Notes under the pieces: generated by a model
The model's database searches: none
The model's input: only the letters and a program-made list of their open reading frames with translations
What the model was told of the DNA's origin: nothing
In this document: positions 1 to 64,000 of the stretch, piece by piece
How the letters are laid out: every line of letters begins with the position of its first letter
Numbering within the stretch: the first letter of the stretch is position 1
Source of the DNA: Escherichia phage vB_EcoM_ESCO25
Strand: one strand, 5' to 3'
Sequence record: OM386656.1
Length of the DNA: 64,000 nucleotides
Position numbers and translations under genes: made by a program

Positions 1-142
1 TCACTTCTTCGGGGGCCAACCTATTCCTGATCCTCCGGCTAAGTATCGTCCCAACTGGATCATCAATGGTAAAGAACCACGTTTAGCACATTACCCTCTC
101 ACAGATGATGGGTATCCTACGCACGGTGGGTTCAAAGGTAGC

Positions 143-2572
143 ATGATGACTTGGATTAACGGAAGGACTGTTATTCCTAAAGGTGCACCGCATTGGGGGG
201 AATACTTAGATAAAGCTTGGTTTGCTTTCAATGGCAATCTTGGTTGGAACTCCGTTAACGCAACAGTTTATGCAACTAACCCAGATGGTTCAACTAACTG
301 GAAAGAATATGGAGATCAGTGGGACGTTGAATGGATTATAGATCGTCTAGGACGTAAAGTTGATTGGGATGGTAACATTTTATCTACAGGGCACAGCTTC
401 GCAGAATATGGAACAGTGCAACTTAAAAATGCTTCTGTGAACGGTGATTATAAATTCAACTACGCTACATGCAACCCTGTAGAACACGGTGGATATCTGC
501 TTAAGCGTAATGAGATGTGGCATAACCGTCCTGTAAACGTTCCGGTAGAGTTAGGCTATCAAGATAATGCTTCCGATGCTGAAACGTGGTGGTGTGATGC
601 AAACTACTTGATGTATCAGATCACAGGAGAGAGAAAATACTGGCTTTGCTGGCAATCTTCTTTATTGTTGTGTCAAGACTACTCAAACATCGATATGTTT
701 GATAAATTCTTCCGTAGATCTACGACAGCAATAATTCCTTTTACAGATGGTATCTCGTATGATTACTCATACCCATCTACAGCAATACCTAAATATTCTC
801 GTGACGAATTAGGATATACAGTAATTCGCCAAGATGTTTCAGCACAAACAACTCTAGAACAACAGGCAGTTTGGTTCAGAGTGGATCAGAATTCAAAACT
901 GCGTATTGAGTTTCAAGGTGTAGATGATGCAGGGGAAGGTGTTCTTTTCCGTCCAGAGTTAGAATTAAGCAAGACTAAGAGTGAAACAGACACAGTGACA
1001 TATCGTTGTGGCTTACCTCTTGGTGCAGCTAATATGACTAAGATGGATATACCTTTATCTAGTTTTATGCGCACCGAACCTCCTGGAGGTGGTGTATATA
1101 TTATTGCTGAACCTAGAATCATTGTTGACTGGGGAAGCAATACTGTGATACAATATAAATATGCAACTGGTATTGCTGGGACAAATAGTGATCAGATAGT
1201 TTCTGCTAATATGGATTCAGATGGTGGTTTTACTATTGGATTTTGGTTAACACCAACTAAAACAGCCAATTTAAAATCTATTACCTATCGTTCATACGCA
1301 GATGATTTTAACATCACTATTACGGATTCCGCAGGTTGGAGATGGTGGGCCATGTTAGAAAAAACAAATTCTGCATGGGTTACTAAAGCTTTAAGTCCTG
1401 CTGATTTCAAATTAAGTACTTGGCAACCTAATCACAATGACACAGAGACAAAACCTTCGTCAATAAACCTGACTGCTGTTGATCAGATCAACATTGCATT
1501 GGATTCTGAACCTGCAAATGGCTTGACAGGGGCAATCGACTTTTATTGCGTTAACGATATCCCATCTTTGTATTCTTCAGCCGCTGGTGATGATTACACA
1601 ATGTATTTCAGGGTTACAGTTTCATCTGAAAATCCTTATACAGCAAAACTTGGAGATTGTACGATACTGGACTACAAACTTGATAGTTTGAATTATACTC
1701 CAGGAATCATTCCATTTTCCAATATCAGTGATCCTAACACAGCATTATATGATGGTTGGCGTGGTATTCCTTACCCAGGTTATCAATACCCATCCTTATA
1801 TTGTTTTAAAGGGAGAGATATTGATTGGGTTCGTATGAACAACAGTATAGACTTTTTATATGATTCACAAATGTGGTTTTATAATAAGTTTGCCCCTGTG
1901 ATGCCTGGGCCAATGGCACAAGCTTATGTTTGGGATCGTTGGGATGCTCATAAATACGGAAACAAGAATGAGTTCACAATGTATCATTGGAACGATAAAG
2001 CTTGGGATGGTTATGAAGCACGAGCATTCTTCTGTGCGTGTCATACAGTATACGAACTGAAGCAACGAGGAGCAGAAGTTCCTGCAAAACTTTTAACAGT
2101 TTGTAAAAACTGGATCAACTATTTGAAGTGGTTCCAAGATAACAACGAAGGAAGAACACCAACAATCTTTTATCCCAATGGAGAAGTGGCAGCACCTGTA
2201 GATGACTTTACAAGTCACATGTCTGCGCTATTTATGGCAGGATGTGCTATAATGGGAATGGCAGGATACGATACGGAAATTCCTAATATTAAAATAGTTG
2301 CAGACCGCTGTTTTGAACTTATTCAGGAAAACTATATTGTTCTTGGTCCTAATCACGTTATGAATGGTTGTTGGAGTGCTGCTCCTAGACCAGACAGTGA
2401 CAATGGAGTTTTCTTTGGCTTCCACGCCGGAGAGTTGTTACGTGGTTTTGGGTTGTATGCTTTATACAAAAAACTTAATCCCCAAAATGCATTACCTGTT
2501 TTGGATTCAAGCAATATTCCTGCACTTACTGTTTTGACAATGGCAAACATTAGTGTAGACGTTACCGAGTAA
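143..2572 (+). CDS. large virion structural protein (tail/baseplate-associated), 809 aa from first ATG
   Basis: Long ORF heading a co-directional tail-gene block; its frame is open back to window position 2, so the true start may lie upstream of the window; weak AAAGG 6 nt before ATG 143. Confidence 0.6.
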   Translation: MMTWINGRTVIPKGAPHWGEYLDKAWFAFNGNLGWNSVNATVYATNPDGSTNWKEYGDQWDVEWIIDRLGRKVDWDGNILSTGHSFAEYGTVQLKNASVNGDYKFNYATCNPVEHGGYLLKRNEMWHNRPVNVPVELGYQDNASDAETWWCDANYLMYQITGERKYWLCWQSSLLLCQDYSNIDMFDKFFRRSTTAIIPFTDGISYDYSYPSTAIPKYSRDELGYTVIRQDVSAQTTLEQQAVWFRVDQNSKLRIEFQGVDDAGEGVLFRPELELSKTKSETDTVTYRCGLPLGAANMTKMDIPLSSFMRTEPPGGGVYIIAEPRIIVDWGSNTVIQYKYATGIAGTNSDQIVSANMDSDGGFTIGFWLTPTKTANLKSITYRSYADDFNITITDSAGWRWWAMLEKTNSAWVTKALSPADFKLSTWQPNHNDTETKPSSINLTAVDQINIALDSEPANGLTGAIDFYCVNDIPSLYSSAAGDDYTMYFRVTVSSENPYTAKLGDCTILDYKLDSLNYTPGIIPFSNISDPNTALYDGWRGIPYPGYQYPSLYCFKGRDIDWVRMNNSIDFLYDSQMWFYNKFAPVMPGPMAQAYVWDRWDAHKYGNKNEFTMYHWNDKAWDGYEARAFFCACHTVYELKQRGAEVPAKLLTVCKNWINYLKWFQDNNEGRTPTIFYPNGEVAAPVDDFTSHMSALFMAGCAIMGMAGYDTEIPNIKIVADRCFELIQENYIVLGPNHVMNGCWSAAPRPDSDNGVFFGFHAGELLRGFGLYALYKKLNPQNALPVLDSSNIPALTVLTMANISVDVTE

Positions 2573-2580
2573 GGAGTAAA

Positions 2581-4644
2581 ATGAAACAAGCTATATTTAC
2601 TGTCACGCGAGACAAGAGAGTAAATGCGAGTTCATTTAACTACACGACTGTTGATGGAACAGCAGTCGCTGGTAGAGATTATATTGCAAAATCGGGAACA
2701 CTTGTGTTCCCTGATGATGCAGATTCTGCTACCATTGTGGTTGAAGTATTTGAACGACCAAAGAACTCAATAGATCTTAACTTCTCCCTCCAAGTTTCAG
2801 GGATTAGTCAAAATAATATGATGGTTGAAACAACTATCAATTGTATTATAACTACGATCCAAGAAAACACTACTCCAATAACTTGGGCCACAAAAGACGT
2901 TAAAATGTTCTCTCCTATGTATTGGACAATAGATTCTCAAGCAACGGAAAGTTGTTCTATTGTATCTCATGGAGACTCTTTTACTGCAAGATTTGTAAAC
3001 AGAACAGCAGCAGGTTTGGCAGGGGTTATCTGGAGCACAGTGGACAAATATGACCATAAAGGTGTTGGATATTTACCTCACACAGACTTAAGTTCAGAGA
3101 AACTTTGGTTTAAAATGGAAATTAGTCAAAATATGCCAGGTTTTAAAGAAGAACCTTTGGTGCCAACTTTGACTGTAACTCTCTTGGATAAAAGCGTCCA
3201 CTATGTTAGTTTAGGATTTTATGCTTCAGATATTTCAGAAGATGGTAAAACAGCCACAATCAAATTAGATTTTGGTAATATCTTTTCTGGTCCTAATAAC
3301 GATATTCCTTTGGACATGAGTGCTGTAGATAATATTTTCTTCTCTTTGATTACAGCAAGGTATGAAGAAATAGAAGAGATTGTGCCTATTGATAGTCAAG
3401 AGGCTTCGTTTACTTTCACTCTTCTTGAACCTACTTCTGGTTATAGCATGATGAAAGTCAGCAACCTTGTCCAGCCTGAACATGATATTCGTATGTGCAC
3501 ATCTTATGATGATATGTATAACCTGACTCCAGAAAGAGTTATTTATAATACATATGCGCTAGGTTATCGTGGGATGATTAACCATTATAACGGAATGTCC
3601 CATTATTATGAGTTCTCATGGAATGGAACATCTTGGGCTTTAAATAGATCTGTCTTCCTGAATCCTGCTACAGAAGCTTGGCTAAATAGTTTCCATTCTA
3701 TAGCAAACGAGAAGGGCTACACAATAATGAACTCTTTAAGTTTTGAATTGATGAGCACAGTTTGTCCTGTAGAATGGGTCCAGCATGATTGGAACGATGC
3801 TCTTGCAGCAACAGGGTATGAACCTCCTAGTTATGTGTTGTCTCCAACTATTGACGAAGGTATGGAATATTTGCAAAATGTTATTAATAAAATAGCATCT
3901 ATTTCGCAAGCTAATAATATTCCAGTTGTCATTCAAATTGGTGAGCCTTGGTGGTGGTATAATACAGCAAGTAAAATGCCTTGTATATATGATTACACTA
4001 CCAAACTGGCATTCAATACAGAAACAGGCTTATTTGCACAAGATGCAGGAACAATAGATAATTATAAAACAGGAACACCGTTTGACGAATACTATGCATT
4101 TTTGTCTCGTAAACTAGGATTAAGAGTTACAAAGTTTGCAACAGATACTAGAGCAACTTATCCAGGAGCTAAAGTAACATTACTTCCATTCTTACCATCA
4201 ATTATTGGCAACGGTTTGATGGAGAAAGTTAACTTTCCGTCTGATTACTACATTCCTGAAGCTTTTGATTTTTACTGTTCGGAGTGTTACGACTGGCTTC
4301 TGGAAGGTAAAATGATGAAAGCATTTGATGCAATTACCATACCACATGAAAAATTAGGTTTTGAATATTCTGATATTCACTATCTTTCAGGTTTTGTTCC
4401 AGATGCTACTCTTGCACCTTTGTATGGCTTCGATCCTGAATCAAACTACCGAACGTATCTTTGGAAAATGATTATAGGCAATATAGTATTGAACGCCAAC
4501 AAGTTTGACGGGCTTACACAATATATATGGGCCTATCCTCAAATAATGCACGATTCAATCACGGTAGTTAATTCTCAATCCCAAGTGTTCTATATGGGTA
4601 ACGTGCCTTTGAACGTTTATTTACAGGATACAGTATATGCCTAA
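2581..4644 (+). CDS. structural protein with N-terminal Calx-beta-like domain
   Basis: 687-aa ORF, SD GTAAGGAG before ATG; N-terminus YTTVDGTAVAGRDYIAKSGTLVFPDDADSATIVVEV resembles Calx-beta signature. Confidence 0.6.
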   Translation: MKQAIFTVTRDKRVNASSFNYTTVDGTAVAGRDYIAKSGTLVFPDDADSATIVVEVFERPKNSIDLNFSLQVSGISQNNMMVETTINCIITTIQENTTPITWATKDVKMFSPMYWTIDSQATESCSIVSHGDSFTARFVNRTAAGLAGVIWSTVDKYDHKGVGYLPHTDLSSEKLWFKMEISQNMPGFKEEPLVPTLTVTLLDKSVHYVSLGFYASDISEDGKTATIKLDFGNIFSGPNNDIPLDMSAVDNIFFSLITARYEEIEEIVPIDSQEASFTFTLLEPTSGYSMMKVSNLVQPEHDIRMCTSYDDMYNLTPERVIYNTYALGYRGMINHYNGMSHYYEFSWNGTSWALNRSVFLNPATEAWLNSFHSIANEKGYTIMNSLSFELMSTVCPVEWVQHDWNDALAATGYEPPSYVLSPTIDEGMEYLQNVINKIASISQANNIPVVIQIGEPWWWYNTASKMPCIYDYTTKLAFNTETGLFAQDAGTIDNYKTGTPFDEYYAFLSRKLGLRVTKFATDTRATYPGAKVTLLPFLPSIIGNGLMEKVNFPSDYYIPEAFDFYCSECYDWLLEGKMMKAFDAITIPHEKLGFEYSDIHYLSGFVPDATLAPLYGFDPESNYRTYLWKMIIGNIVLNANKFDGLTQYIWAYPQIMHDSITVVNSQSQVFYMGNVPLNVYLQDTVYA

Positions 4645-4897
4645 AGAAAGTGGTTTTAAAAAATTTATTCGCGGAATGTTCTGCACTTACCCTGGCAACG
4701 GGGTAAGCTCTACAAAAGTCTGGAACGCTGTAGGTATGTCTGTTATGACAGGCATGTTTATCTTTTTAGGGATAGAAAAAGAAATTCCTGAATGGATGGG
4801 TTGGGCTTTTGTTTTCATGATAACACCTTCTCGCCTCATGAAAAATCTTATTGATTTACGTTGGGGCAGATCACAATCTACCAAAGAGGACGACTAA
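4637..4897 (+). CDS. small hydrophobic protein (uncertain)
   Basis: 86-aa ORF overlapping upstream stop by 8 nt; hydrophobic stretch; no clear SD. Confidence 0.3.
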   Translation: MPKESGFKKFIRGMFCTYPGNGVSSTKVWNAVGMSVMTGMFIFLGIEKEIPEWMGWAFVFMITPSRLMKNLIDLRWGRSQSTKEDD

Positions 4898-6384
4898 TGG
4901 ATGAATATGGTTTGACAGATGCGGGATTTGTAATCCCTACTTTTGACGATGTTCTAAACAACTATATGACAGCAGTAAAAAATACATTTGGTGCAGATGC
5001 AGCCACTTCGGAAGACACTGTGATCGGGCAACTGTTTAGAATAATTGCATATACAGATTACACATTGTGGGAAGGTATGCAAGGAGTTTATAACACTCAA
5101 ACACTTGATGGTGCAGAAGGTATCTATCTTGACGAAATCTTTTCTAAGCGTGGTTTCTATAGAGCAGGGGCAGCAGCAAGTACAGGTTATGCATATGTTA
5201 AGAGTAATAACAAAGCAGCTTGGACTTATGAGCTAGGCACTGATATTTACTTCAACTCTGACAGTGATATGAACTACTATGTTAGCACACCAACCATGTT
5301 GAATGCTAAGATTGCAGCTTATCAAATATCTCGTGCTAATGCAACTGCTACAGGTGTTCCAAATATTACTTTTTATGCACAAAGTGCGGTAGACGGAGGA
5401 CTAAACAGTAAAACACTTGCCCCTGGTTCTTCTACATTTATAACCGATCTTGAAACTTTTATCAAGGCAAACTTAACAGAAGCTGATCGTAGTCTTGTAT
5501 TTTCTGATTCTGGTAACTTGTCAATTGGTTTTACTTCTTTAACTAGTGAGACTCCAGTTGGACTGGTAACGCCTATCAAATTTTATGCCAGTGTTCCGGT
5601 TGGGACCAAATGGAGTGAGATTCCAGTGGTTGCAGCAGAGAAAGGTTATAATCCGGTGGGTGTAGAGTCCATTACAGGTATCTCATCTACCTTTACAGGT
5701 TATCTGGATAGTGGTAACTTCTATTCGTTTTCTCCTGGTCGAGACGTTGAGACAGACGCAGAATTCCGCTCTCGTTTCAATGACAACGTTGATGAAGCTA
5801 ACGCAGGGACACGAGCAGCTATTGTGAAAGCACTACTGCTTACAGATGGTGTCACTAAGGTGAAGATTTATGATAACCCTACGTTACATGATCAAGAACA
5901 CGCTCCAGCTATGACTTTCCAGACTATAGTTTATGGTGGCAGTGCAGAAGAAATTGCAAATGTTATCTATAAAACCAAACCAATCAACACTTTGACACAC
6001 GGAACAACTAACATAACAGTTACAACAGAAGATGGAGGACAAGAAATTATTCGCTTCTCTCCTGGTGCTTCTGCTATGTATTCCGTAAAACTTGTTTATC
6101 AAACTGTCAACGGAACAACTTTAAGTGGAACAGAAAAACAAAACATCGTAGAAGCTTTACAAAACCTGCAAGCTTACTTTGAGTTAGGTTCTTCAGTAAC
6201 AAACGATCAAATCAAAGGTGTTATTTATGCAGCACTTGCTTTTGGACGCTTGACTTCTCTTCGTGTTTATGTTAAACTTAATACTGAGGATGACAGTAAA
6301 TATACAGAGAATAATATAGTTCCTGCTTATAATGTTGTCCCTTCTTTTGACCTTGATAACATTTCTTACGAGTATGGAGTGTAA
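4897..6384 (+). CDS. baseplate J-like (baseplate wedge) protein
   Basis: 495 aa from ATG 4897 (TAATG overlap with upstream stop, SD AAAGAGGA); N-terminal GLTDAGFVIPTFDDVLNNY resembles baseplate J family (by memory, not searched). Confidence 0.55.
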   Translation: MDEYGLTDAGFVIPTFDDVLNNYMTAVKNTFGADAATSEDTVIGQLFRIIAYTDYTLWEGMQGVYNTQTLDGAEGIYLDEIFSKRGFYRAGAAASTGYAYVKSNNKAAWTYELGTDIYFNSDSDMNYYVSTPTMLNAKIAAYQISRANATATGVPNITFYAQSAVDGGLNSKTLAPGSSTFITDLETFIKANLTEADRSLVFSDSGNLSIGFTSLTSETPVGLVTPIKFYASVPVGTKWSEIPVVAAEKGYNPVGVESITGISSTFTGYLDSGNFYSFSPGRDVETDAEFRSRFNDNVDEANAGTRAAIVKALLLTDGVTKVKIYDNPTLHDQEHAPAMTFQTIVYGGSAEEIANVIYKTKPINTLTHGTTNITVTTEDGGQEIIRFSPGASAMYSVKLVYQTVNGTTLSGTEKQNIVEALQNLQAYFELGSSVTNDQIKGVIYAALAFGRLTSLRVYVKLNTEDDSKYTENNIVPAYNVVPSFDLDNISYEYGV

Positions 6385-6386
6385 AA

Positions 6387-7016
6387 ATGGCAGTGAGTGT
6401 TGACCATGTAACAACTTGGGCCAGTATCAATGAAGACGTTAAAAACCTTCTGATTGAAGATTTTAAATCTTCTCCTAACATTGTCAAGCTCCTCTACATC
6501 GTATCCAGTGAAAAGCAAAAGATAGATCAGGCAATGATCTATCTTGCTAAACACCGCTTGATCTCCACAGCCACAGGCAAATACCTAGATATTCTAGGGG
6601 AAGAAATGGGGATCGAACGTAATGGCTCTGATGATGAAGAGTATAGAACAATATTAAAAATCAGGGCTTACCGCGTAGCCTCATCGGGGACTCGTGGTGA
6701 CATAATTGATATCTTCGCCCGTTTCACAGGAACAGAGCGTGAAACGCTTAATACTTACGTAGGTTTGAATAAAACCTTTGATGTGTTTTTCTACAACCTG
6801 TGTCTTCAATCTGATCAAGCTTTAGAGCAGTTGCTAAGTGTTTTCCCTATTATTAGTAGCTACCGTCTTGGAGCAAAAGCAGGATCAGCTTTTGGTTTTA
6901 GTTCTTATTATGCTACCAAACCGCCTCATGGTATTGGTGGTTTAGGTTCCCTGTACATGGAATCTACTGGGGATGAAACAGGACGCATGTGTACGCTTCT
7001 CAAGCAAATAGATTAA
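6387..7016 (+). CDS. hypothetical baseplate/tail protein
   Basis: 209-aa ORF tightly coupled to baseplate J-like gene. Confidence 0.5.
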   Translation: MAVSVDHVTTWASINEDVKNLLIEDFKSSPNIVKLLYIVSSEKQKIDQAMIYLAKHRLISTATGKYLDILGEEMGIERNGSDDEEYRTILKIRAYRVASSGTRGDIIDIFARFTGTERETLNTYVGLNKTFDVFFYNLCLQSDQALEQLLSVFPIISSYRLGAKAGSAFGFSSYYATKPPHGIGGLGSLYMESTGDETGRMCTLLKQID

Positions 7017-7025
7017 GGAGTTTAA

Positions 7026-8087
7026 ATGGCGAAGCCAATATATTATCCTGACTGGGCTACACAAACTGTAACGCTCCCAGGAACTTTAAACACAAACAAA
7101 ATTAGACCTAAAGAAACCATCCGCACAGTTGGTATGGATTATGGTCAAATCATGACTTGCGAAGAAATGAACTGGATTCTTAATAATATCGGTTTATGGA
7201 TTCGCTATTTGGTGGATGACTTTCTTCCAACTTTACCTAATACCTACTTGCCTTTAGTGGGAACTAAGATTACAATGGCAGGTGATGCTACTGGTGAGGC
7301 TACTTGGAACGGTAACAAAGAAGTTACTTTATCTATCCAGGTTCAAGATAACAGTCATAATCACTTGTCGGCAAACATTACGGATGCCACTAGTTCAACA
7401 GTAACACCAAACGTGTTGGTAAAACGTGATGCGGGTGGTGCTATTTATGGTGGTGATGTTTATGTTAACGGTACTTCCACAACAGATCCTGCAACACTGT
7501 TCTTCAAAAACTTTGCAGGACAAACGAATGGTGAGATTTCTGCCGAGTATCAAAGCGGAGGTCAGCTTTACATCTATCGTAGAAATCCTAGCACAGGTAG
7601 TGTATCGGCAGGTGTTCGTTTATATGATGCAGGTTATGTTCTAATAGATAATCCAAGATCAAACAGTGGACAAGACACTTCTAACGGAAATGCTTTAGTT
7701 CGTTTAGATTATCTGAACTCTCGTTTGACTTCCCTTCAGAATACATTGCAGACGAATATTAACACTGTTCAAAACAACTTGAATAATGTTAACAACAACC
7801 TCTCTTCTCGTATAAACAATGTAGAAAGTAATCATCAAAGTCAGATTACAAATAACTACAACTATGCTAACGGAACCTTTGTAAGAGATATTCGTTATAC
7901 TAGCCAAGGTGTGTATTATCCACCAGGGAACGAGGTTTCTTGGACTTATATCTGTTCTTCTGGTTATGTTCTTTCTGGTATTATCGTACAGGAAACAGGA
8001 CGTAGCTCTGCGGATAACATCGGTGGGGTTTACTTCAAACGCCTCCAGCGCAACGTTAACGGAAACTGGTACGATATTGGAGGCTAA
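7026..8087 (+). CDS. tail fibre/baseplate protein with Asn/Gln/Leu-rich coiled-coil segment
   Basis: 353-aa ORF, SD TAAGGAG; heptad-like NALVRLDYLNSRLTSLQNTLQTNINTVQNNLNNV region. Confidence 0.55.
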   Translation: MAKPIYYPDWATQTVTLPGTLNTNKIRPKETIRTVGMDYGQIMTCEEMNWILNNIGLWIRYLVDDFLPTLPNTYLPLVGTKITMAGDATGEATWNGNKEVTLSIQVQDNSHNHLSANITDATSSTVTPNVLVKRDAGGAIYGGDVYVNGTSTTDPATLFFKNFAGQTNGEISAEYQSGGQLYIYRRNPSTGSVSAGVRLYDAGYVLIDNPRSNSGQDTSNGNALVRLDYLNSRLTSLQNTLQTNINTVQNNLNNVNNNLSSRINNVESNHQSQITNNYNYANGTFVRDIRYTSQGVYYPPGNEVSWTYICSSGYVLSGIIVQETGRSSADNIGGVYFKRLQRNVNGNWYDIGG

Positions 8088-8633
8088 ATGATATTTACAA
8101 ACTTTAAAAAATATATTCCTGAAGACCCTGAACTAAAAGAATTGGTAGAAGCAGAGAACATTCTTTTTCTTCGTTGCGATCAAGGTTACGATTGGTATGA
8201 TTTACGTAGCACAGAATTCAATAACGATAAAATGAAAGTCGTTTTTGATGATCAAAATCGTATTGTGTTTTGGAATACTGATCCTACACTACTTTGCCCT
8301 GAAGATCTTTCTATAGCACAAGTAGACTTTAACATAGATACTTTTGAGGATATTAGGAACAAGGTTCTGGATTTAGAAACCTTAACTCTTAAGAATAAAG
8401 AGTATTCCCGTGAAGAGTTGATGACACAAGCTAGTGCAAAAATTCGCTCTTTACAAGAAACAGCGGTAGCACTTATAACACCTTTACAGTATGCTAAAGA
8501 TTTAGAAATGGCTACTGAAGACGAATTAGCTTATCTTAAAAATCTTCAAGTTTATGTAGTTAAACTAAATCGTGTTCCGCTTCAAAAAGACTATCCTTAC
8601 GCTATAGATTGGCCTACATTACCGACAGAATAA
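8088..8633 (+). CDS. hypothetical structural/assembly protein
   Basis: 181-aa ORF, start abuts upstream stop (TAAATG). Confidence 0.5.
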   Translation: MIFTNFKKYIPEDPELKELVEAENILFLRCDQGYDWYDLRSTEFNNDKMKVVFDDQNRIVFWNTDPTLLCPEDLSIAQVDFNIDTFEDIRNKVLDLETLTLKNKEYSREELMTQASAKIRSLQETAVALITPLQYAKDLEMATEDELAYLKNLQVYVVKLNRVPLQKDYPYAIDWPTLPTE

Positions 8634-8642
8634 GGGATCACT

Positions 8643-8978
8643 ATGGAATTTCAAGAAGCATGGGGACTTGCAAAGGATGCAATAATCCCTTTAATCGGAG
8701 TCATCTGGTTCTTTTTCAAACAAAAAATGGATAAATTCGGCTCTGATCTTGAGGAAATGGAGGAGAAAAGTCGAGAGCTAGAGAAGAAGTTGGTCTTTGT
8801 TGAATCAACTTATGCAACTAAAGCCGAACTTACCCAGATGCTAAATCAAATTAACTCTACATTAATGGCAAATAATAACACTCTTGAGCAAAAAATTGAA
8901 AAGATTATGGACCTCAAGAATGCGACTATCCAAATGATGCTAGATGACATAGTTAAACGTACACAGAATAAGGGGTAA
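8643..8978 (+). CDS. small protein with N-terminal TM helix and coiled coil
   Basis: 111-aa ORF; IIPLIGVIWFFF hydrophobic segment then charged helical region. Confidence 0.5.
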   Translation: MEFQEAWGLAKDAIIPLIGVIWFFFKQKMDKFGSDLEEMEEKSRELEKKLVFVESTYATKAELTQMLNQINSTLMANNNTLEQKIEKIMDLKNATIQMMLDDIVKRTQNKG

Positions 8979-8981
8979 TTA

Positions 8982-11900
8982 ATGGCAACATTCCCAACAT
9001 ATCCAGCAACGTCTCTCGAACAGGGCGTAGACCTGGTTATTTTCTCATCTAACCAACTCCATGATGTTATTAATGGAAGTGCTACAGAGAGTATTGAAAC
9101 AGAATCAGGGTTGATACCAACCCTGAGAAAAGCCCTTGTTGACAACTTTTTCTTTAAAAGCCCATTGGATTGGGCGCAAGGCACAAACGAAACAGTTTTT
9201 AACCAACTTCGTTATTTCCAGAATGGAGTGTTGAGTGGTTATTACTATGCGCCTAATGCTACACTGGTAAACCCAATTCCTATGCAAGGGACTCCAGTAG
9301 GAGATAACAACTGGGTATTGTGGGGACTGAAGACAGAACAACTAGCAACAGAAGTCACCCCTTGGGTATATTCTGGTGCAACTGGTTATGAAACAGTAAT
9401 CAGTCCTCCCTACATCTTTGATAGTGCTATTGTTACAATCAATGGTGTTATTCAGGTTCTGGGAGAAGCTTTCCGCATAGAAGATAGTAAAATCATTTTA
9501 TCTGAACCTTTGGGACATGATCCTGCAACAGGACTGCCAAACAAGCTTTTTGCCTATATTGGTAAAATCGTAGCTTCCGCAGATACAGATCCTAACTTAG
9601 AAAACCGTCTTGTCAGTTTAGAAACAAAAACTGAAGAACTGACAGAAAGCATGGATAAAGTACCTTTACAAACTATTGCTCGTAAATACGGTTTGTTGGA
9701 TGATGAAGTAGCTTACGCAACAGCGGGTCAATCATTAACAGGGATTAAAGCTCTGTATGATCCAGTAGCACAATCTTCCTACACATTGCCTCCTAACATC
9801 ACAGGGACTTTAACATCTTTGTCTGTTTCTGGAGTAATGACTTATTCTGGCGGATCTGTAGATCTTTCTGCATTAGCTGTTGAACGTGGACAGTTTGTTC
9901 ATTTGCCTACAAGCTTTGGTAATAATGTAACTCTGACAGCTAAAAATCAGACGATTGGGCGTGGCGCTGGTCGCTATCGTTGGGCGGGAAGTTTACCAAA
10001 AAGTATTTTAGCTTCGGATACATTGGAAACAAGTGGTGGATTAGGTCCAAATGCATGGGTTCTAACTAATACAGAAGGACTGTTAACCCCTCGTGGTGGA
10101 ACATACAACGATTTATTCGATGTTGTTCACTTGTCAGAATTTGCTAACAATACAACTACCTATACCACACCAGAAGCAGCTTTCCAGGCGGCACTGTTAG
10201 CAGCAAAAGCTTCGAAAAGTAAGATTCTCGACGCTTACGGTTGCGATATGACTTTCACGACAAGCTCTTTTGATATTCAAGATATCACTTTGCGTGGGGG
10301 TGTGTTCCGTGGTCAACGCGACTATCGTGTGCAAAATGCTACAGTAGAAGGCACAACTTTCCGTAACTCTCGTGTTATGTATTGGGGTGGTGCTGTGCGC
10401 ATGTTCGATTGTTTGTGGGACGGTGCTCCTCGCGCAGGTCAAGTTGGTAGCTTGGTATTCCAAGGCAACCCAATATCAGGTACTTTTGAAATTGATAATT
10501 GTACTTTTAAAAATGGGTTATATGGCATCCTTCAACAAGGAACAGGGGAACCAGTAACACGCGGTGTCTTCCGTAACCTTACCTTCATGGATATGCAAGG
10601 TGATGCAATAGAACTGAACGTCATCAATAAACATTACGATGATGGTTGTGTGATTGAGAATATTTACCTGTCTAATATCGATGGGACTAACGCTCCTATT
10701 CCTCTGTCCAACTGGGGTATCGGTATTGGTGTAGCTGGTAAAGGACCATATGGTTACGGAATCCCTGACGATCAATATTGCAAGAATATTACAATTCGTA
10801 ACGTTTTTGCAAAACGTTGTCGTCAGATTGTCCACGTAGAAGTTGGTCGTAATATTTCTATCGAAAACATTCATGGCGATCCAGATCAAACTGTATCTGT
10901 TGGGACAGGTTTGGCAACTGGCGCAGTTGTAATGTATGGAAGTAAAGATTTTACGATTGATGGTGTTTATGGAGAGCCTAAAACAGACGGTAGCACACTT
11001 GCAAGTAATATCCGTATGATTTATTTGGAGTGGGGAACTAACGCAGTTCTGGACGAAGAGGGTAATCCGGTAGTTCCGGCACAGGGCAGACCTTCAAACC
11101 CATGCTTTAACTATTCTGTTCGTAACATTCACACCAAAACTGGGCGTGTTTTTGCAGGAGTTTCCGCTGGGCCAGGTTATGAAAACAGAGTCAGCTTTGA
11201 GAATATCCGTTGTGCTGCGTTGCAGTTGTTCGGTGTAGCTTCTTGGCTTTCAATGTCTAACATCACCTGTAATATCTTTGATTGTGTTGGTCAACCTGAA
11301 TCTGGTCCAGGAACATTTTATGATGGATTCTTCCGTAGAGAAAAATCTGTTCTTGAGATGGTTAACGTAAACTGTTACCCAGATGGCAAGACTATGGTTA
11401 CTGGTCGCCCACAGTGGAGCCGTTGCCGTTACTCTGATATTCATCGTGTCAACTGTAATGTTGAAGCTAATATGTATACCAATATCGCAGGTGGTATTGG
11501 AGCTATTGTAGGGACAACTGGCAAAGTTTATTACTTAGAGCCTAACCCTAGCCGAAACATTGATGGGATGCATTTCCCAACAGGGAAGGAGTTTGACAAA
11601 GGGGATATGATAGTCAAAGCGGATAATACGTTCTTCCTTGTAACAACAAGTGGGGCATACATTCCAGATATCCCAGCTTTCGGTATTCGAGCTACACAAG
11701 CAGGAGATACCTTCCTGACACAGAACTTGACTCCTAATGGGACAGCAACAAACGCTTCTTGGTTGTATCACTATCCTCTGTCAGCAGGAACACGTATCCG
11801 TATTCCTGGTGCTGGTGTAGGTGGAGCAGATTTGGACACAGTTATTACTCGTGCACCTTATCAAGATAATGATACGTGGACTAACCCAGTTAAAATAGAC

Positions 11901-12035
11901 ATTGCAGATCCAATTGTAACGCCTACGAGTGCTGGAGTTAGAATCAAAACCATACCTAACGATTCTAGTAATGTTTCTGTAGGTAATACTGCGGTTATTC
12001 GCCCAACACCAGTGGTAGATGTGCCAACAACCTAA
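8982..12035 (+). CDS. tail spike protein with parallel beta-helix (pectate-lyase-like) repeats
   Basis: 1017-aa ORF; repeated N-I-x-I-x-N rungs (NITIRNVFAKRC, NISIENIHGD); followed by hairpin terminator. Confidence 0.65.
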   Translation: MATFPTYPATSLEQGVDLVIFSSNQLHDVINGSATESIETESGLIPTLRKALVDNFFFKSPLDWAQGTNETVFNQLRYFQNGVLSGYYYAPNATLVNPIPMQGTPVGDNNWVLWGLKTEQLATEVTPWVYSGATGYETVISPPYIFDSAIVTINGVIQVLGEAFRIEDSKIILSEPLGHDPATGLPNKLFAYIGKIVASADTDPNLENRLVSLETKTEELTESMDKVPLQTIARKYGLLDDEVAYATAGQSLTGIKALYDPVAQSSYTLPPNITGTLTSLSVSGVMTYSGGSVDLSALAVERGQFVHLPTSFGNNVTLTAKNQTIGRGAGRYRWAGSLPKSILASDTLETSGGLGPNAWVLTNTEGLLTPRGGTYNDLFDVVHLSEFANNTTTYTTPEAAFQAALLAAKASKSKILDAYGCDMTFTTSSFDIQDITLRGGVFRGQRDYRVQNATVEGTTFRNSRVMYWGGAVRMFDCLWDGAPRAGQVGSLVFQGNPISGTFEIDNCTFKNGLYGILQQGTGEPVTRGVFRNLTFMDMQGDAIELNVINKHYDDGCVIENIYLSNIDGTNAPIPLSNWGIGIGVAGKGPYGYGIPDDQYCKNITIRNVFAKRCRQIVHVEVGRNISIENIHGDPDQTVSVGTGLATGAVVMYGSKDFTIDGVYGEPKTDGSTLASNIRMIYLEWGTNAVLDEEGNPVVPAQGRPSNPCFNYSVRNIHTKTGRVFAGVSAGPGYENRVSFENIRCAALQLFGVASWLSMSNITCNIFDCVGQPESGPGTFYDGFFRREKSVLEMVNVNCYPDGKTMVTGRPQWSRCRYSDIHRVNCNVEANMYTNIAGGIGAIVGTTGKVYYLEPNPSRNIDGMHFPTGKEFDKGDMIVKADNTFFLVTTSGAYIPDIPAFGIRATQAGDTFLTQNLTPNGTATNASWLYHYPLSAGTRIRIPGAGVGGADLDTVITRAPYQDNDTWTNPVKIDIADPIVTPTSAGVRIKTIPNDSSNVSVGNTAVIRPTPVVDVPTT

Positions 12036-12044
12036 TGGAAATAG

Positions 12045-12070
12045 AGAGGGGGAATCCCCCTCTTCTTCCA
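12045..12070 (+). terminator. hairpin terminator after tail spike gene
   Basis: AGAGGGGG-AAT-CCCCCTCT stem-loop followed by TCTTCC. Confidence 0.5.
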
Positions 12071-12099
12071 ATAGAATGGTCTAATAATAGGAGAGATAA

Positions 12100-14124
12100 A
12101 TGAATTTAACAAGACCTAATAGTGCGATAGCCGATCTAGTAGAAGCTACTTATCGAAAACGTCGCAGTTTTGAGGCAGGTTTTACATTACGTAATTCCCG
12201 TGAAGTTTTGCTGTTAGCGGCAGAAGGGAATTATTACCAATGGAAAGGAACTTTTCCTAAAGTAGTTCCAGCAAACTCTACGCCAGCCACCACAGGTGGT
12301 ATTTCTTCCCTTGCATGGCAAAGTGTTGGGACCGCTGATGATATAGCAATTATCAATGCCAAGTTTACGGCAATGCAGCAACAGATTGATGATCTGTCGG
12401 AAACAATACCTGAAGCTGGTAAATCGGCTTATCAGATCGCACTTGATAATGGTTTTGTTGGAACAGAAGCACAATGGCTTGCTTCTTTGAAAGGGGATAC
12501 TGGTGCTCAACTTAATATTAAAGGGTCATTAGCAAGCACTAGTGAACTACCATCTACAGGTAACGTTGCAGGGGATGGTTATATCGTAGGTGATGTAATC
12601 TACGCTTGGGATGGTTCTGTTTGGAAACTTATTTCTTCTCTTGGGCCAGAAGGTAAATCAGCTTACGAGGTATGGTTGGCAGATGGTAATACAGGATCTG
12701 TTTATGATTTTCTTACCTCTATAAAAGGTGATAAAGGCGATGTTGGTCCTACAGGGCCACAGGGAGCACCTGGTGTTAACGCCAACGGTTTTGATTATCG
12801 TGGAGATTTGCCTTCTACAAGTAACTTACCACAACCTAACTCTGAAAACGTAAGCCAAGCTTATTCTATCAATGGTAATCTTTATGTCTCTAATGGGACA
12901 GCTTGGGTCAACATGGGTAATATTGTTGGTCCTCAAGGTCCACAAGGTGAGGCAGGTAAAGACGGTCTAGATGGAACAGATGGAGATGAAGGGAAATCTG
13001 CATATCAAAGTTGGCTGGATGCTGGTAATGAAGGGACAGAAGTAGATTTTATTGCCTCGCTTAAAGGTCCAAAAGGAGACAAGGGTGATCAAGGAGAGCA
13101 AGGTCCACAAGGTGAATTAGGTCCACAAGGACCAGTAGGTGCAACAGGATCAGGCTTAGAGATTATCGGGGTTCTGAACAGCGAAGCTGAACTTCCTCCG
13201 ACTGGAGAAGTAGGTGACGCATATAAAATTAATAATGATTTATATGTTTGGGTCCAAGATGCTACGGAATGGATGAATGTTGGCAGTCTTGGAGGAACAT
13301 CAATTACAGCTAAAGGTCATGTTCCGAACAGTGAAGCTCTCCCTGTTTACAATAACTATGGTGATGCTTACTTAACTGAAGACACTAGTAATCTTTACAT
13401 CTATACCTACGATCAAGGCACCAATTCCGCATCTTTTGTTGACATGGGAAGTATTAAAGGCGACAAAGGTGAAAAAGGGGATAAAGGAGATAAGGGTGAT
13501 CCTGGAACAAACGGAACCAACGGTACTGATGGGACCAACGGTAAGGACGGCGCACAGTGGTTTGTAGCAACAACTAATCCAGTCGCAGGAGACGGTGTTA
13601 TCAATGATTACGCCTTCAATACTACCACTGGAGCAGTGTTTAAGAAAACAGATTCTTCTACGTGGACGCTTATAGGAACTCTTCCTAGTATACCAGAAGC
13701 CCCTCAAGACGGCTTGACGTATGGTAGGTCTGATGGAAACTGGATCGAAATATCAGGATCAGATCCTACGGAAGCTATAATACCAACTAGAGTTACAGCA
13801 GGTTTCATGGAACTTGAAACAACTACTGCCAACTCTGGAGCATCTTGGACTCCTTCTGGAACTTCCAATATGTATGTTGTTACAGTAACTGACGCTCTGA
13901 CAGTTGGAGCATGGCCTGGTGTCACTGGCTCTACAAAACCTAAAGCGTTTTCAGCAATGATTTATTTGATTCAAGATACAACGGGACACACGGTTACACT
14001 AGATGCGTCTTATGGAGCACTAAATGATACAGAAATAGCAACTACTGCTAACGCAGTAACAATTTTGCAATTAACGTATCCTGGTGTGGGTGATATCGTG
14101 GACATGGTTGTTGTAACACGATAA
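12100..14124 (+). CDS. collagen-like tail fibre protein
   Basis: 674-aa ORF, SD TAGGAGAG; several Gly-X-Y tracts (GDKGDQGEQGPQGELGPQGPVGATG) separated by three copies of a GKSAY..WL..G..G...DF..S.KG repeat. Confidence 0.8.
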   Translation: MNLTRPNSAIADLVEATYRKRRSFEAGFTLRNSREVLLLAAEGNYYQWKGTFPKVVPANSTPATTGGISSLAWQSVGTADDIAIINAKFTAMQQQIDDLSETIPEAGKSAYQIALDNGFVGTEAQWLASLKGDTGAQLNIKGSLASTSELPSTGNVAGDGYIVGDVIYAWDGSVWKLISSLGPEGKSAYEVWLADGNTGSVYDFLTSIKGDKGDVGPTGPQGAPGVNANGFDYRGDLPSTSNLPQPNSENVSQAYSINGNLYVSNGTAWVNMGNIVGPQGPQGEAGKDGLDGTDGDEGKSAYQSWLDAGNEGTEVDFIASLKGPKGDKGDQGEQGPQGELGPQGPVGATGSGLEIIGVLNSEAELPPTGEVGDAYKINNDLYVWVQDATEWMNVGSLGGTSITAKGHVPNSEALPVYNNYGDAYLTEDTSNLYIYTYDQGTNSASFVDMGSIKGDKGEKGDKGDKGDPGTNGTNGTDGTNGKDGAQWFVATTNPVAGDGVINDYAFNTTTGAVFKKTDSSTWTLIGTLPSIPEAPQDGLTYGRSDGNWIEISGSDPTEAIIPTRVTAGFMELETTTANSGASWTPSGTSNMYVVTVTDALTVGAWPGVTGSTKPKAFSAMIYLIQDTTGHTVTLDASYGALNDTEIATTANAVTILQLTYPGVGDIVDMVVVTR

Positions 14125-14127
14125 CAG

Positions 14128-14152
14128 AAGCCCCGAAAGGGGCTTTCTTTTT
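14128..14152 (+). terminator. rho-independent terminator after collagen-like fibre gene
   Basis: AGCCCC-GAAA-GGGGCT stem with GNRA loop then TTTCTTTTT. Confidence 0.75.
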
Positions 14153-14165
14153 ATGGAGGGTTTAA

Positions 14166-16841
14166 ATGTTTCCAATTCCAATATTTACTATTATGACCAG
14201 CACTGGTGTCGTTCCTCTGCCAGCAGGTATTGTTAAAAAAGTAATCACTTTAGATTACCCAGATAATGCTGGTAATTCTAATAGCAGTTTAGCAATTTTG
14301 CTTAATGATGGTAGATTGTTTACTCAAGGCGCAAACCTTTTTGGTGAGATTGCAGATGGAACTCGTAGTGCACGATTCAATAATTTCCACTTAGCTTCTA
14401 CTGTAGTAGCGGATGTGTTTACCGCAGATCGTTGTTTTGTTATTAAAACTAACAGTGGAGGATGGCAATATTCAGGATTGACAGCAGGATTGGTAGGATC
14501 TATAGCAGCAGGTGGTACGGACGCATGTGTAACTACTTGGACCAGCTTTCCATCTGTAATAACAGGGACTATCTCTTTAGCTAATCTTAAAGAGGTTAAG
14601 GGAGGATATAACAATACTCTCTGGTTAATGAATAGTGGTGTTCTTTATGGATCAGGTCAAAACACAGTAGGTAGTTTAGGTGCAAGTACTACTAACGAAG
14701 TTTCTACTCCTCGTCAGATAACAAGTGCAGCAGTTGCTTTTGATGCAGGTTACAACCAATGTTCTTATGTCAACAATGTGGGAACCTTGCGTGTTTGTGG
14801 AGCCAGTAAAGGTTTAGCAGGTAATAATAACACAACAACAGCTTTTGTCAATGCCAAGATATCCGCTACTGAAACAGTGTATGTCAAAGATTACATCAAT
14901 ACAGTTTCCCAGACAATAGTTGTAGGAGATACCTCCGGTGGCACGGGTACAGTAAACTACTTATATGTTAGATCTAATACAGAAACAACCTACACTAAAC
15001 TGGATACCTTTGCAGCAGGTTTCTCAATATGGAAGTTTCCACCAAGCCGCCACTCTTTTTTCGTTGGGATCAATAATTCCTTGTGGGCTATTGGTAAGAA
15101 CTACACTGCAAACTTAGGTTTGGGGTATGATTCTGCGAGCGGAGATCCACTCCAAGTGGGAAAACCAGTTAAACCTGAAGGAGTGGGTTCTTGGGATATA
15201 AACAAGCTCACAAGCGTTCATACGCTGAATATGGATGTTACTAACCAATTAGGTTATCAAGGAACCTTTTTCGTTTATAATGGAGATATGTATTATTCCG
15301 GTATTTGGAAAGATGGGAAAGCCTCGTATCTGTTCAATAGTGGTCTAAACTATAATAAATTCACACCAATAGCAAGCTCCGTGATTACGGGCGATATTCT
15401 GGCAACTGGCTTAACTACAGATTCTTTAGGAGTTTGTATTGTAGGTGGAACTAAACAGTTGACACATTCTGTTAGCCCAGAAGGAGGTAAACTTTTCAAT
15501 ATTAAATACACTTCTTCTGCCCCTGCAAACATGACAATATCATCTACTGGTTTAATGACTTTCCATGCAGAAGGTGGTTTTGATGCAGGTATGACAGCCT
15601 TAAACGCTGAAGGAACAACTTTATCAGATACCTCTGGAGGATATGCTTCAACATTGAGCGTTTACACCCCTAGCTTATCTGCGATGGATGTAGGAACAAC
15701 ACAAACAATGGTAGCAGAAATAACGCCAACAGGAGCAGCAAGCTTACCTGGTATGGTTGTTGAGTATTTCTCTAATGACCCTACGGTAGCAACAGTTGAC
15801 CCCGTTACAGGCGTTATTACAGCGGTCGCTGATGGGGATTGTCGTATCGGTTGTAGAGCAACTTATCAAGGTGTGGTAACTGCCGAAGATAGTTCTTATC
15901 TCGCAGTGAATGCTGTGGTGATTGTGATGGACTATGATTTGACGCAAGAAACTATTCCGGCGGATGTAAAGGTCAACAGGAGTAACCGTTATGCCAGGGC
16001 TTCTGGAGATATCCTTGTACCTACAGAGAGTTCTGCTCCCGTAGCACCTTTAGAATATGTTGGTACAACTCCACAAGGTAGACGTGTTGTAGCAGCCAAC
16101 CGTACACATATCTTTATCAACAATAACTTGACAACAGCTTCCCCGTGGTTGAAGACGAACTTGACAGTCACAGCATCAACAATCAACTCTCCGGTTGGAA
16201 CTACGGCTAACACTTACAAGTTAACACCTTCTACAACTTCAGGACAACATATTTTATCAGCAGTGAATACAGCTTCTGATATTACAGCAGGTAAGCACTG
16301 GGCGGCATCCGTATTCTTGAAGCCAGATGGGATCACTAAAGTGAAACTCAAATTGACTTCAGGAGATGAGATTAACGAAGGGACTTATGATCTTGTAGCT
16401 GGAACATTTACAGGTGCAGATGCAAACATAATCGATATGGGGAATGGTTGGTATCGTGTAATTCTACACAAAGTGACAGTTGCCAAACAAGCATCTATAA
16501 CCTATGAGATTATAGCTTTGAATGCAAGTGGATCAGACACTTTCGCAGGAGATGGTACGGCAGGTCTTATTGCTTGGGTTCCACAGCTTGAGATGGGTGA
16601 TATGACAAATCCAGTTTGGGCGGGGACACCATTTGTTTGTTCTTATGCACGAGACACTACCAGTGCTGTTACCTTCACTATTCCTAAGAATGGACATACT
16701 GGCGTGGACATTTACCACACTGATGGTACTGTGCAACGAGAGGTCTTCACTGGTACAGCTACAACTTGGATGTTGACGTTCACCGCCGCAAGTGCGGATT
16801 GGGGATCGAAGTTCATTACAGGTTTGAAATATTACGACTAA
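14166..16841 (+). CDS. tail fibre protein with bacterial Ig-like (Big_2-type) domain
   Basis: 891-aa ORF after terminator and SD GGAGGG; segment ITPTGAASLPGMVVEYFSNDPTVATVDPVTGVITAVADGDCRI resembles Big_2 domain. Confidence 0.6.
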   Translation: MFPIPIFTIMTSTGVVPLPAGIVKKVITLDYPDNAGNSNSSLAILLNDGRLFTQGANLFGEIADGTRSARFNNFHLASTVVADVFTADRCFVIKTNSGGWQYSGLTAGLVGSIAAGGTDACVTTWTSFPSVITGTISLANLKEVKGGYNNTLWLMNSGVLYGSGQNTVGSLGASTTNEVSTPRQITSAAVAFDAGYNQCSYVNNVGTLRVCGASKGLAGNNNTTTAFVNAKISATETVYVKDYINTVSQTIVVGDTSGGTGTVNYLYVRSNTETTYTKLDTFAAGFSIWKFPPSRHSFFVGINNSLWAIGKNYTANLGLGYDSASGDPLQVGKPVKPEGVGSWDINKLTSVHTLNMDVTNQLGYQGTFFVYNGDMYYSGIWKDGKASYLFNSGLNYNKFTPIASSVITGDILATGLTTDSLGVCIVGGTKQLTHSVSPEGGKLFNIKYTSSAPANMTISSTGLMTFHAEGGFDAGMTALNAEGTTLSDTSGGYASTLSVYTPSLSAMDVGTTQTMVAEITPTGAASLPGMVVEYFSNDPTVATVDPVTGVITAVADGDCRIGCRATYQGVVTAEDSSYLAVNAVVIVMDYDLTQETIPADVKVNRSNRYARASGDILVPTESSAPVAPLEYVGTTPQGRRVVAANRTHIFINNNLTTASPWLKTNLTVTASTINSPVGTTANTYKLTPSTTSGQHILSAVNTASDITAGKHWAASVFLKPDGITKVKLKLTSGDEINEGTYDLVAGTFTGADANIIDMGNGWYRVILHKVTVAKQASITYEIIALNASGSDTFAGDGTAGLIAWVPQLEMGDMTNPVWAGTPFVCSYARDTTSAVTFTIPKNGHTGVDIYHTDGTVQREVFTGTATTWMLTFTAASADWGSKFITGLKYYD

Positions 16842-16842
16842 T

Positions 16843-16878
16843 AAAAAAGGGAACCCGTAAAGGTTCCCTTTTCTTTTA
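16843..16878. terminator. bidirectional terminator between convergent tail and replication blocks
   Basis: A6 GGGAACC-CGTAAA-GGTTCCC then TTTTCTTTT; between + gene ending 16841 and - gene ending 16906. Confidence 0.75.
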
Positions 16879-16905
16879 TAAAAAACTCTTTATAAATCAA
16901 TAAGA

Positions 16906-17793
16906 TCAGAATGGAATATCATCGTCGAAGTCCATTGGAGGTTCTTCTTGATTACTTGGAGTTGGTTCTGGTTGTGGTTCAGGCTTTTTAACTTCTTTCT
17001 TCTCTTCTTTCTTAGGTTGTTCTGCGGAACCACGAATGGCAGCAGCAACTTTATCAGACAAAGCTAGAACTTTACGAGCAGAGTCAATCAGATCTTCTAC
17101 AGATACAGTCTTAATGGTATGGTCTTTACAAGCATTGAGAATAGCGTGACCAACAGATGCCCCAAGATCATAATCATTAATATCAACGCCACGAGATTCA
17201 GCAATTTCAGATTTCAGCGTGACAGTTGCAGATTGAACAACCCCAGCGATATCGAAAGCATCGCCTTTAACACCATTACGAATCAGTTCCAGTGCACCAT
17301 TTACTGCGTGACCAGTTTCCAGACCTACAGTATCACGTTTTTTATAGGACTGCTTAGGGGCAGCATCGTTGGAACCTTTATTGCCAGAAGATTTGTTAGA
17401 CTTCTGAACACCATCGGTAGACAATACTGTAATACGAGATTTTTTAGTATTGTAGTAAGTTTTACCGCCTTTATTATCAACGCGATCAATATCAATACTT
17501 ACTTCTACACCTTTTTCAATAGTGATCCAATTATCACCTTCTTTGACTTGCAGGTTTTCATAACCTTCTTTCAGTTCAATGTCACCAAGAGAAATCCAAA
17601 CACCTTTCTCATCTGGTTTAGCACCTTTCTCTTTCAGAACAAGAGAGGCTCGGTGAGTTGAAACAATCGTTTTTCCTTCCCAATGAAAAGTTTTAGGTTC
17701 AGCGAATTTATCCAGTTTGACGTAGTCTACGATACCAGTTGCATAAGTTACGGTTTTGCCTTTACGATCAGTTTCAGTATTAATTACGGACAT
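16906..17793 (-). CDS. ssb: single-stranded DNA-binding protein with host-SSB-like acidic C-terminal tail
   Basis: 295-aa ORF ending EEPPMDFDDDIPF, near-identical to E. coli SSB tail tip; body not canonical OB-fold by eye. Confidence 0.65.
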   Translation of the reverse strand: MSVINTETDRKGKTVTYATGIVDYVKLDKFAEPKTFHWEGKTIVSTHRASLVLKEKGAKPDEKGVWISLGDIELKEGYENLQVKEGDNWITIEKGVEVSIDIDRVDNKGGKTYYNTKKSRITVLSTDGVQKSNKSSGNKGSNDAAPKQSYKKRDTVGLETGHAVNGALELIRNGVKGDAFDIAGVVQSATVTLKSEIAESRGVDINDYDLGASVGHAILNACKDHTIKTVSVEDLIDSARKVLALSDKVAAAIRGSAEQPKKEEKKEVKKPEPQPEPTPSNQEEPPMDFDDDIPF

Positions 17794-17809
17794 TATTATC
17801 TCCTCTACA

Positions 17810-18202
17810 TTACATTAATTTTGCACAGAAAGAGCGGAGTCTTTCCATATCATCTTGCTCTAACAGGTATTTACCTTTACCTATTCCAACTCCAATTTCA
17901 CCATTAGGAAAATGAACTATTTGCACTGGGAAACCTCCGAGTTTAATTGTGGCAGCTTTGCCTTCTTCGTCTATAACGTTTCGGATTGTATCTTGCAGTG
18001 AAATGAATTCTTTGTTTGTAACAGTGGTTTCAATTATTTCAGATGTTTCGACACGAGCAGTTAGCTTCTTGTTTCCACCTTGAATAACCAAAATTTGAAA
18101 ATAAAAAGAGTTGTCAAGACCTACAACATTTTTCTCAACTAGTGTCAAACTGGTATAGTTTCCATAAACAGTTTCAACAGCTATCTTAGAACGTTCAGTC
18201 AT
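17810..18202 (-). CDS. hypothetical protein
   Basis: 130-aa ORF in replication gene block. Confidence 0.5.
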   Translation of the reverse strand: MTERSKIAVETVYGNYTSLTLVEKNVVGLDNSFYFQILVIQGGNKKLTARVETSEIIETTVTNKEFISLQDTIRNVIDEEGKAATIKLGGFPVQIVHFPNGEIGVGIGKGKYLLEQDDMERLRSFCAKLM

Positions 18203-18247
18203 TGAATGCTATCCTATCATAAAATGTTTAATATTGTCAAGCTTTAA

Positions 18248-18841
18248 TTACCAAGGAATATCATCTTCTTCCAATCTGGTATCTACTTGAGGTGGACGTG
18301 GAACCTTAACCTCTTTCACAAAACGAAGATATGGGAAACGTGTAGCAATTTTAATAACATGTTTGGCATCTTCTCTAACATCTTTGTGCAAGAAGCAGAT
18401 CCCTGTTTCCAAGGTTGTTTCAAAATCTTTAGAATAATAACAGTCCTTCCCATCAAATGCAGCCTGGCAGATGGACAGATCGAACTCATTTAGAAAGGTT
18501 GTCATTACGCTTGGTTCCATAATCATAAGGTTGCAAAGCTGACCATCACGTTCAAACTCAAAAACGTGTTTAAGACCAGTAACACCTTCATAATTGTCAG
18601 AAGCCTCTTTGTTTCCTAGTTTACGAATATTGGTTCCCATTAAAGCAGATGCAATTAATCCTTGTATTTGTTCTTCAGTCCGATGTGCAGGAAGGGATGT
18701 ATAGAAATCCAGATCACGTCCAGCAATATCAAGAATACGCCAATCACGAACAGCACCGCCAGCCAAGACAGAATTAGGATCAGCGATCTTTAATACGGTA
18801 AGAATTTCTTTGGCAATATTGATTTGTTTTGATTTAGTCAT
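18248..18841 (-). CDS. hypothetical protein with SSB-tail-like C-terminus (EEDDIPW)
   Basis: 197-aa ORF; C-terminal LEEDDIPW resembles SSB tail motif. Confidence 0.5.
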   Translation of the reverse strand: MTKSKQINIAKEILTVLKIADPNSVLAGGAVRDWRILDIAGRDLDFYTSLPAHRTEEQIQGLIASALMGTNIRKLGNKEASDNYEGVTGLKHVFEFERDGQLCNLMIMEPSVMTTFLNEFDLSICQAAFDGKDCYYSKDFETTLETGICFLHKDVREDAKHVIKIATRFPYLRFVKEVKVPRPPQVDTRLEEDDIPW

Positions 18842-19052
18842 TGATACGCTCCACAGTTACTTTTACAACATCGTCCATATTAATCTCATCCCCCAAGACC
18901 TCAATAACACCTTCCTCATAAAGTCGAGCACATTCTTCCCACACTTCAGCTTCCGTCATTCCACCTGCAATCTTATTTGCAAGACCTTTAATAACATCTT
19001 CATTTTGTTCATCAACAAGAATTGAAACATTAAAGCTCACTAATTTACGCAT
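18834..19052 (-). CDS. hypothetical protein
   Basis: 72-aa ORF, SD GGAGAAAACA before ATG. Confidence 0.5.
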   Translation of the reverse strand: MRKLVSFNVSILVDEQNEDVIKGLANKIAGGMTEAEVWEECARLYEEGVIEVLGDEINMDDVVKVTVERIND

Positions 19053-19062
19053 TGTTTTCTCC

Positions 19063-19215
19063 TTATACTTCTAAACGGAAAGTTTCTTTAGATACAAAAT
19101 CGTATCCACCTTTTTCAAGCCAGTCATTGTAAACCTCATCGGCTTGAGACTCTATCATAAAATACCGAGTGGTAACTTCGTCTCCGACAATACGCACAAT
19201 TTTATAGCAAATCAT
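19063..19215 (-). CDS. small hypothetical protein (50 aa)
   Basis: ORF below track cutoff, fills gap between flanking genes; no strong SD. Confidence 0.3.
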   Translation of the reverse strand: MICYKIVRIVGDEVTTRYFMIESQADEVYNDWLEKGGYDFVSKETFRLEV

Positions 19216-19229
19216 GATACCATTTCCCA

Positions 19230-19421
19230 TTAATCTTCCTCCAGATCAATTTCATTATAACAATGTATGCAGAAACCATCATTGTGCATATGTTGTTCAT
19301 AGGACATATCTTTACCACAAGACCAACAACGGATATCCCCATCGTTCCATTCACGTTCTTCTTCACCTTCAAATTCATCTGGTAGGTAAGGCATACCAAG
19401 ACAATCTAAATCGTAATGCAT
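19230..19421 (-). CDS. small acidic zinc-ribbon protein
   Basis: 63-aa ORF with CWSCG...CIHC pairs; strong SD GGAGGAGG before ATG. Confidence 0.55.
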   Translation of the reverse strand: MHYDLDCLGMPYLPDEFEGEEEREWNDGDIRCWSCGKDMSYEQHMHNDGFCIHCYNEIDLEED

Positions 19422-19434
19422 ACCTCCTCCTATA

Positions 19435-19452
19435 AAGGGGCAGAAGCCCCTT
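19435..19452 (-). promoter_or_regulatory. stable hairpin between DNA polymerase and downstream small genes (attenuator/processing site?)
   Basis: AGGGGC-AGAA-GCCCCT stem-loop; only a short U-run follows on - strand. Confidence 0.35.
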
Positions 19453-19469
19453 ATAAAACAATGAGTTAA

Positions 19470-22067
19470 TTAGTGACATGTGGCCCAGGAATTACCCACA
19501 TCATATCCGGCAGTAAGCTGAACGTTAAGATTGTAAAATTCTCCAGCCTTAGTAACAGCTAAAGCAGCAAGTTCACCTGCCCGACTATAGGCTGTAAACC
19601 ATCCACCTTTAGGAGATTCATGAATGTTAGCCCAAATTTGCCCTGTCTCTTTTTCCTTATTATGCTTCCATTCTTCGACTTTAGCAAGACATTCTTTATC
19701 AATTTTCTTTTGTTCTTCAGGATCGTCTACTTTCTTCCAACCTAATGATTCAGGTGAAAACCATTTAAATTCTACAAGGTTACGAGAAACTTCAAGCTGG
19801 GCTTCATCGTGATATGCAATCATTTGTTGCACGAAGTCTTTATTCTTCCAGTCATCTTTAAAGAAGTCAACACTTAGCCCTTCTTCTTCGATCATGTCGT
19901 CATAAATAACCATTGCACGTTTAGCACAGATAACCCCACCACTTTGGAACAGAGAGTTAAGAATCGCGTGAGCAGAACGAGTAGGAACCTTACGACCGTC
20001 AATACCCAAAACATACTGTTTACCAGTCTTAACCCAGAAATCGTTTAAACGTTCTTTAAGACGCGCCAGTGGGAATGCAGCTTCCCAGAAAGCATCGAAC
20101 ACCAGTTGCCCTGTGTATTTATCGCTACCAATTGTTTTAGCAACCTTGTCTGCTTGTGCACCATAAGTGATCCCGTATTTAACAGATTTCGCCGGACTAC
20201 GTTCAAATTTACGCCCAATAGTATCTGTAATACGTTTTGCCATCATGGTATGAACATCGTTAGGTTTCTCTAACAACAGAGCGTTACAATATTCGTGTGG
20301 CTCCGGCTCGTACCGCCAACAGTAGTGTGATTCAATTTTTGCTTCCAAAGAGTCGAAGTCGTAGCCGATCTGGAAGTATTTAGGAACTTCTACACCAAAC
20401 AAGTTACGCATCTCCCATCCAAACAAAGATGTGACACGAGGAATATTAGCTACAGATCTATGCTTCATACGAGAGGTTGCAGCATCACATGTAGCGGCTG
20501 GTGTAGGAATACGCCCATCCGCCCTTACTGCGGCTAAGAAACCTTTATCATATTCTTGATCTTCCTCATCTTCTTCCCAATCAGCACCGCCACCTAAAAT
20601 AGAGTTCCTACGGTGTTTATACGTTAAGTATTCTACAATCTGTGTAGCATAAGGAAATTTCTCACCCAAAGCTTGCAGGTTAGGACAAATCTCTTTTTCC
20701 TGACCTTTGGTAAAACATGGGTTAGTCAATACTTTAAGACCGCGACCTTTACCTTTTGCTATACGCTCTTGAATCTTCCTTTCCAAGGTTTCCGGTGTGC
20801 ACTCCAGATGATCACAACGATCCTGACAAAAATTAGAAGATAGAGTTTGCTCAACGTAAGCTCGAATACCTTTCTGAAGTTCTTCCTCGCTCTTTTTAAT
20901 CTTGGTGCCAGATTTAAGAGTTAAGTCTTTATCTTTATATTCAGACGGTACCCAACCTAATCCTACAAGCCAGTTTTTAATATGGGTTGTATCGTTCAAT
21001 GTTGCAGGGATGTTAGGATCACATAGAGGTTCATCTGCTGCAACTGGCAGTTTCCACTCTTTCCCCAACATAACTAACCACCAATCGCCATCCCTCTCTT
21101 CCAAATGACCATCATGTTTCTTAGCAAAATTGATCATATGGTTAGTTGGCTCTAAGTTCTTTTTAATTTGCAACTTAGGTGGAATAAAAGCCTTAAGATA
21201 GCCTTTTGTTGCTGGTTTAGGTGGCAAAATAGGCTCAACGAGTAAACGAAGACGCTCCATTTCTGCATCCAAAAAAGCAAGGTTCTCTTCTGCTTGCTTC
21301 ATGTTAAAAGCAAACCCACGGTGTTCCTGGCGTGTGATAATGTCTGCTACACGTTGTTCAAGTTCAAATGGACCTTCCCATTTATCATAATCACCCCATT
21401 CTTCCATGAGGTAATTATATACACTTGTGTTGGCTTTGTTATCATAGATACAGTAATAAAGCATATCCGCAGCAAAAGTCTTAAATCGATCTTCTTCTGG
21501 AATCTCTTTACGGAAATCTATTTTTACATCCCCGCCTGCCTTTCGAGAAAGTGCTGCCAAGCTATGTCCTGATTTGCCCTCAATCTTTCGATCTGGGTTT
21601 AACACTTTACTCAAAATTAAGGAGTCAATAAGTTTTACCTTGCTTTTACCCCACGTGTTATATTTAACACTGTAATCTAATCCATAAAACAGTTTTGTAG
21701 CCAACCAGTCATAGTTGATACCGTTGTGTGCCACAGCCATTTCAACCAAATATTCAGGCTTGTCTTTAAAATAACCTTCATGATTAATAAAATCTGGGAA
21801 ATCTTTTAGTTGAAAATGTGTGTAATCTTGCGCCACATATTCTTTAAGAACATATGTATATTTATCATCTGACTCTTCATAAGGACGACCATCAAAAATG
21901 TATTTAGGGCCATCGTGGAAAGCTACTATTTCTCCTGTTTCATGGTTCTCTAAGACAATACAGTGCATTTGAAATGTGTCTTTGAGACGATAAGGACTAG
22001 CTAAATAATCAATAGTATCATTATTCAACAATCCATTTGCTTCAATATCCCATGTAAACTTACTCAC
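19470..22067 (-). CDS. DNA polymerase, family A (T7 gp5-like) with 3'-5' exonuclease domain
   Basis: 865-aa ORF; N-terminal WDIEANGL exo motif; DGRKVPTRSAHAILNSLFQSGG and C-terminal ...NSWATCH parallel T7 DNAP (DGRKVHVRSPHAALNTLLQSAG, ...NWAICH). Confidence 0.9.
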   Translation of the reverse strand: MSKFTWDIEANGLLNNDTIDYLASPYRLKDTFQMHCIVLENHETGEIVAFHDGPKYIFDGRPYEESDDKYTYVLKEYVAQDYTHFQLKDFPDFINHEGYFKDKPEYLVEMAVAHNGINYDWLATKLFYGLDYSVKYNTWGKSKVKLIDSLILSKVLNPDRKIEGKSGHSLAALSRKAGGDVKIDFRKEIPEEDRFKTFAADMLYYCIYDNKANTSVYNYLMEEWGDYDKWEGPFELEQRVADIITRQEHRGFAFNMKQAEENLAFLDAEMERLRLLVEPILPPKPATKGYLKAFIPPKLQIKKNLEPTNHMINFAKKHDGHLEERDGDWWLVMLGKEWKLPVAADEPLCDPNIPATLNDTTHIKNWLVGLGWVPSEYKDKDLTLKSGTKIKKSEEELQKGIRAYVEQTLSSNFCQDRCDHLECTPETLERKIQERIAKGKGRGLKVLTNPCFTKGQEKEICPNLQALGEKFPYATQIVEYLTYKHRRNSILGGGADWEEDEEDQEYDKGFLAAVRADGRIPTPAATCDAATSRMKHRSVANIPRVTSLFGWEMRNLFGVEVPKYFQIGYDFDSLEAKIESHYCWRYEPEPHEYCNALLLEKPNDVHTMMAKRITDTIGRKFERSPAKSVKYGITYGAQADKVAKTIGSDKYTGQLVFDAFWEAAFPLARLKERLNDFWVKTGKQYVLGIDGRKVPTRSAHAILNSLFQSGGVICAKRAMVIYDDMIEEEGLSVDFFKDDWKNKDFVQQMIAYHDEAQLEVSRNLVEFKWFSPESLGWKKVDDPEEQKKIDKECLAKVEEWKHNKEKETGQIWANIHESPKGGWFTAYSRAGELAALAVTKAGEFYNLNVQLTAGYDVGNSWATCH

Positions 22068-22861
22068 TATTCCTCCTTTCTAATGTTCTCCAGAACCCAC
22101 TGAAGTTCTTTTAAACTTAAACTTCTTACTCCCGCAGTTTTACTAGCTTCAGTTTTAAGTAACGGGTAAGCCTCAATGATACGTGTTTTAAGATCAGAAG
22201 TCAAGGCTTTTAAAAAATAGGTAGATGCTTCAGATAAAGAATCTTCTTCTGTTAGCACTTTACCTGCGCTTGCTCCGGCTCTCCTAACAGCTATGTCGTA
22301 GTCTTTGCTGTTACCTAATACGAACAGTCGATTCTCTCCTAAAACAACGGGAGAACGCTTCTGGCTGCGTTTAATCCATATTTGGAATACACAAGGAACA
22401 TCCCAAGGTTCTCCATGAAGAATAAAAGATCCTTTGGGACACTCTTCTTCGTGAAGAAGATGCATATAAGGATTTAGTTTGTGTGCAAAAAAGATTTTTT
22501 GAAATGTGCGAGGTAAGATAAAACAAATACCACCTTCGTTATCCAGCATTTCAGCACAATGGTTAAAGAACTTAATGGCAAGACTAGCGTTTTTTCCGAA
22601 TGGAGGATTACCAACAAAAGCCGTTACACTACCAACAGACTCAACAGATTGAGCTAAAAAATCTGCCTCAATACAATCTTCAAACTTAGGGTCAATATCA
22701 AAAGAAGTTATGTTTTTAAAACAAGAAGAGAAAGCTCCTTCTCCCGCAGATGGTTCTACGTAGTTAGCTTCCTCTCCAAAAATTTCTTTGATCTTATCAC
22801 ATAAGAACCCCGCATAAGCGGGGTTAGTGTAATATTGATCAAGTGTGTTCAACTTGCTCAA
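22067..22861 (-). CDS. SAM-dependent methyltransferase, probably DNA N6-adenine/N4-cytosine class
   Basis: 264-aa ORF; motif I VEPSAGEGAF and catalytic NPPFG. Confidence 0.6.
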   Translation of the reverse strand: MSKLNTLDQYYTNPAYAGFLCDKIKEIFGEEANYVEPSAGEGAFSSCFKNITSFDIDPKFEDCIEADFLAQSVESVGSVTAFVGNPPFGKNASLAIKFFNHCAEMLDNEGGICFILPRTFQKIFFAHKLNPYMHLLHEEECPKGSFILHGEPWDVPCVFQIWIKRSQKRSPVVLGENRLFVLGNSKDYDIAVRRAGASAGKVLTEEDSLSEASTYFLKALTSDLKTRIIEAYPLLKTEASKTAGVRSLSLKELQWVLENIRKEE

Positions 22862-22870
22862 TAGTCCTCC

Positions 22871-23302
22871 TTAGTTGTTAGCGAACTCAATAGTGAGGTC
22901 AACTTTACCATCATCAGAAATAACCATGTTTTTGGTATTTTTAAAGATGATATCTACTTTACCTTCACTTACACGACAGAATGCAACACCATCTGCAACT
23001 TTATCGATATAATATTTGTAAGAAAGAATACCCACTTTACTACGACCAGCACCTTTTGTGAAAGAAGGGCTTACATCGAAACGAAAACCTTTAGAAGAAA
23101 CAACACGGTAAGAACGTCCAGTTGGAAGATGTTCAATAACAGAGACATTGTTCTCAACAACTTTTACAGCAAACTCTTCAGGATGATCCTCAACAATCAT
23201 GTGTGGGATGGCAAATGCCAACGCTTGTTTGTGTTTAATAACACCAGCACCCAGAGCACCAGCAGCTTTAACTTTTGCATTCAGATCGATTGTCATACGC
23301 AT
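22871..23302 (-). CDS. hypothetical protein
   Basis: 143-aa ORF with own promoter (TTGACA-17-TATACT) and SD AGAGGAG. Confidence 0.55.
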   Translation of the reverse strand: MRMTIDLNAKVKAAGALGAGVIKHKQALAFAIPHMIVEDHPEEFAVKVVENNVSVIEHLPTGRSYRVVSSKGFRFDVSPSFTKGAGRSKVGILSYKYYIDKVADGVAFCRVSEGKVDIIFKNTKNMVISDDGKVDLTIEFANN

Positions 23303-23335
23303 TTTTACTTCTCCTCTTGTTTGGTTGATGAGACA

Positions 23336-23364
23336 AGTATAAGTCCCTTCCGCAAAGTTGTCAA
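23336..23364 (-). promoter_or_regulatory. sigma70-type promoter for gene 22871..23302
   Basis: On - strand TTGACA, 17-nt spacer, TATACT. Confidence 0.5.
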
Positions 23365-23374
23365 CAGGTATTTT

Positions 23375-23396
23375 TAATAAAAGGGCCGAAGCCCTT
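23375..23396 (-). terminator. rho-independent terminator after primase-helicase
   Basis: On - strand AAGGGC-UUCG-GCCCUU then UUUUAUU. Confidence 0.65.
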
Positions 23397-25173
23397 AGTA
23401 GTTGCTATCCGTAGGTAAGTTAGCAGGGTTGTTAAAATACTGCTCTTTGTCGTGAAGAGTTGCAGTTCTAATGTCATAGTAAAACTGCCCTGCTGGACCA
23501 GTCTCCGAGAACTCACGGTTTTTTAGGATAAAGCAATGAGTTGTATTACGTTCTACAGGATCTTCAGCAGCCTTATCTCGTTCCAAAGCCAAGGTAATAC
23601 CAGCACCTTTAGCCAAGAAACTACTACCCATTGCATCGTCCTCTGTTAAGTGCTCATTGCCACCATTAGCTGACTTCTTAACGTGTGAGATGACGATAAT
23701 AGTTATAGCATACTCTTTCATGATTCGCTTCAACCATGTTGCTAACTCTTCCTGGGCTTGAACATCCATACCAGAAAGCAAATCAGAATAAGGGTCGATA
23801 ACAAGAATTGTTACTCCAAAATAGATGATCATCTCCAAAACTTTTTCTTTGATAGACTCCACATCTGCTCCACGATCATCACACACGTAAAAACGTGGTG
23901 ATCCATCTTCTCTTTCGTAAAAATCTAGGATTTTTTCTTTATTCTCTTCCAAGATTTGAAATTTCTCTTCCGGTGTTTTCCTGTGTAGAGGAATGTGTAG
24001 GAAAGAGGATAACAGGTTACGAGAATACTTTTTATAAGTCGCTTCCAAGGACAGAATACCTAGGGTATGTTCTGGGTGTGCAACAATAATATGTTTGGTG
24101 ATCTCGTTCACCATCAAAGTTTTACCGATACTGGTCTTTGCCAGGATGACTGTAATCTCTTCCTCTACTAAACCACCACCCAACATGTTTGCAGCAACAC
24201 GCATAAAAGGAGGCAAGGTAATCATCTTGGATTCCAAGCATTCCAATGCAGCTTCATACAAGACATTAGAAGCATAAACACCTGCTGGGGTGTATAGACG
24301 AGCACTCCAAAAAGCTTTTACGAAATCTTTTGCACGGCCTTCTTCCAGATACTGATTGGCATCCTTAAGATCCATCTGCATACGGTAGACTTTGTTACGA
24401 GGCAGCACCTTAACAATATTTTCAAATGCCTCGTTACCTGCTTTGTCGTTATCCATGCAAACAATAATCTTCTTAAATTTTTCAAAGAAAGGATATTGTG
24501 CCTGAACTTGTTTATACATACTGGTTTCACCAGTTGTGCCACTTACTACGGCTGGAAGCTCATATTTACTGTCCAAGTTTTCAGATAGCATTTGATAAGC
24601 TGCCAGAGCATCGTGTTCACCACCTGTAATTACAACAGTATGAGAACGATCTGCAAAACGAATTTGTCCAAAAAGATCTACATCTTTACCTACTTGACCA
24701 ATAGGTTTACTGAAATCTTTAGGATGAATACGACGCTTAAAACCAACCAATTCTTTACCGATGGTAGTTGGATATAAACAACTTTCTACTACCATCTGAT
24801 CCCCTTCCTGACGGTATTCATAACGAACACCATAGAAAGATGAAACTTTTTCTTTAATGCCTCGATAACCACGTGGGTTGGTTGATGTTTCTTGAACAAT
24901 TTTACGATGAATCTGTTTATTAAATTCCGAACCCACAATCTCCTCCTCTTCTTCTAAAACTTCACCATTTTCTCGTAACCATTCTACGCTAGGAATAGTG
25001 TATTCACACGCAAAGCACTTAGCACCTTTATGCTCTCCATTAGAATCTAATCCATAAACCATCAGGTTATTACGAGAGCGATCCTTGCCATTTTTCATGC
25101 AGCGCGGACAACCTGTATGTCCTTCCTTGCTAAGATCAACATCAAATCCATATTTAGTTATAATGTGCGACAC
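23395..25173 (-). CDS. primase-helicase (T7 gp4-like: zinc ribbon, TOPRIM primase, DnaB-like helicase)
   Basis: 592-aa ORF; N-terminal CPRC...CFAC zinc ribbon; TOPRIM-like IIVCMDNDKAGNEAF; Walker A AKTSIGKT. Confidence 0.85.
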   Translation of the reverse strand: MSHIITKYGFDVDLSKEGHTGCPRCMKNGKDRSRNNLMVYGLDSNGEHKGAKCFACEYTIPSVEWLRENGEVLEEEEEIVGSEFNKQIHRKIVQETSTNPRGYRGIKEKVSSFYGVRYEYRQEGDQMVVESCLYPTTIGKELVGFKRRIHPKDFSKPIGQVGKDVDLFGQIRFADRSHTVVITGGEHDALAAYQMLSENLDSKYELPAVVSGTTGETSMYKQVQAQYPFFEKFKKIIVCMDNDKAGNEAFENIVKVLPRNKVYRMQMDLKDANQYLEEGRAKDFVKAFWSARLYTPAGVYASNVLYEAALECLESKMITLPPFMRVAANMLGGGLVEEEITVILAKTSIGKTLMVNEITKHIIVAHPEHTLGILSLEATYKKYSRNLLSSFLHIPLHRKTPEEKFQILEENKEKILDFYEREDGSPRFYVCDDRGADVESIKEKVLEMIIYFGVTILVIDPYSDLLSGMDVQAQEELATWLKRIMKEYAITIIVISHVKKSANGGNEHLTEDDAMGSSFLAKGAGITLALERDKAAEDPVERNTTHCFILKNREFSETGPAGQFYYDIRTATLHDKEQYFNNPANLPTDSNY

Positions 25174-25185
25174 TTTGTTCTCCTG

Positions 25186-25464
25186 TTAAAATGGTTCGTT
25201 AGTCTCCATCATATATTCTGCTTCTAGTTCTTCCATGTGCTTTCTAAATTGGAAAGCAATTTCTGCTACAGTTACATTTAAATCTTTTTCAAAAACTTCT
25301 GTAGATCCTTCATAAAAACGAATACCGTCAATTAAAAGCCCTCCGTGGTAATCCCAATCGCTTTCACGAGAAAGTGGATTAGGTTCTTCATAATAGTAAT
25401 CCACCTCCACGACCAAGGCTTTCCCGTTACGAGTGGTGTATTCAAAATCAAAAGTGTTAATCAT
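25186..25464 (-). CDS. hypothetical protein
   Basis: 92-aa ORF between primase-helicase and glycosyltransferase genes. Confidence 0.5.
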   Translation of the reverse strand: MINTFDFEYTTRNGKALVVEVDYYYEEPNPLSRESDWDYHGGLLIDGIRFYEGSTEVFEKDLNVTVAEIAFQFRKHMEELEAEYMMETNEPF

Positions 25465-26408
25465 TATAGCTCCTCAAATAAAAGTCTACGACGCTCATTC
25501 AACACATCAATGTGATAATGAGTCCTGACATACTTAGCTAATGCTAATCCTTTCTCCATGCAAACATCGGGAGCACTTAATAAGTATTCCGTAATATCTT
25601 TCCACTCGGAAGGTGTTTCAGCAAAGAATAACAAATCTTTAAACTCTTGTGTATGATAATTCTCACGAGGAGAGCAGATTAAAGGTAAACCCTTAGCACC
25701 TGCCTCAAGAATTTTAAGATTGCTTTTTGCATTATTAAACACGTTATCGATCAATGGTGCAAGACTGATTTGATGACCATCGTAAGATTCCATGTAGTTG
25801 GCATATGGTCTTACACCTTCATAAACACAAGTTGGTGCTACATTTTCCCTGATTAAAGACCATTCACGACTACTTAAAACTTCAGAATCCCTACGAAAAC
25901 CACATATTGTAAGATCTTTACCAAAATCGGGCAAGATAGCCAAATCTTGTTTATGTGTTTCACTTCCAGCCCAGACTAATGGAGTTTTGGAGTAGCGATC
26001 ACGGGTCAACACAAATTGACCTTCATCGTAAGGAAGTCCATTAGGGATTATGTGCACATTATCATTGTATTGTGAAAGTTCAACTTGCAAGGCAGGTGTC
26101 GTAGTTGTAACAAGATCACTGTGCTCTAAAAACCATTTTAAATGTTCACGAATACCTGATTCAAAAATACCTTCTAACATGTGTCCTTTTGGAATAACTA
26201 AAGAGTCATCCAAATCCATAACCATTTTAAAGCCCAGGTTTTTAAGGGCTAAAAAGCCCTCTTTACCTTTTGTTGGCACTCCGTTAAAAACGAAAACGTT
26301 GTGTTTAGGTTGTGAAGAGAACTGCCTTGAGTAAGGCAGCACTACCCTATGGAAATCGCAGACACTATAATTGATTCCGTTACGATTGTCAAGAATTATT
26401 TGTCCCAT
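25464..26408 (-). CDS. glycosyltransferase (intact copy of tandem paralog pair)
   Basis: 314-aa ORF; C-terminal KSNLKILEAGAKGLPLICSP... resembles GT-B group-1 glycosyltransferase core; paralog immediately upstream. Confidence 0.6.
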   Translation of the reverse strand: MGQIILDNRNGINYSVCDFHRVVLPYSRQFSSQPKHNVFVFNGVPTKGKEGFLALKNLGFKMVMDLDDSLVIPKGHMLEGIFESGIREHLKWFLEHSDLVTTTTPALQVELSQYNDNVHIIPNGLPYDEGQFVLTRDRYSKTPLVWAGSETHKQDLAILPDFGKDLTICGFRRDSEVLSSREWSLIRENVAPTCVYEGVRPYANYMESYDGHQISLAPLIDNVFNNAKSNLKILEAGAKGLPLICSPRENYHTQEFKDLLFFAETPSEWKDITEYLLSAPDVCMEKGLALAKYVRTHYHIDVLNERRRLLFEEL

Positions 26409-26415
26409 ACTTCAC

Positions 26416-27364
26416 CTACAAACTTTCAATAACCTGGCGTCGCAATTCGTTTGCATCTGCCAGATTATAATGTGTTCGAACATGTTCCGCTAAGAACAAG
26501 CCGCGATCTTCCCGATAGTTCGGATTTCGAAGAAGCTTAACAATTTCGTAATGCCATTCTGCTTTATTCTCTGCATAAGCAACAGCGCGAGCATCTACAG
26601 GGTTAAAATAAGGTAATACCTTAGAACAAACAATCGGAATACCTTTTGCCCCCAGCTTCAAGGATTTTGAGATTACTTTTACAATTATTAAAATCATTAT
26701 CTACCAAAGGAGCTATAGCAATAGCATGACTTTCGTAAACACTCATGTAATTATCTAAATCTTTTACAGCAGCTTTATATTTGGCATTTGGTAAATTTCT
26801 ACGGATCTTAATCCACTCTTGCCCTGTGATACTCTGCGATGCTTCATATCCTGCAATAGTAAGAAGTTCATCATCGAAAGTATTAGAGACTAGTCGTAAA
26901 TCGGGTTCGTGACTAGCACCGCCAGCCCATACAACAGGGGTACCGGATGAACGATCATTTGACAAAGTGAATTGTCCGCTATCAAAAGGAAGTGCATTTC
27001 GGATCACAACAACATTCCTATTTAAGTGACGGATCTTATATGCCAAATATTCCGTAGTCACAATGACCACATCGGCAAGCTTAACCATAGCTACAATAGC
27101 ATGAGTGTTTGACTCATATAAACTTGCTAAATAATGTTCTGGATTAAGTTGGTAGAAATCATCTAAATCTACAACAATCTTAACACCTTGACGTTTCAGG
27201 GACAGAACATATTCTGCCCCTTTAGAATGAATACGGTTAAACACGACAACATCTTTCTTAGGCTGAAAATTATTGTTGTTAAATGGTATAACAATACGAT
27301 GATAATCACAACCACTGTGAGGTTTTGCATCAATTTTCAGTTTAGTCCATTTTTTATTTGACAT
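26416..27364 (-). pseudogene. glycosyltransferase paralog interrupted by a +1 frameshift in a G5/C5 homopolymer (or sequencing error / programmed shift)
   Basis: ORFs 26621..27403 and 26416..26697 together align to the intact paralog; frames switch at C5 run 26649-26653 (G5 on coding strand); four Gs would restore ...EAGAKGIPIVCSK... Confidence 0.6.
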
Positions 27365-28037
27365 GTGCCAGTGCCTCCTCATAAGAAATTCGGATTTTCC
27401 CATTTTTAATATCTTCTAAAGACGCTTTATATTCTTCCCAGTTAATGCCAATAGCAGCTTCTTTCTCTTCTTTTGTCAGATTAGCAAAAGGCATAGGATT
27501 GTTTCCAAAAACATCGTCTGGGTGGATATAAGCCATGATACGAAGTGGACAAGGTATTGCCTGAATGCCCTGATTCAAACCAGCAGCTTTCAAACGGTGT
27601 ACCCATTCAGCATCTTCAAAACCATAGCCGTGAGTGTAAGGGCGGAAATAACCCATCTTCTCAACAACGGCACGAGAATACATTGCAAATTGACACATTG
27701 CAAGTTCCCAGAGAATAACTTCTCCTTTACTCCCAACAACTTTATCTTTGAAATACTCCGGCATACCAAAGAAATCCCATCCTCCAGAGACAGCTTGATC
27801 TACAAAATATGTTTCCCATCCCTCCATGATTGGGTAGCAATCGTCGTCAAAAATAAACCAATAATCATAACCTTCTTCATAAAACTGGTGCATAAGTTCA
27901 TTCCTGGCGTAAGCTACACCTTTACGATCTGGATCGTTGAATACTCGAAAATCTGCATGTGGATCTGTTACAAGATAGTCTTTAAGTGGACGGACACCTA
28001 CAGTGATAACACCCACTCCGATTTTAATATTTTCCAT
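27354..28037 (-). CDS. putative glycosyltransferase, GT-A-like with DDD motif
   Basis: 227-aa ORF; WFIFDDDCYP acidic motif; adjacent to other glycosyltransferase genes. Confidence 0.5.
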   Translation of the reverse strand: MENIKIGVGVITVGVRPLKDYLVTDPHADFRVFNDPDRKGVAYARNELMHQFYEEGYDYWFIFDDDCYPIMEGWETYFVDQAVSGGWDFFGMPEYFKDKVVGSKGEVILWELAMCQFAMYSRAVVEKMGYFRPYTHGYGFEDAEWVHRLKAAGLNQGIQAIPCPLRIMAYIHPDDVFGNNPMPFANLTKEEKEAAIGINWEEYKASLEDIKNGKIRISYEEALAHVK

Positions 28038-28045
28038 TTTCTCTC

Positions 28046-28609
28046 CTAGATAGTTTTACTGTGATCGTGACAGTGTAATAAATGATGTATAGACCGTTGA
28101 GGATTTGTTTGACCTAATCTGTAAATGTGAAACAGATACATTCCCCGCATCAATCCTAACCTTTTTCCTTTTTCATGTAAAGTGCGAGAGAAAATTAGGT
28201 CGAATTGGATAGATTTTTCTTCGAAAGGAATTTCATTCCACAATGATTTTCTAAAAAGCAAAAAGAAACCTGCCAGAGGTGTTCCGAAAGGAACTTCTTC
28301 AACACTCACTTTATGATATTCTCTTGCAATCTTAGCATATTCTATATGGTTTAGAATATTTGGATCATCGTTAATTTGGTTAGAGAAAAGCTGATAACCA
28401 CTACCTAACCTGTTACAAGTTGCACCTATTACATCAAAAGGCGGGTTTGACATAATAAGCTCTTCAAGCATAGATGGTTGATCAGGCAGGAGGAACATTG
28501 TATCGGTATCTCTTAAGCACACCCAACTATCATCTGGAAGAACGGCAATAGCTTCATTGATAGCCTTGCCGATATTTCCTGTCAGATAGGGAGTAATATA
28601 ATAAATCAT
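28046..28609 (-). CDS. putative glycosyltransferase-like protein (DxD motif)
   Basis: 187-aa ORF; CLRDTDTMFL motif; context only. Confidence 0.4.
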   Translation of the reverse strand: MIYYITPYLTGNIGKAINEAIAVLPDDSWVCLRDTDTMFLLPDQPSMLEELIMSNPPFDVIGATCNRLGSGYQLFSNQINDDPNILNHIEYAKIAREYHKVSVEEVPFGTPLAGFFLLFRKSLWNEIPFEEKSIQFDLIFSRTLHEKGKRLGLMRGMYLFHIYRLGQTNPQRSIHHLLHCHDHSKTI

Positions 28610-28625
28610 TCTCCCCTCCGTTATA

Positions 28626-28817
28626 TTAACTGTCAGCTACAATCCCACGTTTAATCATTTCTTGTTGGATTTGGATGACACGATCTCGTGCTTCCATATA
28701 TTCTTTAAAAGATTCTTGGAGATGGTCACGAGCTACATCCCGTAGTTTAATCAGCTTGTCGTTTGTCACTTCTTGAAGAGAGATCTCGCCAGTTTCATTG
28801 GTCCCAAGCGTTTTCAT
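28626..28817 (-). CDS. hypothetical small protein
   Basis: 63-aa ORF. Confidence 0.45.
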   Translation of the reverse strand: MKTLGTNETGEISLQEVTNDKLIKLRDVARDHLQESFKEYMEARDRVIQIQQEMIKRGIVADS

Positions 28818-29025
28818 TTACAACCTCCTTAATAGCTACTGCACAGTTCTTACAAATACATTGACCTTTGTTCTTAGAAATTTCAATGTAAGGTTCATTT
28901 TCGTTTTCTCCGCGTCGTGAATCGTATATTACAGTATTGAAGCAGACAACGCAAATGTTTTTAATAACAACATATTTTTGCACTTTTTGTTTAGTGCGAA
29001 AATTTACTTCAATGACTTCTCCCAT
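28795..29025 (-). CDS. small zinc-ribbon protein
   Basis: Start moved to internal ATG 29025 (SD AGGGGAG); CVVC...CICKNC pairs. Confidence 0.5.
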   Translation of the reverse strand: MGEVIEVNFRTKQKVQKYVVIKNICVVCFNTVIYDSRRGENENEPYIEISKNKGQCICKNCAVAIKEVVNENAWDQ

Positions 29026-29309
29026 CAGTGAATCTCCCCTAAAATGTTGTTTTGAGACATTACTGCGGAGCATTCTACAGCATCATGAGTCCTTGCAAAA
29101 CGCTCCCACAGCACAGCATCTACTTTAAGAACCATACAAGGATAAATACTGTCGTTGATCATATCAATGCTATATTTATCTACATCCTTTTCATCTTCCA
29201 TAAACAAAGTAGCGTATGCTTCCAAATGTTTACGGGTGTAGTATACGTCCTCTTCGGTAAGACCGACAACCAGGTAACTTGCTACAACAACAGTATTATC
29301 TTCTTGCAT
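29025..29309 (-). CDS. hypothetical protein
   Basis: Start moved to ATG 29309 (SD AAGGGGAG); 94 aa. Confidence 0.45.
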   Translation of the reverse strand: MQEDNTVVVASYLVVGLTEEDVYYTRKHLEAYATLFMEDEKDVDKYSIDMINDSIYPCMVLKVDAVLWERFARTHDAVECSAVMSQNNILGEIH

Positions 29310-29310
29310 T

Positions 29311-29832
29311 TTAACTCCCCTTTGGTAGATAGAAACCATGCACTTTATCTCGATAAACAAGACGCATATCACGCTCCCAGTGTGTCCTTATATTCCGTTT
29401 CTTGAAGTATAGAGCACCTTTAGTAACATCTAAAACAGACCGCAATTCAGGAAAATGTTTCTCTAAATAAAGTAAACGCTCCGCTATTGCTTTTGCTTCC
29501 TGCCACTTATCTTTCTCTGTCACGTTAAAAGTTTTCGCATATGAGAATTGCCCTTTCTGGAACAAGACTCCCTTGACTGTGTTAGGGAAGTAGGCATCAT
29601 TTCTTCTGTTGATTACCACATTCCCAACGGCATTCATTCCTTTTTTACCCAGACCGCGACCTTCTGCGTAAATTGCACAAGCTAATAGAATTTTATCATT
29701 ATATTGCTTTGTACATTTGTGAACTACTTTAGCGGTTTTTACGTTTGCAGCTTCGGCTTTCGCCACAACAGGTGTAAATGTAAAAGCAGTTAAGGATAGT
29801 AACGCAACTGTTACAAAGTTTTTTATCAGCAA
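29311..29832 (-). CDS. secreted cell-wall hydrolase, SleB/CwlJ-like (candidate endolysin)
   Basis: 173-aa ORF with TTG start after SD AAGGAGG; N-terminal signal-like LLSLTAFTFTPVVAKA; CAIYAEGRG...AVGNVVINRR motif. Confidence 0.6.
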   Translation of the reverse strand: MLIKNFVTVALLSLTAFTFTPVVAKAEAANVKTAKVVHKCTKQYNDKILLACAIYAEGRGLGKKGMNAVGNVVINRRNDAYFPNTVKGVLFQKGQFSYAKTFNVTEKDKWQEAKAIAERLLYLEKHFPELRSVLDVTKGALYFKKRNIRTHWERDMRLVYRDKVHGFYLPKGS

Positions 29833-29893
29833 ATTTTGCCTCCTTTTTAAGTTAACGAACTTCTAGTATAACACGATAGAGGCTTTATTGCAA

Positions 29894-29914
29894 GAGGGGG
29901 ACTTCTCCCCCCTC
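29894..29914 (-). promoter_or_regulatory. G/C hairpin downstream of terD (weak terminator?)
   Basis: GAGGGGG-ACTTCT-CCCCCCTC inverted repeat; no strong U-run. Confidence 0.35.
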
Positions 29915-29932
29915 AAAATCATTTGTTAATTA

Positions 29933-30535
29933 TTATGGACATTCATACCATTCTTTTTTACCACCGAAGGCCATCACCACATCGCAAATATCCAGACCAG
30001 CTTTACCTACACCATATGCTTTCAGCTTCCATTCTCCATCTTCACGAACCAGGGAAGCCACGTGGCAGATTGTGTTGCCAGCTACTTCAGGAGCCAGGAA
30101 GTCAAAATCCAGAATTTCCACATTGCGCTCGGAGTCGAAGATTTTAAGCATACCTTCAGAAGCATGACCAAAACGTTTCAGACCTGTATCATCATCAATG
30201 GTCAGAACAAAGGCAATCTCTTGTGCATCAGGAGAGATTTTAGCCAGAGTAATATCAATCTGCTCCATGCTGCCAGTTCCATCACGAACATCGTCACCAG
30301 CGAAGGTAGAACGTTCAGGATCAAACTTGTTAGCATAGCAAACCAGATGACGTGCAGACAGCATTTCAGGATTGCCAGCGGCATTGTGACGACAAACCAG
30401 TGCACTTACATCCAGATCCAGTTTAGAATCAGATTTCCAAGAGAATTCCAGACGCAGTTCTTTCAGAGCCGGAGCAACTTTCTTCAGGGAAATTTTTTCG
30501 CTAGAACCTTTTTTCAGGGAAATTTTATCAGTCAT
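29933..30535 (-). CDS. terD: TerD-family protein
   Basis: 200-aa ORF; GDDVRDGTGSMEQIDITL matches TerD acidic signature. Confidence 0.8.
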   Translation of the reverse strand: MTDKISLKKGSSEKISLKKVAPALKELRLEFSWKSDSKLDLDVSALVCRHNAAGNPEMLSARHLVCYANKFDPERSTFAGDDVRDGTGSMEQIDITLAKISPDAQEIAFVLTIDDDTGLKRFGHASEGMLKIFDSERNVEILDFDFLAPEVAGNTICHVASLVREDGEWKLKAYGVGKAGLDICDVVMAFGGKKEWYECP

Positions 30536-30550
30536 CTTTTGTCTCCTCTA

Positions 30551-30820
30551 TTATTTAAGTGTAATACCAGTTACAGTCAATTCTACTTCCAAAAGCTTAG
30601 ATGTGTTTTGGATTGATACTAATTGTGCATGATGGTTTAGTTCTACAGCAGAATAATCATTTTCCCCATCATCTACTTTTAAATAAACAATGATTTCACT
30701 AAGGTCTAAACCATTTTCGTCAAATGCATTTTCATAGACGAAAGTATCTCCTACATCCAAATCTTTAATGGTAAGGCATCGTTTATTTACTTTTTGCTCA
30801 TCAATTTCGAAGTTTAACAC
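30551..30820 (-). CDS. small hypothetical protein, paralog of 31842..32138
   Basis: 89-aa ORF; shares layout and C-terminal ...VTGITLK / ...VTNITLKK with neighbour paralog. Confidence 0.5.
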   Translation of the reverse strand: MLNFEIDEQKVNKRCLTIKDLDVGDTFVYENAFDENGLDLSEIIVYLKVDDGENDYSAVELNHHAQLVSIQNTSKLLEVELTVTGITLK

Positions 30821-31049
30821 TTCTTCCTCCTAATGTTATCTCCGGTTTGTATATACGAAGAATTATAGCATTTTCATTTTCTTTGTCAACCCATTCTTCA
30901 TAATCAGGCCATACATGAATCTCTACTCTACTTACAATATCTTCCATTCGCACAGTCCCAATGAAATACTCTTTGAGACTGCGCATAATGAAAGCTTCTC
31001 TCTCGCGCCAATAATTTTCTATGACTTGAGAGGCAAGCTCGTCGATCAT
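30801..31049 (-). CDS. hypothetical protein
   Basis: 82-aa ORF coupled to flanking genes. Confidence 0.45.
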   Translation of the reverse strand: MIDELASQVIENYWREREAFIMRSLKEYFIGTVRMEDIVSRVEIHVWPDYEEWVDKENENAIILRIYKPEITLGGRSVKLRN

Positions 31050-31840
31050 TTTTTAGCACCTACTTTAACAACCCACTCTCCGAACTCTTCAGATAAGAGT
31101 TTGTCATAAAGCTCTGAATCTGTCAAGTCTAAATCTTTAATGCCAATAAAACCAACATTATCATAAGCATTTGCCAGTTCTTTCAGGAAGCCAAACTTCT
31201 CATTACCAACGCCAACCATGAACCAATAAATAGGTTTATTCTTATTCTCTTCAATAAGACGACGAACAGCACTAGGATCACCATTCTCACCATCCGTCTG
31301 GAAGAATACAACACCAGGGGTAACGTCAGCACCTGGTTCAGACACAGCTACAACCTTTTCACGCTCTACAGATACTGTTTCAGTTTTACCAAGCAGACGA
31401 TTAAAGAAGCCTTTCTTTGGAGCCTCCTCTTGTACCACTTGTTTAGTGGTAATATATTTGGTAACAGTGCCAAAATACTCATCGTAGATATCTGCCATTA
31501 CAGGGGCGTAATTTGTTCCACCTCCGATACGAACATTGCGCATACATTTACCAACATAGTCATCGTAAACGTCTGCTGTTGCTGGAGTAAGCTCTTGGGA
31601 ACTCGTATTGAAGGCCCACATATCAATTTGTTGATTATCGTCGAACAGCATACCAAAAGGAAGCAGTTTACCTACAAAATCACTCACTACCCCACTAGAA
31701 TATAGACCATGCATACTACCAGAAATATCTAGAGCACATGCTACACGAAGAACAATCTTACCTTCATTCAGGTTCTTATTCTTTTTCAGAGAGAAAGCAA
31801 GGTTTTCTTGACGTTTTTTCAGGCTGATTTTCTCGGACAT
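31046..31840 (-). CDS. von Willebrand factor A (vWA) domain protein, Ter-associated
   Basis: 264-aa ORF; MIDAS motif ALDISGSM; N-terminal EKISLKK like TerD N-terminus. Confidence 0.7.
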   Translation of the reverse strand: MSEKISLKKRQENLAFSLKKNKNLNEGKIVLRVACALDISGSMHGLYSSGVVSDFVGKLLPFGMLFDDNQQIDMWAFNTSSQELTPATADVYDDYVGKCMRNVRIGGGTNYAPVMADIYDEYFGTVTKYITTKQVVQEEAPKKGFFNRLLGKTETVSVEREKVVAVSEPGADVTPGVVFFQTDGENGDPSAVRRLIEENKNKPIYWFMVGVGNEKFGFLKELANAYDNVGFIGIKDLDLTDSELYDKLLSEEFGEWVVKVGAKK

Positions 31841-31841
31841 A

Positions 31842-32138
31842 TTATTTCTCCTTCTTAAGTGTAATATTGGTAACTTCTAAATCTACTTCCACCATATTTG
31901 TATCTGGCGGGATGCAATGAGTATAGCCTCGTTGTGCTAGTGATCCATTAATACAGATCGCACTGTTTGTGGAATTTTTAATGAACACCAAGTTACGGTA
32001 GGTATCCAACCCTGCGTCTTCATAGGCATCATAATACATGAATGTGGCCCCTATGCCAAGATCTTCGAAAGCAATAGGTAAATCCTGACACTTTTCTTCT
32101 TGAATATTGAATCTAAACACGCATACCTCCTCTACCAA
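31842..32138 (-). CDS. small hypothetical protein, paralog of 30551..30820
   Basis: 98-aa ORF. Confidence 0.5.
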   Translation of the reverse strand: MVEEVCVFRFNIQEEKCQDLPIAFEDLGIGATFMYYDAYEDAGLDTYRNLVFIKNSTNSAICINGSLAQRGYTHCIPPDTNMVEVDLEVTNITLKKEK

Positions 32139-32676
32139 TTTTGAAGCCCAAATCGTAAGCTTCTTTAGTGATCTTTTGCAACTCGCTTATAGGAAGTGTT
32201 ACAAGAGGATCATCTTCTTCAATTTCCATCTTGTCATCTTCTGTTTCAATGAGAGTATTATGCACTTTATGATAAGGGTTGTCAACACGTTTAAACTTAT
32301 TCTTTTCTGTGCTGAAGAAACAATCTGGATCTTCTTCACCATCACCCCAACCTTGATTAGGATCTCTGTCAGATTGTTCTGTAGGGATCTCACCTGTAAA
32401 GTACTCTTCCAGCACCATAGCGATGCCGTCCCTTGGATTTGAGGAATGCATCAAATCACAAACCTTACTCCAATCCATAGCCCAGTCGAACCGTTCACGA
32501 ACGCCATTTTCATCCTCTTTTCCAGAGAAAACACAACCATAACTATCATAGTTGCCATACATCTCTTCAATAACAACACCGTCCTTCAAAAGAAAGAGGT
32601 AGCAAGGTGATCCGTCGAAAGAAGTAGAAAGGGCAGCTTTGCCCGATTCTTTGCACAAAAAGCTAAAACAACCCAT
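32113..32676 (-). CDS. hypothetical acidic protein
   Basis: 187-aa ORF. Confidence 0.45.
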   Translation of the reverse strand: MGCFSFLCKESGKAALSTSFDGSPCYLFLLKDGVVIEEMYGNYDSYGCVFSGKEDENGVRERFDWAMDWSKVCDLMHSSNPRDGIAMVLEEYFTGEIPTEQSDRDPNQGWGDGEEDPDCFFSTEKNKFKRVDNPYHKVHNTLIETEDDKMEIEEDDPLVTLPISELQKITKEAYDLGFKIGRGGMRV

Positions 32677-32879
32677 TACAAACCCTCCTTCAGATTATCA
32701 AGAGCTACAGTGGTTTCACAAAATTCTCCATAAGCTTTATGATGTTCCAGAAAAGCTTCGGGTCCACCCCAATCATTGTCTTGTGTATTCCAGCCATCAA
32801 TAAAAGCATCTTCAATGATTGTGATCAGTTCTTGTCGGGTTAACTGGATAATATTAGGGTCGTTATCGTAGTTAAACAT
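32676..32879 (-). CDS. hypothetical protein
   Basis: 67-aa ORF. Confidence 0.45.
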   Translation of the reverse strand: MFNYDNDPNIIQLTRQELITIIEDAFIDGWNTQDNDWGGPEAFLEHHKAYGEFCETTVALDNLKEGL

Positions 32880-33045
32880 CCTCTTCCTCCTCTAAAATAT
32901 GGAACCCGTAATTACAATAGTCCTGAAAGGTTTCGTGTGCAAGATCTTCTATATCCTCTTGAGACATATCATCTTCAATTTCGATATCCACAACCTCATT
33001 GCATCCACACCAAGCAGTTTCAATATTCACTCGTAATATTTTCAT
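32872..33045 (-). CDS. small acidic hypothetical protein (57 aa)
   Basis: ORF below track cutoff filling the gap; stop overlaps next start. Confidence 0.35.
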   Translation of the reverse strand: MKILRVNIETAWCGCNEVVDIEIEDDMSQEDIEDLAHETFQDYCNYGFHILEEEEDV

Positions 33046-33242
33046 TACTCCTCCTCCTCATTGAAGTCAATATCTGCAAGGAGTTCGAATTTACGGAAGT
33101 TACGACAACCTTCATAAATATAACAATCACGACAAACTGCTAGAACACTTGGGGGATATATGCCTCCCATCGGCGCGAATCGTTTTTCGTCATCATAACG
33201 GACACCAATGTCCTCATCAATTATATAGATACGGATTCTCAT
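33045..33242 (-). CDS. hypothetical protein
   Basis: 65-aa ORF with Cys pair. Confidence 0.45.
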   Translation of the reverse strand: MRIRIYIIDEDIGVRYDDEKRFAPMGGIYPPSVLAVCRDCYIYEGCRNFRKFELLADIDFNEEEE

Positions 33243-34351
33243 TTACCAAGCCCTCGTTTCACAGCAGCTACCATCCCGTCTTCCAAAGATTGAACTTCAT
33301 TAATATAATCAACACGAGCAGCACGGGCTTCCGTATTGATGCGGTTAGTTTCTTCCAACATCTTAACCAAGTTTTCCTGATCGTGACGCAGAGTTTCAAT
33401 ATCCAACACTTGACGGTTAGCCAGTGCTGCTGCTTCGATCTGATTCTGTGTGGCAAGATCGCTACCCAGTTTAATTGCCAGGTTAAATTCATCAAGAACG
33501 TTATTCTGCGTCTCTGCTGCTTTCATTTGACGTAAGCTCTCGATATACATTGAGAAGTTAGCAGAGTAAGCAGGAATAACATTATTTACTATGTTACGCG
33601 CAGATCGCATTAAGCTTGCAGAAACTTTTTGCATACCTTGTACACGCGGTCCCATTTGGACACACAGTAGGCGCAATGCTTTTAAATCTGCAATACGAAT
33701 CTCCAGAAGATCCAAAGTATCTCGGATCACTTGTCGCTGTTCTACTGCATCTTCTGGAAGAGCAGCCAAAGCTTGTTCTTCTTTTTCATAGGTTGCTGTT
33801 AGAAGCTGCATATCTCGGTTCAAACTTGCAGCATATTGTCCAATAGCTTGATGTAGCTTTTCAAGATATACCAAGGAATCTTCTTCTTTGCGAATATCCA
33901 TTTGAAGGTTTTTTACCAACTCTTCAATACGGTTATTAACATTATCAAACTCCCCAAACAGATCTTCTTTCATACCCATAACTTTTTTAATGAGTTTAGT
34001 AATACCCTTGCTTTGTTTAATAGAGTTTGGATCAAGTTGTTTTGCCTGTTTAATCAAAGCTGTGAGTCGTTCACTCATCTGATCGCCTTGATTACTACGT
34101 TGATGTTTTAATACCTCGGCATTCAAGGAACGCAAGGTTGTTCCTGCCTCTGCCCCAATCTCTTCGATCTCCTGTCGGGTCATAGAAGGCAAAACTGGAA
34201 CTTCTTGCGGTGCCGCTGGTGCATAAACAGGACTGGCATCTAACACGCTTGGAGCGAATACAGATTTACTTGCATCTGTTGTTGCAGCAAATACGCTCAT
34301 TTCAGGTTTCTTCTGACAGCCAGTAGCTGCTTTTAAAAATGGACTTGTCAT
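33239..34351 (-). CDS. telA: TelA-like (toxic anion resistance) protein
   Basis: 370-aa helical/coiled-coil ORF; family assignment by resemblance and Ter-cluster context. Confidence 0.55.
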   Translation of the reverse strand: MTSPFLKAATGCQKKPEMSVFAATTDASKSVFAPSVLDASPVYAPAAPQEVPVLPSMTRQEIEEIGAEAGTTLRSLNAEVLKHQRSNQGDQMSERLTALIKQAKQLDPNSIKQSKGITKLIKKVMGMKEDLFGEFDNVNNRIEELVKNLQMDIRKEEDSLVYLEKLHQAIGQYAASLNRDMQLLTATYEKEEQALAALPEDAVEQRQVIRDTLDLLEIRIADLKALRLLCVQMGPRVQGMQKVSASLMRSARNIVNNVIPAYSANFSMYIESLRQMKAAETQNNVLDEFNLAIKLGSDLATQNQIEAAALANRQVLDIETLRHDQENLVKMLEETNRINTEARAARVDYINEVQSLEDGMVAAVKRGLGK

Positions 34352-34938
34352 TCTTCATTCTCCTCTTCTGCATCTCTTATATATGGTGAAACACCGTACT
34401 CTTTAGCTACTTTAACCCAATCGTCCCATTTATACAACCATAATTTTCCTTCGGTCCCTTCTTTATCTGATTTCAACCACATATTAGGTTGCTTACCTGG
34501 GTACATGCGATTAGGTTTACGATTATAACCTCTAACACATCTTGTCGCAAACCTATCTACCAGAACAAGAACATATTTATATTCGTGGTTCAACGGCTCT
34601 TTGGAAGTGGCTTTAGGATTAGCCCCTAACTCTGCTGCCAGTTTTTGCCAATGAGCACCGTGTCTACTAAACTTACCCATACAACCATCAATAGCATGAG
34701 CAATTTCGTGCTTCATTGTATCCACGATCATATCTCTTGTAGAGTTCTTATGCAAGTGCCAATTTACAACAACAATTTTATCTCGGTAGTTGCACCAACC
34801 GAAAGAGTTATTCACTTTGTTTCTAACACAAGCTTTATATCCTGCTTCACGTAACATGTTGTAGTAAACAGGAAAATCTTCTTTTATTTCCTGCATCACT
34901 TCCCACCACAAGAGTTGCAAGTCTCTCTCGGTATACAT
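34348..34938 (-). CDS. SprT-like zinc metallopeptidase
   Basis: 196-aa ORF with HEIAHAIDG HExxH motif and downstream HGAHW. Confidence 0.55.
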   Translation of the reverse strand: MYTERDLQLLWWEVMQEIKEDFPVYYNMLREAGYKACVRNKVNNSFGWCNYRDKIVVVNWHLHKNSTRDMIVDTMKHEIAHAIDGCMGKFSRHGAHWQKLAAELGANPKATSKEPLNHEYKYVLVLVDRFATRCVRGYNRKPNRMYPGKQPNMWLKSDKEGTEGKLWLYKWDDWVKVAKEYGVSPYIRDAEEENEE

Positions 34939-34941
34939 AAC

Positions 34942-35535
34942 TTACACCTTAAAAGTGAAATGCGTGGTCGTGGTTTCAAAATCAGGACCAGATAAACGTG
35001 CACTGAAATCTGAAATATTTGTAATTAAAAAGCTTTTATGCATACCTAACACAGCTACGCTTTCAATATCTTCTACTAACATTTCAATCATGTTAGAAAC
35101 ATGGCTGAACGTAGAGTTTTGTTTTTTGATGGTGTAGAAAGAAAGATTCCCACCTGCTGTATAAGATACCTCTTCAAAATCTTTAATGGTATATTGTGTG
35201 CCATCAGTAAAGAAAATGGTAGCTTTATTAGTAGCACGTTTCTTGTTTTTTGGTCCTTTTTTACGTTTACTGCGAGTAGGCAAACCGTTTGGGAACACCA
35301 TAGCTACAAATTCTTCAGCAGAAACCTCCTTACCGAAATCATAACCATAAGAAACAGCGTCTATAAACTCGTCATCTTCATTTTTAAAATAATGGAAATA
35401 GGGCCAATTTGAAAGATTATCAAGCATCTTATGCTCGTCCACAGCAGAGAATGTATCCCTCAAAGCGCGTGTGATTTGCAAAGCATTAGGCAACCTTTTA
35501 ACACCTACGATGGAAGTACGAATAGAAATTGTCAT
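34942..35535 (-). CDS. hypothetical protein
   Basis: 197-aa ORF. Confidence 0.5.
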   Translation of the reverse strand: MTISIRTSIVGVKRLPNALQITRALRDTFSAVDEHKMLDNLSNWPYFHYFKNEDDEFIDAVSYGYDFGKEVSAEEFVAMVFPNGLPTRSKRKKGPKNKKRATNKATIFFTDGTQYTIKDFEEVSYTAGGNLSFYTIKKQNSTFSHVSNMIEMLVEDIESVAVLGMHKSFLITNISDFSARLSGPDFETTTTHFTFKV

Positions 35536-35549
35536 TGTTTTTCTCCTTA

Positions 35550-35987
35550 TTAACGTCGCTTGCTACGAGATGAACTCTTTTTACTTAAAGGGCTATTGTA
35601 AGATTTACGAGTTGTATAGCTACTATTTGTTTTAAAAGTTTGTCTCGGCTTTTCATAAGTTTTTATCTCTTGTTTAGGCTTACTATAAAAATTAGTTTTC
35701 GGTTTAGGTGTATTATAATGCTTATTAATAATCGTTCTGTTATCGTTATAATCCCCACTGCTACGATTACTACCGCCACTCATCATATGCCCTAACAACA
35801 TACCTGTAGCAAACTCACCAACACCGCTACTACTAGAACCGCCACCATTGTTGATAATAGTTGTATCTCCGTCAGATCCTTGTTGAGCGTATTGTTGAGG
35901 AGGTTGTTGGTATTGTGCAGGATTTGTCTCATCCTCGCAAGCTGTTAAAAAGATACAACCAATTAAAATCAGGGCTAGTTTTTTCAT
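35550..35987 (-). CDS. lipoprotein (lipobox LTAC), Gln/Gly/Ser-rich with basic C-terminus
   Basis: Start moved to ATG 35987 (SD GAGGA); MKKLALILIGCIFLTAC signal peptide. Confidence 0.6.
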   Translation of the reverse strand: MKKLALILIGCIFLTACEDETNPAQYQQPPQQYAQQGSDGDTTIINNGGGSSSSGVGEFATGMLLGHMMSGGSNRSSGDYNDNRTIINKHYNTPKPKTNFYSKPKQEIKTYEKPRQTFKTNSSYTTRKSYNSPLSKKSSSRSKRR

Positions 35988-36174
35988 ATTTGCTTTCCTC
36001 GTTTTGGCTATTAATACATCTGTGTTTGAAATCTCCAGAGAAGCAATAAAGTTGCTCTCCATCTCGGTATAAACTCACTTTACTGCCGTTGATTACGCTT
36101 GTCAATACAAAAATTACAACAAACAACCCTATTGCAAAACAAATATTTTCAAACACAACCAACAAGTATTTCAT
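35929..36174 (-). CDS. small membrane protein (uncertain)
   Basis: 81-aa ORF with hydrophobic N-terminus; overlaps lipoprotein start by about 59 nt. Confidence 0.35.
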   Translation of the reverse strand: MKYLLVVFENICFAIGLFVVIFVLTSVINGSKVSLYRDGEQLYCFSGDFKHRCINSQNEESKYEKTSPDFNWLYLFNSLRG

Positions 36175-36521
36175 TTTAAAAATACCTCATCATCAGTTTC
36201 ATTATCCCAGAAGAACAAGTCCCAACCATTCGGATCATTCCATTTAGCTGCTGGAGAAGTCCATATTTGCTCGATATCAATATTCAAAACTTCACCGTTT
36301 CGTTTTGAAACAGCTTTAGTTAATTCCCAACGGGATACAGGCTCCACTTCCCCTGAACCACTCCCACAACAAGCTACCACATTAGGAGGCAAATTAATTG
36401 GATCTTTGGTCACGATCATAACGCTTACCCCAGGGTAAACTTTTGAAAGATAATCTAAAACGTAATCCACATCACCAGATAAATCCCAAACAAGTTCTTG
36501 AATTTCATCAAAATTACTCAT
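36171..36521 (-). CDS. hypothetical protein
   Basis: 116-aa ORF after terminator hairpin, SD TAGGAGAG. Confidence 0.5.
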   Translation of the reverse strand: MSNFDEIQELVWDLSGDVDYVLDYLSKVYPGVSVMIVTKDPINLPPNVVACCGSGSGEVEPVSRWELTKAVSKRNGEVLNIDIEQIWTSPAAKWNDPNGWDLFFWDNETDDEVFLK

Positions 36522-36532
36522 AAGTCTCTCCT

Positions 36533-36558
36533 ATAAAATAGCCTCCCGAAGGAGGCTC
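36533..36558 (-). terminator. rho-independent terminator after terC
   Basis: On - strand AGCCUCC-UUCG-GGAGGCU then AUUUUAUAG. Confidence 0.6.
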
Positions 36559-36563
36559 ATTTA

Positions 36564-37538
36564 TTAAACAGTAGCTTCTTCTTTTTCAGGGAAGATAAAG
36601 CTTGCAATAACACCAAGAGATAATGTGCCTAGAACAATCATCAGACTTACGTTAGGGGAAATATCATGCGGGAGGAATGACCACTTGGCATGAAGTGTTT
36701 CACCGAACGGGTGATACATAAGTTTAGCACCAACAAACACCAGAACCACAGCAACAGCTTTCTCTAAGTGAACCAGATATTTCACAGCTACACTTAACAC
36801 AAAGAAAAGTGCACGTAAACCAAGAACAGCCATCAGCATTGCAGAATAAACTAGCAGAGGTTCTTGTGTCACACCGATCACAGCCGGAACTGAATCAAAA
36901 GAGAAGACAATATCTGTAAGCTCAATAACAAACACACAAAGAAGAGCAGGAGTTGCATATTTAATACCATTCTTAATGGTGATGAACTTTTCACCATCCA
37001 GTGCATTGTGCACAGGCAGAACTTTACCTACTAAACGAACAGCCCAATGTTTAGAGTAATCAATATCCTCTTCTTTGTCACCACCTTTGATGATAGCCAC
37101 GGCAGACCAAGCTACAATCAAACCGAACAACACTTGGACCGACCAATGAAGGTTAAACAAAGCGGTCCCTGCTGCAACAAAAATACCTCGGAAGACAATG
37201 GCTCCTGCAATCCCCCAAAGTAGAATCTTATGTTGGAGATGTGTGCTCTTAATTCCAAAGCTTGCAAAAATTGCCATGAACACCATTAGGTTATCTACAG
37301 AAAGACTCTTTTCCAACACATAGCCACTTAGGAAAAGCGCGGCAAACTCTTTACCATGTTCTACCCAAATGAATGCGTAATACCCTAAAGCTAAAGCAAT
37401 CCAAAAAACAGACCAAAGCAAAGCAGATTTAATTCCAATTTCTTTATTCTCTTTATGACCAAAGAAATCGATACCAATAGACAATGCTAAAATACCAACT
37501 AAAACAACTACATCAATAATTGGGAAACCGAGTTGCAT
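36564..37538 (-). CDS. terC: TerC-family integral membrane protein
   Basis: 324-aa polytopic ORF with LEKSLSVDNLMVF motif; own promoter-hairpin unit upstream. Confidence 0.8.
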   Translation of the reverse strand: MQLGFPIIDVVVLVGILALSIGIDFFGHKENKEIGIKSALLWSVFWIALALGYYAFIWVEHGKEFAALFLSGYVLEKSLSVDNLMVFMAIFASFGIKSTHLQHKILLWGIAGAIVFRGIFVAAGTALFNLHWSVQVLFGLIVAWSAVAIIKGGDKEEDIDYSKHWAVRLVGKVLPVHNALDGEKFITIKNGIKYATPALLCVFVIELTDIVFSFDSVPAVIGVTQEPLLVYSAMLMAVLGLRALFFVLSVAVKYLVHLEKAVAVVLVFVGAKLMYHPFGETLHAKWSFLPHDISPNVSLMIVLGTLSLGVIASFIFPEKEEATV

Positions 37539-37555
37539 TCTTTTCTCCTCTCTTT

Positions 37556-37614
37556 GCGGGGAACTATTCCCCGCTTCATGTGATATATCTTACTCTTTTT
37601 AAGAACTATGTCAA
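37556..37614 (-). promoter_or_regulatory. promoter plus 5' stem-loop unit driving terC (same family as right-end array)
   Basis: On - strand TTGACA, 16-nt spacer, TAAGAT, 12 nt, then GCGGGGAA-TAG-TTCCCCGC, then SD AGAGAGGAG and terC ATG. Confidence 0.6.
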
Positions 37615-37617
37615 CAC

Positions 37618-37839
37618 TTATTTTGTTGAATGAGAGGAAAAGATTCCTCGTAATACCGCCAAAATAAACGAAACACAAACCACGGTCCAGAAGGTTACTG
37701 GGACAGTGATATCTGCATGACCCATAACTTCAGCAACATAGTTGTAAGCCAGCAACAGTAACCAAGCTGGAATCAAACTAAGCATAAAAGCAATAACAAA
37801 AAAGCTTACCACTGCAACAATACCTGCAAAAACACCCAT
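37618..37839 (-). CDS. small membrane protein (two TM helices)
   Basis: 73-aa hydrophobic ORF, SD AAGAGGAG. Confidence 0.5.
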   Translation of the reverse strand: MGVFAGIVAVVSFFVIAFMLSLIPAWLLLLAYNYVAEVMGHADITVPVTFWTVVCVSFILAVLRGIFSSHSTK

Positions 37840-37851
37840 ACTAATCTCCTC

Positions 37852-38325
37852 TTAAAGTTTATAAATAGTCACATCGTGACCTGTTTTTACTAAAGTTTCT
37901 TCAATCATCACTTGGATGATAGCCCAATTACCTCCGGCATGTCCCGCTCCAATCATAGGTAAACCGATCTTACATTTTTGGTCACGGAGAAGCAAATCAT
38001 TAGCCATAGCTATTAGTGCATCGTAAAGTGCATCATAGTCCAACTGACGACCTTTAGCATTGTATCCGTAACGGTATTGCCCGTATAGATTATATACCAA
38101 AGGGTCTGATTGTTCGTCTGGCACCCCTAAACTAAAAGAACCTAACTTACTTTGATCACCAGCCATTGTGTCTAAATCTGCCGCATATGCATAAGGGAAT
38201 GCTCGTTTAATTTGCGGAGCAATTCCTGCTCCCATATTACACATACAATTGCAACAATGAGCAATAACAGTTACTTCACCTGCTTTAGCGGCATCAATAA
38301 GATTACCTGTTTTCATTTTAAGCAT
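37852..38325 (-). CDS. macro-domain protein (ADP-ribose binding/hydrolase-like)
   Basis: Start moved to ATG 38325 (SD AAGGAG); TGNLIDAAKAGEVTVIAHCCNCMCNMGAGIA and IGLPMIGAGHAGG parallel macro-domain motifs. Confidence 0.6.
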   Translation of the reverse strand: MLKMKTGNLIDAAKAGEVTVIAHCCNCMCNMGAGIAPQIKRAFPYAYAADLDTMAGDQSKLGSFSLGVPDEQSDPLVYNLYGQYRYGYNAKGRQLDYDALYDALIAMANDLLLRDQKCKIGLPMIGAGHAGGNWAIIQVMIEETLVKTGHDVTIYKL

Positions 38326-38338
38326 TTTTAGCTCCTTA

Positions 38339-39166
38339 TTACAGAATGTGTTGTTTTGTGTAACGATCCAAGAATTCAAAGTTTTCAGCATACTTTGAAA
38401 TTCGGTTGTAACCTTCTCCCAAACATCCGAAGAAAAGTTGCTCTACATAGTAGTGTGGCAATTGGCTAAGAATGATTTTGAAGTCTTCGTGATTTTGGCC
38501 CATAAGATACTTAATAGGACGAACAAGACACTGTGCATCACGTTCTTCATTAATCATTTTAACAAACGCTTCTGGTGTATTGATGTAGTTAAAATTCAGT
38601 TTAGCTTCAGTATCTGCTTGATTACCTTCATATTTTGCAAAATACAAGAAGTAAACATCATTTTTAACTTGATTTTCATCAAGAATCTCAATCAGTTTGT
38701 CTTCATGAGTTCCGGTGATATTTACATCATCAATGAACACAAGCTTCTTATCACCCCAGAATTCTTTGTTGCAGTAGAATGTATCCCCATCAATAAGTTT
38801 CTTACGACTAGCTTTATCCAAGAAACCATAATCGTTGATATAGCTAACTTTACGATGAATAATATCCAGTTCTGCTGAACGACCTTGATCATATTGTGCT
38901 TGCAACATATTAAAGTAATTAATAAAATGATCTGTCATCATTGTTGCAGCATTGTGCACATGGTTATAAGGAGAAGGGATGATAACAAATTGTTCCCCAA
39001 TATGTTTCATTGCCACTTGAGCAAAAAACTGAAGTACCAATTCTTTACCCATACGACGCGCAGCTTGGTTACTACCAAATTTCAATTTTGAATAGTCTTT
39101 GATATCAAAAGTAGCAGTTTCCAGGTCATCAAATTTATTTGCAAAAATTTGAGTTTGATTACGCAT
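38339..39166 (-). CDS. phosphoribosyltransferase-like protein (Ter-associated PRTase)
   Basis: 275-aa ORF; KLVFIDDVNITGTH resembles PRPP-binding motif. Confidence 0.5.
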   Translation of the reverse strand: MRNQTQIFANKFDDLETATFDIKDYSKLKFGSNQAARRMGKELVLQFFAQVAMKHIGEQFVIIPSPYNHVHNAATMMTDHFINYFNMLQAQYDQGRSAELDIIHRKVSYINDYGFLDKASRKKLIDGDTFYCNKEFWGDKKLVFIDDVNITGTHEDKLIEILDENQVKNDVYFLYFAKYEGNQADTEAKLNFNYINTPEAFVKMINEERDAQCLVRPIKYLMGQNHEDFKIILSQLPHYYVEQLFFGCLGEGYNRISKYAENFEFLDRYTKQHIL

Positions 39167-39815
39167 TTACAATTTCTCCTCTTTTAAGTTTCTCTAGTAA
39201 GTCGTTAGGGTTCTTAATATGACAGAAGTTAATCCCTATGTCAACACATTTACCATCAAATTCTTCGCTGTCCCCAACATGTAAAATCTCTTCAGCCTTC
39301 AAAGGAATGCTTGAATATGTGGCGGTCCTAACAAAGAATCTAGGATCTGGTTTACATAACAGATGTTCGTCTGAAAAATGCATAAATTCAAAACAATTCC
39401 AACTGTCGAACATACAAGCACGACGCAAAATATCCCCAGATATAAAATTAGTATTGCTTTTAATACTAAGATCATATTTACCAGACAAGTATAGCAAACA
39501 AACTGGCAAATCTAAAGCGATATGTGGAGGAAATTTAAGAAACCATTGCTCACACTCAAAACGCATTTGTGCAGATTCTACAGGGGTTAAACCTATCTTT
39601 CTTCCCAACATATTCCATGCATATGCTACACCTTCTGCACACCCATTTAGTGCAGCATTATCCATAATTTCTTTGGCATCTTTATATGCTTCTTTTGCCG
39701 CACGTTCAGACATTCTACCATATGTAGCAATAGTGTGCGTACGTGCATCTGCATAGTTTTGATTGGCAGAAATAAGAGTATTCCATACATCAAAAGAAAT
39801 ATGTTTTATTGTCAT
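39159..39815 (-). CDS. HAD-superfamily-like hydrolase (atypical motif I)
   Basis: Start moved to ATG 39815; HISFDVWNTL is non-canonical motif I; C-terminal VGDSEEFDG like HAD motif IV. Confidence 0.4.
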   Translation of the reverse strand: MTIKHISFDVWNTLISANQNYADARTHTIATYGRMSERAAKEAYKDAKEIMDNAALNGCAEGVAYAWNMLGRKIGLTPVESAQMRFECEQWFLKFPPHIALDLPVCLLYLSGKYDLSIKSNTNFISGDILRRACMFDSWNCFEFMHFSDEHLLCKPDPRFFVRTATYSSIPLKAEEILHVGDSEEFDGKCVDIGINFCHIKNPNDLLEKLKRGEIVNA

Positions 39816-39816
39816 A

Positions 39817-40422
39817 CTAGGCCCACCACGCATCAAGATTTAAGTTACTGTCTACCACAACTTGTTCTATGTGGTAGCCTTTTATCTGTATCCCACTGTT
39901 CAAGAGCATATCATATGCTTCATTGAAACGCAACTTATCTTCTGCGGAATATAAGCGAGCATTGTAAAATCGGTAATCAAGTTCTTCAGCATTAGAAGAA
40001 ATACGGAAGAAGTTTGTTTCTACTTCAGGATCACTTGCTGAAGTTTTAATGTGAACTTCTCCGTAATTTTCTTTGCTTAGATCCATGAAAAGAACACAGG
40101 CAACATGTTTAAACATTCGTTCCAGTTTGTAACGAACAACATTGAAACCTGCGTTCTCAAGTTTTTCTACACATTGCAACATTAACGTAGTGTCGAGATC
40201 GCTTTGATACTTTGTTAACATACGATCACGTTGAGACTTTGTATCCCGATGTAAATCAATTGTTGTGCATTTGGCACCAATGATCTTAGCTGCTTTCATC
40301 AACTCTTCAGAACTAACGTTAGATAAAGTAAGATGAAAATGGGCTTTCCACACTTTTTTAGCAGGGACACCAAAAGATTTATCCCCACTATTCGGCATGT
40401 TGACTACTACACTATGTTGCAT
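39817..40422 (-). CDS. hypothetical protein
   Basis: 201-aa ORF. Confidence 0.5.
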   Translation of the reverse strand: MQHSVVVNMPNSGDKSFGVPAKKVWKAHFHLTLSNVSSEELMKAAKIIGAKCTTIDLHRDTKSQRDRMLTKYQSDLDTTLMLQCVEKLENAGFNVVRYKLERMFKHVACVLFMDLSKENYGEVHIKTSASDPEVETNFFRISSNAEELDYRFYNARLYSAEDKLRFNEAYDMLLNSGIQIKGYHIEQVVVDSNLNLDAWWA

Positions 40423-40437
40423 TACTTATCTCCTCAC

Positions 40438-40662
40438 TTAAAATGGAAGTCTTTGAAGTTCATCTCCTCCGATATCAAGTAATTTAGCAACATCTCGATC
40501 AGAAAGCAACTCTTTTCTTTGTAAAATATCCACAAGGGTTGCAAGAATGTCCTTAACGTCCCGATCATTGTTCTTCAAAAGTTCTCCTGCCGTCCCTACC
40601 CTATCTCCTACAGCAAAATATGTAACCATAAAACCTCCTACGCTAATCTGATTGCCAACCAC
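40438..40662 (-). CDS. small hypothetical protein (uncertain)
   Basis: 74-aa ORF overlapping nrdG end by 20 nt. Confidence 0.3.
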   Translation of the reverse strand: MVGNQISVGGFMVTYFAVGDRVGTAGELLKNNDRDVKDILATLVDILQRKELLSDRDVAKLLDIGGDELQRLPF

Positions 40663-41113
40663 TCGCCGTTTTGGTCCATAATCTTTGATTATCTGACCCT
40701 CTGAAAGGTTTTGTGGTTGGATTGTTTATTTCATACTTTCCGTCTACAATAATGTCAACAAGATTTTTAATATACAAAGGCACTTCCTCAAAAGTATATC
40801 CTGTATACACCATTATATCTTTGCTTGACCCATAAACGTCTCTAACCTTTTCTATAAGGTTTTTAACATTGTAAATATTCTGCGGATCTAATGGTTCTCC
40901 TCCTAAAATTGTTAAACCTTTTACAAACGGTCTTGACAAATCTTTTAAAACTTGCTCTACATTTTCGTTAGTGAACGGTTTCCCATAAGAATAAGACCAG
41001 GCTTTCTGGTTAAAACAGCCACGACAACCGTGGCTACAACCACTAACCCAGAGGGAGCACCTAACTCCCTCACCATTAATAAGATCTACAGGTTCATATC
41101 CTGCAAAATTCAA
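40643..41113 (-). CDS. nrdG: anaerobic ribonucleotide reductase activating protein (radical SAM)
   Basis: 156-aa ORF; CSLWVSGCSHGCRGCFN cysteine cluster; directly downstream of nrdD. Confidence 0.85.
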   Translation of the reverse strand: MNFAGYEPVDLINGEGVRCSLWVSGCSHGCRGCFNQKAWSYSYGKPFTNENVEQVLKDLSRPFVKGLTILGGEPLDPQNIYNVKNLIEKVRDVYGSSKDIMVYTGYTFEEVPLYIKNLVDIIVDGKYEINNPTTKPFRGSDNQRLWTKTASGWQSD

Positions 41114-42924
41114 AGATGTTTCTCCCTTTGCAAAACTTCCTGCATTTTACCTTTGTTATAAGGCCGTGAATTAGGGGCAGAAAGATACCCTGATACACGT
41201 CTAACTACAGAAATAGTTTCTTCTTCATGGTTGCCACAATTAGGACACTCAAACCCTTTAGCCGTTGCCTTAAATTCTCCATGAAAACCACACTTAAAGC
41301 ATTGATCCACGGGCTGATTAATACCAAAATAGTGAATATGTTCATAAGCGTAGTCTACTAAAGTCTCCAAAGCTTCTAAGTTATTCTTTAAGTTTGGTGT
41401 TTCGACATAACTTATGTTACCACCATTGCTAATCTGTGCAAAACCTGCTTCATAATCCCATTTTTCAAAAGGATTTGTTACCAACCATACAGGTTGATGA
41501 AAAGAATTAGTAAGATAGTCTCTTTCTACCAGACCTGGATATTTTTCATTTAAAGCTGTTGCAAATTTATAGCACAAGGATTCTGCTGGAGTTCCATAAA
41601 GACTAAATGCCAACTTAGATCGTTCTTTAAACACAGCACACACATCTTTCATATGTTGCAGAATGTTTTTACCTAGTTCCTTTTTATCTTTTTCCTCTGG
41701 ATAAAGGATTTCCAAAGCTTCGGCAAGACCTACATAACCAATACTAATAGAAGCATAACCACCTTCAAACAAAGCACCAATTTCATCGTTGGCATTTAAA
41801 CGCGCTAAAGCCCCTTCCATGAAAAGAATAGGGTTTTCAGATGCTTTGGTATGTCTGATACGGTTTACACGTAGCATGTGAGCATCGTAGGCTATCTCCA
41901 TATGTTTATTAAGAAGATCGGTGAAAGATTCTCCTTTACTTCTCGCTTCCGCAGCAATCAGAGGCAAGTTGATAGAAACTACTCCAAGGTTGAATCGTCC
42001 ATCATATTTTTCTCCTTGTTCGGTGGCATAGTACGACAAAAAGGAACGACAACCCATACTCGTAACGGTACCATCTGCTGATCCCGTAACTTCTTTGTTC
42101 AAAGGAACAGAAATAAAATCTGGATAAATACGATCAGCACAACATGCCAAAGCTTGTTGCTTAAGGTCGTAGTTAGGATCACTAGGTTTCATGTTAACAC
42201 CTTCTTGTAAAAAGAAAATAACTTTAGGGAATACAGGCGTTACATGATCTTTACCTAGACCGTTACTATGCACTTTAAGATAGTTAGCTGTGATCATTCT
42301 GCCAAAAACAGAGGTATCCAGACCCATACTGATTGTAATAAAAGGAGATTGTCCATTAACACTCATTAAAGTGTTAACCTGATACAAAAGAGTTTGCATA
42401 GCGTCATATACATCTTGTTCGGTCATTTCTAGGGCTTCTTTCCTTGCATAACAACCGTAGCGACGTTTGGTTATCTCCATGTTTTTAAGGAAACTGGCTT
42501 CAACATAAGGACTAAGACCTTTATCAATGTGCGCACACGTCTGACCTCCATACTGACTGGAGGCAACAGCTTGGATGATTTGAGTTAGCACTGTAGTAGC
42601 TACTCCAATAGATTTTGGTTTTTCTATCTGTGCAGCACCGATCTTAAAACCATTCTCTAACATATCTTGATAATTAACAAGACAACAGTTTGTAAGAGGA
42701 GAGAGCAGATAATCCAAGTCGTGAATATGTCCAAAACCTTCTGTATGCCATTCTGACAAGTTTTTTGGCAGTATCTGTGTCATTGCCATATGTTTGCTTA
42801 AAATCCCCGCCAAGAGATCCCTGTGCGTGTTAACAAGGTGGGAAGGTTTGTTTGCATTCTCTCTAGTGTATGTTTCTGAAGTGCGATCTAAAAAAGAAAA
42901 AACATCTTGGTACAAATCTTTCAT
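41110..42924 (-). CDS. nrdD: anaerobic ribonucleoside-triphosphate reductase (class III)
   Basis: 604-aa ORF; C-terminal CxxC...CxxC then glycyl-radical motif RRVSGYL. Confidence 0.85.
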   Translation of the reverse strand: MKDLYQDVFSFLDRTSETYTRENANKPSHLVNTHRDLLAGILSKHMAMTQILPKNLSEWHTEGFGHIHDLDYLLSPLTNCCLVNYQDMLENGFKIGAAQIEKPKSIGVATTVLTQIIQAVASSQYGGQTCAHIDKGLSPYVEASFLKNMEITKRRYGCYARKEALEMTEQDVYDAMQTLLYQVNTLMSVNGQSPFITISMGLDTSVFGRMITANYLKVHSNGLGKDHVTPVFPKVIFFLQEGVNMKPSDPNYDLKQQALACCADRIYPDFISVPLNKEVTGSADGTVTSMGCRSFLSYYATEQGEKYDGRFNLGVVSINLPLIAAEARSKGESFTDLLNKHMEIAYDAHMLRVNRIRHTKASENPILFMEGALARLNANDEIGALFEGGYASISIGYVGLAEALEILYPEEKDKKELGKNILQHMKDVCAVFKERSKLAFSLYGTPAESLCYKFATALNEKYPGLVERDYLTNSFHQPVWLVTNPFEKWDYEAGFAQISNGGNISYVETPNLKNNLEALETLVDYAYEHIHYFGINQPVDQCFKCGFHGEFKATAKGFECPNCGNHEEETISVVRRVSGYLSAPNSRPYNKGKMQEVLQREKHL

Positions 42925-42994
42925 TATTAATCCTTATTTTGTGAGTAGAACTATTATTCTACCTCTTTCAACCGAAAAAAGCTTTGAGGGAAAT

Positions 42995-43024
42995 CAAAAA
43001 AGGCGCAAAGTGCGCCTTTAAGTT
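42995..43024 (-). terminator. rho-independent terminator (usable in both directions)
   Basis: AGGCGCA-AAG-TGCGCCT stem; on - strand followed by UUUUUU; A-run on the other side. Confidence 0.7.
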
Positions 43025-43027
43025 TTA

Positions 43028-44413
43028 TCATTTGGAGAGGAATTGTCTTCCCATGATCTTACCGTTCTTCACAGCGGTCCCATCGTGTCCATTGTAATCC
43101 CAGGTTCCATCGATATTACGCAAGAAGCTATCACGAACAGTATAGGCTTTACCGTTCTCTACTTTACTTTCTTCCACAATGATTGCCATAACAAGCTTAT
43201 TTTCAATTTCGGTAGTAACCGATTCTTTGATACCCTCTGTAACTTCACGATCATATTGGATATAAACTCGCTCCTCGGTTACTTGCACGTCTACCACATT
43301 TTTAAATGTGTAGGTCTGTTGCGTAGTGTAGAGGACACGAACGACACTCTTCTTACCTACCGGAGGCTTCTTACGAGGCTTACGGTAACGTGGTTTAGGG
43401 TTGTTAGTTGGAAGCCAACCAACAATATCCCGATCATATCCAACATGACCCCAAGTGAAATGCGTAGCCGATCCACTATCCGTAGTTCCGTCACGAAAGA
43501 GAACTTCTACGTGACCACCACAAGGGCGGTGTCCACCATTATTATAGTTGTATTTTGCCGTGCGCGGGAGAATGAAGTATTCTTTAATCGCCCACTCTTC
43601 CAGATTGTCGATATTCCAAGTGAATACTGTTCCCTTAGCAACATCTGTTTGACCATTGTTGAAGCGAACCTGCACGAAATCTTCCGAAGGCATAACACCT
43701 GTGTTCGGCAGATATTCAAATGCAGTATCTTCCGCTACAAACTGTTCTTCCTCTTGCTCCTCAATACTTGGCACAGGCGCAGCTTCATCGTATTTCGCAG
43801 CAAACATATTTTTAAATTCTTGAGCCGTGACTTCTACAAGGCCGCGATCACCAGTAGCAGCAGAGTGTGGGCGTGGTAAATCCCCAACTTCAATATGCAT
43901 TGCATCTAAGCCTGCTTGACGATCAAAGAAGATAACCTTGCGGAATTGTTTATCTTTATATTGTGGCAGTTCATACATACTTGGATCGATTGTCTTCAAA
44001 CGTTCAGCATCTTCTGGCTTCCAGAAGCTTTTACCTGTTGCAAATCTAAAGTCTACCAGTAGTTTAACAACATCTCCTAATGATAAACTATCTGCATCTA
44101 CGAAAACGTCTTCGATTCCCAATAACCCTGATTTCTTAAGAATCAAATCTAACATGTAACCTCCTGTGGTTTGTTCTGCGTCTGGATAACGATCAACACT
44201 GGTGCTGGTTACACCGTTTATTTCACCAGTGGAGGCATTGTAGGAAATATATGGGAAGGTCATATCGTTCATTGCAAAATCACCTGAACAGGTTGGATCA
44301 TCTTCTCCCTCCCAGCCATACACCTTCACAATACCTTCACACAATTTGTCATACACACCAGCGCGACGTGCTGCTTCAGCAACTTCCTGTTTACGGGCAA
44401 ATTTATTAATCAT
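43028..44413 (-). CDS. hypothetical protein
   Basis: Start moved to ATG 44413 (SD AGGAGG); strong terminator downstream. Confidence 0.5.
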   Translation of the reverse strand: MINKFARKQEVAEAARRAGVYDKLCEGIVKVYGWEGEDDPTCSGDFAMNDMTFPYISYNASTGEINGVTSTSVDRYPDAEQTTGGYMLDLILKKSGLLGIEDVFVDADSLSLGDVVKLLVDFRFATGKSFWKPEDAERLKTIDPSMYELPQYKDKQFRKVIFFDRQAGLDAMHIEVGDLPRPHSAATGDRGLVEVTAQEFKNMFAAKYDEAAPVPSIEEQEEEQFVAEDTAFEYLPNTGVMPSEDFVQVRFNNGQTDVAKGTVFTWNIDNLEEWAIKEYFILPRTAKYNYNNGGHRPCGGHVEVLFRDGTTDSGSATHFTWGHVGYDRDIVGWLPTNNPKPRYRKPRKKPPVGKKSVVRVLYTTQQTYTFKNVVDVQVTEERVYIQYDREVTEGIKESVTTEIENKLVMAIIVEESKVENGKAYTVRDSFLRNIDGTWDYNGHDGTAVKNGKIMGRQFLSK

Positions 44414-44963
44414 GATTCCTCCTGTTAATTGCCATAGATGCACGAGGTTCGGCTATGGCTGTTGCATAAATATATGGATGACCTTGTGGGGACAATCTTG
44501 TTCCGAATGACCCTAATTCTAAACCATTCATGTCTTCCACGTCAAGCCCTATTTCTGTTTCTACAATTCTTGTTTGGACTTTGTAGTAGGTCCAGAAGAA
44601 GTATCGCATTTCTTCGGCATACTCTTTCACTTCACCAAAGCTGGGATAGAACTCAATCAACTCCAGCTTCAAGAAGATGTTGAAGTGAGAATCATCCAAC
44701 ACTTCCTCTGTGCGGTAACATGGTGTCAGGGCCATGTAGGGATGACCAGCGATAAACTCGTAGCCATCCTTTTCCATTTGCAAGAATGATTGCTCGGCAC
44801 TGGCAACATAAAACTTCCCATTAGGATGCCCCAAAGGAGCATCTTCTTTGCCAGGTGGCAGTGTGAATGCCAAAATATCTGCATCCACTAAATAAGGAAC
44901 ATCTAACATTTCAGCAAAGCGTCCATAACTCTGGATGGCTTCGGCAATCACACCTGTGTTCAT
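44406..44963 (-). CDS. hypothetical protein
   Basis: 185-aa ORF coupled to MazG-like gene. Confidence 0.5.
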   Translation of the reverse strand: MNTGVIAEAIQSYGRFAEMLDVPYLVDADILAFTLPPGKEDAPLGHPNGKFYVASAEQSFLQMEKDGYEFIAGHPYMALTPCYRTEEVLDDSHFNIFLKLELIEFYPSFGEVKEYAEEMRYFFWTYYKVQTRIVETEIGLDVEDMNGLELGSFGTRLSPQGHPYIYATAIAEPRASMAINRRNHD

Positions 44964-45211
44964 GACCTTCCTCCTGTGCTGAAAGCGCGTTTAGTAATGT
45001 TGGACATAATGATTAAATCTTGTAAAGTCATATCTGGGAACTGTTGTTCTAAAACTCCCTCGACAGCCCCTATAATATCTGACAATTCAACAAGTTGCAT
45101 TATTTTGCAATCCTGCTCAACAGCATCAAAAAGTTCTTCTACTTCCTCTTTAATCTTTTCTATGCTGCCATAAGGTTGTTTCTTAATGTCTGTTATGTGA
45201 TACCCTGCCAT
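44960..45211 (-). CDS. MazG-like nucleotide pyrophosphohydrolase (small all-alpha)
   Basis: 83-aa ORF; EKIKEEVEELFDAVEQ resembles MazG EExxE metal-binding helix. Confidence 0.45.
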   Translation of the reverse strand: MAGYHITDIKKQPYGSIEKIKEEVEELFDAVEQDCKIMQLVELSDIIGAVEGVLEQQFPDMTLQDLIIMSNITKRAFSTGGRS

Positions 45212-46804
45212 TTAACGATCCTCTCTGATTTGATTAATCTTACGAGCAAGGGCAGCTATAAGCTTATCTTCTTCAGATACAGGAGCCGTGCTCTTACCTA
45301 AACGATGCATGTCTAAAATCTCTTGAACAGTTCGGTTCCATTGCAGACATTTAATACAACGTGTATGTGCAACATACAGAAGATTTCGTTCTGATTCTTC
45401 AAGACCTACCCACTCACCCTTCTTATCGTAATTAGAAGGGAAGTCATTTGCAACAATAACCTGATCCCATTCCAAACCTTTTGATTTGTGGGCTGTAGTT
45501 AAAGTAACTTTAGCCGTTGGAGAGTTACGGTGCATACGTAAAGTGTATGCAATATTATTAGCTTTACCAGAAACAACAATGTTTAAAAGTCGTTTTGCAT
45601 CAGGATCTGATTCTGCACACTCTACAAATTCTTCCCAAGAAGTGTAAGGTAGAACTGTCTCATGCTTAACTTTGTCCAAATCACCTCTACGTAAAGCATT
45701 AACACTATCAACCATAGAAATGAAATCTTTGGTATCTACGTTAATAATAATCTCTTCTCCGTTAGCGATTCGGTCCATAGCTTCGAGCAACAGGGTCAAA
45801 TTCTTACGGAAAATAATGGTGTAAGGTTTACTATAATCTACCACATCAGAATGAAAACTTCCAGTGACAGTATCATAACCTTTCCCTACCAGCGGATGCT
45901 TCAGAGGTGAGCGATCAGAAAGGATCGCATTAGCAATGTCCGCAACTTTAGGACCAAAGCGAAAACAAGCTGTCAGAGGCAACTCAACCCCATATGTAGC
46001 CGTTTGCTTCATCATGTTCTGGCTTCCACGGAACTGATAAATACTCTGAAACTCATCACCCACAACAACAATACGTTTAGCCGATTTAGCATTGCGAAGG
46101 ATAGACAGGAATGCAGGGTTAACATCCTGGAATTCATCTCCAAAAATAATATCGTATCCTAAATCTTCTTTACTCAATTCAAAGAGTTTCACATAGGTGT
46201 CATGAGTCATAATGGTTTCTGATTTAGGATCAATACGCTCACGCCAAAGTTGCTTCGCATATTTAACAACTTCGTTAATAAGTTTTTGTTCGTTGATGTT
46301 CTTACGTTTAAGATCTGACATATGCACTTTAGGAAAATGTTTATGTCCAATATGTTCATCGTCAGAAAACTCGTATTTAGCTAAAGTTTGTTTTACCATT
46401 AACCCGATCATTGCACGAGTCAGTAGCACTTTACCATTCTTATCAATCAAGTTCTGAATCTTGAATTTTTTGGCAATCTCACTACCAGTTCCAGCTACGT
46501 TAACATATTGACCTTCTGGACGAGACAATTTGTGTCGAAGGTTTTGTGGAAGACGCTGGTAACAGATTGAATGTAGCGTTCGGCACATAACATTAGGCGG
46601 CATTTTACGTCGAGCTTCCTCTGCCATACTTTTGTTAAACGCCAAGTATAGAATACTATCATTTGTGCCATTAGCCAACATATACAGCGTTGACGTTTTA
46701 CCTGATCCAGATTTAGCTTGAATTGTAACGAAACGATTTTCTTGATACCCACTTTCAATAGCGTATTGTTCGTCGGTAGGTGTAAAACTCAATTGTGTAG
46801 ACAC
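45212..46804 (-). CDS. UvrD/Rep-like superfamily 1 DNA helicase
   Basis: 530-aa ORF; Walker A AKSGSGKTS; motif CRTLHSICYQ; Walker B-like IIFGDEFQD. Confidence 0.75.
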   Translation of the reverse strand: MSTQLSFTPTDEQYAIESGYQENRFVTIQAKSGSGKTSTLYMLANGTNDSILYLAFNKSMAEEARRKMPPNVMCRTLHSICYQRLPQNLRHKLSRPEGQYVNVAGTGSEIAKKFKIQNLIDKNGKVLLTRAMIGLMVKQTLAKYEFSDDEHIGHKHFPKVHMSDLKRKNINEQKLINEVVKYAKQLWRERIDPKSETIMTHDTYVKLFELSKEDLGYDIIFGDEFQDVNPAFLSILRNAKSAKRIVVVGDEFQSIYQFRGSQNMMKQTATYGVELPLTACFRFGPKVADIANAILSDRSPLKHPLVGKGYDTVTGSFHSDVVDYSKPYTIIFRKNLTLLLEAMDRIANGEEIIINVDTKDFISMVDSVNALRRGDLDKVKHETVLPYTSWEEFVECAESDPDAKRLLNIVVSGKANNIAYTLRMHRNSPTAKVTLTTAHKSKGLEWDQVIVANDFPSNYDKKGEWVGLEESERNLLYVAHTRCIKCLQWNRTVQEILDMHRLGKSTAPVSEEDKLIAALARKINQIREDR

Positions 46805-46818
46805 GTGTTTCTCCTCTC

Positions 46819-47328
46819 TTAATAAAAACTCTTGACAATCCTCATCATTTCCTTAGCTCTGCTGGCATAAGGTTCTTTTAGATTAGGTGGCAAATGTGCA
46901 TTAATGTATCCCATTTGTTTTTCCCATGTCCACTTATCTTTAAATCTTGGCATGGTATCTCCTGCTAAACTGTTTTCTTTTCGTGTTTGAATAATCCAAT
47001 TACATGGAAAATGCACACCACCTTTACGGAAGGGAATATAATGTCCCAATGTGAATGCCTTATTGTTCTTTAAACGTCCAGCTAAATTAAGATTAACAAT
47101 AAGACTACGAAACACATAGTATTGATAAAGATTGTCAACAGTATATACAGAGTAGTATGCTCTAAGTGCATTATCTCTACTAAGATTACCAACATCCAAA
47201 CTGCACCAGTTTAAATTACTTGGATCATAGTTGTGATTATCAATCCATTCTTCTCTTTCCTCAAATTCTGCATTAACAGCAGATTGCCCTGCTGTAGATA
47301 CAAAAAGAGAATTTGCATCAAAGAACAT
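46819..47328 (-). CDS. hypothetical protein
   Basis: 169-aa ORF. Confidence 0.5.
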   Translation of the reverse strand: MFFDANSLFVSTAGQSAVNAEFEEREEWIDNHNYDPSNLNWCSLDVGNLSRDNALRAYYSVYTVDNLYQYYVFRSLIVNLNLAGRLKNNKAFTLGHYIPFRKGGVHFPCNWIIQTRKENSLAGDTMPRFKDKWTWEKQMGYINAHLPPNLKEPYASRAKEMMRIVKSFY

Positions 47329-47338
47329 ACTCCCTCCT

Positions 47339-47749
47339 TTAGTTTACATCGTTTAGAGCATTACCAATCTTTAAGATAATAACATCGTTAAGGGCTTCTT
47401 CTCCATTAAGGCCAGAGAAAGCAGGAGTAACGAAAGTTACCATATAATAATGGTCTTCTTGTAGGATTGCGATAACGCCGTCTAGTTTAACATCTCCTGT
47501 GAAACGAAAAACTTTCAACTTTTGTTCTAAAGGAAGATCTCCTTCAACATTTAAAACCATATCTCCAACACCAAACTTTTCTGCCCCGATGTAGATGTAA
47601 GCTTGGTCCTCTTTTTTATGATAATACAGTGTTGCTTGTTTGTCTTGTAGTGTTGTGATACCAAACACATCTACATCAATAATATTTTTCAAAAATTCTC
47701 CTCCCAAATCCAATAATTGTCTACATAAGTAGGATGCCTTTTGTCCCAC
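47339..47749 (-). CDS. hypothetical protein (start uncertain)
   Basis: 136-aa ORF; 5' end overlaps upstream ORF by about 60 nt. Confidence 0.4.
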   Translation of the reverse strand: MGQKASYLCRQLLDLGGEFLKNIIDVDVFGITTLQDKQATLYYHKKEDQAYIYIGAEKFGVGDMVLNVEGDLPLEQKLKVFRFTGDVKLDGVIAILQEDHYYMVTFVTPAFSGLNGEEALNDVIILKIGNALNDVN

Positions 47750-48057
47750 TCTTTTCTAGCCCAAGCCACGGCTGCTATCAATACATCTCCATGACAAGGT
47801 TGAGGGGAGCAGAAGCAAACTAAATCTTTCCCTTCTAGCTCTAATAAATCTTCAAGAGTGATCTTACCACAACGAATTTGCTCCCACAACCACTCTTTAT
47901 ACCTTTGTATAGTTGATCCTCGTGGTTCATCATCTTTTAACTTAAAAGGGTTTGCAAACTTGGAGGCTTTTAGTCCCATGTGTGGCATTGCTCTACCAAT
48001 ATAAACAGCACCTTCTGGGATTGTTTTGCCTAAATGGTAAAAGTTTAATACCTTCAT
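47689..48057 (-). CDS. conserved hypothetical protein (C-F-C-S-P-x-P-C-H-G-D motif, DUF4326-like)
   Basis: 122-aa ORF with GKDLVCFCSPQPCHGDVL motif; family name recalled from memory. Confidence 0.5.
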   Translation of the reverse strand: MKVLNFYHLGKTIPEGAVYIGRAMPHMGLKASKFANPFKLKDDEPRGSTIQRYKEWLWEQIRCGKITLEDLLELEGKDLVCFCSPQPCHGDVLIAAVAWARKEWDKRHPTYVDNYWIWEENF

Positions 48058-48058
48058 A

Positions 48059-48421
48059 TTAACCTAAACACATACGTGCGATCAGACCTTGAATTAGTTT
48101 ATCTGCTTCTTCTCGATCATAGTCGGTATCTTCTATACCACCATCTTCGTCACGATAAACTTTACCTTCCAGGTACCCAGCATCGATCAAACCAATAATC
48201 AAATCGAACTGCCAACAAGAATTACCGAAAGGACGTTTTCCACTGAAACTGTCTTCTTCTTCCCAAAGTGTAGAGAGCAGTCGTCTGAAATATTCACGCA
48301 CAGTAACAGTGCCAAGATCATCGTCTTCAAAAACAACATCTAAAGCATCTGGTTCAGCTTTATCTACAACAGGCACATAACGTTGACCATTAATAACAAC
48401 ATCTACAATCGTTTCTCTCAT
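48059..48421 (-). CDS. hypothetical acidic protein
   Basis: 120-aa ORF. Confidence 0.5.
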   Translation of the reverse strand: MRETIVDVVINGQRYVPVVDKAEPDALDVVFEDDDLGTVTVREYFRRLLSTLWEEEDSFSGKRPFGNSCWQFDLIIGLIDAGYLEGKVYRDEDGGIEDTDYDREEADKLIQGLIARMCLG

Positions 48422-48780
48422 TTTTCCTCCTTCTTGTATTCTAAGAACATGTCAACTTCATAAGCTGCCCGTTCATTAAATTTACTAGGATCTACTAAAA
48501 TAAAAAGTTGTTTATTTATATCTTGAAACTCTTTTACTACAATGTAAAGGTGTTTCTTACAAGAGAAGCCTGTTGCTTGATAAGCATCGCCCCAATCATC
48601 CACACCTTTTAATGTTTCTACATACTTACATTTTATTTTATCTTTACCGTCTTGGTAAAGTGCTTCACCTCCGAACCATGTGAAGAATTTAGTGCGATCT
48701 GCCCCAACCTTAAAGCCGTCACGAGCAAAAACACCAGTAGAGGCTAATAACAGCAAGGCAAACAGCACTTTTCTCATCAC
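48418..48780 (-). CDS. secreted hypothetical protein (signal peptide)
   Basis: 120-aa ORF; N-terminal MMRKVLFALLLLASTGVFA. Confidence 0.5.
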   Translation of the reverse strand: MMRKVLFALLLLASTGVFARDGFKVGADRTKFFTWFGGEALYQDGKDKIKCKYVETLKGVDDWGDAYQATGFSCKKHLYIVVKEFQDINKQLFILVDPSKFNERAAYEVDMFLEYKKEEK

Positions 48781-49088
48781 ATCTCCTCGTCGGACTTCAA
48801 GGCTTTAGAGAATACTACATTAAACATTTCACCGCAACCATTATTAACATAATACATGATGTAATTATCATCTTCGTCTACAGGCGCACGATACTCCAAT
48901 TCATAACTATACAGATTAGAATTACTTGTGCAACCTTGTGGATACCAAAAGTAAAGTTCACCACAAGATTCTACCCATTTAAGACCAGTCCGATCTTCAA
49001 ACACCAATGTAGAAGGGTTTTCTGAATCTTTCACAGCTTCTTCATACTGTTGATGTACCATAACTGCTAATGATAATGTACTCATCAC
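48777..49088 (-). CDS. hypothetical protein
   Basis: 103-aa ORF; GTG 49088 or ATG 49085 start. Confidence 0.5.
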   Translation of the reverse strand: MMSTLSLAVMVHQQYEEAVKDSENPSTLVFEDRTGLKWVESCGELYFWYPQGCTSNSNLYSYELEYRAPVDEDDNYIMYYVNNGCGEMFNVVFSKALKSDEEM

Positions 49089-49258
49089 GCCTCCAAATAG
49101 TGTTTACAAATGACAAAACGCCATGTTTGTTTATAATAGTCTCTTTTTTCAAGAGCCTCTTTGTAAGAGGGTATACGTTGCGACAGAAGCATCCATTCAC
49201 AATCTGCACCCATTCTTCCATAAAGCGCGTAACGGATGTTACTTTGTTTATCTCCCAT
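49085..49258 (-). CDS. small hypothetical protein (57 aa)
   Basis: ORF below track cutoff with strong SD AAGGAGG 5 nt before ATG; the track's + strand ORF 49070..49297 is antisense to it. Confidence 0.4.
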   Translation of the reverse strand: MGDKQSNIRYALYGRMGADCEWMLLSQRIPSYKEALEKRDYYKQTWRFVICKHYLEA

Positions 49259-49301
49259 AAATGCCTCCTTAATCTTGTTTACAAGTATACCCTCTAATTA
49301 G

Positions 49302-49499
49302 TTACACTTTTTCCCAAGTACCAAAAGCACAGGAAGGGTAGATTCCAACTTGAGGGTTTCCGTTATCATCTTTGAAAGTAAAACTGTTGTTGTCTTTATC
49401 AAGAACTGTAGAATAAATCTTACCAACAGTAACGCAGTTGGAAGCTTGACCCAGTTCAGTAAGAGTAAGACATTTCATTTTCTGTTTCTTTGTAGCCAT
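49302..49499 (-). CDS. hypothetical small protein
   Basis: 65-aa ORF, SD TAAGGAGAC; own palindrome-flanked promoter upstream. Confidence 0.5.
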   Translation of the reverse strand: MATKKQKMKCLTLTELGQASNCVTVGKIYSTVLDKDNNSFTFKDDNGNPQVGIYPSCAFGTWEKV

Positions 49500-49529
49500 T
49501 TATAAAGTCTCCTTAGTAAGTGAATCTTT

Positions 49530-49572
49530 ATTCTACACAAAGAGCTTTGCACATGTCAAGTAACTCTTTGTG
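49530..49572 (-). promoter_or_regulatory. sigma70-type promoter bracketed by a perfect 9-bp inverted repeat (candidate operator)
   Basis: On - strand TTGACA (49554-49559), 18-nt spacer, TAGAAT; arms CACAAAGAG / CTCTTTGTG (49536-49544, 49564-49572) flank the -35. Confidence 0.45.
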
Positions 49573-49581
49573 AGATTAATC

Positions 49582-49848
49582 TTAATGATTGATGTTGATG
49601 ACGATCTTAGTTTCAACCTTAGCCCAACAGGAATCTGCTTCATTAAAACGACTATTTGCAATGTATTCTCCTGCACGAGAACCTGTTAAGCAAACTGCAC
49701 CTGTATCTGTAGCTAAGTAGTAGTCCCGTTCTTGTTCATTTACTTCTGAGTTGTAGTAATAGAAAACAGACATAGGTTCAATTTCAGATAAACGGTATAA
49801 CTTTGGAACAGGGGATTTCTCGATAAACTCAACAGAAGTTTTACTCAT
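49582..49848 (-). CDS. hypothetical protein
   Basis: 88-aa ORF. Confidence 0.5.
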   Translation of the reverse strand: MSKTSVEFIEKSPVPKLYRLSEIEPMSVFYYYNSEVNEQERDYYLATDTGAVCLTGSRAGEYIANSRFNEADSCWAKVETKIVININH

Positions 49849-50081
49849 TTGTTTTCTCCTAGATCTAAACTAATTAAGAAGTCACGAAGGATGATCATTT
49901 GTTCTGTAGACAATGATAATACACCTTCTCCATAAATATCACCAGACCATTCAGCAGTTAGATCTAGTGTACCAGTACCAGGAAACCAATCAATAGTGAT
50001 CTGATTACCATTAGAGTCAGGTAGTATTTCACTGACTAACATAACACACTCTCCTATTATTGTTCTTGATCTTACGATCAT
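49845..50081 (-). CDS. hypothetical protein
   Basis: 78-aa ORF, SD TAGGAGAG. Confidence 0.5.
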   Translation of the reverse strand: MIVRSRTIIGECVMLVSEILPDSNGNQITIDWFPGTGTLDLTAEWSGDIYGEGVLSLSTEQMIILRDFLISLDLGENK

Positions 50082-50211
50082 CTACCGATAAGAACAAGTA
50101 CTTAAATCTCTGTTCTTCGAACATCTAACGATAGAGATTAATCTATTACATAATCTATACTCGCTATCGCTCGACCCTTCGGGGTTAGGGTAGCATATTT
50201 TTTGAAAAAAG
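50082..50211. promoter_or_regulatory. 130-bp intergenic region with nested dyad symmetries and a tetraloop hairpin
   Basis: Dyads CGATAG/CTATCG and GAAGAACA/TGTTCTT; hairpin ACCC-TTCG-GGGT; TTGACT overlapping upstream stop but no well-spaced -10. Confidence 0.4.
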
Positions 50212-50535
50212 TCAACACTTATTTTTGGTAAGTAGATAAATCAATTGTTCACCTGCTTCTGGTGCATATAGTGCTTTAGTATCGAAGTCAAAGAAGTGAG
50301 TGACTCCTGTTACTTTGGATGCCTGAATAGATAATCGTGCAAGCTTAAGCAGATTATCCATTTCTGCAATCTTTGCACGAAACACTGCACGTGTAGCGTC
50401 AAAAGCTGCATGTGGCATGTATTTACGATTTAGACTACTACGTTTAAATTTACGATAATCTGCAATGATCTTGTTACGTTCTTTGTTCAAGTGCTTTACC
50501 AGTGCAGTGTATACATGTGGTTCTTTGTTAGCCAT
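50212..50535 (-). CDS. hypothetical basic protein
   Basis: Start moved to ATG 50535 (SD GAGGAG); 107 aa. Confidence 0.5.
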   Translation of the reverse strand: MANKEPHVYTALVKHLNKERNKIIADYRKFKRSSLNRKYMPHAAFDATRAVFRAKIAEMDNLLKLARLSIQASKVTGVTHFFDFDTKALYAPEAGEQLIYLLTKNKC

Positions 50536-50740
50536 TGTTAATCTCCTCTTCATATGTTGGTAGTGCATGGTATGCGATCACAGGTGCCAAGTCAAAATAA
50601 AAATGACCATTGATAACAGCTATCGTGCCATTGCGTGTTTTGTTAACTTCACAGAATCCCTTCTTGCCGTTTGCCATGATTACAAGCCACTCTCCGATAG
50701 GAACATCCTCGGTACCAGATACTTTAATCCATCCACTCAC
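50528..50740 (-). CDS. hypothetical protein
   Basis: 70-aa ORF. Confidence 0.45.
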   Translation of the reverse strand: MSGWIKVSGTEDVPIGEWLVIMANGKKGFCEVNKTRNGTIAVINGHFYFDLAPVIAYHALPTYEEEINNG

Positions 50741-50994
50741 TTTACTTCCCCTTTGTAATCGGACACTATACCAGGTCTTACTTTTGCCTTAAGATGTTTC
50801 AACTCTACCATAGGAGTTGCCACTTGTATAGGGCTAACTTCAACCTTGTAGATAGTATATTCATAAGTCGCATATTTACCGATGGAATGCAAATACTTAA
50901 TTGCGTGTTCAGGGGAATCTGCTTCAACATACCCTAAATCTTTCGTAGTACGACCTTCGGTATCGCCTTCAGTGGTTACGTGATAAAGTGTCAT
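50737..50994 (-). CDS. hypothetical protein
   Basis: 85-aa ORF. Confidence 0.45.
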   Translation of the reverse strand: MTLYHVTTEGDTEGRTTKDLGYVEADSPEHAIKYLHSIGKYATYEYTIYKVEVSPIQVATPMVELKHLKAKVRPGIVSDYKGEVK

Positions 50995-51314
50995 AAAACC
51001 TCCTTCTGGTTGGCTGCTTCAATCATAACGTTAAGAGTCTCCATACCGCTTTCAACTGCTTGAGCAATCTCTTGGAACACTGTTTTCTTAAAGATGTATA
51101 AAGATCCTGCCTGTAAGCGTTGCACACAGCATAAGAGGGTTTGGTGATCCATAACAAAGTCTCCATAAGCACAATCAATTTTCCCTGTGATTGGGTTGTC
51201 TCGTGAGCGAGGATCGTATTCTAATGTGATATGCGTTACACCAGGTAAAGTAACAAACTGACAACGGATGTTGACACGTGGTGCAATTGACACGCTAAAC
51301 AAACTGTTTGACAT
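50991..51314 (-). CDS. hypothetical protein
   Basis: 107-aa ORF. Confidence 0.45.
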   Translation of the reverse strand: MSNSLFSVSIAPRVNIRCQFVTLPGVTHITLEYDPRSRDNPITGKIDCAYGDFVMDHQTLLCCVQRLQAGSLYIFKKTVFQEIAQAVESGMETLNVMIEAANQKEVL

Positions 51315-51461
51315 TTAAACCTCCTCGTAGTAAGGCAAAGCTTTGATCAGCTGTTCTGAAGTGCCATTCTCTGTCCATGTAACCCCGTTGTCAAGAGAAA
51401 CATACCCTTTCTTATCGATAAATTTACGGAGACAACCAGTGAACTTGTTTTTGTAGATCAT
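51315..51461 (-). CDS. small hypothetical protein (48 aa)
   Basis: ORF below track cutoff exactly filling the gap; ATGA overlap upstream, TAAATG junction downstream. Confidence 0.4.
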   Translation of the reverse strand: MIYKNKFTGCLRKFIDKKGYVSLDNGVTWTENGTSEQLIKALPYYEEV

Positions 51462-51892
51462 TTCTTCTTTCCTTTCTTTAATTTGTTGTGACCTTTACCC
51501 TTATAAAGCTTGTGATTACGAGCAGATGGGTTATTTTGGTTCTCCAGTCGGCTAACAGGTGTATTCCAAAGATTTCCTGCTACAAAAGATGCTGCCACAA
51601 GTTCTTCCAGGTATACAAAATCCAAAGCAGGTATCTTTGTTTCCCTCATCTTGCGTTCTACATTAGACAACACGCCTTCTTCCTTACTGTCTTCTTTTTC
51701 AATTACAGACCAACCCTCTTCCTGCCAAGCTTCCCCTCTGAACCAAGTTTCCATGTTATAACCTTGTTCGTCGAGAATAACACCATCTCGCATCTCAAAC
51801 CATTCACCACCGCAAAAATAACTGTGCTCAACACGTCTACCTTCCTTCATTGCTTCTTTAGCTTCGGTCCAAGTCAGTTTGATGTTTTGCAT
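51458..51892 (-). CDS. hypothetical protein with Lys-rich C-terminus
   Basis: 144-aa ORF, first gene after divergent promoter region (TTGACA-16-TAAGAT). Confidence 0.5.
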   Translation of the reverse strand: MQNIKLTWTEAKEAMKEGRRVEHSYFCGGEWFEMRDGVILDEQGYNMETWFRGEAWQEEGWSVIEKEDSKEEGVLSNVERKMRETKIPALDFVYLEELVAASFVAGNLWNTPVSRLENQNNPSARNHKLYKGKGHNKLKKGKKK

Positions 51893-51922
51893 TTGTTTTC
51901 TCCTCTTGTTTTGTATGAGTTG

Positions 51923-51981
51923 ATCTTAACAGGACTAAAAAGCATGTCAATACTTGATCTGAAATTATTTTCAGGTATCAT
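51923..51981. promoter_or_regulatory. divergent promoter region between - and + strand gene blocks
   Basis: - strand TTGACA (51945-51950) 16 nt TAAGAT (51923-51928); + strand TTGATC (51954-51959) 16 nt TATCAT (51976-51981). Confidence 0.45.
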
Positions 51982-52006
51982 ATATGAACATTAACAAGAG
52001 AGGTAG

Positions 52007-52300
52007 ATGATGAACATTACTTTAGCAACTAAGAATATTTCTGAGACAATTAACGGTTTTGGTGTCATTGTAGCCTTACACGGTAACAACGAGAAATGGT
52101 TGGCTTCTTTTGAAGAGGATCGTCAGCACAACATTATTTTAGATGCTCCTATAAAAGTTATGCATATCGTTGGTGAAAGCAAAGTGCTCACTTCCTCCCG
52201 TTCAAAAGAACAAATTACAAATGAATTAGTAAAACTGCTTGACAATGTTCTTAACATGTTTGATAATGCACCCATCGATACAAAACGTGTCTTAATGTGA
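52007..52300 (+). CDS. hypothetical protein
   Basis: 97-aa ORF, first gene of + strand island, SD AGAGAGG. Confidence 0.5.
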   Translation: MMNITLATKNISETINGFGVIVALHGNNEKWLASFEEDRQHNIILDAPIKVMHIVGESKVLTSSRSKEQITNELVKLLDNVLNMFDNAPIDTKRVLM

Positions 52301-52312
52301 GAGGAGAACCAA

Positions 52313-52600
52313 ATGTATTATTCACAAAATGAAGTAGCAAACATTAAACTGGCAGTTGGCGATCTTATTGTGTCACCTAACTACCATTGGGATAACACAG
52401 ACTTGGTTGAAGTAGTAACTCATGTTGGGTTTGAGGGTGTTGTGCTCTACACCCTGGGTGGAGGTGTTGTTGGGGAAATGGAACGTTATACAACGACCAA
52501 GAAACTGGTAAGTTCTTATCGTATGTTCTTGCATCAAGGCTCAGAAGAGTATGCAACCTTCTTGTTGAAATTGGACGCAGATCGGGAGAAGGCACGATGA
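52313..52600 (+). CDS. hypothetical protein
   Basis: 95-aa ORF, SD GAGGAGAA. Confidence 0.5.
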   Translation: MYYSQNEVANIKLAVGDLIVSPNYHWDNTDLVEVVTHVGFEGVVLYTLGGGVVGEMERYTTTKKLVSSYRMFLHQGSEEYATFLLKLDADREKAR

Positions 52601-52953
52601 AAATTGTACACGATGAAATTCAAATAGAAGAAAGTGACCTGATGGATTTGGATGCAGCTTTGGGGAAGGTAATCTATGCAGGAATTAAAGCCTTCCGTGA
52701 GAAGGCAAACAATAGCACGTTTGTCATGATCCCCACTAAACTGATGCGTGTTTTGTATCCAAATAGAAGTGCGCCGTATACAGATGAAGAAGAGGAGACA
52801 GGTAGAAGAGAGTGGTTAAATATTTTAGAAAAGATGGAGAATGCTTTTATTGATAGTGGTAATCCAGAAATCGTGTATGCTGAAGATCAAAGGAAGGCAC
52901 GGTTAGAGGGCCGTCTTTTATTCGCTAGTTATTTTGATAATCTTTGGAGCTAA
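52597..52953 (+). CDS. hypothetical protein
   Basis: 118-aa ORF with ATGA coupling. Confidence 0.5.
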   Translation: MKIVHDEIQIEESDLMDLDAALGKVIYAGIKAFREKANNSTFVMIPTKLMRVLYPNRSAPYTDEEEETGRREWLNILEKMENAFIDSGNPEIVYAEDQRKARLEGRLLFASYFDNLWS

Positions 52954-52955
52954 AT

Positions 52956-53132
52956 ATGTCTGAATTCTTCACAATGGCTTTCTTAGGGATCTATCTGATT
53001 ATTAGTGCTGTTGGCTTAATCATGTCTCTAATAGAGGAAATGGGAATTAAGTGGAATTGTGCATTCGGTATAGCTCTTATGCTCACTCCGGTTTGGATCT
53101 ACATCTGCAAAGCAGTTGAACTCATTGGTTAA
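52956..53132 (+). CDS. small membrane protein
   Basis: Start at ATG 52956 (SD GGAG); hydrophobic 58-aa product. Confidence 0.5.
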   Translation: MSEFFTMAFLGIYLIISAVGLIMSLIEEMGIKWNCAFGIALMLTPVWIYICKAVELIG

Positions 53133-53142
53133 TGGAGGTAAT

Positions 53143-53481
53143 ATGTTTAGTAAAGAAATGAGAGAGGTGATCGCTACTCTGGTAGTAGATCATGGTGTTG
53201 AAGTTGAGCGTCACGTTTGGAAAGATGAGCCTCCTTTCTTTGATTTGGCATCACGGGCTAAAAGTCACATGTATCTCCTTGAAGATGATAAGGATTTTAT
53301 TCTGCGTATGCGTTATGATCGAGAGTTTAGAATTCCTCTTGACACAGATCCTGGTGATGTAGTATTGTGGTTGGCAGAGCATTTCGCATTTAACGCTCTA
53401 CATGGAAGAAGTTTTGGTAATGAACGTTGGGATACCATTTGTCGTAAACATAATATTGAACCAGAATACGGGAGTATGTAA
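53143..53481 (+). CDS. hypothetical protein
   Basis: Start at ATG 53143 (SD GGAGG). Confidence 0.5.
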   Translation: MFSKEMREVIATLVVDHGVEVERHVWKDEPPFFDLASRAKSHMYLLEDDKDFILRMRYDREFRIPLDTDPGDVVLWLAEHFAFNALHGRSFGNERWDTICRKHNIEPEYGSM

Positions 53482-53732
53482 TGTTAAGTATCAAACCTAA
53501 AATGATTACTGAAGATCAAAAAGATTACATTTATAAATGTGGTCGGGTGTGGAAAGAATACACTAAAGGTAATGAAGTTATTGTAGTTACGGAACATGCT
53601 ATTTCTTTATCAGATCTTTTTGGTGATTATTTGCAAGTCATTAAAATTGGTATTGACAGAGGTTTGGTGCAGGTGTTAACATTATCCCAAGTTGAAGCAG
53701 AACACTTAGACAAAATCATTGTCGAGTTCTAA
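53481..53732 (+). CDS. hypothetical protein
   Basis: 83-aa ORF, overlapping-stop start. Confidence 0.5.
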   Translation: MLSIKPKMITEDQKDYIYKCGRVWKEYTKGNEVIVVTEHAISLSDLFGDYLQVIKIGIDRGLVQVLTLSQVEAEHLDKIIVEF

Positions 53733-53745
53733 GAGGAGAAAGAAT

Positions 53746-53910
53746 ATGATCTCTTTAGAATCAATAGCTTTTAAGAAGGGGTATACCGCAGGGTTCAAGT
53801 TTGGTATGTTTAATAAAGTAAATCCATATTGTCCAATGACACACAAAAAGGAATTCGAAGAATGGGAAGATGGATTTTCTAAAGGCTATCAGGCAAAAGG
53901 TTGGTTGTAA
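53746..53910 (+). CDS. small hypothetical protein
   Basis: Start at ATG 53746 (SD GAGGAG); 54 aa. Confidence 0.45.
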   Translation: MISLESIAFKKGYTAGFKFGMFNKVNPYCPMTHKKEFEEWEDGFSKGYQAKGWL

Positions 53911-53919
53911 GGAGAGAAT

Positions 53920-54084
53920 ATGATTTTAAACTTCATCATCAACTTGTGTTTGACATTGGGGTTACTCTGTGCAATAGTATCCCCTTTGGTTGGTGAATAT
54001 TGTTCTGAACTGGCGATGTTTATAGTTCTTGGTGCGGCTATTGCTAATATGTTTGTCGCTGCGATTTGTATGTTGTGGGAATAG
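53920..54084 (+). CDS. small membrane protein (54 aa)
   Basis: ORF below track cutoff, SD AAGGAGAG; two hydrophobic segments. Confidence 0.4.
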   Translation: MILNFIINLCLTLGLLCAIVSPLVGEYCSELAMFIVLGAAIANMFVAAICMLWE

Positions 54085-54095
54085 GAGGGAAGTTT

Positions 54096-54452
54096 ATGAA
54101 AAAACTAATCTTAGCCACATTGCTGGCTACCGTAAGCTTCACCACTTACGCTCAAAAATTTGTAGCAGTTAAAACAGATATTGGTAAAGATGTTGTGATC
54201 ACAGGCAACAAGTTTTACTATACACCTGGGAATGGTGTTCTAGAAGAGTGTAAAGATGTTGAGGCATATACGGGAAAAGAAGATAACACGGAACGTCCTT
54301 TTTATTCGATTATAGCTACTTGCAAAAATGAAATAGTAGCTATTAAACAATACAAAGATGCCCCTGGAGGAGAATACTTATTAGTCAAGAATATTAAGAG
54401 TGAAAAAACTGCAAAGTTTACAGTAATTATTTTAAAAGGAGAAACGTTCTAA
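54096..54452 (+). CDS. secreted protein (signal peptide)
   Basis: Start at ATG 54096 (SD GGAGGG); MKKLILATLLATVSFTTYAQ signal peptide. Confidence 0.55.
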   Translation: MKKLILATLLATVSFTTYAQKFVAVKTDIGKDVVITGNKFYYTPGNGVLEECKDVEAYTGKEDNTERPFYSIIATCKNEIVAIKQYKDAPGGEYLLVKNIKSEKTAKFTVIILKGETF

Positions 54453-55591
54453 TGAAATACACTATTTTTGGAGATGTAGCTGTTGTAAATAAGGAATATG
54501 GCGTTGAAGCTAATAAACTTCCTGCTGGAGTTTGGGTTGTCAACTGCGATCCGCACGGTAACTACTCTTTAGTGCGTGGTGAAAGTTTCTCTCTTCCGAA
54601 CACTCTTTATGGGGAAACTAAAGATCGCGCCGCACATGTTATTAAAACATTTGCTCGTCGTAGTAAAGAAGGTAAAAATACTGGGGTGTTACTGACAGGG
54701 ACAAAAGGCAGTGGTAAGACGATGTTAGCTAAACTAATTAGCATGTCTCTAATGTCCACAGAAGGTTTAGGTATTCCAACCATTTTGGTTACACAGCCTT
54801 ACACAGATGCTGGCTTCTTAGAATTTATGAGTAAAATTACAGATCGGGCTGTTGTTTTATTTGACGAATTTGATAAAGTGTACGCTAAGAAAGAAGATCA
54901 GGAAGCACTGTTGACCTTGTTGGATGGAACAGGAAGTGGGAATAAACTTTACATCCTCACTAAAAATAGTGGTTATATCTCGGAATATTTTGTAAACCGT
55001 CCTAGTCGTATCTACTACAGTTTCAATTACGATAAACTGTCTAGTGAAACTATGTTAGATTACTTGGATAAGAACTTGGTAAATAAAAAGCACGTAGATA
55101 ACTTCCAACGTTTATGGGATGTTAGCACAGAGTTGTCTTTCGATGTTATTCAAGGCATTGTAGAAGAATTGAATTTCTATCCAAAAATGACTTTTAAAGA
55201 ATGTCTTGAAATGATGGGTATTTCTTTAGGGAACGATGCTAAATGGAATGTGGCTTCTATCGTAGCTAATGGCAAAACCTTGAAGGTGAATTGGATCAAT
55301 AACTGGCACGACTTCACCCCTACTAAGTTTTTGTCGGGTGCTTGTTCCCTGAACATCTATCTACAAAGTTTGAAAGATGATGAAGTGGAAGCAATGGAAA
55401 CCAACAGTTATGTTATCCTGGATGAAGATGGTGATCCACATATTGATCTATGTGCAACGGCTGATGGTCTAACTTGTGATCTGATTGAAGGTGGTAAGAT
55501 TCTGGTTATGAGCACTACACCAGGAAACACTTTGCGAGTGGTGCTGGAGCCTGTAACACAACGTTCCACTACACTTGGTAGCGTGTTCTAA
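54452..55591 (+). CDS. AAA+ family ATPase
   Basis: 379-aa ORF; Walker A GTKGSGKT, Walker B VVLFDEFD; strong terminator downstream. Confidence 0.7.
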   Translation: MKYTIFGDVAVVNKEYGVEANKLPAGVWVVNCDPHGNYSLVRGESFSLPNTLYGETKDRAAHVIKTFARRSKEGKNTGVLLTGTKGSGKTMLAKLISMSLMSTEGLGIPTILVTQPYTDAGFLEFMSKITDRAVVLFDEFDKVYAKKEDQEALLTLLDGTGSGNKLYILTKNSGYISEYFVNRPSRIYYSFNYDKLSSETMLDYLDKNLVNKKHVDNFQRLWDVSTELSFDVIQGIVEELNFYPKMTFKECLEMMGISLGNDAKWNVASIVANGKTLKVNWINNWHDFTPTKFLSGACSLNIYLQSLKDDEVEAMETNSYVILDEDGDPHIDLCATADGLTCDLIEGGKILVMSTTPGNTLRVVLEPVTQRSTTLGSVF

Positions 55592-55596
55592 TAAAG

Positions 55597-55619
55597 ATGC
55601 CCCGCAAGGGGCATTTGTT
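55597..55619 (+). terminator. rho-independent terminator after AAA+ ATPase gene
   Basis: GATGCCCC-GCAA-GGGGCAT then TTGTT. Confidence 0.7.
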
Positions 55620-55679
55620 ATGGAGGGATTTTAGTTATTCTTTTGTTGTAGGCTCGCACTAATAGCTAAAGGGGGAGGT

Positions 55680-57140
55680 GTGCCAAAAATAGTCACTTGG
55701 GAACAATATAAAACAGATATAAAACAAGCTTATCAAGGTAAGTCTTGGACTGTTGTAGATTATATTGAGCCGTGGAACGGCAATAAAACTAAACTTAGAT
55801 GCATCTGTGCTCTGCATGGAGAATGGAAAACAACAAGCATAAATACCGCTAAACTAGGGAGGGGTTGTCCAGAATGCGGTAGGGAGATTATAAGTAAAGC
55901 AGTATCTATAAACAAATCAAAAACCTGGGAGCAATATAAAGAAGAAGTGCAAACCACTTACAATCAGGCAGGTAAGTTTTGGACTGTTACAGGATGGCAC
56001 GGAGAATGGAAAGGATGGAATACTAAACTGGTTTGTTGTTGTGCTTTACATGGGGAGTGGAGGTCTACTTCTATATCTTCTGCGAAAAACGGGAGTGGAT
56101 GCAGGAAGTGTATGGGAGAAGCAAACAGAGAAAGAACATCGATTGCATGGGAGAAACATAAAGAAGAAGTAGAAGAAGCTTATAAAGAAAAACCCTGGAT
56201 TGTTAGAGGCTATGTGGAACCGTGGAACGGTTCCCGCACTAAGTTGATTTGTGAGTGTAAGGTTCATGGTCAATGGTGCACTACCACTGTAAACAGTGCT
56301 AAACAAGGGACTGGATGCTACAGTTGTCAAAGAGAAATGACGAAACAAAGGAATACAATGGAGGATAAACAACATGTTGAAGATTTTATAAAAGCTTGTC
56401 CTGATAATGTAGAGCGTAAATATTATCGTAGCGATAGAGTAGATAGATTAGGTCGTCAGGTTTACTGGATTGTAGAATGTCCTATATGTGCAGAGGATGA
56501 TTATTGTAAAGAAGGCTTATGCGATAATAAATTTGAGATGAAGATGAGTCATTTGAAAAGGGGTGGCCTTCCTTGCCGTTGTTCTAAATATTATCATTAC
56601 ACTCCTGAACAATGGGCCTACCGTATGACCAAAGCTTGCCAGGAACGAGGGGATCAATTTATAGGATTCATTGATAAGGTAAGCAATAACAGCAAGTTTA
56701 AATATCTATGTAGGGAGCATGGAGAGCAAACGATCACACCTACCGATTATCTCAATGGGAAAGGTTGTCCAGGCTGTAAGAACAGAAATATGCAAGAATT
56801 TTACATCAATATTATTCTTGATGAGTACGGAGAAGACACGGGAGCTTACAAGTTGGGGATTGCAAAGGACAGTGATATCAGGATCAAAGGGCAGAATGCA
56901 AACAACAATTACTCTATGCGCCGTATAGCATTGTTCGATCTGCCGTCCTACCAAGCTTGCAGGGCGTTAGAGAGTAAGCTAAAGTCTAAGACTGATCAGA
57001 TTCTACCGTCTATTGGCTGTGTAGAACGCTTGCACATGAAAGATGGTCATAGTGAAACCTTCCTGCGCGAGGATTTGGCTATCGTCTTAAGTGCTATCAA
57101 CCAAGCAGGTGGAATAATGAGAGAGGAGGAAACATGTTAG
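55680..57140 (+). CDS. protein with three tandem Cys-rich zinc-ribbon-like repeats and a C-terminal T5orf172 (GIY-YIG-like) domain; putative nuclease/DNA-binding
   Basis: 486-aa ORF with GTG start; three copies of W..Y...W.V..Y.EPWNG..TKL.C.C..HGEW..TS...AK.G.GC..C; C-terminal GAYKLGIAKDSDIR...GHSETF. Confidence 0.45.
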   Translation: MPKIVTWEQYKTDIKQAYQGKSWTVVDYIEPWNGNKTKLRCICALHGEWKTTSINTAKLGRGCPECGREIISKAVSINKSKTWEQYKEEVQTTYNQAGKFWTVTGWHGEWKGWNTKLVCCCALHGEWRSTSISSAKNGSGCRKCMGEANRERTSIAWEKHKEEVEEAYKEKPWIVRGYVEPWNGSRTKLICECKVHGQWCTTTVNSAKQGTGCYSCQREMTKQRNTMEDKQHVEDFIKACPDNVERKYYRSDRVDRLGRQVYWIVECPICAEDDYCKEGLCDNKFEMKMSHLKRGGLPCRCSKYYHYTPEQWAYRMTKACQERGDQFIGFIDKVSNNSKFKYLCREHGEQTITPTDYLNGKGCPGCKNRNMQEFYINIILDEYGEDTGAYKLGIAKDSDIRIKGQNANNNYSMRRIALFDLPSYQACRALESKLKSKTDQILPSIGCVERLHMKDGHSETFLREDLAIVLSAINQAGGIMREEETC

Positions 57141-57499
57141 TTGACGTTCAAATTATGCGCAACGAAAGAATGGACTTCTTTGAAGCAGTAGAGAAACATC
57201 TGATCAGATGGGACTATGAATTTGTTCCTGCTGGATGTGGACCAGTAGAGCATTTAGCGGAAGACGACGATGTATACATGATCATTCGTCAAGTGTACCA
57301 GACAGACCAGTGTGAAGAAACTCCCGAACTGATTTTGTTTGAGTGTAAAGATCTTGCAAAATATTTTGACTATGGCGGAAAAGAGGGTCATAATCTCTCC
57401 AGATACAATAAACGTCTACTTATCTTAGACTACATGCGGAACAACAAACACAAACTCATCGACGCAGACGCAGTTTATGGCTACTGGTGGATGGACTAA
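57134..57499 (+). CDS. hypothetical acidic protein
   Basis: 121-aa ORF, SD GAGGAGGA. Confidence 0.5.
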   Translation: MLVDVQIMRNERMDFFEAVEKHLIRWDYEFVPAGCGPVEHLAEDDDVYMIIRQVYQTDQCEETPELILFECKDLAKYFDYGGKEGHNLSRYNKRLLILDYMRNNKHKLIDADAVYGYWWMD

Positions 57500-57512
57500 C
57501 AAAGGAGAAACT

Positions 57513-57692
57513 ATGGCACGTTTAGCAGATCATGAAATCTTTAAACCTATTCTGAACCACTATGATGAACTTAAAGCAGTGTTGGATTGTTATAGAGAGG
57601 ATGAAGAACGTTTGGAAGTCAATCTTAAGATAGTTCTGATGAAAGCTTTTCAAGACGGGCAAGCTAAAGTTTTAGAAGGCATGAAAAAATGA
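57513..57692 (+). CDS. small hypothetical protein
   Basis: Start at ATG 57513 (SD AAGGAG); 59 aa. Confidence 0.45.
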   Translation: MARLADHEIFKPILNHYDELKAVLDCYREDEERLEVNLKIVLMKAFQDGQAKVLEGMKK

Positions 57693-58231
57693 GAATAACT
57701 GATGAATATGTATTCTTCTTTTCACATAAAGATGTGTTTAGTAATTGGTATATTGCACCCTTTACAGAAACTGAACCAGGTTACAATGAGACTTTCTGTT
57801 GTGTTGAGCAATATATGATGTGGCGTAAGGCTTTGCTGTTCAAGGATCATGCGATTGCAGCAGCTATCCTTGATCACTCAACTATACGTGACAACGAGAG
57901 GAAACAAGCATACTACAAACGTATGGGTCGAGCGGTATCTGGTTTTAATAATGATATGTGGGAAGAGAACCGTGAGCGTATTGTTATGCGAGGCTTATGC
58001 TTGAAATATGTACAGAATCCAGATTTGTATGCAGACTTACACCTTTACCAATACAAAACGTTTGTTGAAGCAAGTCCTTACGATAAGGTTTACGGTATTG
58101 GAATGGGAATGTATGAACCAGGGGTGCTAAACCCTGCTACCTGGAAAGGGCAGAATCTTTTAGGAAAATATCATAATAAACTGATCGAAATACTTTTCCC
58201 AGACAAAATACCGCAAAGACGATATTTGTGA
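57689..58231 (+). CDS. NADAR-domain (YbiA-like) protein
   Basis: 180-aa ORF; FFFSHKDVFSNWY, CVEQYMMWRKALLF and EASPYDKVYGIGMG match NADAR conserved blocks. Confidence 0.75.
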   Translation: MRITDEYVFFFSHKDVFSNWYIAPFTETEPGYNETFCCVEQYMMWRKALLFKDHAIAAAILDHSTIRDNERKQAYYKRMGRAVSGFNNDMWEENRERIVMRGLCLKYVQNPDLYADLHLYQYKTFVEASPYDKVYGIGMGMYEPGVLNPATWKGQNLLGKYHNKLIEILFPDKIPQRRYL

Positions 58232-58287
58232 TATTTTAACTTTTTTCATTTTTAGAACAAAGGTGTCACTTTGTAGCACAGAAATAA

Positions 58288-58322
58288 GGCTCCTACAGCA
58301 CCGTAGAGAGCCTGTTATTTTG
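58288..58322 (+). terminator. putative terminator after NADAR gene
   Basis: GGCTCCTAC-AGCACC-GTAGAGAGCC imperfect stem then TGTTATTTTG. Confidence 0.45.
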
Positions 58323-58456
58323 TCCTATACAAACCCTTGTCTTTTTCAGTTTGCATCACTAGGATTCGATCTGAGTGGGTTCCTGAAGGTTTACCAATAA
58401 GATTAAAGGTTATATCAAATTCCCACTATCTTTTATCTCAAAAATCCCTCAAATTA

Positions 58457-58521
58457 TTTAAACTTTTTAAGAATTTACAAAAGTGAAAGTTGAAAACCAA
58501 AATTTAAAGTTTAGGAAAATT
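58457..58521. repeat. AT-rich direct repeat, copy 1 (65 bp)
   Basis: About 85 percent identical by manual alignment to copy at 58595..58659; shared core TTTACAAAA.TGAAAGT..AAAA.CAAAATTTAAAGTTTA. Confidence 0.7.
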
Positions 58522-58594
58522 ATCTTAAAATATTAGATACAAAACAAAACTCAAAAGTCAAGGAAAATTTTAAAAATTTTGCGCGCCCACAGTA

Positions 58595-58659
58595 TTTAAA
58601 GTTTTTTTGCTTTTACAAAAATGAAAGTACAAAAGCAAAATTTAAAGTTTACAAAAATT
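58595..58659. repeat. AT-rich direct repeat, copy 2 (65 bp)
   Basis: Second copy; 10 mismatches in 65 positions versus copy 1. Confidence 0.7.
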
Positions 58660-58671
58660 TTTATGCAGGTG

Positions 58672-58790
58672 AAAATGAGAAGAGTTCTCATATGGAAATG
58701 CAAATGATAATGATTCGCATTTAAGTTTATAAATGAGATTGATTCTTATTTAATAAGGTAAATGACAATCATTCTCATTTAGAGAATGAC
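58672..58790. repeat. cluster of AAATGA / TCATTT dyad elements (iteron/operator-like)
   Basis: ATGAGAA-GAG-TTCTCAT perfect palindrome (58675-58691); AAATGC..GCATTT (58696-58722); AAATGAGA..TCTCATTT and TAAATGA..TCATTTA further right. Confidence 0.6.
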
Positions 58791-59009
58791 GCGCAGGGGC
58801 GGTGTTTGTCTCGCGCTCCCGTGTCCCCTCGCCATGTAATAAGAATAACAGATCCAGCCAGGAAAGCAAGCGATTATTTTATCTTTACATTTCTTTACAA
58901 ATATATAGCACCCAGCCTACCGGCGATCAACCTTCCAACCAGTGCCCCCTGGTATGTTAGCCCCGCCTTTACGCCGTGGGGTGGCGCTTCCTCTTCTGTA
59001 TGTAAAACA

Positions 59010-59036
59010 GTATAAGCCCGATCCCTGGGCTTGTCA
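59010..59036 (-). terminator. hairpin downstream of - strand gene 59040..59306
   Basis: AAGCCC-(7 nt)-GGGCTT inverted repeat; T-rich flank on both strands. Confidence 0.4.
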
Positions 59037-59039
59037 AGA

Positions 59040-59306
59040 TTATTTTTTGTTTTCTTGCCAGGATAGGACACCTAACCAAAAATACATATCGCCCCGCGCC
59101 CCTGGTGGTATCTTGCTTTCCCCGCCGCCACTGCAAGCCCATAGATAACCATTTGCGAACGTATCAAAATGATCTATCTCTTCCACCTTATGATCGCCCA
59201 GGTTGAGAACGGTTTCAACCTTTAAGCCCGTTGCGCTTGCTACCTGGTGCACCGTGCCGCCTTGCCAGCCCAATGAGTGCATAAGGTGTAATGTAGTATT
59301 TGTCAT
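59040..59306 (-). CDS. hypothetical protein in GC-richer right segment
   Basis: 88-aa ORF with GC-rich codon choice; own promoter plus 5' hairpin; SD AAGGG. Confidence 0.5.
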   Translation of the reverse strand: MTNTTLHLMHSLGWQGGTVHQVASATGLKVETVLNLGDHKVEEIDHFDTFANGYLWACSGGGESKIPPGARGDMYFWLGVLSWQENKK

Positions 59307-59328
59307 GATATCGCCCTTTCTTTGTTGT

Positions 59329-59382
59329 GCGCCCTGGTTGGCGCGGTAGAAAGATAATAGCCCTTTTCTTTATATATAGCAA
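59329..59382 (-). promoter_or_regulatory. promoter plus 5' stem-loop for - strand gene 59040..59306
   Basis: On - strand TTGCTA, 17-nt spacer, TATTAT, about 9 nt, then GCGCC-AACCAG-GGCGC hairpin, then SD. Confidence 0.5.
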
Positions 59383-59414
59383 GCAAAAAGAAAATAAAAA
59401 AGATTGAAAAATGG

Positions 59415-59473
59415 TTGACGTTAACCAGGCGGCGGCGTAGTATTCATCTTGTAGGGCGGCAATGGTGCCGCTC
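59415..59473 (+). promoter_or_regulatory. promoter-hairpin unit 1 (hairpin type A)
   Basis: TTGACG 59415-59420, 17-nt spacer, TAGTAT 59438-59443, 10 nt, GGGCGGC-AATGGT-GCCGCTC 59454-59473. Confidence 0.6.
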
Positions 59474-59492
59474 ACTATTTGGAGTTAAGATC

Positions 59493-59690
59493 ATGGCAAC
59501 ATTGCACATTGTGGCGAAAGCTGGACAAATCAACGTAGTGGTAAACGGTTTTACTGAGTTCAGTCACCCCCAGGATGATCATGAAACGGTTTTATCTTTC
59601 ATTGATTCCCTGTTAGAAATGGGAGTCATTACAGAAGACCAGCACGCTACAAAATGCAAGCGCGTTAATCAAATCGCAGGAATAGAATAA
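59493..59690 (+). CDS. small early-region protein
   Basis: ATG 59493 after promoter-hairpin unit and SD GGAG; upstream extension of track ORF lacks SD. Confidence 0.5.
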   Translation: MATLHIVAKAGQINVVVNGFTEFSHPQDDHETVLSFIDSLLEMGVITEDQHATKCKRVNQIAGIE

Positions 59691-59697
59691 AAACTAT

Positions 59698-59756
59698 TGA
59701 CAACAAACAACAACCTGATAAGATGTATCACATAGGGCGGGAAGTGGTTTCCCGCT
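59698..59756 (+). promoter_or_regulatory. promoter-hairpin unit 2 (hairpin type B)
   Basis: TTGACA 59698-59703, 16-nt spacer, TAAGAT 59720-59725, linker GTATCACATAGG, GCGGGAA-GTGGT-TTCCCGC 59738-59756. Confidence 0.6.
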
Positions 59757-59780
59757 CGTAACAGAAGAGAGATTATCATC

Positions 59781-60053
59781 ATGGCATCATATAGCGCAAC
59801 AATGATCGTAGCTGGCACAACTGGTAAACCTATGAGCGGTGGCGGATCTTTCGCTAATATCAATATTGACGGGCGTTTATCCCTGGACGCAGCGATCGCT
59901 ATTGCACGGGAAACATTTAAGAAAGAATGTAATTTCAACAAGCAAGATTATCTCGGTTTCGCTATTGAAAAAACCGCGCGCTTTGTTGATTATAAAAGCC
60001 CGAAAATGGTTGATACTACACTAAAAGCGCAAGATGTAGCGTTTTTGCTTTAA
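59781..60053 (+). CDS. small early-region protein
   Basis: 90-aa ORF after promoter-hairpin unit, SD AGAAGAGAG. Confidence 0.5.
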   Translation: MASYSATMIVAGTTGKPMSGGGSFANINIDGRLSLDAAIAIARETFKKECNFNKQDYLGFAIEKTARFVDYKSPKMVDTTLKAQDVAFLL

Positions 60054-60056
60054 GGC

Positions 60057-60111
60057 TTGACATTAACGAATAATTTGTTAATATGTTACATAAAGCGGGA
60101 ATAGTTCCCGC
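60057..60111 (+). promoter_or_regulatory. promoter-hairpin unit 3 (hairpin type B)
   Basis: TTGACA 60057-60062, 16-nt spacer, TAATAT 60079-60084, then GCGGGAA-TAG-TTCCCGC 60095-60111. Confidence 0.6.
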
Positions 60112-60129
60112 TATTTGTAAGGTGGTAGA

Positions 60130-60387
60130 ATGTTTTACATCAAATTAAAAGGTCACGTGATCGCGTTCAAAGATAACGCTTTTTACAGATTAGCAAAATA
60201 TGCGTTAATACATCCCCACTATGTTTATATAAGGAGGCGTGATGAAATAAATATCTTTGATCAAACAACATGCGAGAACATCGAGATCCGCAAGGTTGGC
60301 GTACGTGATTATCGTACATCTTTCTACCCTTGCAAGGATTCAGCAAGTCTTTTTAAAGTATGCCAATTGTTGAAAAAAGGTGGTTAA
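60130..60387 (+). CDS. small early-region protein
   Basis: 85-aa ORF after promoter-hairpin unit, SD AAGGTGG. Confidence 0.5.
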   Translation: MFYIKLKGHVIAFKDNAFYRLAKYALIHPHYVYIRRRDEINIFDQTTCENIEIRKVGVRDYRTSFYPCKDSASLFKVCQLLKKGG

Positions 60388-60388
60388 T

Positions 60389-60946
60389 ATGGGCCGCGAA
60401 TATGTGATCCAGTCTTGGGTAAAACATGAAGCAGATGATCCGCGCATCATTCCCGATCATCTTATCGATGAATCCACGGGATATAGCGGTGAGCAAATAG
60501 GTAACAGATTAGCACGTAGTAACGGCAACGTAAAAGCGCGTTATGTGCGCCCTGGTTGGCTGGCAAATGGTAACGCTGATTTATCCAGTGCGGAAGATGC
60601 GAGCGACGGCGCGAAAGATAATCCTTTGTACAAAGTTGATCCGGCTTTTCGTGTCCTGGATGAATACCCCAGCAAGATAGCGGCGCTCGATCAGGCCCTG
60701 GAAAGTAAGCGCATCACCTGGACCGCTTACAACATGGCAAAAAACGTACTTGATGGTAAATTGATTCAAGCTGAAAGAAAATTAGCCAAAATTGCAGCCA
60801 TAGCCCAGGAGGAAGACGAGGAGACAACGGAAGAGGAAGAGTACGAAGAGATCCCGCCGTTGTTGTGTGTTGATGCTTTTCCTGATTATCAGCCGACAGA
60901 GGAAGAAAAAAGGATCGCACTAGAAAACTTTGAAAATAGTCTTTGA
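60389..60946 (+). CDS. hypothetical protein with highly acidic C-terminal region
   Basis: ATG 60389; C-terminal EEDEETTEEEEYEEIPP tract. Confidence 0.5.
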   Translation: MGREYVIQSWVKHEADDPRIIPDHLIDESTGYSGEQIGNRLARSNGNVKARYVRPGWLANGNADLSSAEDASDGAKDNPLYKVDPAFRVLDEYPSKIAALDQALESKRITWTAYNMAKNVLDGKLIQAERKLAKIAAIAQEEDEETTEEEEYEEIPPLLCVDAFPDYQPTEEEKRIALENFENSL

Positions 60947-61001
60947 CATATCGCCGCCACTGGCATAATATTTACCACGTAGGGCGGCAATGGTGCCGCT
61001 C
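60943..61001 (+). promoter_or_regulatory. promoter-hairpin unit 4 (hairpin type A)
   Basis: TTGACA 60943-60948, 17-nt spacer, TAATAT 60966-60971, 10 nt, GGGCGGC-AATGGT-GCCGCTC 60982-61001. Confidence 0.6.
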
Positions 61002-61028
61002 ATAGTGAAATTATGCAAGAGGCTTACA

Positions 61029-61124
61029 ATGATTAATAAAGAAAATAGCTTGACGGTTGGAACGATTAACGCTATCATTCTAGCCGTTCCATTTTGGATT
61101 GTAGTAGCGGCTATTATTTTCTAA
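61029..61124 (+). CDS. hydrophobic micro-protein (31 aa)
   Basis: Promoter-hairpin unit then SD AAGAGG then ATG; single TM-like segment; below track cutoff. Confidence 0.4.
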   Translation: MINKENSLTVGTINAIILAVPFWIVVAAIIF

Positions 61125-61132
61125 AAATATTC

Positions 61133-61193
61133 TTGACAACGTTTTTTAATCTGATAAGATGTATCACATAGGGCGGCGGAATACTTCCCCGCC
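61133..61193 (+). promoter_or_regulatory. promoter-hairpin unit 5 (hairpin type C, bulged)
   Basis: TTGACA 61133-61138, 16-nt spacer, TAAGAT 61155-61160, linker GTATCACATA, GGCGGCGGAA-TAC-TTCCCCGCC 61172-61193. Confidence 0.6.
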
Positions 61194-61214
61194 AAAACAA
61201 AAAAGGGTAACACA

Positions 61215-61577
61215 ATGAGCAAGCAAATCAATACTATCATGTTAAACCTGGTATCCTTCCGCGATGATATGAAAAATTTACCACGTGAAACGGTTGATAT
61301 TCATGTTTCAGCTTATCGCGCCCTTATTGACATGTTACCGCTAAAACGTGATCAACATGCCGCTAACATGATGCTTAATGCTATGCTTAAAAAGATGATT
61401 CAAACGGATCTCATCCTGGCGTATGAGTATCAAGGGCGCTTATATGCTACTTACAACAAGGCGGTACCTGGTCTGGGAAGTACCGAAGAGTTGCACGGCT
61501 TAAACCTGGATCAGAACACTTGGGATAGTATGCGCCGCGTTATGGTATGGGCCGAAAGCGGTAAAATTTACGAATAA
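61215..61577 (+). CDS. small early-region protein
   Basis: 120-aa ORF after promoter-hairpin unit, SD AAAGGG. Confidence 0.5.
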   Translation: MSKQINTIMLNLVSFRDDMKNLPRETVDIHVSAYRALIDMLPLKRDQHAANMMLNAMLKKMIQTDLILAYEYQGRLYATYNKAVPGLGSTEELHGLNLDQNTWDSMRRVMVWAESGKIYE

Positions 61578-61582
61578 AACGG

Positions 61583-61639
61583 TTGACACTGTTTAAAATT
61601 CTGGTATAGTTTATCACGTAGGGCGGCAATGGTGCCGCC
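61583..61639 (+). promoter_or_regulatory. promoter-hairpin unit 6 (hairpin type A)
   Basis: TTGACA 61583-61588, 16-nt spacer, TATAGT 61605-61610, 10 nt, GGGCGGC-AATGGT-GCCGCC 61621-61639. Confidence 0.6.
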
Positions 61640-61659
61640 AACAATAAAAGGTTAACATC

Positions 61660-61839
61660 ATGACTATCATTGCAAAAACTGAGATTATAGGTTTAGATTC
61701 GATCCTCCTGGCTTATGAGGAAACTTTAAAAATGTATGTAGTGACCTATGGTGATTATGTGCGTGAATACGAATACATTGATCTTGCTTTCGAATGTTAC
61801 ATTCGCCAGGTCAATAAAGCCTATAACGATTATCGTTAA
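61660..61839 (+). CDS. small early-region protein (59 aa)
   Basis: Promoter-hairpin unit then SD AAAAGG then ATG; below track cutoff. Confidence 0.45.
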   Translation: MTIIAKTEIIGLDSILLAYEETLKMYVVTYGDYVREYEYIDLAFECYIRQVNKAYNDYR

Positions 61840-61858
61840 AAGTTTTAGTCTTATACTA

Positions 61859-61910
61859 TTGACAATGAGTGATAGTATAAGCATAATAACTTTTATCGGG
61901 AATACTTCCC
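61859..61910 (+). promoter_or_regulatory. promoter-hairpin unit 7 (degenerate hairpin)
   Basis: TTGACA 61859-61864, 17-nt spacer, CATAAT 61882-61887, then weak GGGAA-TAC-TTCCC 61898-61910. Confidence 0.5.
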
Positions 61911-61936
61911 ACTAACCAAAAAAAGAGAGTAATATC

Positions 61937-62302
61937 ATGGCTATTAATATCAATGTTTCCTCTTATGCTACCCTGGCTGACACGGCTAAAATTGAATTAT
62001 CCAGCATTGAGGCGGTGCATATTAGCGCCCGTCGTTGGTTTCAACAGTCCTACGGTAACACATATTTTTCTTTAATGGTTGACGTTGAGATCGGCGGTAA
62101 ACTGATCGAGGTGGTTAACGTTCCGTTTCAATATGGTTATGGTGATCATTTTGATACCGTCGCCCTGGAAGAATTTAGCAAGGTTATTAATATGGAAGGT
62201 AAAGAGTTTTCACGCGGCGCGTATCTTTCCCGTTTTTGCCGTGACAATGGGATCACTGTATACAGTCATGCAAGCGATGTTAAACGTAAAAAAGATTTAT
62301 AA
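61937..62302 (+). CDS. small early-region protein
   Basis: 121-aa ORF after promoter-hairpin unit, SD AAGAGAG. Confidence 0.5.
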   Translation: MAININVSSYATLADTAKIELSSIEAVHISARRWFQQSYGNTYFSLMVDVEIGGKLIEVVNVPFQYGYGDHFDTVALEEFSKVINMEGKEFSRGAYLSRFCRDNGITVYSHASDVKRKKDL

Positions 62303-62308
62303 AAAGCA

Positions 62309-62371
62309 TTGACAGCACGAATAAAAAGAGTAAACTGTATTACATCAAGGCGGCGGAATGGTCCACCGCCT
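62309..62371 (+). promoter_or_regulatory. promoter-hairpin unit 8 (hairpin type C)
   Basis: TTGACA 62309-62314, 16-nt spacer, TAAACT 62331-62336, linker GTATTACATCA, AGGCGGCGG-AATGGT-CCACCGCCT 62348-62371. Confidence 0.6.
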
Positions 62372-62394
62372 AACAAAGAGAAGAGGAAAACATC

Positions 62395-62562
62395 ATGATC
62401 ACTTTCGCTACCCGTGAAGCCGCTCGCAACGTTGCCCGTAAAGTTAACGCCGCCAACCTGGGCGCTACGCTTAAAGCCCCTGTAAAAGATGAATCAGGAA
62501 AATGGATCTTCCCTGGTCTGCGTCATGCTGACAAGTTAGGTACTTTAAGCCTTAAAAAATAA
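62395..62562 (+). CDS. small basic early-region protein (55 aa)
   Basis: Promoter-hairpin unit then SD GAGAAGAGGAAAA then ATG; shares first 21 nt with 62637 ORF. Confidence 0.45.
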   Translation: MITFATREAARNVARKVNAANLGATLKAPVKDESGKWIFPGLRHADKLGTLSLKK

Positions 62563-62565
62563 TCG

Positions 62566-62603
62566 TTGACTTTTCGTTATAGCGCCTTATAATGGGCGCT
62601 ATA
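62566..62603 (+). promoter_or_regulatory. promoter unit 9 with inverted repeat enclosing the -10 box
   Basis: TTGACT 62566-62571, 16-nt spacer, consensus TATAAT 62588-62593; 9-bp arms TATAGCGCC (62578-62586) and GGCGCTATA (62595-62603) flank the -10. Confidence 0.6.
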
Positions 62604-62636
62604 GAGAAGAGAAACCACTACTAACAAGGAAACATC

Positions 62637-62858
62637 ATGATCACTTTCGCTATTGTCGCCGTTGTCGCTGGTCAGGTTTACATAAACGATACATTCACCA
62701 CAGAAGACAAGGCCGCAGGAGACATAACCGCCGTTTACAATGAGTGCAAGGCAGTAGAAAGGATGTTAGCGCCTTGTATGCTAATGAGTGAACGCCAGGA
62801 CGGGATAACAGTATTTACTAACATTGAAACAGGGTACCAAATGGTAGTAACAAAATAA
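62637..62858 (+). CDS. small early-region protein with hydrophobic N-terminus
   Basis: 73-aa ORF after promoter with palindrome around -10. Confidence 0.5.
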   Translation: MITFAIVAVVAGQVYINDTFTTEDKAAGDITAVYNECKAVERMLAPCMLMSERQDGITVFTNIETGYQMVVTK

Positions 62859-62861
62859 AGC

Positions 62862-62918
62862 TTGACACGGATTTAATTTTTAGTAAACTGTTACACGTAG
62901 GGCGGGAATAGTTCCCGC
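62862..62918 (+). promoter_or_regulatory. promoter-hairpin unit 10 (hairpin type B)
   Basis: TTGACA 62862-62867, 16-nt spacer, TAAACT 62884-62889, linker GTTACACGTAGG, GCGGGAA-TAG-TTCCCGC 62902-62918. Confidence 0.6.
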
Positions 62919-62937
62919 TCAAAAAGAGAGAAAGACC

Positions 62938-63291
62938 ATGAAAGCACAAAATGCAATTAAAGAGTACATCCTTGCCGCTATCGATTTTAATGATTACGGT
63001 ATTACAACCGAAAAAGAGAAGATCGCGGAATTGATGCGCCGTTTTAATTCCGAGTACTGGTACCCTGATAACCAATCACGTTTTAATTATAGTATTGTTA
63101 AAGCACTTGCATCATGGTTACAAGGCTTGCCATCAGATATCAATATCGCTTTCGAATATTGGGAAATTGATCGCCTGTTAACATCCTGGGGATACATTAA
63201 AGAGAATAGCAGCGATGATAAAATCCAACGAGAAAGGGAAAATTATTGGCTTTATATTGCAGGCGTGATCCTTGCTTGCTCTTATGAATGA
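62938..63291 (+). CDS. small early-region protein
   Basis: 117-aa ORF after promoter-hairpin unit, SD AGAGAGAAAGA. Confidence 0.5.
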   Translation: MKAQNAIKEYILAAIDFNDYGITTEKEKIAELMRRFNSEYWYPDNQSRFNYSIVKALASWLQGLPSDINIAFEYWEIDRLLTSWGYIKENSSDDKIQRERENYWLYIAGVILACSYE

Positions 63292-63297
63292 TAAACC

Positions 63298-63351
63298 TTG
63301 ACAATTTTACAAAACAGTTTAAATTAACAATATAGCGGCAATGGTGCCGCT
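63298..63351 (+). promoter_or_regulatory. promoter-hairpin unit 11 (hairpin type A variant)
   Basis: TTGACA 63298-63303, about 16-nt spacer, TAAATT-like -10, then AGCGGC-AATGGT-GCCGCT 63334-63351. Confidence 0.55.
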
Positions 63352-63370
63352 CATATGAAGAGGAAACAAA

Positions 63371-63517
63371 ATGAATACATCTAATCGCGCAGAAAAAATT
63401 CAATCTTCCAAGATCCGCAAGGCCTGGAACGAGGAAGTGATCCGCAAAGGCGACAAGCGCAATAAAACAAAGCGTGGGAAGAGTGACAAATATAATTGGA
63501 TGGATTTAGAGGATTAA
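63371..63517 (+). CDS. highly basic micro-protein (48 aa)
   Basis: Promoter-hairpin unit then SD AAGAGGAAA then ATG; Lys/Arg-rich; terminator directly downstream. Confidence 0.45.
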   Translation: MNTSNRAEKIQSSKIRKAWNEEVIRKGDKRNKTKRGKSDKYNWMDLED

Positions 63518-63525
63518 CATAACAA

Positions 63526-63552
63526 GGGGCGCACCAAGCGCCCTTTCTTTTT
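63526..63552 (+). terminator. rho-independent terminator after 48-aa basic ORF
   Basis: GGGGCGC-ACCAA-GCGCCC then TTTCTTTTT. Confidence 0.7.
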
Positions 63553-63573
63553 ACATGTAGAGGATAAACAAAG

Positions 63574-63759
63574 ATGACTTTAAGCGAGCTTAAAACAGCC
63601 TACAACGCAACGTTAAAAATAGCCGTGCGTTACCGTGACGAATACGGTTTTATTGCGCAGGGCGTGATCCTGGGCTTTTCTGACGATGGTTTGATCTATG
63701 TTGATGCACATCACAATAAGGTTAAACCTGAAAACGTCATTAGCATAAAATATCTTTAA
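63574..63759 (+). CDS. small early-region protein
   Basis: 61-aa ORF, SD GAGGAT. Confidence 0.45.
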   Translation: MTLSELKTAYNATLKIAVRYRDEYGFIAQGVILGFSDDGLIYVDAHHNKVKPENVISIKYL

Positions 63760-63765
63760 AAGTGG

Positions 63766-63824
63766 TTGACACCATAACCGGACCTGTTAAACTGTATTAC
63801 ATCAGGCGGGGAATAGTTCCCACC
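63766..63824 (+). promoter_or_regulatory. promoter-hairpin unit 12 (hairpin type B variant)
   Basis: TTGACA 63766-63771, 16-nt spacer, TAAACT 63788-63793, linker GTATTACATCA, GGCGGGGAA-TAG-TTCCCACC 63805-63824. Confidence 0.55.
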
Positions 63825-63843
63825 ATACAAAAAGGTAAATATT

Positions 63844-64000
63844 ATGATCACCGCAAAACAAGAAAAAATCATTATCGACGTTGCAGCCGTTGCTGCTATT
63901 GCTATTATTGGATCTTATTATGACACCGCGCGTCCTTCCTCCTTGCATGAGGTCGCCGCCGTTGCATCAGTTGGCGTACTGTTTTACGTTGGTAAACGCT
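63844..64000 (+). CDS. early-region protein, 3' end beyond window
   Basis: ATG 63844 after promoter-hairpin unit (SD AAAGG); hydrophobic N-terminus; runs off window end. Confidence 0.45.
   Translation, partial: MITAKQEKIIIDVAAVAAIAIIGSYYDTARPSSLHEVAAVASVGVLFYVGKR

Follow-up and report, generated by a model that had tools for sequence, protein, structure and literature searches.

An SSB-like protein with the C-terminal tip of E. coli SSB, and a nucleotidyltransferase with a similar tip, in a phAPEC8-like phage

In the window, the 64,000 nt of Escherichia phage vB_EcoM_ESCO25 (OM386656.1) analysed here, a 295 aa protein (ORF1) joins a body unlike canonical SSB to a host-type C-terminal tip, and a second protein of the same region (ORF2) ends in a similar tip. 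We suggest ORF1 to be the phage's own non-canonical SSB hub, with both tips docking into the SSB-tail pockets of host proteins, of the phage replisome or of the two, and we put the probability of this reading at roughly 0.6. The ORF1 tip is real and under selection, an uncommon form of a principle already known; phage and plasmid SSBs usually end in a host-type tip.

Genomic setting of the two genes

The window belongs to a phAPEC8-like E. coli myovirus (Phapecoctavirus). The proteobacterial host suggested by the original prediction is borne out, as E. coli Phapecoctavirus genomes match the window at 98% identity. ORF1 (16906..17793) and ORF2 (18248..18841) are both present on the minus strand, and plus-strand translations of these coordinates are full of stops; the prediction had the coordinates right and left the strand unmentioned.

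ORF1 is the final gene of a minus-strand block that contains two candidate docking partners, a family-A DNA polymerase (19470..22067, minus strand; Pfam DNA_pol_A and phrog_17) and a primase-helicase with Toprim and DnaB_C domains in a T7 gp4-like architecture (23395..25173, minus strand). The phi92 orthologue of the polymerase is annotated as similar to T7-like polymerases. Between the nucleotidyltransferase and SSB-like genes lies a conserved ORF of 130 aa (17810..18202, minus strand; phrog_16560, no function assigned), which is syntenic in phi92 (gp157) and in Citrobacter phage Tr1, and the order polymerase, nucleotidyltransferase, 130 aa ORF, SSB-like gene is common to both these phages. 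ORF1, ORF2 and the 130 aa ORF matched no defence system in PADLOC.

A GC-rich hairpin with T and A runs at its flanks (16845..16872), likely a bidirectional terminator, separates two convergent genes, a tail-fibre-region gene ending at 16841 on the plus strand and ORF1 ending at 16906 on the minus strand. Upstream of the 130 aa ORF and ORF1 there is a sigma-70-like promoter match, TTGACA-18-TAGGAT with a TG (18211..18240, minus strand); it should be noted that this is a consensus match only, the regional count of such matches being no higher than in shuffled sequence. Putative ribosome-binding sites were seen for ORF1 (AGAGGAG, 7 nt 5' of the ATG) and for ORF2 (GTGGAG, 5' of the ATG). The best DNA matches differ in length by about 735 bp, and this difference, considered as an insertion at the ORF1 stop codon, proved to lie in the DNA polymerase gene.

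The body of ORF1 and its tip

ORF1 has no Pfam domain and is a member of phrog_4477 (E=2.7e-97, 327 bits against the profile), a family with function unassigned and about 320 clusters at 50% identity. GenBank records mostly label the protein 'hypothetical protein', and some label it 'SSB'. The AlphaFold2 model is confident (mean pLDDT 82.8) and predicts, all on the minus strand, an N-terminal OB-fold beta domain as the presumed ssDNA-binding module (residues 1-130, 17404..17793), a disordered basic linker with a pI of about 10 (residues 131-152, 17338..17403; pLDDT 44), a four-helix bundle with two repeated G-H-A-x-(L)-N motifs (residues 153-253, 17035..17337), a disordered K/E/P-rich linker (residues 254-283, 16945..17034; pLDDT 45-70) and the tip (residues 284-295, 16909..16944). 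By alignment, Vequintavirinae homologues carry an additional beta domain of about 90 aa at the 131-152 linker, as does the FV3 homologue.

Structure prediction of the N-terminal part had been proposed together with the original prediction, and it gives a five-stranded beta-barrel with the topology of the nucleic-acid-binding OB-fold superfamily. The structural matches of this domain include the ssDNA binders MCM10-ssDNA, RPA14/32, Rim1 and one bacterial SSB. Two observations on the body of ORF1 speak against reading it as a hub: its OB domain, with a pI of 6.7, is not basic, and its four-helix bundle has no assigned role.

At the sequence level the body is indeed unlike canonical SSB, as had been judged by eye. 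ORF1 gave no match to the Pfam SSB model (PF00436) at E<=0.1, the NCBIfam SSB model matches residues 254-295 only (22.8 bits against a cutoff of 260), and a PDB profile search finds SSBs through the tail only. The proposed alignments to host SSB and T7 gp2.5 were run with hhalign. The former is confined to the last 16 columns, while the latter reached a probability of 0.15%, with no sequence or profile similarity, which rules out ORF1 as a gp2.5 homologue. No canonical SSB was found elsewhere by tblastn with E. coli SSB against phAPEC8 1-90 kb plus the window, which together stand in for a whole genome, nor in the RefSeq annotation, a search defined by the canonical OB domain, so that a gp32-like or otherwise unrecognisable SSB falls outside it.

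The C-terminus of ORF1 reads ...SNQEEPPMDFDDDIPF, and its final residues, EPPMDFDDDIPF, equal residues 167-178 of E. coli SSB, that is its last 12 residues, at 12/12 positions (PDB chains 1eqq and 7f2n; ...NEPPMDFDDDIPF). The predicted near-exact copy of the host tail is thereby confirmed. Tips ending in acidic-x-P-F were seen in 202 of the 258 sampled family representatives (78%) and -PW in 6/258, and the variants found are IPF, LPF, VPF, CPF and PW. No other segment of the family is as conserved as the tip, where P294 and F295 do not vary; the mean top-residue frequency per column is 0.83-0.86 there, falls to 0.53-0.55 over the folded domains and is lowest, at 0.30, in the linkers, residues 254-283 included. 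The consensus EPPxDFDDDIPF is kept even in members with only about 31-35% overall identity. In a check of host-tip co-variation the clades with divergent tips turned out to be metagenomic, the nearest isolates being enterobacterial phages at 30-47% identity.

The window has 258 six-frame ORFs of 50 aa or more, of which only ORF1 and ORF2 combine acidic residues with an [ILVM]-P-[FWY] end. In phAPEC8 1-90 kb taken together with the window (901 six-frame ORFs of 40 aa or more) another [ILVMF]-P-aromatic tip was not detected, and a looser acidic-aromatic pattern gave only NrdB, which ends in DDEELDF. Both tips are kept in relatives, and the adjoining linkers vary. A chance origin of the tips is ruled out by these scans of ORF ends together with the conservation in the family.

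The original prediction had named an ordinary host SSB acquired whole as the outcome that would speak against it, and ORF1 is not such a protein. The OB domains are dissimilar, and at the DNA level the last 39 nt alone resemble E. coli-borne ssb, namely plasmid ssb genes at about 92%; chromosomal ssb gave nothing above 78% across about 50 nt. That host ssb was captured as a whole gene is hence ruled out and, judged from the sequence, ORF1 is no recent host capture. That an unrelated body is joined to the exact host tip across the family shows the tip to be the selected, portable element.

In the mechanism we propose, ORF1, for which we infer ssDNA binding, would coat the ssDNA made by the T7-like replication proteins (the family-A polymerase and the gp4-like primase-helicase) and would display its free tip, ...EPPMDFDDDIPF-COOH, on a flexible tether. 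Sharing the sequence of E. coli SSB-Ct, the tip is expected to fit the docking sites used by the host SSB-interacting proteins, in which the terminal aromatic enters a hydrophobic pocket, the alpha-carboxylate meets a basic lip and the Asp residues lie along a basic ridge. Probably it also recruits phage-encoded replication or recombination proteins, for which T7 and HK620 are precedents, and by this analogy it may equally serve phage-encoded partners. It is probable that the two tips use the same docking sites on proteins. We infer the partners bound by the tips and likewise the substrate of ORF2; that the phage mimics or hijacks the SSB interactome of its host, as originally suggested, seems plausible.

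ORF2 and the capped tips

The second protein predicted to end in LEEDDIPW is ORF2. There are hence two tip-bearing proteins as predicted, but ORF2 is not a second SSB, as its signature and fold are those of a nucleotidyltransferase of the pol-beta superfamily (197 aa). Together with the predicted nucleotidyltransferase fold, the h-G-[GS]-x(9-13)-D-h-[DE]-h signature is found at residues 28-45 (GGAVRDWRILDIAGRDLD; 18707..18760, minus strand), and its G-G...D-x-D residues are invariant across 12 homologues. Pfam PolyA_pol (PF01743) scores 13.9 bits, with the gathering threshold at 23, which places ORF2 outside the class II CCA/poly(A) family, and the phi92 gp158 and Tr1 relatives are also sub-threshold at 19-22 bits. 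Signature and model taken together, ORF2 is a small nucleotidyltransferase of the pol-beta type that is probably active.

Its tip, EEDDIPW (residues 191-197; 18251..18271, minus strand), has all the sequence features of the SSB-Ct type, being acidic with an I/L/V-P, a C-terminal aromatic, a free carboxylate and a flexible tether; the terminal Trp in place of Phe also occurs in the 6/258 tips of the SSB-like family mentioned above. The predicted model is moderately confident (pLDDT 65), with residues 179-184 and 190-197 below 50. In relatives of ORF2 at 59-98% identity DDIPW is kept, with one variant DDSFPW, and the preceding linker varies. The phi92 homologue (37% identity) has no tip, therefore the tip is not intrinsic to the function of the enzyme, and this counts against our reading. 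We propose that the Phapecoctavirus lineage gained EEDDIPW-COOH on ORF2 as an SSB-Ct-like address tag behind a short variable linker, and that this tag would deliver the enzyme to the pockets of the ORF1 tip or compete for them. A literature search for DDIPW returned nothing relevant.

In many phage and plasmid SSBs the IPF is capped by a conserved extension of about 15 residues (AP[IV]GLQY...), the capped form of the tip being ...DDDIPFAPIGLQYGRNFLHCF. Within the family of ORF1, the IPF is internal and followed by about 15 residues in the laboratory phage phi92, which is viable, and in 21/258 representatives, a further point against the proposed hub. By the alpha-carboxylate rule (PMC10164576) such a cap should block binding to the canonical pocket, and a free tip should therefore be dispensable or used differently in the capped phages. 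The extension is present without an HNH gene in phi92, HK75 and V039C, which partly rules out that it is a by-product of an overlapping HNH gene. Its differences are of the synonymous type at the nucleotide level, indicating selection on the peptide. Searching the literature for the extension peptide and for phAPEC8 SSB gave nothing relevant.

One may speculate further that the SSB-Ct tip is a portable tag on non-SSB enzymes, with ORF2 targeted to SSB-tail pockets and the cap acting as a second module, though we regard this as rather improbable. ORF2 would then nucleotidylylate a protein or a nucleic-acid 3' end at these sites, on host genome-maintenance proteins or on the phage replisome, as an attack on, or a modification of, the SSB interactome, and the cap would be a docking or masking module of a kind not yet described, by which the tip is switched from one partner to another.

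Alternative explanations and known systems

The tips might serve the phage replisome alone, in the manner of T7, with the identity to the host as coincidental convergence and the host proteins not engaged. An acidic-aromatic tail would then be a generally good ligand, and in T7 the polymerase of the phage is the docking site of both the gp2.5 and the gp4 tail. The phage has a T7-like family-A polymerase and a Toprim-DnaB primase-helicase, and holds two tip-bearing proteins in one gene block as T7 does. The primase-helicase of a related phage, Klebsiella phage VLCpiM5b, bears a tip of its own (a DDDTPF-type tail), indicating that the tag moves between replication proteins. Recruitment of a phage protein by a phage SSB tip is documented (PMC5928155). 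In T7, Kong and Richardson (1998) reportedly found that gp2.5 with the E. coli SSB tail supports growth of the phage, so that such tails are interchangeable. However, a phage-specific partner does not need 12/12 host identity, yet EPPxDFDDDIPF persists through the divergence of the family. Moreover, the tips of the family vary like the known SSB tips of host clades (IPF, LPF, VPF), which is no more than suggestive. We find service to the replisome alone unlikely.

It seems still less probable that ORF1, ORF2 or both are mainly decoys, whose tips titrate host SSB-interacting enzymes (ExoI, RecJ, RecQ, UDG) so that phage DNA is protected or host DNA metabolism shut down, with ssDNA coating as a secondary matter. 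Such a role would agree with the host identity of the ORF1 tip, with a tip on ORF2 where signs of an SSB are absent, and with an OB domain that is not basic, but a pure decoy needs neither the conserved OB domain and tether that ORF1 keeps, nor its setting among replication genes, nor its place as sole SSB candidate. The affinities of single SSB-Ct tips are also micromolar only (PMC10164576), thus titration would need very high expression. Finally, ORF1 could be some other OB-containing factor, such as a mediator, an annealing protein or a transcription cofactor, that joins SSB complexes through its tip. While the unassigned function of phrog_4477 and the additional helical domain leave room for such a factor, no other SSB was detected in the genome, and an OB domain with a disordered spacer and an acidic tip is the defining layout of an SSB hub (PMC10164576). 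We regard this explanation as very improbable.

Reading ORF1 as a non-canonical SSB hub gives a functional annotation to a conserved 'hypothetical' gene of rV5, phi92 and phAPEC8 phages (Vequintavirinae and Stephanstirmvirinae). Bacterial genome maintenance is organised around SSB tips as its hub, and work is under way to exploit them as an antibacterial target. Here a family of about 320 clusters, uncharacterised in the literature we found, joins an unrelated OB-plus-helical body to the host tip. If the tip-tagged nucleotidyltransferase does bind the pockets, enzymes could be addressed to SSB-partner pockets. Phage SSBs are known to trigger the defence systems retron-Eco8, Hna, AbpAB and DARNA (10.64898/2026.02.22.705581), and a structurally foreign SSB with a host tip could test what such SSB-sensing systems detect.

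The G-G-x-V-R-D ... D-x-D head motif and the pol-beta fold link ORF2 to poly(A) polymerases and class II CCA-adding enzymes as well as to minimal nucleotidyltransferases, among them the MenT toxins. At only 197 aa it lacks the neck, body and tail domains with which the class II enzymes bind tRNA. We know of no C-terminal SSB-Ct-like tip in the CCA-adding, poly(A) or MenT families.

With E. coli SSB and the PF00436 SSBs of phages and plasmids ORF1 shares the arrangement of OB domain, disordered linker and acidic I-P-F tip, whereas its OB domain has no detectable sequence homology to theirs. In these SSBs conservation is highest in the tip, with a variable linker ahead of it (PMC10164576), and in ORF1 residues 254-283 are likewise disordered and variable while residues 284-295 are identical to E. 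coli SSB. The SSB of HK620, which has been described as distantly homologous to bacterial SSB, uses its tip to bring in the phage protein Sak4, and the last six residues NDYPPF are needed for this (PMC5928155). The principle, a tip serving a phage partner on SSB-coated ssDNA, would be the same here, but the HK620 tip has diverged, whereas in ORF1 the body is unrelated and the tip copies that of the host exactly. In T7, as cited in 10.64898/2026.02.22.705581, the gp2.5 tail binds the T7 polymerase and helicase. The acidic tail with a terminal aromatic, a gp2.5-like feature, is present and conserved in ORF1, on what would again be a phage-specific SSB next to a family-A polymerase and a Toprim-DnaB primase-helicase, and in both phages more than one protein of the replication block bears such a tail. 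The ORF1 tip is, however, the exact host motif, which the T7 tails are not, and the second tagged protein is a nucleotidyltransferase here and the helicase in T7.

Two SSB-type C-termini in the phage genome

The window shares 98% identity with Phapecoctavirus genomes (phAPEC8-like E. coli myoviruses, Stephanstirmvirinae); on phAPEC8 it runs from about 81.2 kb to the end of the genome and then covers the first 475 bp. Both predicted ORFs are real and lie on the minus strand; ORF1 (16906..17793(-), 295 aa) ends in ...SNQEEPPMDFDDDIPF, and ORF2 (18248..18841(-), 197 aa) carries the predicted DDIPW tip, ending ...LEEDDIPW. The final 12 residues of ORF1, EPPMDFDDDIPF, match the C-terminal end of E. 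coli SSB (PDB chains 1eqq and 7f2n) at every position, which confirms the proposed copy of the host tail.

Of the 258 ORFs of at least 50 aa in the six reading frames of the window, ORF1 and ORF2 alone have an acidic ending with [ILVM]-P-aromatic, and a scan of the whole-genome equivalent revealed no further tip of this kind. A looser acidic-aromatic pattern added, genome-wide, only the phAPEC8 ribonucleotide-reductase small subunit NrdB (L006:41244-42329(-)), whose ending, ...DDEELDF, is the known acidic-aromatic tail type binding the large subunit. The two tips are rare in the phage genome. A 92-aa ORF directly upstream of the primase-helicase gene (25186-25464(-), no Pfam domain) ends ...MMETNEPF, a weak match to the acidic-P-F type that may represent one more tip in degenerate form.

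ORF1 as candidate SSB

ORF1 was assigned to PHROG 4477 (no assigned function, E=2.7e-97), and no Pfam domain was found in it. Matches to SSB profiles are confined to the last ~45 residues. The alignments called for by the original prediction were made as profile comparisons; with E. coli SSB the final 16 columns alone align (probability 96.7%), and no similarity to T7 gp2.5 was detected (probability 0.15%). An AlphaFold2 model from 61 homologues, with a confident mean pLDDT of 82.8, consists of an all-beta domain (residues 1-130), a disordered basic linker (133-149), a four-helix bundle (156-253) and a disordered tail (~254-295). The supposition that the body is no canonical OB-fold SSB holds by profile, yet the fold predicted for the body is nonetheless that of an OB domain.

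ORF1 is the final gene of a minus-strand block and is followed by a bidirectional terminator-like hairpin (16845-16872). Also encoded in the block are a DNA polymerase of family A (19470-22067(-)) and a primase-helicase of the Toprim-DnaB type (23395-25173(-)), the gp5/gp4-type replication machinery of T7. In phi92 and Citrobacter phage Tr1 the genes likewise follow one another as polymerase, nucleotidyltransferase, 130-aa ORF and SSB-like gene. The 130-aa ORF (17810-18202(-); phrog_16560, no assigned function) always lies between the nucleotidyltransferase and SSB-like genes (phAPEC8, phi92, Tr1), and a sigma-70-like promoter match is located upstream of it (18211-18240).

With E. coli SSB as tblastn query the ORF1 tail was the only match in the window, the remaining 90 kb of phAPEC8 gave none, and the RefSeq annotation lists no SSB; hence, as far as these searches reach, the phage has no candidate SSB other than ORF1. 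In GenBank it is already labelled 'SSB' by some submitters and hypothetical by most.

Two further observations concern the locus. The polymerase gene is ~735 bp longer in several close relatives (vB_EcoM_10C3_SA_NWU, Ro121c4YLVW, phi92 and Logan contig L003), giving 1104-1189 aa vs 865 aa in the window (the gene at 19470-22067(-) against L002:3971-7303 and L004:2836-6150 in relatives), and the excess may be an intein or other in-frame mobile insertion. Records named for Campylobacter, Acinetobacter and Pseudomonas (e.g. A110a, vB_AbaM_ABPW7, PsgM04F; database matches H12, H31, H75, H88 and the 'Campylobacter phage' records) have a locus highly similar to that of the E. coli phages: vB_AbaM_ABPW7 shows 98% DNA identity to the window, A110a scores at phi92 level against ORF1 and ORF2, and the PsgM04F nucleotidyltransferase is 60% identical to ORF2. 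The host labels of such records look doubtful.

Conservation of the tips and an extension beyond IPF

Word-indexed and exhaustive HMMER searches placed 321 clusters (50% identity, E<=0.001) in the ORF1 family, whose isolates are exclusively large enterobacterial myoviruses (Stephanstirmvirinae, Vequintavirinae and relatives). The C-terminus was acidic-x-P-F in 202 of 258 representatives and acidic-x-P-W in 6; IPF was followed by a ~15-residue extension in 21 and by one extra residue in 6, 8 had other acidic-aromatic endings, and 15 were fragments or of no listed type. The tip is the best-conserved segment of the family alignment, with a mean top-residue frequency per column of 0.83-0.86 against 0.53-0.55 for the two folded domains and ~0.30 for the linkers, and P294 and F295 are invariant. 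This excess over domains and linkers indicates strong purifying selection on the ORF1 tip. The family alignments A1/A2 (columns ~215-300) and the phage FV3 homologue (L010:1501-2727) show an extra ~90-aa beta domain that Vequintavirinae homologues carry at the basic linker. A distant homologue, P0258 (519 aa), has 8 separate profile-matching stretches, the best across the helical-bundle region.

ORF1 DNA resembles E. coli-borne ssb genes only in its last 39 nt (~92%, to plasmid ssb genes), so there is no sign of recent host DNA capture as its origin.

ORF2 matches phrog_10174 'nucleotidyltransferase' (E=6.5e-63) and has an invariant GGAVRD...DLD motif; the Pfam PolyA_pol head domain matches below threshold only. 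DDIPW (one variant DDSFPW) is retained in relatives at 59-98% identity, the preceding 10-15 residues being variable, and the Tr1 homologue (36% identity) ends KPKDIPW. The tip is lacking in phi92 gp158 (37%) and in two homologues that are more distant still, and judging from this distribution it is a lineage-specific, selected addition. Tips in -PW also occur inside the ORF1 family (e.g. DDDIPW, DDDLPW), which supports Trp as an accepted substitute for the terminal Phe.

The conserved extension, e.g. APIGLQYGRNFLHCF, has the consensus [AS]-P-[IVL]-G-L-[QP]-Y-x-x-x-x-x-x-[ACV]-[FILM] and leaves IPF no longer C-terminal. It is found in phi92 gp156 (L004:699-1646(-)), Tr1 (L005:4064-5035), Salmonella phage NINP13076 and a carrier at L009:1552-1986; ORF1 of the window lacks it. 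Several unrelated proteins also have it after DDDIPF: two canonical SSBs, from lambdoid phage HK75 (L011:766-1272) and Vibrio phage V039C (L013:577-1125), the primase-helicase of Klebsiella phage VLCpiM5b (L012:503-2566) and a Salmonella phage-plasmid SSB (L015:436-972). The extension was matched by 231 phage records and by 99 plasmids, of which 69 are predicted conjugative; many of the plasmid hits are weak.

The extension is often overlapped by a gene of HNH or EndoVII type. In some relatives a 164-aa HNH-motif endonuclease gene (...HAHHCDYDKPLDVLWLCPLHHEAWH...; L003:3905-4399 in the Logan contig, a Phapecoctavirus, and L005:5007-5501 in Tr1) is inserted directly after the extended SSB-like gene, overlapping its 3' end; the window has only the terminator at this position. 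A homing site may lie in the conserved DNA that encodes the tip. Since no such overlap exists in phi92, HK75 and V039C, and nucleotide differences in the extension are largely synonymous, the peptide itself appears to be under selection. Our search found no literature on the extension, which deserves study on its own account.

Proposed docking of the tips

SSB-Ct is read by a hydrophobic pocket taking the terminal Phe, a basic lip the alpha-carboxylate and a basic ridge the Asp residues, and deletion of the terminal Phe abolishes binding (PMC10164576). By the alpha-carboxylate rule the extension should block canonical docking, and the capped IPF of relatives counts against an absolute need for a free tip.

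From these docking rules and phage precedents, we propose that ORF1 would be the replicative ssDNA-coating hub of the phage, its tethered, host-identical tip docking on host proteins at their SSB-Ct pockets and, probably, at those of phage replication proteins as well, while the ORF2 tip would bring the nucleotidyltransferase to the same pockets or compete for them. The 12-residue identity persists in family members whose bodies are ~31-35% identical to ORF1, which argues that the tip targets host pockets, among others; the case for phage proteins as additional targets comes from the T7-like gene set and from the tip on the primase-helicase of the related Klebsiella phage. The tip is real, host-identical and selected, the body is non-canonical, and the original interpretation is partly supported, hijacking of the host SSB interactome being what we infer.

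The precedents are the HK620 SSB tip, which recruits the phage protein Sak4 (PMC5928155), and the tail of T7 gp2.5, whose binding partners are T7 polymerase and helicase (cited in 10.64898/2026.02.22.705581). Set beside these, a non-canonical SSB-type hub together with a tip-tagged enzyme is new as a variant of a principle already known.

Follow-up and report, generated by a model that had tools for sequence, protein, structure and literature searches.

Glycosyltransferase gene cluster and the split gene

The 64,000-nt stretch of Escherichia phage vB_EcoM_ESCO25 analyzed here (GenBank accession number OM386656.1; hereafter, the window) belongs to Phapecoctavirus (Stephanstirmvirinae), the phAPEC8-like virulent Escherichia coli myoviruses. 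The region is 97 to 99.9% identical to some 60 Phapecoctavirus records, the closest being that of Escherichia phage AV125. The minus strand carries an array consisting, in order, of a 187-aa gene, a 227-aa gene, a split GT-B glycosyltransferase gene, an intact paralog of the split gene, a 92-aa open reading frame (ORF), and a primase/helicase gene. The 187-aa gene (positions 28046 to 28609, minus strand), the fourth gene of the glycosyltransferase cluster, belongs to PHROG 14179 and is annotated as a glycosyltransferase in the RefSeq entries of ESCO5 and ZCKP1. The 227-aa gene (27354 to 28037, minus strand) also carries a glycosyltransferase annotation, and 11 nt of it are shared with the start of the split gene. 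The start codon of the split gene is the ATG at 27364, which is preceded by GAGGAGG and matches the annotated start in AV125, ESCO5, and ZCKP1; an in-frame ATG farther upstream, at 27403, has no homolog support. The intact paralog (25464 to 26408, minus strand; 314 aa) has its own AGGTGA Shine-Dalgarno sequence. A promoter and terminator scan across the cluster added nothing.

The split gene occupies positions 26416 to 27364 of the minus strand. It is 949 nt long and frameshifted in the window, and the ancestral version with four Gs comprises 315 codons. The shift lies in a run of five Gs on the coding strand (26653 to 26649; five Cs on the plus strand), at the codons for G238 and A239, where the minus strand reads 5'-GAA GCT GGG GGC AAA AGG TAT TCC GAT TGT TTG TTC TAA-3' (positions 26660 to 26621, TGAAGCT GGGGG CAAAAGGTATTCCGATTGTTTGTTCTAA). 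The ORF at 26621 to 27403 (minus strand) ends in KILEAGGKRYSDCLF (also written NLKILEAGGKRYSDCLF) and a stop codon, and the ORF at 26416 to 26697 (minus strand) includes LGAKGIPIVCSK in its frame (also written LGAKGIPIVCSKVLPYF, with the end ESL and a stop codon). From the supported start, the truncated frame (26621 to 27364) encodes 247 aa, made up of 238 native residues and the tail GKRYSDCLF, and its TAA stop at 26621 to 26623 lies nine codons past the run. The C-terminal remnant (26416 to 26649, minus strand) is in the +1 frame and comprises 77 codons, A239 to L315, followed by a TAG stop. The frameshift at 26649 to 26653, and the restoration of a continuous frame by four Gs, had been proposed in an earlier note made from the sequence alone, and both were borne out: deletion of one G yields an uninterrupted 315-aa protein that is identical to the AV125 gene product. 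A single extra G thus breaks one of two adjacent glycosyltransferase genes.

The same note had described the two genes as tandem paralogs, and the comparison agrees. The repaired protein and its downstream neighbor share about 41% identity across residues 16 to 315, and both match PHROG 7162 ("glycosyltransferase") from end to end, with E values of 6e-149 and 3e-145. The 227-aa gene and the GT-B gene of about 315 aa form a conserved, overlapping two-gene module. Pseudomonas silvicola and Enterobacter huaxiensis prophages contain homologous overlapping pairs (contigs L028, 7357 to 8960, and L029, 6354 to 8921), with identities of 38 to 43% for the 227-aa partner and 43 to 46% for the GT-B protein. 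The prophage modules are located between late-regulation or lysis genes and terminase genes, and in the Enterobacter prophage a gene for an NAD-dependent sugar epimerase/dehydratase lies immediately upstream. Because of this placement among late, lysis, and terminase genes, glycosylation of virion proteins or another late-stage glycosylation is hinted at rather than a function in replication. The 227-aa protein also has a weak match to PF20691 (TET-associated glycosyltransferase; E = 0.0013, below the cutoff) and a match to the PHROG of the T4 beta-glucosyl-HMC-alpha-glucosyltransferase (E = 5e-6), which may be a faint hint of an ancestry in DNA-base glycosylation. A literature search on the function of Phapecoctavirus glycosyltransferases, or on phAPEC8_ev052, retrieved genome descriptions and no functional study.

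Predicted fold and consequences of the truncation

Among 5.8 billion proteins searched, the repaired protein has 209 relatives, some of them encoded by Pseudomonas and Enterobacter prophages; almost all of the 120 relatives listed are about 300 to 345 aa long. The AlphaFold2 model of the repaired protein (pLDDT, 95.5; pTM, 0.92) has two Rossmann-like halves of alternating strands and helices. When the model was compared with the PDB by Foldseek, GT-B glycosyltransferases, chiefly GT4-type enzymes, made up almost all of the top 50 matches, which were aligned over nearly the full length. The best were BshA, PglA, GlgM, MshA, and TarM, with E values of about 1e-9, a probability of 1.00, and TM scores of about 0.6 over roughly 300 to 320 columns. 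Sequence-level matches are weaker. The C-terminal domain of the repaired protein scored 22.8 bits against Pfam Glyco_trans_1_4 (gathering cutoff, 27) and 20.7 bits against Glyco_trans_1_2 (cutoff, 25), the paralog scored 25.2 bits against a cutoff of 25, and searches of the repaired protein against PDB sequences and NCBIfam models returned nothing useful. Since the Pfam scores lie at or below the gathering thresholds and the PDB and NCBIfam sequence searches gave no matches, the assignment at the fold level is the stronger evidence. The repaired protein is confidently modeled as a divergent, phage-borne glycosyltransferase of the GT-B fold and GT4-like type, with predicted glycosyltransferase activity. 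It resembles the GT4 enzymes BshA (3MBO), PglA (8DVZ), GlgM (6TVP), and MshA (3C4Q) in fold, whereas its sequence identity to them is only 11 to 17% and its length of 315 aa is shorter than their approximately 360 to 400 aa. Unlike these enzymes, its family is borne by phages and prophages and is paired with an annotated glycosyltransferase of about 220 aa.

The reading frame changes precisely at the boundary of G238 and A239, inside the motif K-S-N-x-K-x-L-E-A-G|A-K-G-x-P of the C-terminal domain and within helix 232 to 239 of the model. In an alignment of 83 family members, K229, S230, N231, K233, L235, E236, and G238 are invariant, and A237, A239, K240, G241, and P243 are at least 90% conserved. 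The residues lost include A239, K240, G241, and P243 and the invariant Y252, V295, R296, N305, and R308. According to the model, the 77 missing residues make up the second half of the C-terminal Rossmann domain, with two of its strands, and three helices at the C terminus. The conserved L-E-A-G-A-K-G-x-P helix, a putative acidic and glycine-rich donor-binding motif, lies in this domain, with which GT4 enzymes bind the sugar-nucleotide. The truncated 247-aa product should be inactive, since the cut splits an invariant motif and removes this half of the domain.

Intact alleles in related phages

The locus was compared with that of related phages, a check that the earlier note had proposed, and the extra G occurred in none of the 64 matching GenBank phage records. 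Each of the 64 aligned with 99 nt to the 100 nt of window positions 26601 to 26700, and the 99-mer repaired to four Gs matched all of them without gaps, at 100% identity in at least 10. Orthologs are annotated as intact 948-nt genes in AV125, ESCO5, ZCKP1, and KKP3954. In addition, the site was read directly in contigs of relatives, 25 in all, that had been located in GenBank, ENA, and Logan assemblies through exact copies of the neighboring paralog and of the primase. All of the 24 complete copies have an intact 948-nt ORF, with GGGG in 22 and GGAG in 2. The 25th contig, a metagenome scaffold (L014), appeared to have a second split of the gene, which turned out to be a run of scaffold Ns.

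Neither the 247-aa truncated product, its 260-aa version from the ATG at 27403, nor the 93-aa C-terminal ORF was present in an index of 153 billion genes, and a 21-mer with five Gs had no match in metagenome contigs. The collection of complete E. coli genomes likewise yielded no match. The 21-mer with five Gs matched Candidatus Electrothrix laxa among the GTDB genomes; the similarity is confined to the 21 to 22 nt of the pattern, and the match was rejected as chance. Exact-pattern scans of IMG/VR found neither the five-G nor the four-G version and are uninformative, as this collection apparently contains no close relatives. Across the records, contigs, and collections compared, the extra G is unique to the window.

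The AV125 allele and those of three independent ENA contigs (L010, L012, and L025) are identical to the window allele at the other 948 positions. Because these four independent intact alleles differ from it by one G only, the lesion, if real, would be very young. The C-terminal remnant has no substitutions relative to the intact alleles, and neither side of the shift carries a further lesion of the kind seen in a decaying pseudogene. Over 16 distinct intact alleles, pN/pS was 0.034 (0.035 before the shift site and 0.026 after it), and 84 of the 102 variable sites were third codon positions. Judged from these substitution patterns, the intact alleles are under strong purifying selection, including the segment after the shift, and the gene is functional in the other phages.

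Independent lesions in the sister paralog

The downstream paralog, equivalent to window positions 25464 to 26408, is disrupted in two other lineages, in both of which the upstream paralog is intact. In phAPEC8_ev052 (L030, 2592 to 3535), a 1-nt deletion converts A5 to A4 at the K-S-N motif, about nine codons upstream of the position equivalent to the G run of the window. In vB_EcoM_10C3_SA_NWU (L031, 2592 to 3536) and 118_SA_NWU, a GAA-to-TAA nonsense mutation is found at codon 176. Loss of function is therefore demonstrably tolerated at this glycosyltransferase locus. These observations suggest that loss of either GT-B gene still allows the phage to grow in the laboratory, even though purifying selection in nature is strong.

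Origin of the extra G

The earlier note had left four readings of the frameshift, namely, a sequencing or assembly error, recent pseudogenization, slipped-strand phase variation, and programmed frameshifting. The former two still stand, and the latter two found no support and are, even taken together, very unlikely. As a phase-variable contingency locus, the G tract would switch the gene on with four Gs and off with five within phage populations. Glycosyltransferase genes are classic targets of such switching in bacteria, and the A5-to-A4 frameshift near the equivalent site in the sister paralog of phAPEC8_ev052 is a second case in a homopolymer. However, hypermutable mononucleotide tracts are typically at least 7 to 8 nt long, and the present one has just 4 to 5 nt; no tract-length polymorphism was found in the 64 phage records or the 24 directly read contigs, so that all relatives are in the "on" state, and some lineages have the run interrupted as GGAG, with no sign of selection for keeping it. 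In Neisseria lgt, Campylobacter cgtA/wlaN, and the receptor-binding genes of Campylobacter phages, the length of a poly-G tract sets the reading frame; the bacterial genes are surface-glycan glycosyltransferase genes, and the window resembles them only superficially in having a G tract in such a coding sequence. The known tracts are about 8 to 17 nt long and polymorphic between and within isolates, whereas the tract described here has 4 nt or reads GGAG and reaches 5 nt in the window alone. Phase variation is accordingly regarded as highly improbable. Programmed +1 ribosomal frameshifting or transcriptional slippage on GGG-G, by which a five-G template would give both a full-length enzyme and a truncated isoform, has a next to negligible probability. 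A peptidyl-tRNA-Gly on GGG in the P site can re-pair (GCU GGG G GCA), as is known from sufD-type sites, and a low-level spontaneous shift is mechanistically possible. Against a programmed event, every ortholog is a single continuous frame, and for this reason no recoding signal can have evolved. Moreover, the A-site codon of the 0 frame is GGC, which is neither a stop nor rare, with the next stop nine codons away; the surrounding 141 nt (26560 to 26700, minus strand) fold no better than shuffled sequences (z = +0.9); the tRNA scan found no tRNA gene in the window and thus no suppressor tRNA; and no separate Shine-Dalgarno-like element was seen in the local sequence upstream of the run. Known transcriptional-slippage tracts are far longer than five bases. 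Compared with frameshifting of the prfB (RF2) type, the +1 direction and the possible P-site re-pairing are common features, whereas the window gene lacks a conserved shifted arrangement, a stop or hungry codon in the A site, a correctly spaced upstream Shine-Dalgarno sequence, and a structure. As far as sequence comparison can tell, the lesion thus lacks the hallmarks of a phase-variable tract as well as those of a programmed +1 frameshift.

An unprogrammed, one-off change, whether a real mutation or an artefact, is very probably what the extra G represents. Under the artefact reading, the phage truly has GGGG and an intact gene, and the fifth G is a homopolymer miscall or a polishing error. 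A one-base difference in a run within an otherwise identical, constrained allele is typical of consensus or base-calling errors, and none of the other genomes examined has a broken copy of the gene. Two further +1 changes in G/C runs (C6 at 29907 and G4 at 63526) are private to the window, as is a length change in an A run at 61575. Homopolymer indels confined to a single genome, some of them coding, are also seen in other Phapecoctavirus entries (KKP3954, and AV125 at window position 53777). Singleton frameshifts in G runs are therefore not peculiar to the window among the deposited genomes. Several observations weigh on the other side. Of about 95 AV125 genes that are matched in the window, no gene apart from this one is split by a frameshift; the remaining matches with poor coverage are mosaic tail-fiber genes, the polymerase insert, and a gene that runs off the end of the window. 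In a six-genome alignment of a 23-kb conserved core, this G is the one unambiguous singleton indel of the window, which also has a C6-versus-C5 difference at 29907, and the other five genomes have one to five each, so that the count for the window is not higher. General homopolymer miscalling is disfavored because none of the 120 A/T runs of at least 5 nt in this core has a length change private to the window. Four further homopolymer changes that are private to the window (29907, +C; 61575, -A; 63526, +G; 63818, -C) are apparently located between genes, in hairpins or promoter spacers; such placement fits natural variation filtered by selection, whereas random errors would be expected to fall mostly in the approximately 90% of the sequence that is coding. 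A real mutation is further supported by the tolerated losses of the sister paralog, of which the GAA-to-TAA substitution cannot be a homopolymer miscall. We therefore slightly favor a genuine, very recent loss-of-function mutation, to which we assign a probability of roughly 0.55, over an assembly error, which is a serious possibility falling short of even odds.

If the mutation is genuine, strand slippage would have lengthened the GGGG tract of codons Gly238 and Ala239 by one G as the phage lineage replicated, most probably while the sequenced stock was being isolated or propagated. Ribosomes would then read GGG GGC AAA AGG and so on until they stop at the TAA nine codons on, the 247-aa product would be catalytically dead, and the downstream remnant would be expected to remain without translation. 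The loss was presumably tolerated as that of an accessory gene dispensable for plaque formation on the propagation host. The lesion and its singularity, the constraint on intact alleles, the fold, and the place of the cut are results of the comparisons and the model above; slippage as the origin, the inactivity of the product, and dispensability are what we infer from them.

Other variable features of the window

Several other differences among Phapecoctavirus genomes were observed in the window. The DNA polymerase I gene (19473 to 22079, minus strand; compared with L001, 19584 to 22916) occurs in the genus at lengths of about 865 aa, as in the window, 1110 aa, as in AV125 and others, and 1189 aa. 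The AV125 polymerase contains an insert of about 244 aa (residues 584 to 827) that is missing from the window, and no intein or homing-endonuclease domain was detected in it with Pfam at an E value of ≤0.001. Compared with the window and four further genomes, phage 536P1, also of Phapecoctavirus, has a private 771-bp insertion at window position ~42051. The insertion site lies in the gene for the large subunit of the anaerobic ribonucleotide reductase (ORF 41113 to 42933), and the insertion may be a mobile intron or homing-endonuclease element.

Short runs also vary at sites apart from the glycosyltransferase gene. A terminator-like intergenic hairpin at 29896 to 29912 reads G5...C6 in the window and G5...C5 in relatives, with a private G6...C5 in AV125, and another at 63526 to 63545 reads GGGGCGC...GCGCCC in the window and GGGCGC...GCGCCC in relatives. 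In a small ORF at window position 53777 (L002, about 21597 to 21701), the GGGG of the window corresponds to a private G5 in AV125 and to AGGG in the other four relatives; the product is annotated with 34 aa in AV125 and 54 aa in ESCO5. The region from ~59000 to 64000 consists of an array of short plus-strand ORFs, in which some intergenic spacers share near-identical units in which a near-consensus promoter (TTGACA-N17-TATAGT) comes after a GC-rich hairpin. Genomes differ in how many of these units they have, and AV125 has three extra small ORFs in this region.

Implications

The lesion is an ordinary one-off homopolymer frameshift. Singleton frameshift pseudogenes and consensus errors in phage genomes have the same pattern of one genome, a short homopolymer, and one base; comparable singletons are found in AV125, KKP3954, and phAPEC8_ev052, and nothing sets the window apart from them. 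Its biological weight is very small. Annotators should mark the gene as frameshifted, or as possibly affected by a sequencing error, instead of entering two hypothetical proteins.

A broader reading would combine this lesion with the one in phAPEC8_ev052 as a recurrent switching off of both paralogs at short homopolymers beside the same catalytic motif, a low-rate contingency mechanism. Such recurrent switching, if true, would generate phage subpopulations differing in the glycosylation of virion proteins or DNA in a virulent coliphage, and we consider it a long shot. If the lesion itself is real, the isolate is a natural knockout of one glycosyltransferase in a four-gene cluster, and its comparison with near-isogenic intact phages such as AV125 could reveal the glycosylation target of the cluster.

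Follow-up and report, generated by a model that had tools for sequence, protein, structure and literature searches.

What are the two small open reading frames that stand ahead of Ter-type genes in a phAPEC8-like coliphage (Phapecoctavirus), and what could they contribute to the genes that follow them? Both lie on the minus strand of the window, by which we mean the whole 64-kb stretch of phage DNA that was analyzed. A sequence-only reading of this DNA had taken them for parts of a duplicated cassette, each copy consisting of a small protein and a TerD-like effector. Here they are called A and B.

Ter systems, which include TerD, TerF (vWA), TelA and TerC proteins as well as PRTases, were reportedly first described in 2012 by Anantharaman, Iyer and Aravind, in connection with stress response, tellurite resistance and phage inhibition. 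They occur widely, and how they work is still not understood. To our knowledge, phage-borne Ter modules have so far been discussed only by means of comparative genomics.

Such modules, abbreviated phage Ter operons, are described by Iyer et al. 2021 (PMC7824862), and superinfection exclusion or membrane/stress protection is proposed there as their role; here and below we refer to the excerpts of that paper on which we draw. The window matches this description with a single block of genes for TerD, vWA-TerF-like, TelA, TerC, PRTase_3 and SprT-like proteins, in which the order is PRTase, Macro, TerC, SprT, TelA, vWA-TerF and TerD (Table 1). The Ter components enumerated in those excerpts do not include the small beta protein encoded in the window.

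Table 1. Genes and predicted promoters of the Ter-like module in the window.
Feature	Coordinates	Strand	Characteristics
TerD-domain protein	29933..30535	-	200 aa; PF02342 (3.2e-28); second cistron after A
Small paralog A	30551..30820	-	89 aa; GTG start; AGGAGG ribosome-binding site; pI 4.26
82-aa ORF between vWA and A	30801..31049	-	phrog_22387; overlaps vWA stop by 4 nt and A start by 20 nt; contains A promoter
Predicted sigma-70 promoter of A	30862..30889	-	TTGACA-16-TGcTATAAT; perfect consensus; ~40 nt upstream of A start
vWA-TerF-like protein	31046..31840	-	264 aa; PF10138 (1.6e-37); DxSxS MIDAS 'DISGSM'; second cistron after B
Small paralog B	31842..32120	-	92 aa from GTG 32120; pI 4.53
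187-aa protein	32113..32676	-	phrog_14928; phi92 gp175 homolog; overlaps B start by 8 nt; contains B promoter
Predicted sigma-70-like promoter of B	32257..32285	-	TTGACA-17-CATAAT; 11/12; ~135 nt upstream of B start
TelA-like protein	33239..34351	-	PF05816 (3.2e-33)
SprT-like metallopeptidase	34348..34938	-	PF10263 (4.2e-9)
TerC-family membrane protein	36564..37538	-	PF03741 (3e-40)
Macro-domain protein	37852..38391	-	PF01661 (9.6e-5); upstream end of Ter-like module
ComF-like PRTase_3	38339..39166	-	PF15610 (2.7e-41); upstream end of Ter-like module

The extent of A stands as it was first read, and B needs a shorter frame. B had been given 98 aa from a TTG at 32138; this start is less probable, and translation most likely begins at the GTG, since GAGGAGG is located 5 nt upstream of it, ESCO13 gp221 is annotated with 279 nt and all orthologs begin there. 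The heptapeptide that had been placed at the C-terminal ends of both proteins is indeed common to them; in B, however, it falls short of the extreme end, as this protein terminates with ...VTNITLKKEK. Similarity of the two is by no means confined to this peptide. BLASTP aligns them without a gap with 27/89 identical residues (30%, E=1e-12), and their local BLOSUM62 score of 116 compares with 25.8 +/- 4.8 in 2000 shuffles (z=18.8; still 15.7 after removal of the C-terminal 12-15 residues). The profile of the protein family phrog_11278, 92 positions long, matches A over residues 1-89 (profile 1-89, E 7e-45) and B over residues 8-98 of the 98-aa reading (profile 2-92, E 3.6e-48). Judged by these alignments, A and B are full-length paralogs. 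Among the 612 six-frame ORFs of the window the family profile detects exactly these two copies and no third paralog. Each of them directly precedes a Ter-type gene, as had been noticed: vWA starts 1 nt past the stop codon of B, its Shine-Dalgarno sequence being embedded in the KKEK codons, and 15 nt separate the stop codon of A from the ATG of TerD. A and TerD share one reading frame, with two stop codons between them.

These proteins belong to an already catalogued family of hypothetical proteins, so that the gain of the present analysis lies in context and not in discovery. Both are full-length members of phrog_11278 (phi92 gp174, phAPEC8 K7QLS7, ESCO13 gp221 and gp224), annotated as 'hypothetical protein'; more than 60 Phapecoctavirus genomes encode hypothetical proteins, likewise annotated, that share 96-99% identity with them. 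What is added to phrog_11278 is the division into A and B clades, distant metagenomic members, linkage to vWA/TerD, predicted promoters and a copy range of 1-3. A search of 1.84 billion representative proteins returned about 20 matches to the small proteins, and every match whose contig was looked up comes from the same group of large phages; no homologs were found among these representatives outside the phAPEC8/phi92-like group. The family spans large myoviruses of the phAPEC8/phi92-like type together with relatives known from metagenomes. Four larger candidates from the same search were set aside. P0022, P0024 and P0030 are internally repetitive (with Ig, cadherin or fn3 repeats in P0024 and P0030, and only summed weak matches to unrelated Pfam families in P0022), and P0028 is built of a 93-aa unit present in seven identical copies; their scores were treated as inflated sums of weak repeat matches and not as signs of homology. 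Other searches were narrower in yield: a word-indexed homolog search recovered near-identical sequences only, a locus search of IMG/VR with the alignment A1 gave just three Stephanstirmvirinae-type loci, and a metagenome scan with a divergent subgroup had no matches. No publication on the two proteins came up when the literature was searched.

Extended-family members are 87-93 aa long and all 28 of those aligned are acidic, with pI of 4.3-5.3. Conserved positions, all present in both A and B, are M1, F4, L21-x-x-G24-[DE]-T-F27, G37-L-D39, K48, N62 and V83. Scans of A and B with Pfam, NCBIfam and PADLOC yielded nothing beyond a sub-threshold DUF5006 match, and PDB sequences, searched with a profile, returned nothing but noise (E>0.7). 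The small proteins do not appear to be diverged versions of their neighbors either: PF02342 does not match them and hhalign of the family against TerD of the window gives a probability of 0.2%; for vWA the value is likewise 0.2%, with no DxSxS motif in the family alignment. No relationship to CcrColossus gp223 was detected by hhalign.

AF2 models, with pLDDT of 84.6 for A (pTM 0.76, seven beta strands) and 81.9 for B, predict that the two proteins share a compact all-beta fold of six to seven strands. The structural comparison that the sequence-only reading had suggested bears out their kinship, as the best BFVD match of the B model is an independent model of the phAPEC8 copy of A (TM 0.77-0.79, E 4.7e-6). 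A fold search of the PDB gave no significant match (best hits E 0.45-5, TM 0.32-0.47, probability at most 0.69); Foldseek matches to SH3-like small beta-barrels, including SH3, Tudor and ribosomal L2 barrels, are weak and none is significant. Other structural neighbors in BFVD are uncharacterized small proteins (55-95 aa) of unrelated phages, such as N4 gp21 and proteins of T7-like and N4-like phages, many of them with TM of 0.5-0.75; at 12-25% identity, this likeness need not mean homology. The predicted fold therefore offers no functional clue as modelled.

With paralogy established, one can ask how far the duplication reached. If a small protein and a TerD-like effector had been copied as one unit, two parallel arrays of promoter, small gene and Ter gene would be expected, and the window does contain them; the N-termini of vWA and TerD moreover share a M-x-x-K-I-S-L-K-K...SLKK motif. 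This motif, however, also occurs in CcrColossus, the sole genome without the small family in which it was checked, and vWA-TerF-like (PF10138) and TerD (PF02342) proteins are distinct domains from different Pfam families, so only the small gene is duplicated. A-type and B-type proteins form separate clades in a neighbor-joining tree, with A outside a B clade that includes the phi92 and 05F01 proteins; the split is old, and these two single-copy phages retain both Ter genes. Relatives with one small gene per vWA-TerD pair, or with tandem small genes, do not fit a copied pair, nor does the 82-aa ORF between the two units of the window, a sequence with no relationship to the small proteins (hhalign probability 0.3%). 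Copying of the whole two-gene cassette is thus scarcely credible. All that vWA and TerD have in common is the short (I/V)SLKK...SLKK stretch at their N-termini, a general feature of both families.

New here is the finding that, as far as can be told from sequence, each small gene heads a separate unit with a putative host-type sigma-70 promoter; the promoter calls are consensus matches backed by conservation, and both overlap coding sequence. The A promoter is located within the 3' end of the 82-aa ORF, with a predicted transcription start near 30855, and is the sole 12/12 match in the window, where 0.09 would be expected; sites with at least 11/12 matches number only 13. It is kept exactly in ESCO13, phiWec179, ECO340P2, L015, L020 and L021, despite the fact that the A protein is just 43-49% identical in phiWec179, L015, L020 and L021. 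The B promoter lies within the 3' part of the upstream 187-aa gene, whose product has no Pfam, NCBIfam or PADLOC match. It is kept in phi92, KKP_3264 and ECO340P2, and in phiWec179, which is without the 187-aa gene, it is found as an intergenic TTGACA-17-GATAAT.

Selection on the small genes can be compared with that on their neighbors. In diverged comparisons their dN/dS is 0.17-0.40 (0.4 for A versus L020), which together with homologs recognizable to about 25-30% identity argues that the small ORFs are real genes. TerD and TelA have dN/dS of 0.02-0.06, and the small genes are several-fold faster at non-synonymous sites; TerD is fully conserved (100%) across nearly all records of Phapecoctavirus and shares 81% identity with its phi92 counterpart. 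These ratios indicate purifying but relaxed selection on the small proteins. The 82-aa ORF, found only in genomes with an A copy, has dN/dS of 0.2-0.4.

Relaxed constraint relative to the neighbors, very short gaps and a vWA ribosome-binding site inside B could mean that the ORFs are translated leaders, chiefly setting vWA and TerD translation by coupling, with largely dispensable products. We regard this as very improbable. The confidently predicted shared fold (pLDDT 82-85), the core and polar positions conserved over the full length of 28 diverged members and the dN/dS of 0.2-0.4 all speak for selection on the protein, and TerD does without such a leader in phi92 and 05F01; in phi92 it has its own predicted promoter and no small gene ahead of it.

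In all 16 distinct contexts examined, the small gene (X) adjoins vWA-TerF-like and/or TerD, while its position varies and its copies number 1, 2 or 3. The window has the order B-vWA-82aa-A-TerD; phi92, KKP_3264 and 05F01 have X-vWA-TerD; further types are vWA-X-TerD, vWA-X-X-TerD with tandem small genes and X-X-vWA-80aa-X-TerD with three of them. On short contigs, tblastn detected X-TerD in L008 and vWA-X-TerD on the cut contigs L009 and L011. All contexts fall in one broadly syntenic phage group (TelA...vWA...TerD...Hydrolase_2), so the vWA/TerD linkage could reflect inherited synteny and not functional coupling. Neither CcrColossus (TelA-vWA-membrane-TerD) nor MT836648, which has a bacterial-type TelA-TerD-TerD-TerD cluster, contains a member of the family; TerD and vWA hence do not need the small protein in general, and by this comparison it is not a core component of Ter systems at large.

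The same data can be viewed in a different light. A and B may be independent early ORFans for host takeover or anti-defence, which act on host or competitor targets and stay beside vWA/TerD only through inheritance of the block. They evolve faster than all Ter neighbors: where TerD is 91% identical, A is 43% and B 54% identical, and in ECO340P2 B forms a local divergence hot spot, 84-87% identical between flanks of 99%. The copy number of 1 to 3, absence from the Ter clusters of CcrColossus and MT836648 and structural neighbors among small proteins of unrelated phages would also be in keeping with such a role. Yet adjacency to vWA/TerD outlasts rearrangements that put the small gene before vWA, between the two genes or in tandem, with or without the 80-82-aa ORF, which is not obviously expected of a passive passenger. 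The gaps of 1 nt and 15 nt predict translational coupling to the Ter genes, and dN/dS below 0.5 gives no overall sign of positive selection. No PADLOC or other family match points to a defence or anti-defence role; PADLOC-DB has no match for A, B, the 82-aa and 187-aa ORFs, TerD, vWA or TelA. On balance, independent ORFans are a rather unlikely explanation, albeit one to be taken seriously.

We tentatively propose, at somewhat less than even chances, that this small acidic all-beta family belongs integrally to the phage Ter-like module, serving as a lineage-specific partner or adaptor of vWA/TerD. The small proteins would then be co-produced with vWA and TerD, in amounts proportional to theirs. 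Transcription would proceed from the predicted promoters and, these being of host sigma-70 type, would probably take place early in infection. A and B might bind vWA/TerD as adaptors, assembly factors or regulators specific to this lineage, and might thereby take part in whatever the phage Ter module does. They would represent its faster-evolving, copy-number-variable component, set on a conserved TerD/vWA/TelA/TerC core.

A more specific version of the adaptor proposal can be formulated, although we hold it to be improbable. As dedicated, rapidly evolving adaptor subunits, the acidic beta-barrels would bind the basic (I/V)SLKK...SLKK peptides at the N-termini of the two Ter proteins, with A-type members recognizing TerD and B-type members vWA, and would couple the TerD/vWA/TelA/TerC core to variable targets in the host or in competitor phages, with 1-3 copies tuning specificity. 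If this were true, TerD or TerF would gain its first defined specific protein partner, and Ter function during infection would become genetically accessible.

Should the small proteins prove to be unrelated early ORFans, the finding would be an ordinary one. As it stands, a lineage-specific family attached to vWA-TerF/TerD, with its own predicted promoters and variable copy number, may provide a cheap experimental entry to Ter systems.

Over 29300..33300 the window shares 99.9% identity with Escherichia phage AV125 and 99.3% with ESCO13, and more than 60 phAPEC8-like phages (genus Phapecoctavirus, subfamily Stephanstirmvirinae) match it at 95% identity or above. The genes considered here are tightly packed and all lie on the minus strand. 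TerD and the vWA-TerF-like protein, together with TelA, a SprT-like peptidase, TerC, a Macro-domain protein and PRTase_3, constitute an abbreviated Ter system, of the same kind as those noted in phages by Iyer et al. 2021 (PMC7824862). The hairpin that directly follows the TerC stop codon is perfect, GC-rich and followed by a T-rich tail; it is likely an intrinsic terminator ending the TerC transcript and separating TerC from the downstream module genes. Farther away, a glycosyltransferase gene is broken by a 1-nt homopolymer insertion; its ESCO13 counterpart is a single 315-aa CDS (gp232), and the split either stems from an error in sequencing or marks a genuine frameshift or pseudogene.

Features of the Ter module and its surroundings (window coordinates)
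Feature	Position	Strand	Remarks
Intact glycosyltransferase paralog	25464..26408		adjoins the split gene
Split glycosyltransferase gene	26416..27403	-	260-aa and 93-aa ORFs
Frameshift site	26649..26653		C5 run; C4 in ESCO13
TerD-domain protein	29933..30535	-	PF02342, 3.2e-28; 15 nt after A
TerD N-terminal double motif	30470..30535
Small gene A	30551..30820	-	89 aa
82-aa ORF	30801..31049	-	phrog_22387; between vWA and A, overlapping both; unrelated to the A/B family
Perfect sigma-70 consensus	30889..30862	-	TTGACA-16-TGcTATAAT
vWA-TerF-like protein	31046..31840	-	PF10138, 1.6e-37; 1 nt after B stop
vWA N-terminal double motif	31780..31840
Small gene B	31842..32120	-	92 aa, almost certainly from GTG 32120
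187-aa ORF	32113..32676	-	phrog_14928; overlaps B start
Putative B promoter	32285..32257	-	TTGACA-17-CATAAT (11/12)
TelA, SprT-like peptidase, TerC, Macro-domain protein, ComF-like PRTase_3	farther upstream	-
Hairpin after TerC	36540..36557	both	AGCCTCC-CGAA-GGAGGCT
NrdD (anaerobic ribonucleotide reductase) and radical-SAM activase	40643..42924	-	604 aa and 156 aa; few genes upstream of the Ter module

The sequence-only reading had singled out two small paralogous ORFs, A and B, each directly ahead of a Ter-type gene, and both are present in these positions. BLASTP aligns them without gaps over 89 residues at 30% identity (E=1e-12). In a shuffle test their similarity reaches z=18.8 and is still 15.7 after removal of the similar C-terminal ends, so it is full-length and extends beyond the C-terminal heptapeptide. 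Both match phrog_11278 ("unknown function"; 7e-45 for A, 3.6e-48 for B), and a profile of the family finds exactly two copies among the 612 six-frame ORFs of the window. The 98 aa first assigned to B (31842..32138) need correction, because the GTG has a GAGGAGG ribosome-binding site 5 nt ahead of it, ESCO13 gp221 is annotated from this codon and all orthologs start there. Both proteins do carry the C-terminal VTxITLK-type stretch first pointed out, but B runs on to ...VTNITLKKEK; the extra KKEK codons contain the vWA Shine-Dalgarno sequence.

The small gene abuts the vWA-TerF-like gene, TerD or both in every context recovered, while order and copy number vary. With X for any family member, the arrangement is X-vWA-TerD in phi92, Serratia phage KKP_3264 and Klebsiella phage 05F01 with its relatives; vWA-X-TerD in five metagenomic lineages; vWA-X-X-TerD, with tandem paralogs between vWA and TerD, in related loci L012 and L014; X-vWA-(80-82 aa)-X-TerD in the window, phiWec179, ECO340P2 and locus L020; and X-X-vWA-80aa-X-TerD, with three copies, in L025. 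The last is a 56-kb Logan contig (SRR12532581), in which 4728..6582 holds two tandem B-type genes before vWA and one A-type gene before TerD. The proposed duplication of a two-gene cassette, small protein plus TerD-like effector, fails: vWA and TerD differ in domain, the small gene alone is duplicated, and single-copy relatives retain both Ter genes.

In a neighbor-joining tree (200 bootstraps), genes upstream of vWA form one clade (87% for its core, 51% including the 05F01 group) and A-type genes a separate one (72%), with the vWA-X-TerD forms basal. These clades place the A/B split before the divergence of Phapecoctavirus and Justusliebigvirus, so that it is no recent tandem event. The phi92-like phages either lost A and the 82-aa ORF together or never had them.

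The vWA-TerF-like and TerD N-termini have a common basic double motif, M-x-x-K-(I/V)-S-L-K-K ... (I/V)-S-L-K-K, found in every locus checked (the window, L002, L004, L010, L014, L018, L019, L022 and L024), including that of CcrColossus, a Caulobacter phage without the small family. It may reflect an N-terminal strand pair common to both proteins, or a docking peptide that they share.

The sole perfect sigma-70 consensus of the 64-kb window (0.09 expected by chance) sits about 40 nt ahead of the A start, within the 3'-terminal part of the 82-aa ORF. The perfect element occupies the same place in ESCO13, phiWec179, Escherichia phage ECO340P2, one IMG/VR contig and two metagenomic contigs; in the four diverged ones among these (phiWec179 and loci L015, L020 and L021) A shares only 43-49% identity and the codons around the element have changed. 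The putative B promoter, one of 13 sites in the window matching at least 11 of 12 positions, is conserved in phi92, KKP_3264 and ECO340P2, and phiWec179, without the 187-aa gene, keeps it as intergenic TTGACA-17-GATAAT. The vWA-TerD spacer of phi92 contains TTGACT-17-TAAAAT. Consensus matches and their conservation thus predict two parallel units, P-B-vWA(-orf82) and P-A-TerD, for which the promoter type would imply early timing. L014, a distant metagenomic relative, has a second perfect TTGACA-N16-18-TATAAT directly upstream of TerC (3359..3386), which suggests that strong promoters of the host type generally drive Ter-module genes in this phage group.

AF2 models both proteins confidently as a compact all-beta domain (pLDDT 84.6 and pTM 0.76 for A, pLDDT 81.9 for B), and in BFVD the B model has as its best match phAPEC8 copy A, which was modelled independently (TM 0.77-0.79, rmsd 2.4 A, E 4.7e-6). 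That A and B are purely leader ORFs is unlikely given this shared fold and their full-length conservation. Solved structures gave no significant match (best E 0.45 or worse, TM 0.32-0.47), SH3, Tudor and ribosomal L2-type barrels being among the best, and BFVD neighbours at TM 0.5-0.75 are uncharacterised 55-95-aa proteins from many unrelated phages, such as N4 gp21. The fold therefore suggests no more than a small barrel that binds proteins or ligands.

By tblastn against 50,697 phage records the family is confined to Stephanstirmvirinae, with two places per genome in Phapecoctavirus and one in phi92-like Justusliebigvirus and Klebsiella phage 05F01. Among 1.84 billion representative proteins, a full HMMER profile search gave 27 matches, about 20 of them 87-93 aa long. 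Large matches were rejected, their scores being inflated by weak matches summed over repeats: P0024 and P0030 are internally repetitive (Ig, cadherin or fn3 repeats), and P0028 (658 aa) scored only in this way. P0028 repeats a 93-aa unit exactly, seven times in tandem and with Met at the start of every copy, and is probably artefactual, produced when a small circular or repeated element was assembled. All 28 aligned members are acidic (pI 4.3-5.3). Pfam, NCBIfam, PADLOC and PDB sequences hold no match, and we found no literature on these proteins. Records MG065650, MG065639, MG065656, OP562383 and MH252123 carry the labels of Campylobacter phages, an Acinetobacter phage and Klebsiella phage ZCKP1; in this region their matches are to E. 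coli phages of the phAPEC8 or phi92 type (98% DNA identity for MG065650 and ZCKP1, protein level for the others); these host labels look doubtful, unless the hosts share near-identical phages.

Identity to the window is 91% for TerD, 90% for TelA, 73% for vWA, 54% for B and 43% for A in phiWec179, and 90, 89.5, 83, 50 and 49% in L020. Pairwise dN/dS in diverged comparisons is 0.17-0.40 for the small genes versus 0.02-0.06 at equal depth for TerD and TelA, which indicates purifying selection relaxed several-fold. B of ECO340P2 (L006 3001..3273) is 84-87% identical to that of the window (dS 0.31) between flanking 187-aa and vWA genes that are 99% identical; the pattern resembles a patch of local recombination or a divergence hot spot confined to B. 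Fast evolution, varying copy number, ORFan-like structural neighbours and absence from the Ter modules of other phages, such as CcrColossus (TelA-vWA-membrane-TerD), and from a bacterial-type TelA-TerD-TerD-TerD contig all favour independent early ORFans held nearby by inherited synteny, the main competing explanation, which we consider rather doubtful. Best supported, if still tentatively, is that A and B serve the phage Ter module as accessory proteins specific to this lineage, and as partners of vWA and TerD. They would be expressed along with vWA and TerD, with their translation coupled, and, judging from linkage, would most likely bind them.

Many genomes already have the small genes annotated as hypothetical proteins, and one PHROG already groups them. 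Added here are their Ter linkage across arrangements, dedicated putative promoters, an old A/B split and a copy number of 1 to 3. The gain is modest: a phage Ter module that may possess a private small subunit.

Follow-up and report, generated by a model that had tools for sequence, protein, structure and literature searches.

Among described elements, the closest to the one reported here are the promoter-early stem-loops (PeSLs) of the T4-like phages RB49/phi1, T4/PST, and KVP40/nt-1 (Arbiol et al. 2010, PMC2839356; Comeau et al. 2014, PMC4122927). In RB49/phi1, recombination crossovers were mapped between the −10 hexamer and the ATG (PMC2839356; PMC4122927). One phi1 PeSL stem-loop lowered lacZ expression in the manner of rrnB T1, and a role as a terminator was proposed (PMC2839356). 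A second relevant system is found in the Vequintavirinae, in which the Certrevirus phages CB7 and CR3 have sigma-70-like early promoters, consisting of an A-tract and TTGAC, that are clustered in a block of short ORFs; a few copies stand near replication or nucleotide-metabolism genes (PMC7344957). Sigma-70-like promoters in small-ORF blocks have also been described for rV5, with no hairpin. In Escherichia coli itself, RNase E- and RppH-dependent decay is slower when the 5′ end of the mRNA is paired (PMC3997798, refs 92–95), and 5′ stem-loops stabilize the ompA and papA mRNAs (Emory, Bouvet, and Belasco 1992, as cited in PMC3997798). For the Stephanstirmvirinae, the subject of this work, our literature searches returned no transcript mapping or expression data.

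We analyzed a stretch of 64,000 nucleotides from Escherichia phage vB_EcoM_ESCO25 (record OM386656.1), referred to here as the window. Its terC region is 99.9% identical to that of ESCO13 and relatives (Phapecoctavirus, Stephanstirmvirinae), which are phAPEC8-like myoviruses of ~150 kb. In this region, identities of 80–99% to E. coli phapecoctaviruses are also found for three records labeled Campylobacter phage B15, Acinetobacter phage vB_AbaM_ABPW7, and Pseudomonas phage PsgM04F, whose host labels may be unreliable. At the right end of the window, 11 promoter–leader units lie on the plus strand between 59415 and 63824 (the array), and a unit of the same layout precedes terC on the minus strand (Table 1).

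The units share with the PeSLs an A/T-rich tract, a near-consensus sigma-70 promoter, a G...C-rich stem-loop, a Shine–Dalgarno sequence, and an ATG, all in one cassette. As with the PeSLs, the copies in the array stand in front of numerous small ORFs in a plastic region, and recombination between units yields cassette indels; a PeSL subclass with the stem downstream of −10 is like the units described here (PMC2839356). Unlike in the PeSLs, the position of the stem is uniform and is predicted to be inside the transcript, and the stems are without terminator features by sequence criteria. The phage is a Stephanstirmvirinae myovirus rather than a T4-like phage, and the relationship is one of analogy rather than of demonstrated common descent. 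A further difference is that the terC unit stands alone, before a conserved 324-aa gene in a block of replication and metabolism genes. The Certrevirus promoters also differ from these units in that no leader hairpin was described for them (PMC7344957).

Parts of the terC unit and of the array have been annotated before. In the phAPEC8 record JX561091, a “putative host dependent promoter” found with MEME stands before terC and is the orthologue of the promoter in the window, and 20-mers of the array hairpins (L012:8257-8276, 5713-5732) are labeled “putative promoter determined with PHIRE”. In contrast to our assignment, the 20-mer was there taken as a phage promoter, no stem-loop was noted, and the terC leader was not linked to the array motif. 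In the Paula record LR865361 (L007:1528-1549), the terC hairpin is labeled a terminator, on the opposite strand. By analogy, the terC unit is a PeSL-like cassette in a new phage group, the promoter itself having already been annotated in phAPEC8.

Results and Discussion

From the −35 hexamer to the leader, the terC unit lies, on the minus strand, in the 79-nt spacer between a 73-aa ORF (stop codon 37618–37620) and terC. The initial annotation had given terC its own promoter, with TTGACA, 16 nt, TAAGAT, a hairpin, a Shine–Dalgarno sequence, and the ATG in succession, and all of these elements are found where it had placed them on the minus strand. Its account of the architecture is accurate except that the 12 nt between the −10 hexamer and the stem went unmentioned. 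The A-rich tract 5′ of the promoter is a possible UP-like element, and similar AAAA(T)A tracts occupy the same place relative to −35 in the array units. From spacing alone, terC transcription is predicted to start at ~37579–37581, with a leader of only ~42 nt. When a start 7–8 nt past the −10 hexamer is assumed, the stem begins 0–5 nt from the 5′ end in 12/12 units, the distance for terC being 5 nt.

Folding of the terC hairpin gives −13.1 kcal/mol (z = −4.0), and the unit hairpins overall range from −11 to −15 kcal/mol, with z = −3.5 to −5.4. The 17-nt spacer from stem to ATG is 65% A and has no U, and its Shine–Dalgarno sequence is unpaired in the centroid fold; in the ESCO13 record, a ribosome-binding site is annotated at the place equivalent to AGGAG. 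Across the units, the stem ends 11–26 nt before the ATG (most commonly 17 nt), and the leader is mostly A-rich. The region of the predicted terC start, ACAUGAAG (37508–37579, minus strand), also contains an AUG at or near +1 that opens a 23-codon ORF out of the terC frame. A leaderless small ORF beginning at this AUG, in the context cACAUGAAG, was considered; the AUG is present in phAPEC8 and missing in phi92, so its occurrence is probably due to chance.

Table 1. Features of the terC locus and the right-end array of the window, with the terC hairpins of orthologous loci
Feature	Positions	Strand	Sequence	Remarks
A-rich tract	37617–37626	−	ACAAAATAAG	Directly 5′ of −35; includes stop codon of 73-aa ORF
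−35 hexamer	37609–37614	−	TTGACA	Invariant in array units; kept in terC orthologues
−10 hexamer	37587–37592	−	TAAGAT	16 nt past −35; same as −10 of units 59697 and 61133
Discriminator and initial transcribed region	37575–37586	−	ATATCACATGAA	12 nt; fits array motif (G/T)TATCACrTA
5′-leader hairpin, window terC	37556–37574	−	GCGGGGAATAGTTCCCCGC = GCGGGGAA-TAG-TTCCCCGC	Perfect 8 bp, 3-nt loop
A-rich leader	37539–37555	−	AAAGAGAGGAGAAAAGA	Shine–Dalgarno AGGAG at 37545–37549
terC coding sequence	36564–37538	−		324 aa, ATG at 37538; TerC-family membrane protein
Terminator-like UUCG hairpin	36533–36557	−	AGCCTCCTTCGGGAGGCT + ATTTTAT	6 nt past terC stop codon; weak T tract
Array unit	59415–59473	+	GGGCGGCA-ATGG-TGCCGCTC	Type B hairpin
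Array unit	59697–59757	+		
Array unit	60057–60112	+	AGCGGGAA-TAG-TTCCCGCT	Type A hairpin
Array unit	60943–61001	+		
Array unit	61133–61193	+		Stem bulged
Array unit	61583–61639	+		
Array unit	61859–61910	+		Degenerate, 5-bp stem; E = 0.57 (refined covariance model)
Array unit	62309–62370	+		Chimera of two ESCO13 units; 950-bp indel junction
Array unit	62862–62920	+		
Array unit	63298–63351	+		
Array unit	63766–63824	+	GCGGGGAATAGTTCCCACC	Hairpin closest to terC hairpin
terC hairpin, phAPEC8			GCGGGGAG-TGG-TTCCCCGC	
terC hairpin, phi92			GCGGAGGA-TTG-TCCTCCGC	
terC hairpin, Klebsiella phage KP13-26 and IMG/VR L014			AGAGGGAG-ATAGG-CTCCCTCT	
terC hairpin, IMG/VR L013			AGGGAGAG-ATAGG-CTCTCCCT	

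The hairpin upstream of terC had also been assigned to the same family as those of the array. When up to three mismatches are allowed, the terC 19-mer has one other site, in the array at 63806–63824, and none is expected by chance. A covariance model was built from 8 array units, with terC excluded, and was used to search both strands of the window and of the complete genome of ESCO13 (214 kb in all). Plain MAFFT/RNAalifold treatment of 12 units left the stems, which differ in length, out of register and recovered 4 pairs; an N-padded hand alignment was used instead, giving a first model (R1) and, after realignment, a second (R2). With the array-only model, the terC site scores 35.1 bits (E = 3.7e-5). 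The remaining significant matches all lie within the array (ESCO13 139.05–148.5 kb), and the terC unit is the sole significant match outside it in the complete ESCO13 genome. The refined model agrees; its next non-array matches, with E of at least 0.2, are the hairpin-less promoters 51950 and 30885. A chance match of the terC unit to the array is ruled out by the 19-mer count together with the covariance-model score, and the terC unit is a true member of the array family, as the initial annotation held.

The hexamers by themselves are less informative. Sigma-70-like hexamer pairs are not enriched around terC (17 seen versus 23.5 expected), and the significance of the terC unit therefore comes from the composite and its conservation. 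Promoters of the same type also occur in the window with no leader hairpin. One of these, TTGACA-16-TAAGAT (51922–51950, minus strand), heads a long leftward gene block, and another, TTGACA-16-TATAAT (30858–30885, minus strand), precedes a small ORF and a TerE/TerD-like gene. The promoter alone is therefore no mark of an array-specific class.

The window and ESCO13 together have about 23 distinct units, the array family precedes ~two dozen small ORFs, and the array promoters match 9–11/12 hexamer positions. Paralogous units within one genome are 94% paired and fall into two main stem types, with a GCG...CGC core that never varies. The arrays of phi92 and Klebsiella phage KP13-26 have the two stem types of the window, GCGGGAA(A)...(T)TTCCCGC and GGGCGGCA...TGCCGC, and the array stems GCGGGAA/TTCCCGC and GGCGGCA/TGCCGCC are nearly invariant over three genera (Phapecoctavirus, Justusliebigvirus, and the Klebsiella relatives). 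Structural selection alone does not explain this near-invariance, which hints at sequence-specific recognition or at homogenization by recombination. In phi92 (L019:13771-14113; record 148270-148612), the small-ORF array stops ~1.1 kb short of the right direct terminal repeat that is annotated there. This location at a physical end of the genome fits, without proving, an early class, to which we infer that the array genes belong.

Within the array, the units are recombination junctions. Window unit 62309 combines the 5′ half of ESCO13 unit 141944 (L004:41944) with the 3′ half of ESCO13 unit 142894 (L004:42894). The crossover falls in a shared 17-nt sequence, AGTAAACTGTATTACAT, between the −10 hexamer and the stem, and it is at this unit that the window and ESCO13 differ by a 950-bp indel of three small ORFs. 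The right-hand 4.7 kb of the window matches the ESCO13 group, and for most relatives the match is in 2–7 separate pieces.

Two other promoter–stem arrangements were noticed at the right end. At 62566–62640 (plus strand), a unit of another kind, TTGACT-16-TATAAT, carries its −10 hexamer within the loop that a 9-bp stem, TATAGCGCC/GGCGCTATA, closes. A nearly identical unit is present in Klebsiella phage KP13-26 (L018:7277-7349), and the arrangement is like the PeSL subclass with a stem around −10. At 59009–59037 (minus strand), a leftward promoter, TTGACA-17-TATACT, with a stem AAGCCC...GGGCTT between −35 and −10, lies upstream of the single minus-strand ORF 59040–59306 at the left edge of the array.

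The single-copy terC unit was compared among orthologues by aligning 9 terC leaders from three Stephanstirmvirinae lineages: those of the window, phAPEC8, phi92, 4 IMG/VR contigs, and 2 Klebsiella phages, the four IMG/VR loci having been obtained with a single-protein query. The leaders align without gaps from the −35 hexamer to the ATG, and the promoter, the distances, the Shine–Dalgarno sequence, and the pairing of the stem are all kept. The sequence of the stem is not; five different stems are found among the 9 orthologues, in which 7 core pairs are paired in 9/9, and both sides have changed at 5/9 pairs. The covariation score of the stem is 0.525 versus 0.239 for shuffles (0/500 reach 0.525), and slid registers give 0.08–0.19. 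On the evidence of this covariation, the terC hairpin is under selection for structure, not sequence. Wobble pairs in the stems, read on the sense strand, comprise 11 G·U versus 1 A·C, which favors sense-strand RNA over a DNA palindrome. The loops of the units vary (TAG, TGG, TTG, ATAGG, and ATGG), which argues against a protein that reads the loop.

In phi92 and the Klebsiella phages, the terC hairpin has kept its structure and lost the array sequence, whereas their own arrays keep the GCGGGAA...TTCCCGC type. The identity between terC and array hairpins is closest in Phapecoctavirus, and the Klebsiella terC unit is single-copy within its own genome. Concerted evolution of the terC and array hairpins within each genome was considered and is not seen in phi92 or KP13-26. 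The only constraint under which the terC stem evolves is structural. Because the array sequence has been lost from the phi92 and Klebsiella terC hairpins, it is unlikely that terC and the array are co-regulated by a factor recognizing the sequence of the array hairpins, and a generic structural role for the terC hairpin fits better. The relative FBKp34 has terC without any unit, so the promoter–hairpin module is dispensable.

Known RNA elements were also sought. No Rfam family reaches its gathering score anywhere in the window, and the best matches within 37300–37900 have E = 0.35 or worse and belong to unrelated families. Bacterial TerC-family genes, alx among them, are often preceded by the yybP-ykoY Mn2+ riboswitch. 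The terC leader of the window, with only ~42 nt, gives no Rfam match to this riboswitch. In its sequence, the hairpin is likewise unlike a lambda-type nut (boxA/boxB) site; the loops vary, and before the stem only the promoter discriminator is conserved.

The gene downstream of the unit encodes a protein that matches the Pfam family TerC (PF03741) with 138 bits (E = 3e-40). It is 71% identical to phi92 gp182, and the macro-domain gene is 49% identical between the window and phi92. The UUCG hairpin that comes after terC is kept in phAPEC8, phi92 (AAGCCCCTTCGGGGGCTT), and two IMG/VR relatives, its stem being AGCCTCC/GGAGGCT in the window and AGCCCC/GGGGCT in phi92. Because this conserved hairpin follows the gene, terC has the appearance of an autonomous cassette, and it looks self-contained: promoter, hairpin, A-rich leader, Shine–Dalgarno sequence, ORF, and UUCG terminator. 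The small ORFs that adjoin the promoter-to-terminator segment are, on both sides, non-homologous between the window and phi92, and nucleotide homology with phi92 starts at window position 37602, within the spacer of the terC promoter. The lone unit sits 22 kb from the array in a conserved block of replication and metabolism genes, and the small ORFs flanking it are variable. No terminator lies between the upstream genes and terC, and transcripts of the leftward operon therefore probably continue into terC as well. A Ter-associated gene set (TerE/TerD-like, 370-aa “tellurite resistance”, PRTase_3 (PF15610), HAD hydrolase, and macro-domain proteins) occupies ~30000–40000 on the minus strand around terC and bears a likeness to bacterial ter stress-response neighborhoods.

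Our preferred explanation, in which we place middling confidence, is that a 5′-terminal leader hairpin stabilizes or insulates transcripts made by the host polymerase from strong early promoters, and that the units double as recombination linkers. Unmodified host RNA polymerase would transcribe terC from the start of infection, as it would the array genes. The hairpin would then act as RNA, at the very start of the terC transcript and preceded by ~3–5 unpaired nt. In this position it would hinder 5′-end-dependent decay (RppH/RNase E) and would keep the surroundings of the ribosome-binding site open and constant. The units would also provide short homologies for the gain and loss of gene cassettes.

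The proposed arrangement resembles that of ompA and papA in that a stable hairpin a few nt from the predicted 5′ end is followed by an open ribosome-binding site, and in that structure, not sequence, is conserved, as seen in the terC orthologues. It differs from them in that the 5′ end is here a prediction and in that the element, joined to a promoter of a specific type, is repeated about 25 times in one genome. Should transcription start further upstream, the single-stranded 5′ segment, which in terC is already predicted to be 5 nt, may be longer than protection allows. Counting against a purely stabilizing function are the near-invariance of the array stems, the lack of a hairpin at other strong promoters of the phage, and the lack of the unit at terC of FBKp34.

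The initial annotation had further suggested that terC is co-regulated with the early array. What stands of this suggestion is that terC and the array share a leader design and a class of promoter, namely the host sigma-70 type, near consensus and preceded by an A-rich tract. It is qualified by the likely read-through into terC, the same promoters without hairpins elsewhere, and the divergence of the terC hairpins in phi92 and the Klebsiella phages. Co-regulation of terC with the array is plausible but unproven.

A different function is conceivable in which a phage-encoded regulator binds the hairpin, either in the RNA or in the DNA (as a palindrome at ~+3 to +22), and so switches the whole early class, including terC, off or on. 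Candidates for such a role would be a repressor of translation, a factor that targets the mRNA for decay, a repressor acting at an operator, or a nut/put-like modifier of the polymerase. The near-invariance of the array stems across Phapecoctavirus, Justusliebigvirus, and the Klebsiella relatives is what such a site would predict, the terC hairpin of the window carries the array sequence, and the palindrome would overlap the promoter region covered by RNA polymerase. However, the terC orthologues swap the stem sequence entirely with pairing kept, the loops are not conserved, and there is no Rfam match. Moreover, G·U pairs are confined to the sense orientation, and in many units the DNA is therefore no true palindrome. 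We consider a regulator site unlikely.

Somewhat lower still do we rate the possibility that the units are only mobile linkers, or portable promoters, for the shuffling of cassettes, and that the terC unit is a footprint of recombination or gene conversion whose hairpin has no terC-specific role. The exact chimera at the three-ORF indel is the behavior expected of such linkers, for which the PeSLs provide a precedent (PMC2839356, PMC4122927). At terC, the homology with phi92 begins within the promoter spacer, and the flanking small ORFs are unrelated between the genera. Nevertheless, a mere scar would decay, and the compensatory changes that the terC stem has undergone in several lineages show that the structure is selected at this locus. 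Linker activity is compatible with, and not exclusive of, the stabilizing hairpin that we favor.

No U tract follows any of the unit hairpins; the tails are A-rich, and the terminator scan, which does call genuine terminator-like hairpins nearby, makes no sense-strand call for any unit. An intrinsic terminator at the terC hairpin was rejected on the same grounds, the tail being AAAGAGAG in the sense direction and TTCATGTG on the opposite strand, neither of which is called. That the stem-loop is a terminator or attenuator insulating terC from upstream read-through, as the phi1 lacZ result (PMC2839356) and the Paula label (albeit on the opposite strand) might suggest, is very improbable, given that the stem is followed by AAAGAGAGG and that an efficient terminator downstream of the terC promoter would stop terC transcripts too.

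Conclusions

These results correct the annotation of the element in related phages, in that the PHIRE “promoters” and the opposite-strand “terminator” are the same leader hairpin. They also make terC a clean natural experiment. It is a conserved, single-copy gene, and its orthologues reveal that the stem is selected as a structure, which the repeated copies of the array cannot do. The more far-reaching proposal, that the units are a subfamily-wide marker of an early regulon read by a phage factor (such as an RNA-binding protein for shut-off or antitermination) and/or actively mobile promoter cassettes, is a long shot in our estimation. If it were true, terC would be a single metabolic or membrane gene recruited into the immediate-early program, and TerC would have an early role in host takeover, perhaps by way of metal or membrane homeostasis or by counteracting defenses of the Ter type.

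The model of a stabilizing leader hairpin predicts that terC is made immediately after infection, and the promoter, 5′ hairpin, and leader together offer a compact part with which mRNA stabilization during phage infection could be tested. With the analogy drawn here, the PeSL idea of a portable promoter and stem-loop that serves both as an early drive and as a recombination linker would extend to unrelated large coliphages that are used in therapy cocktails.
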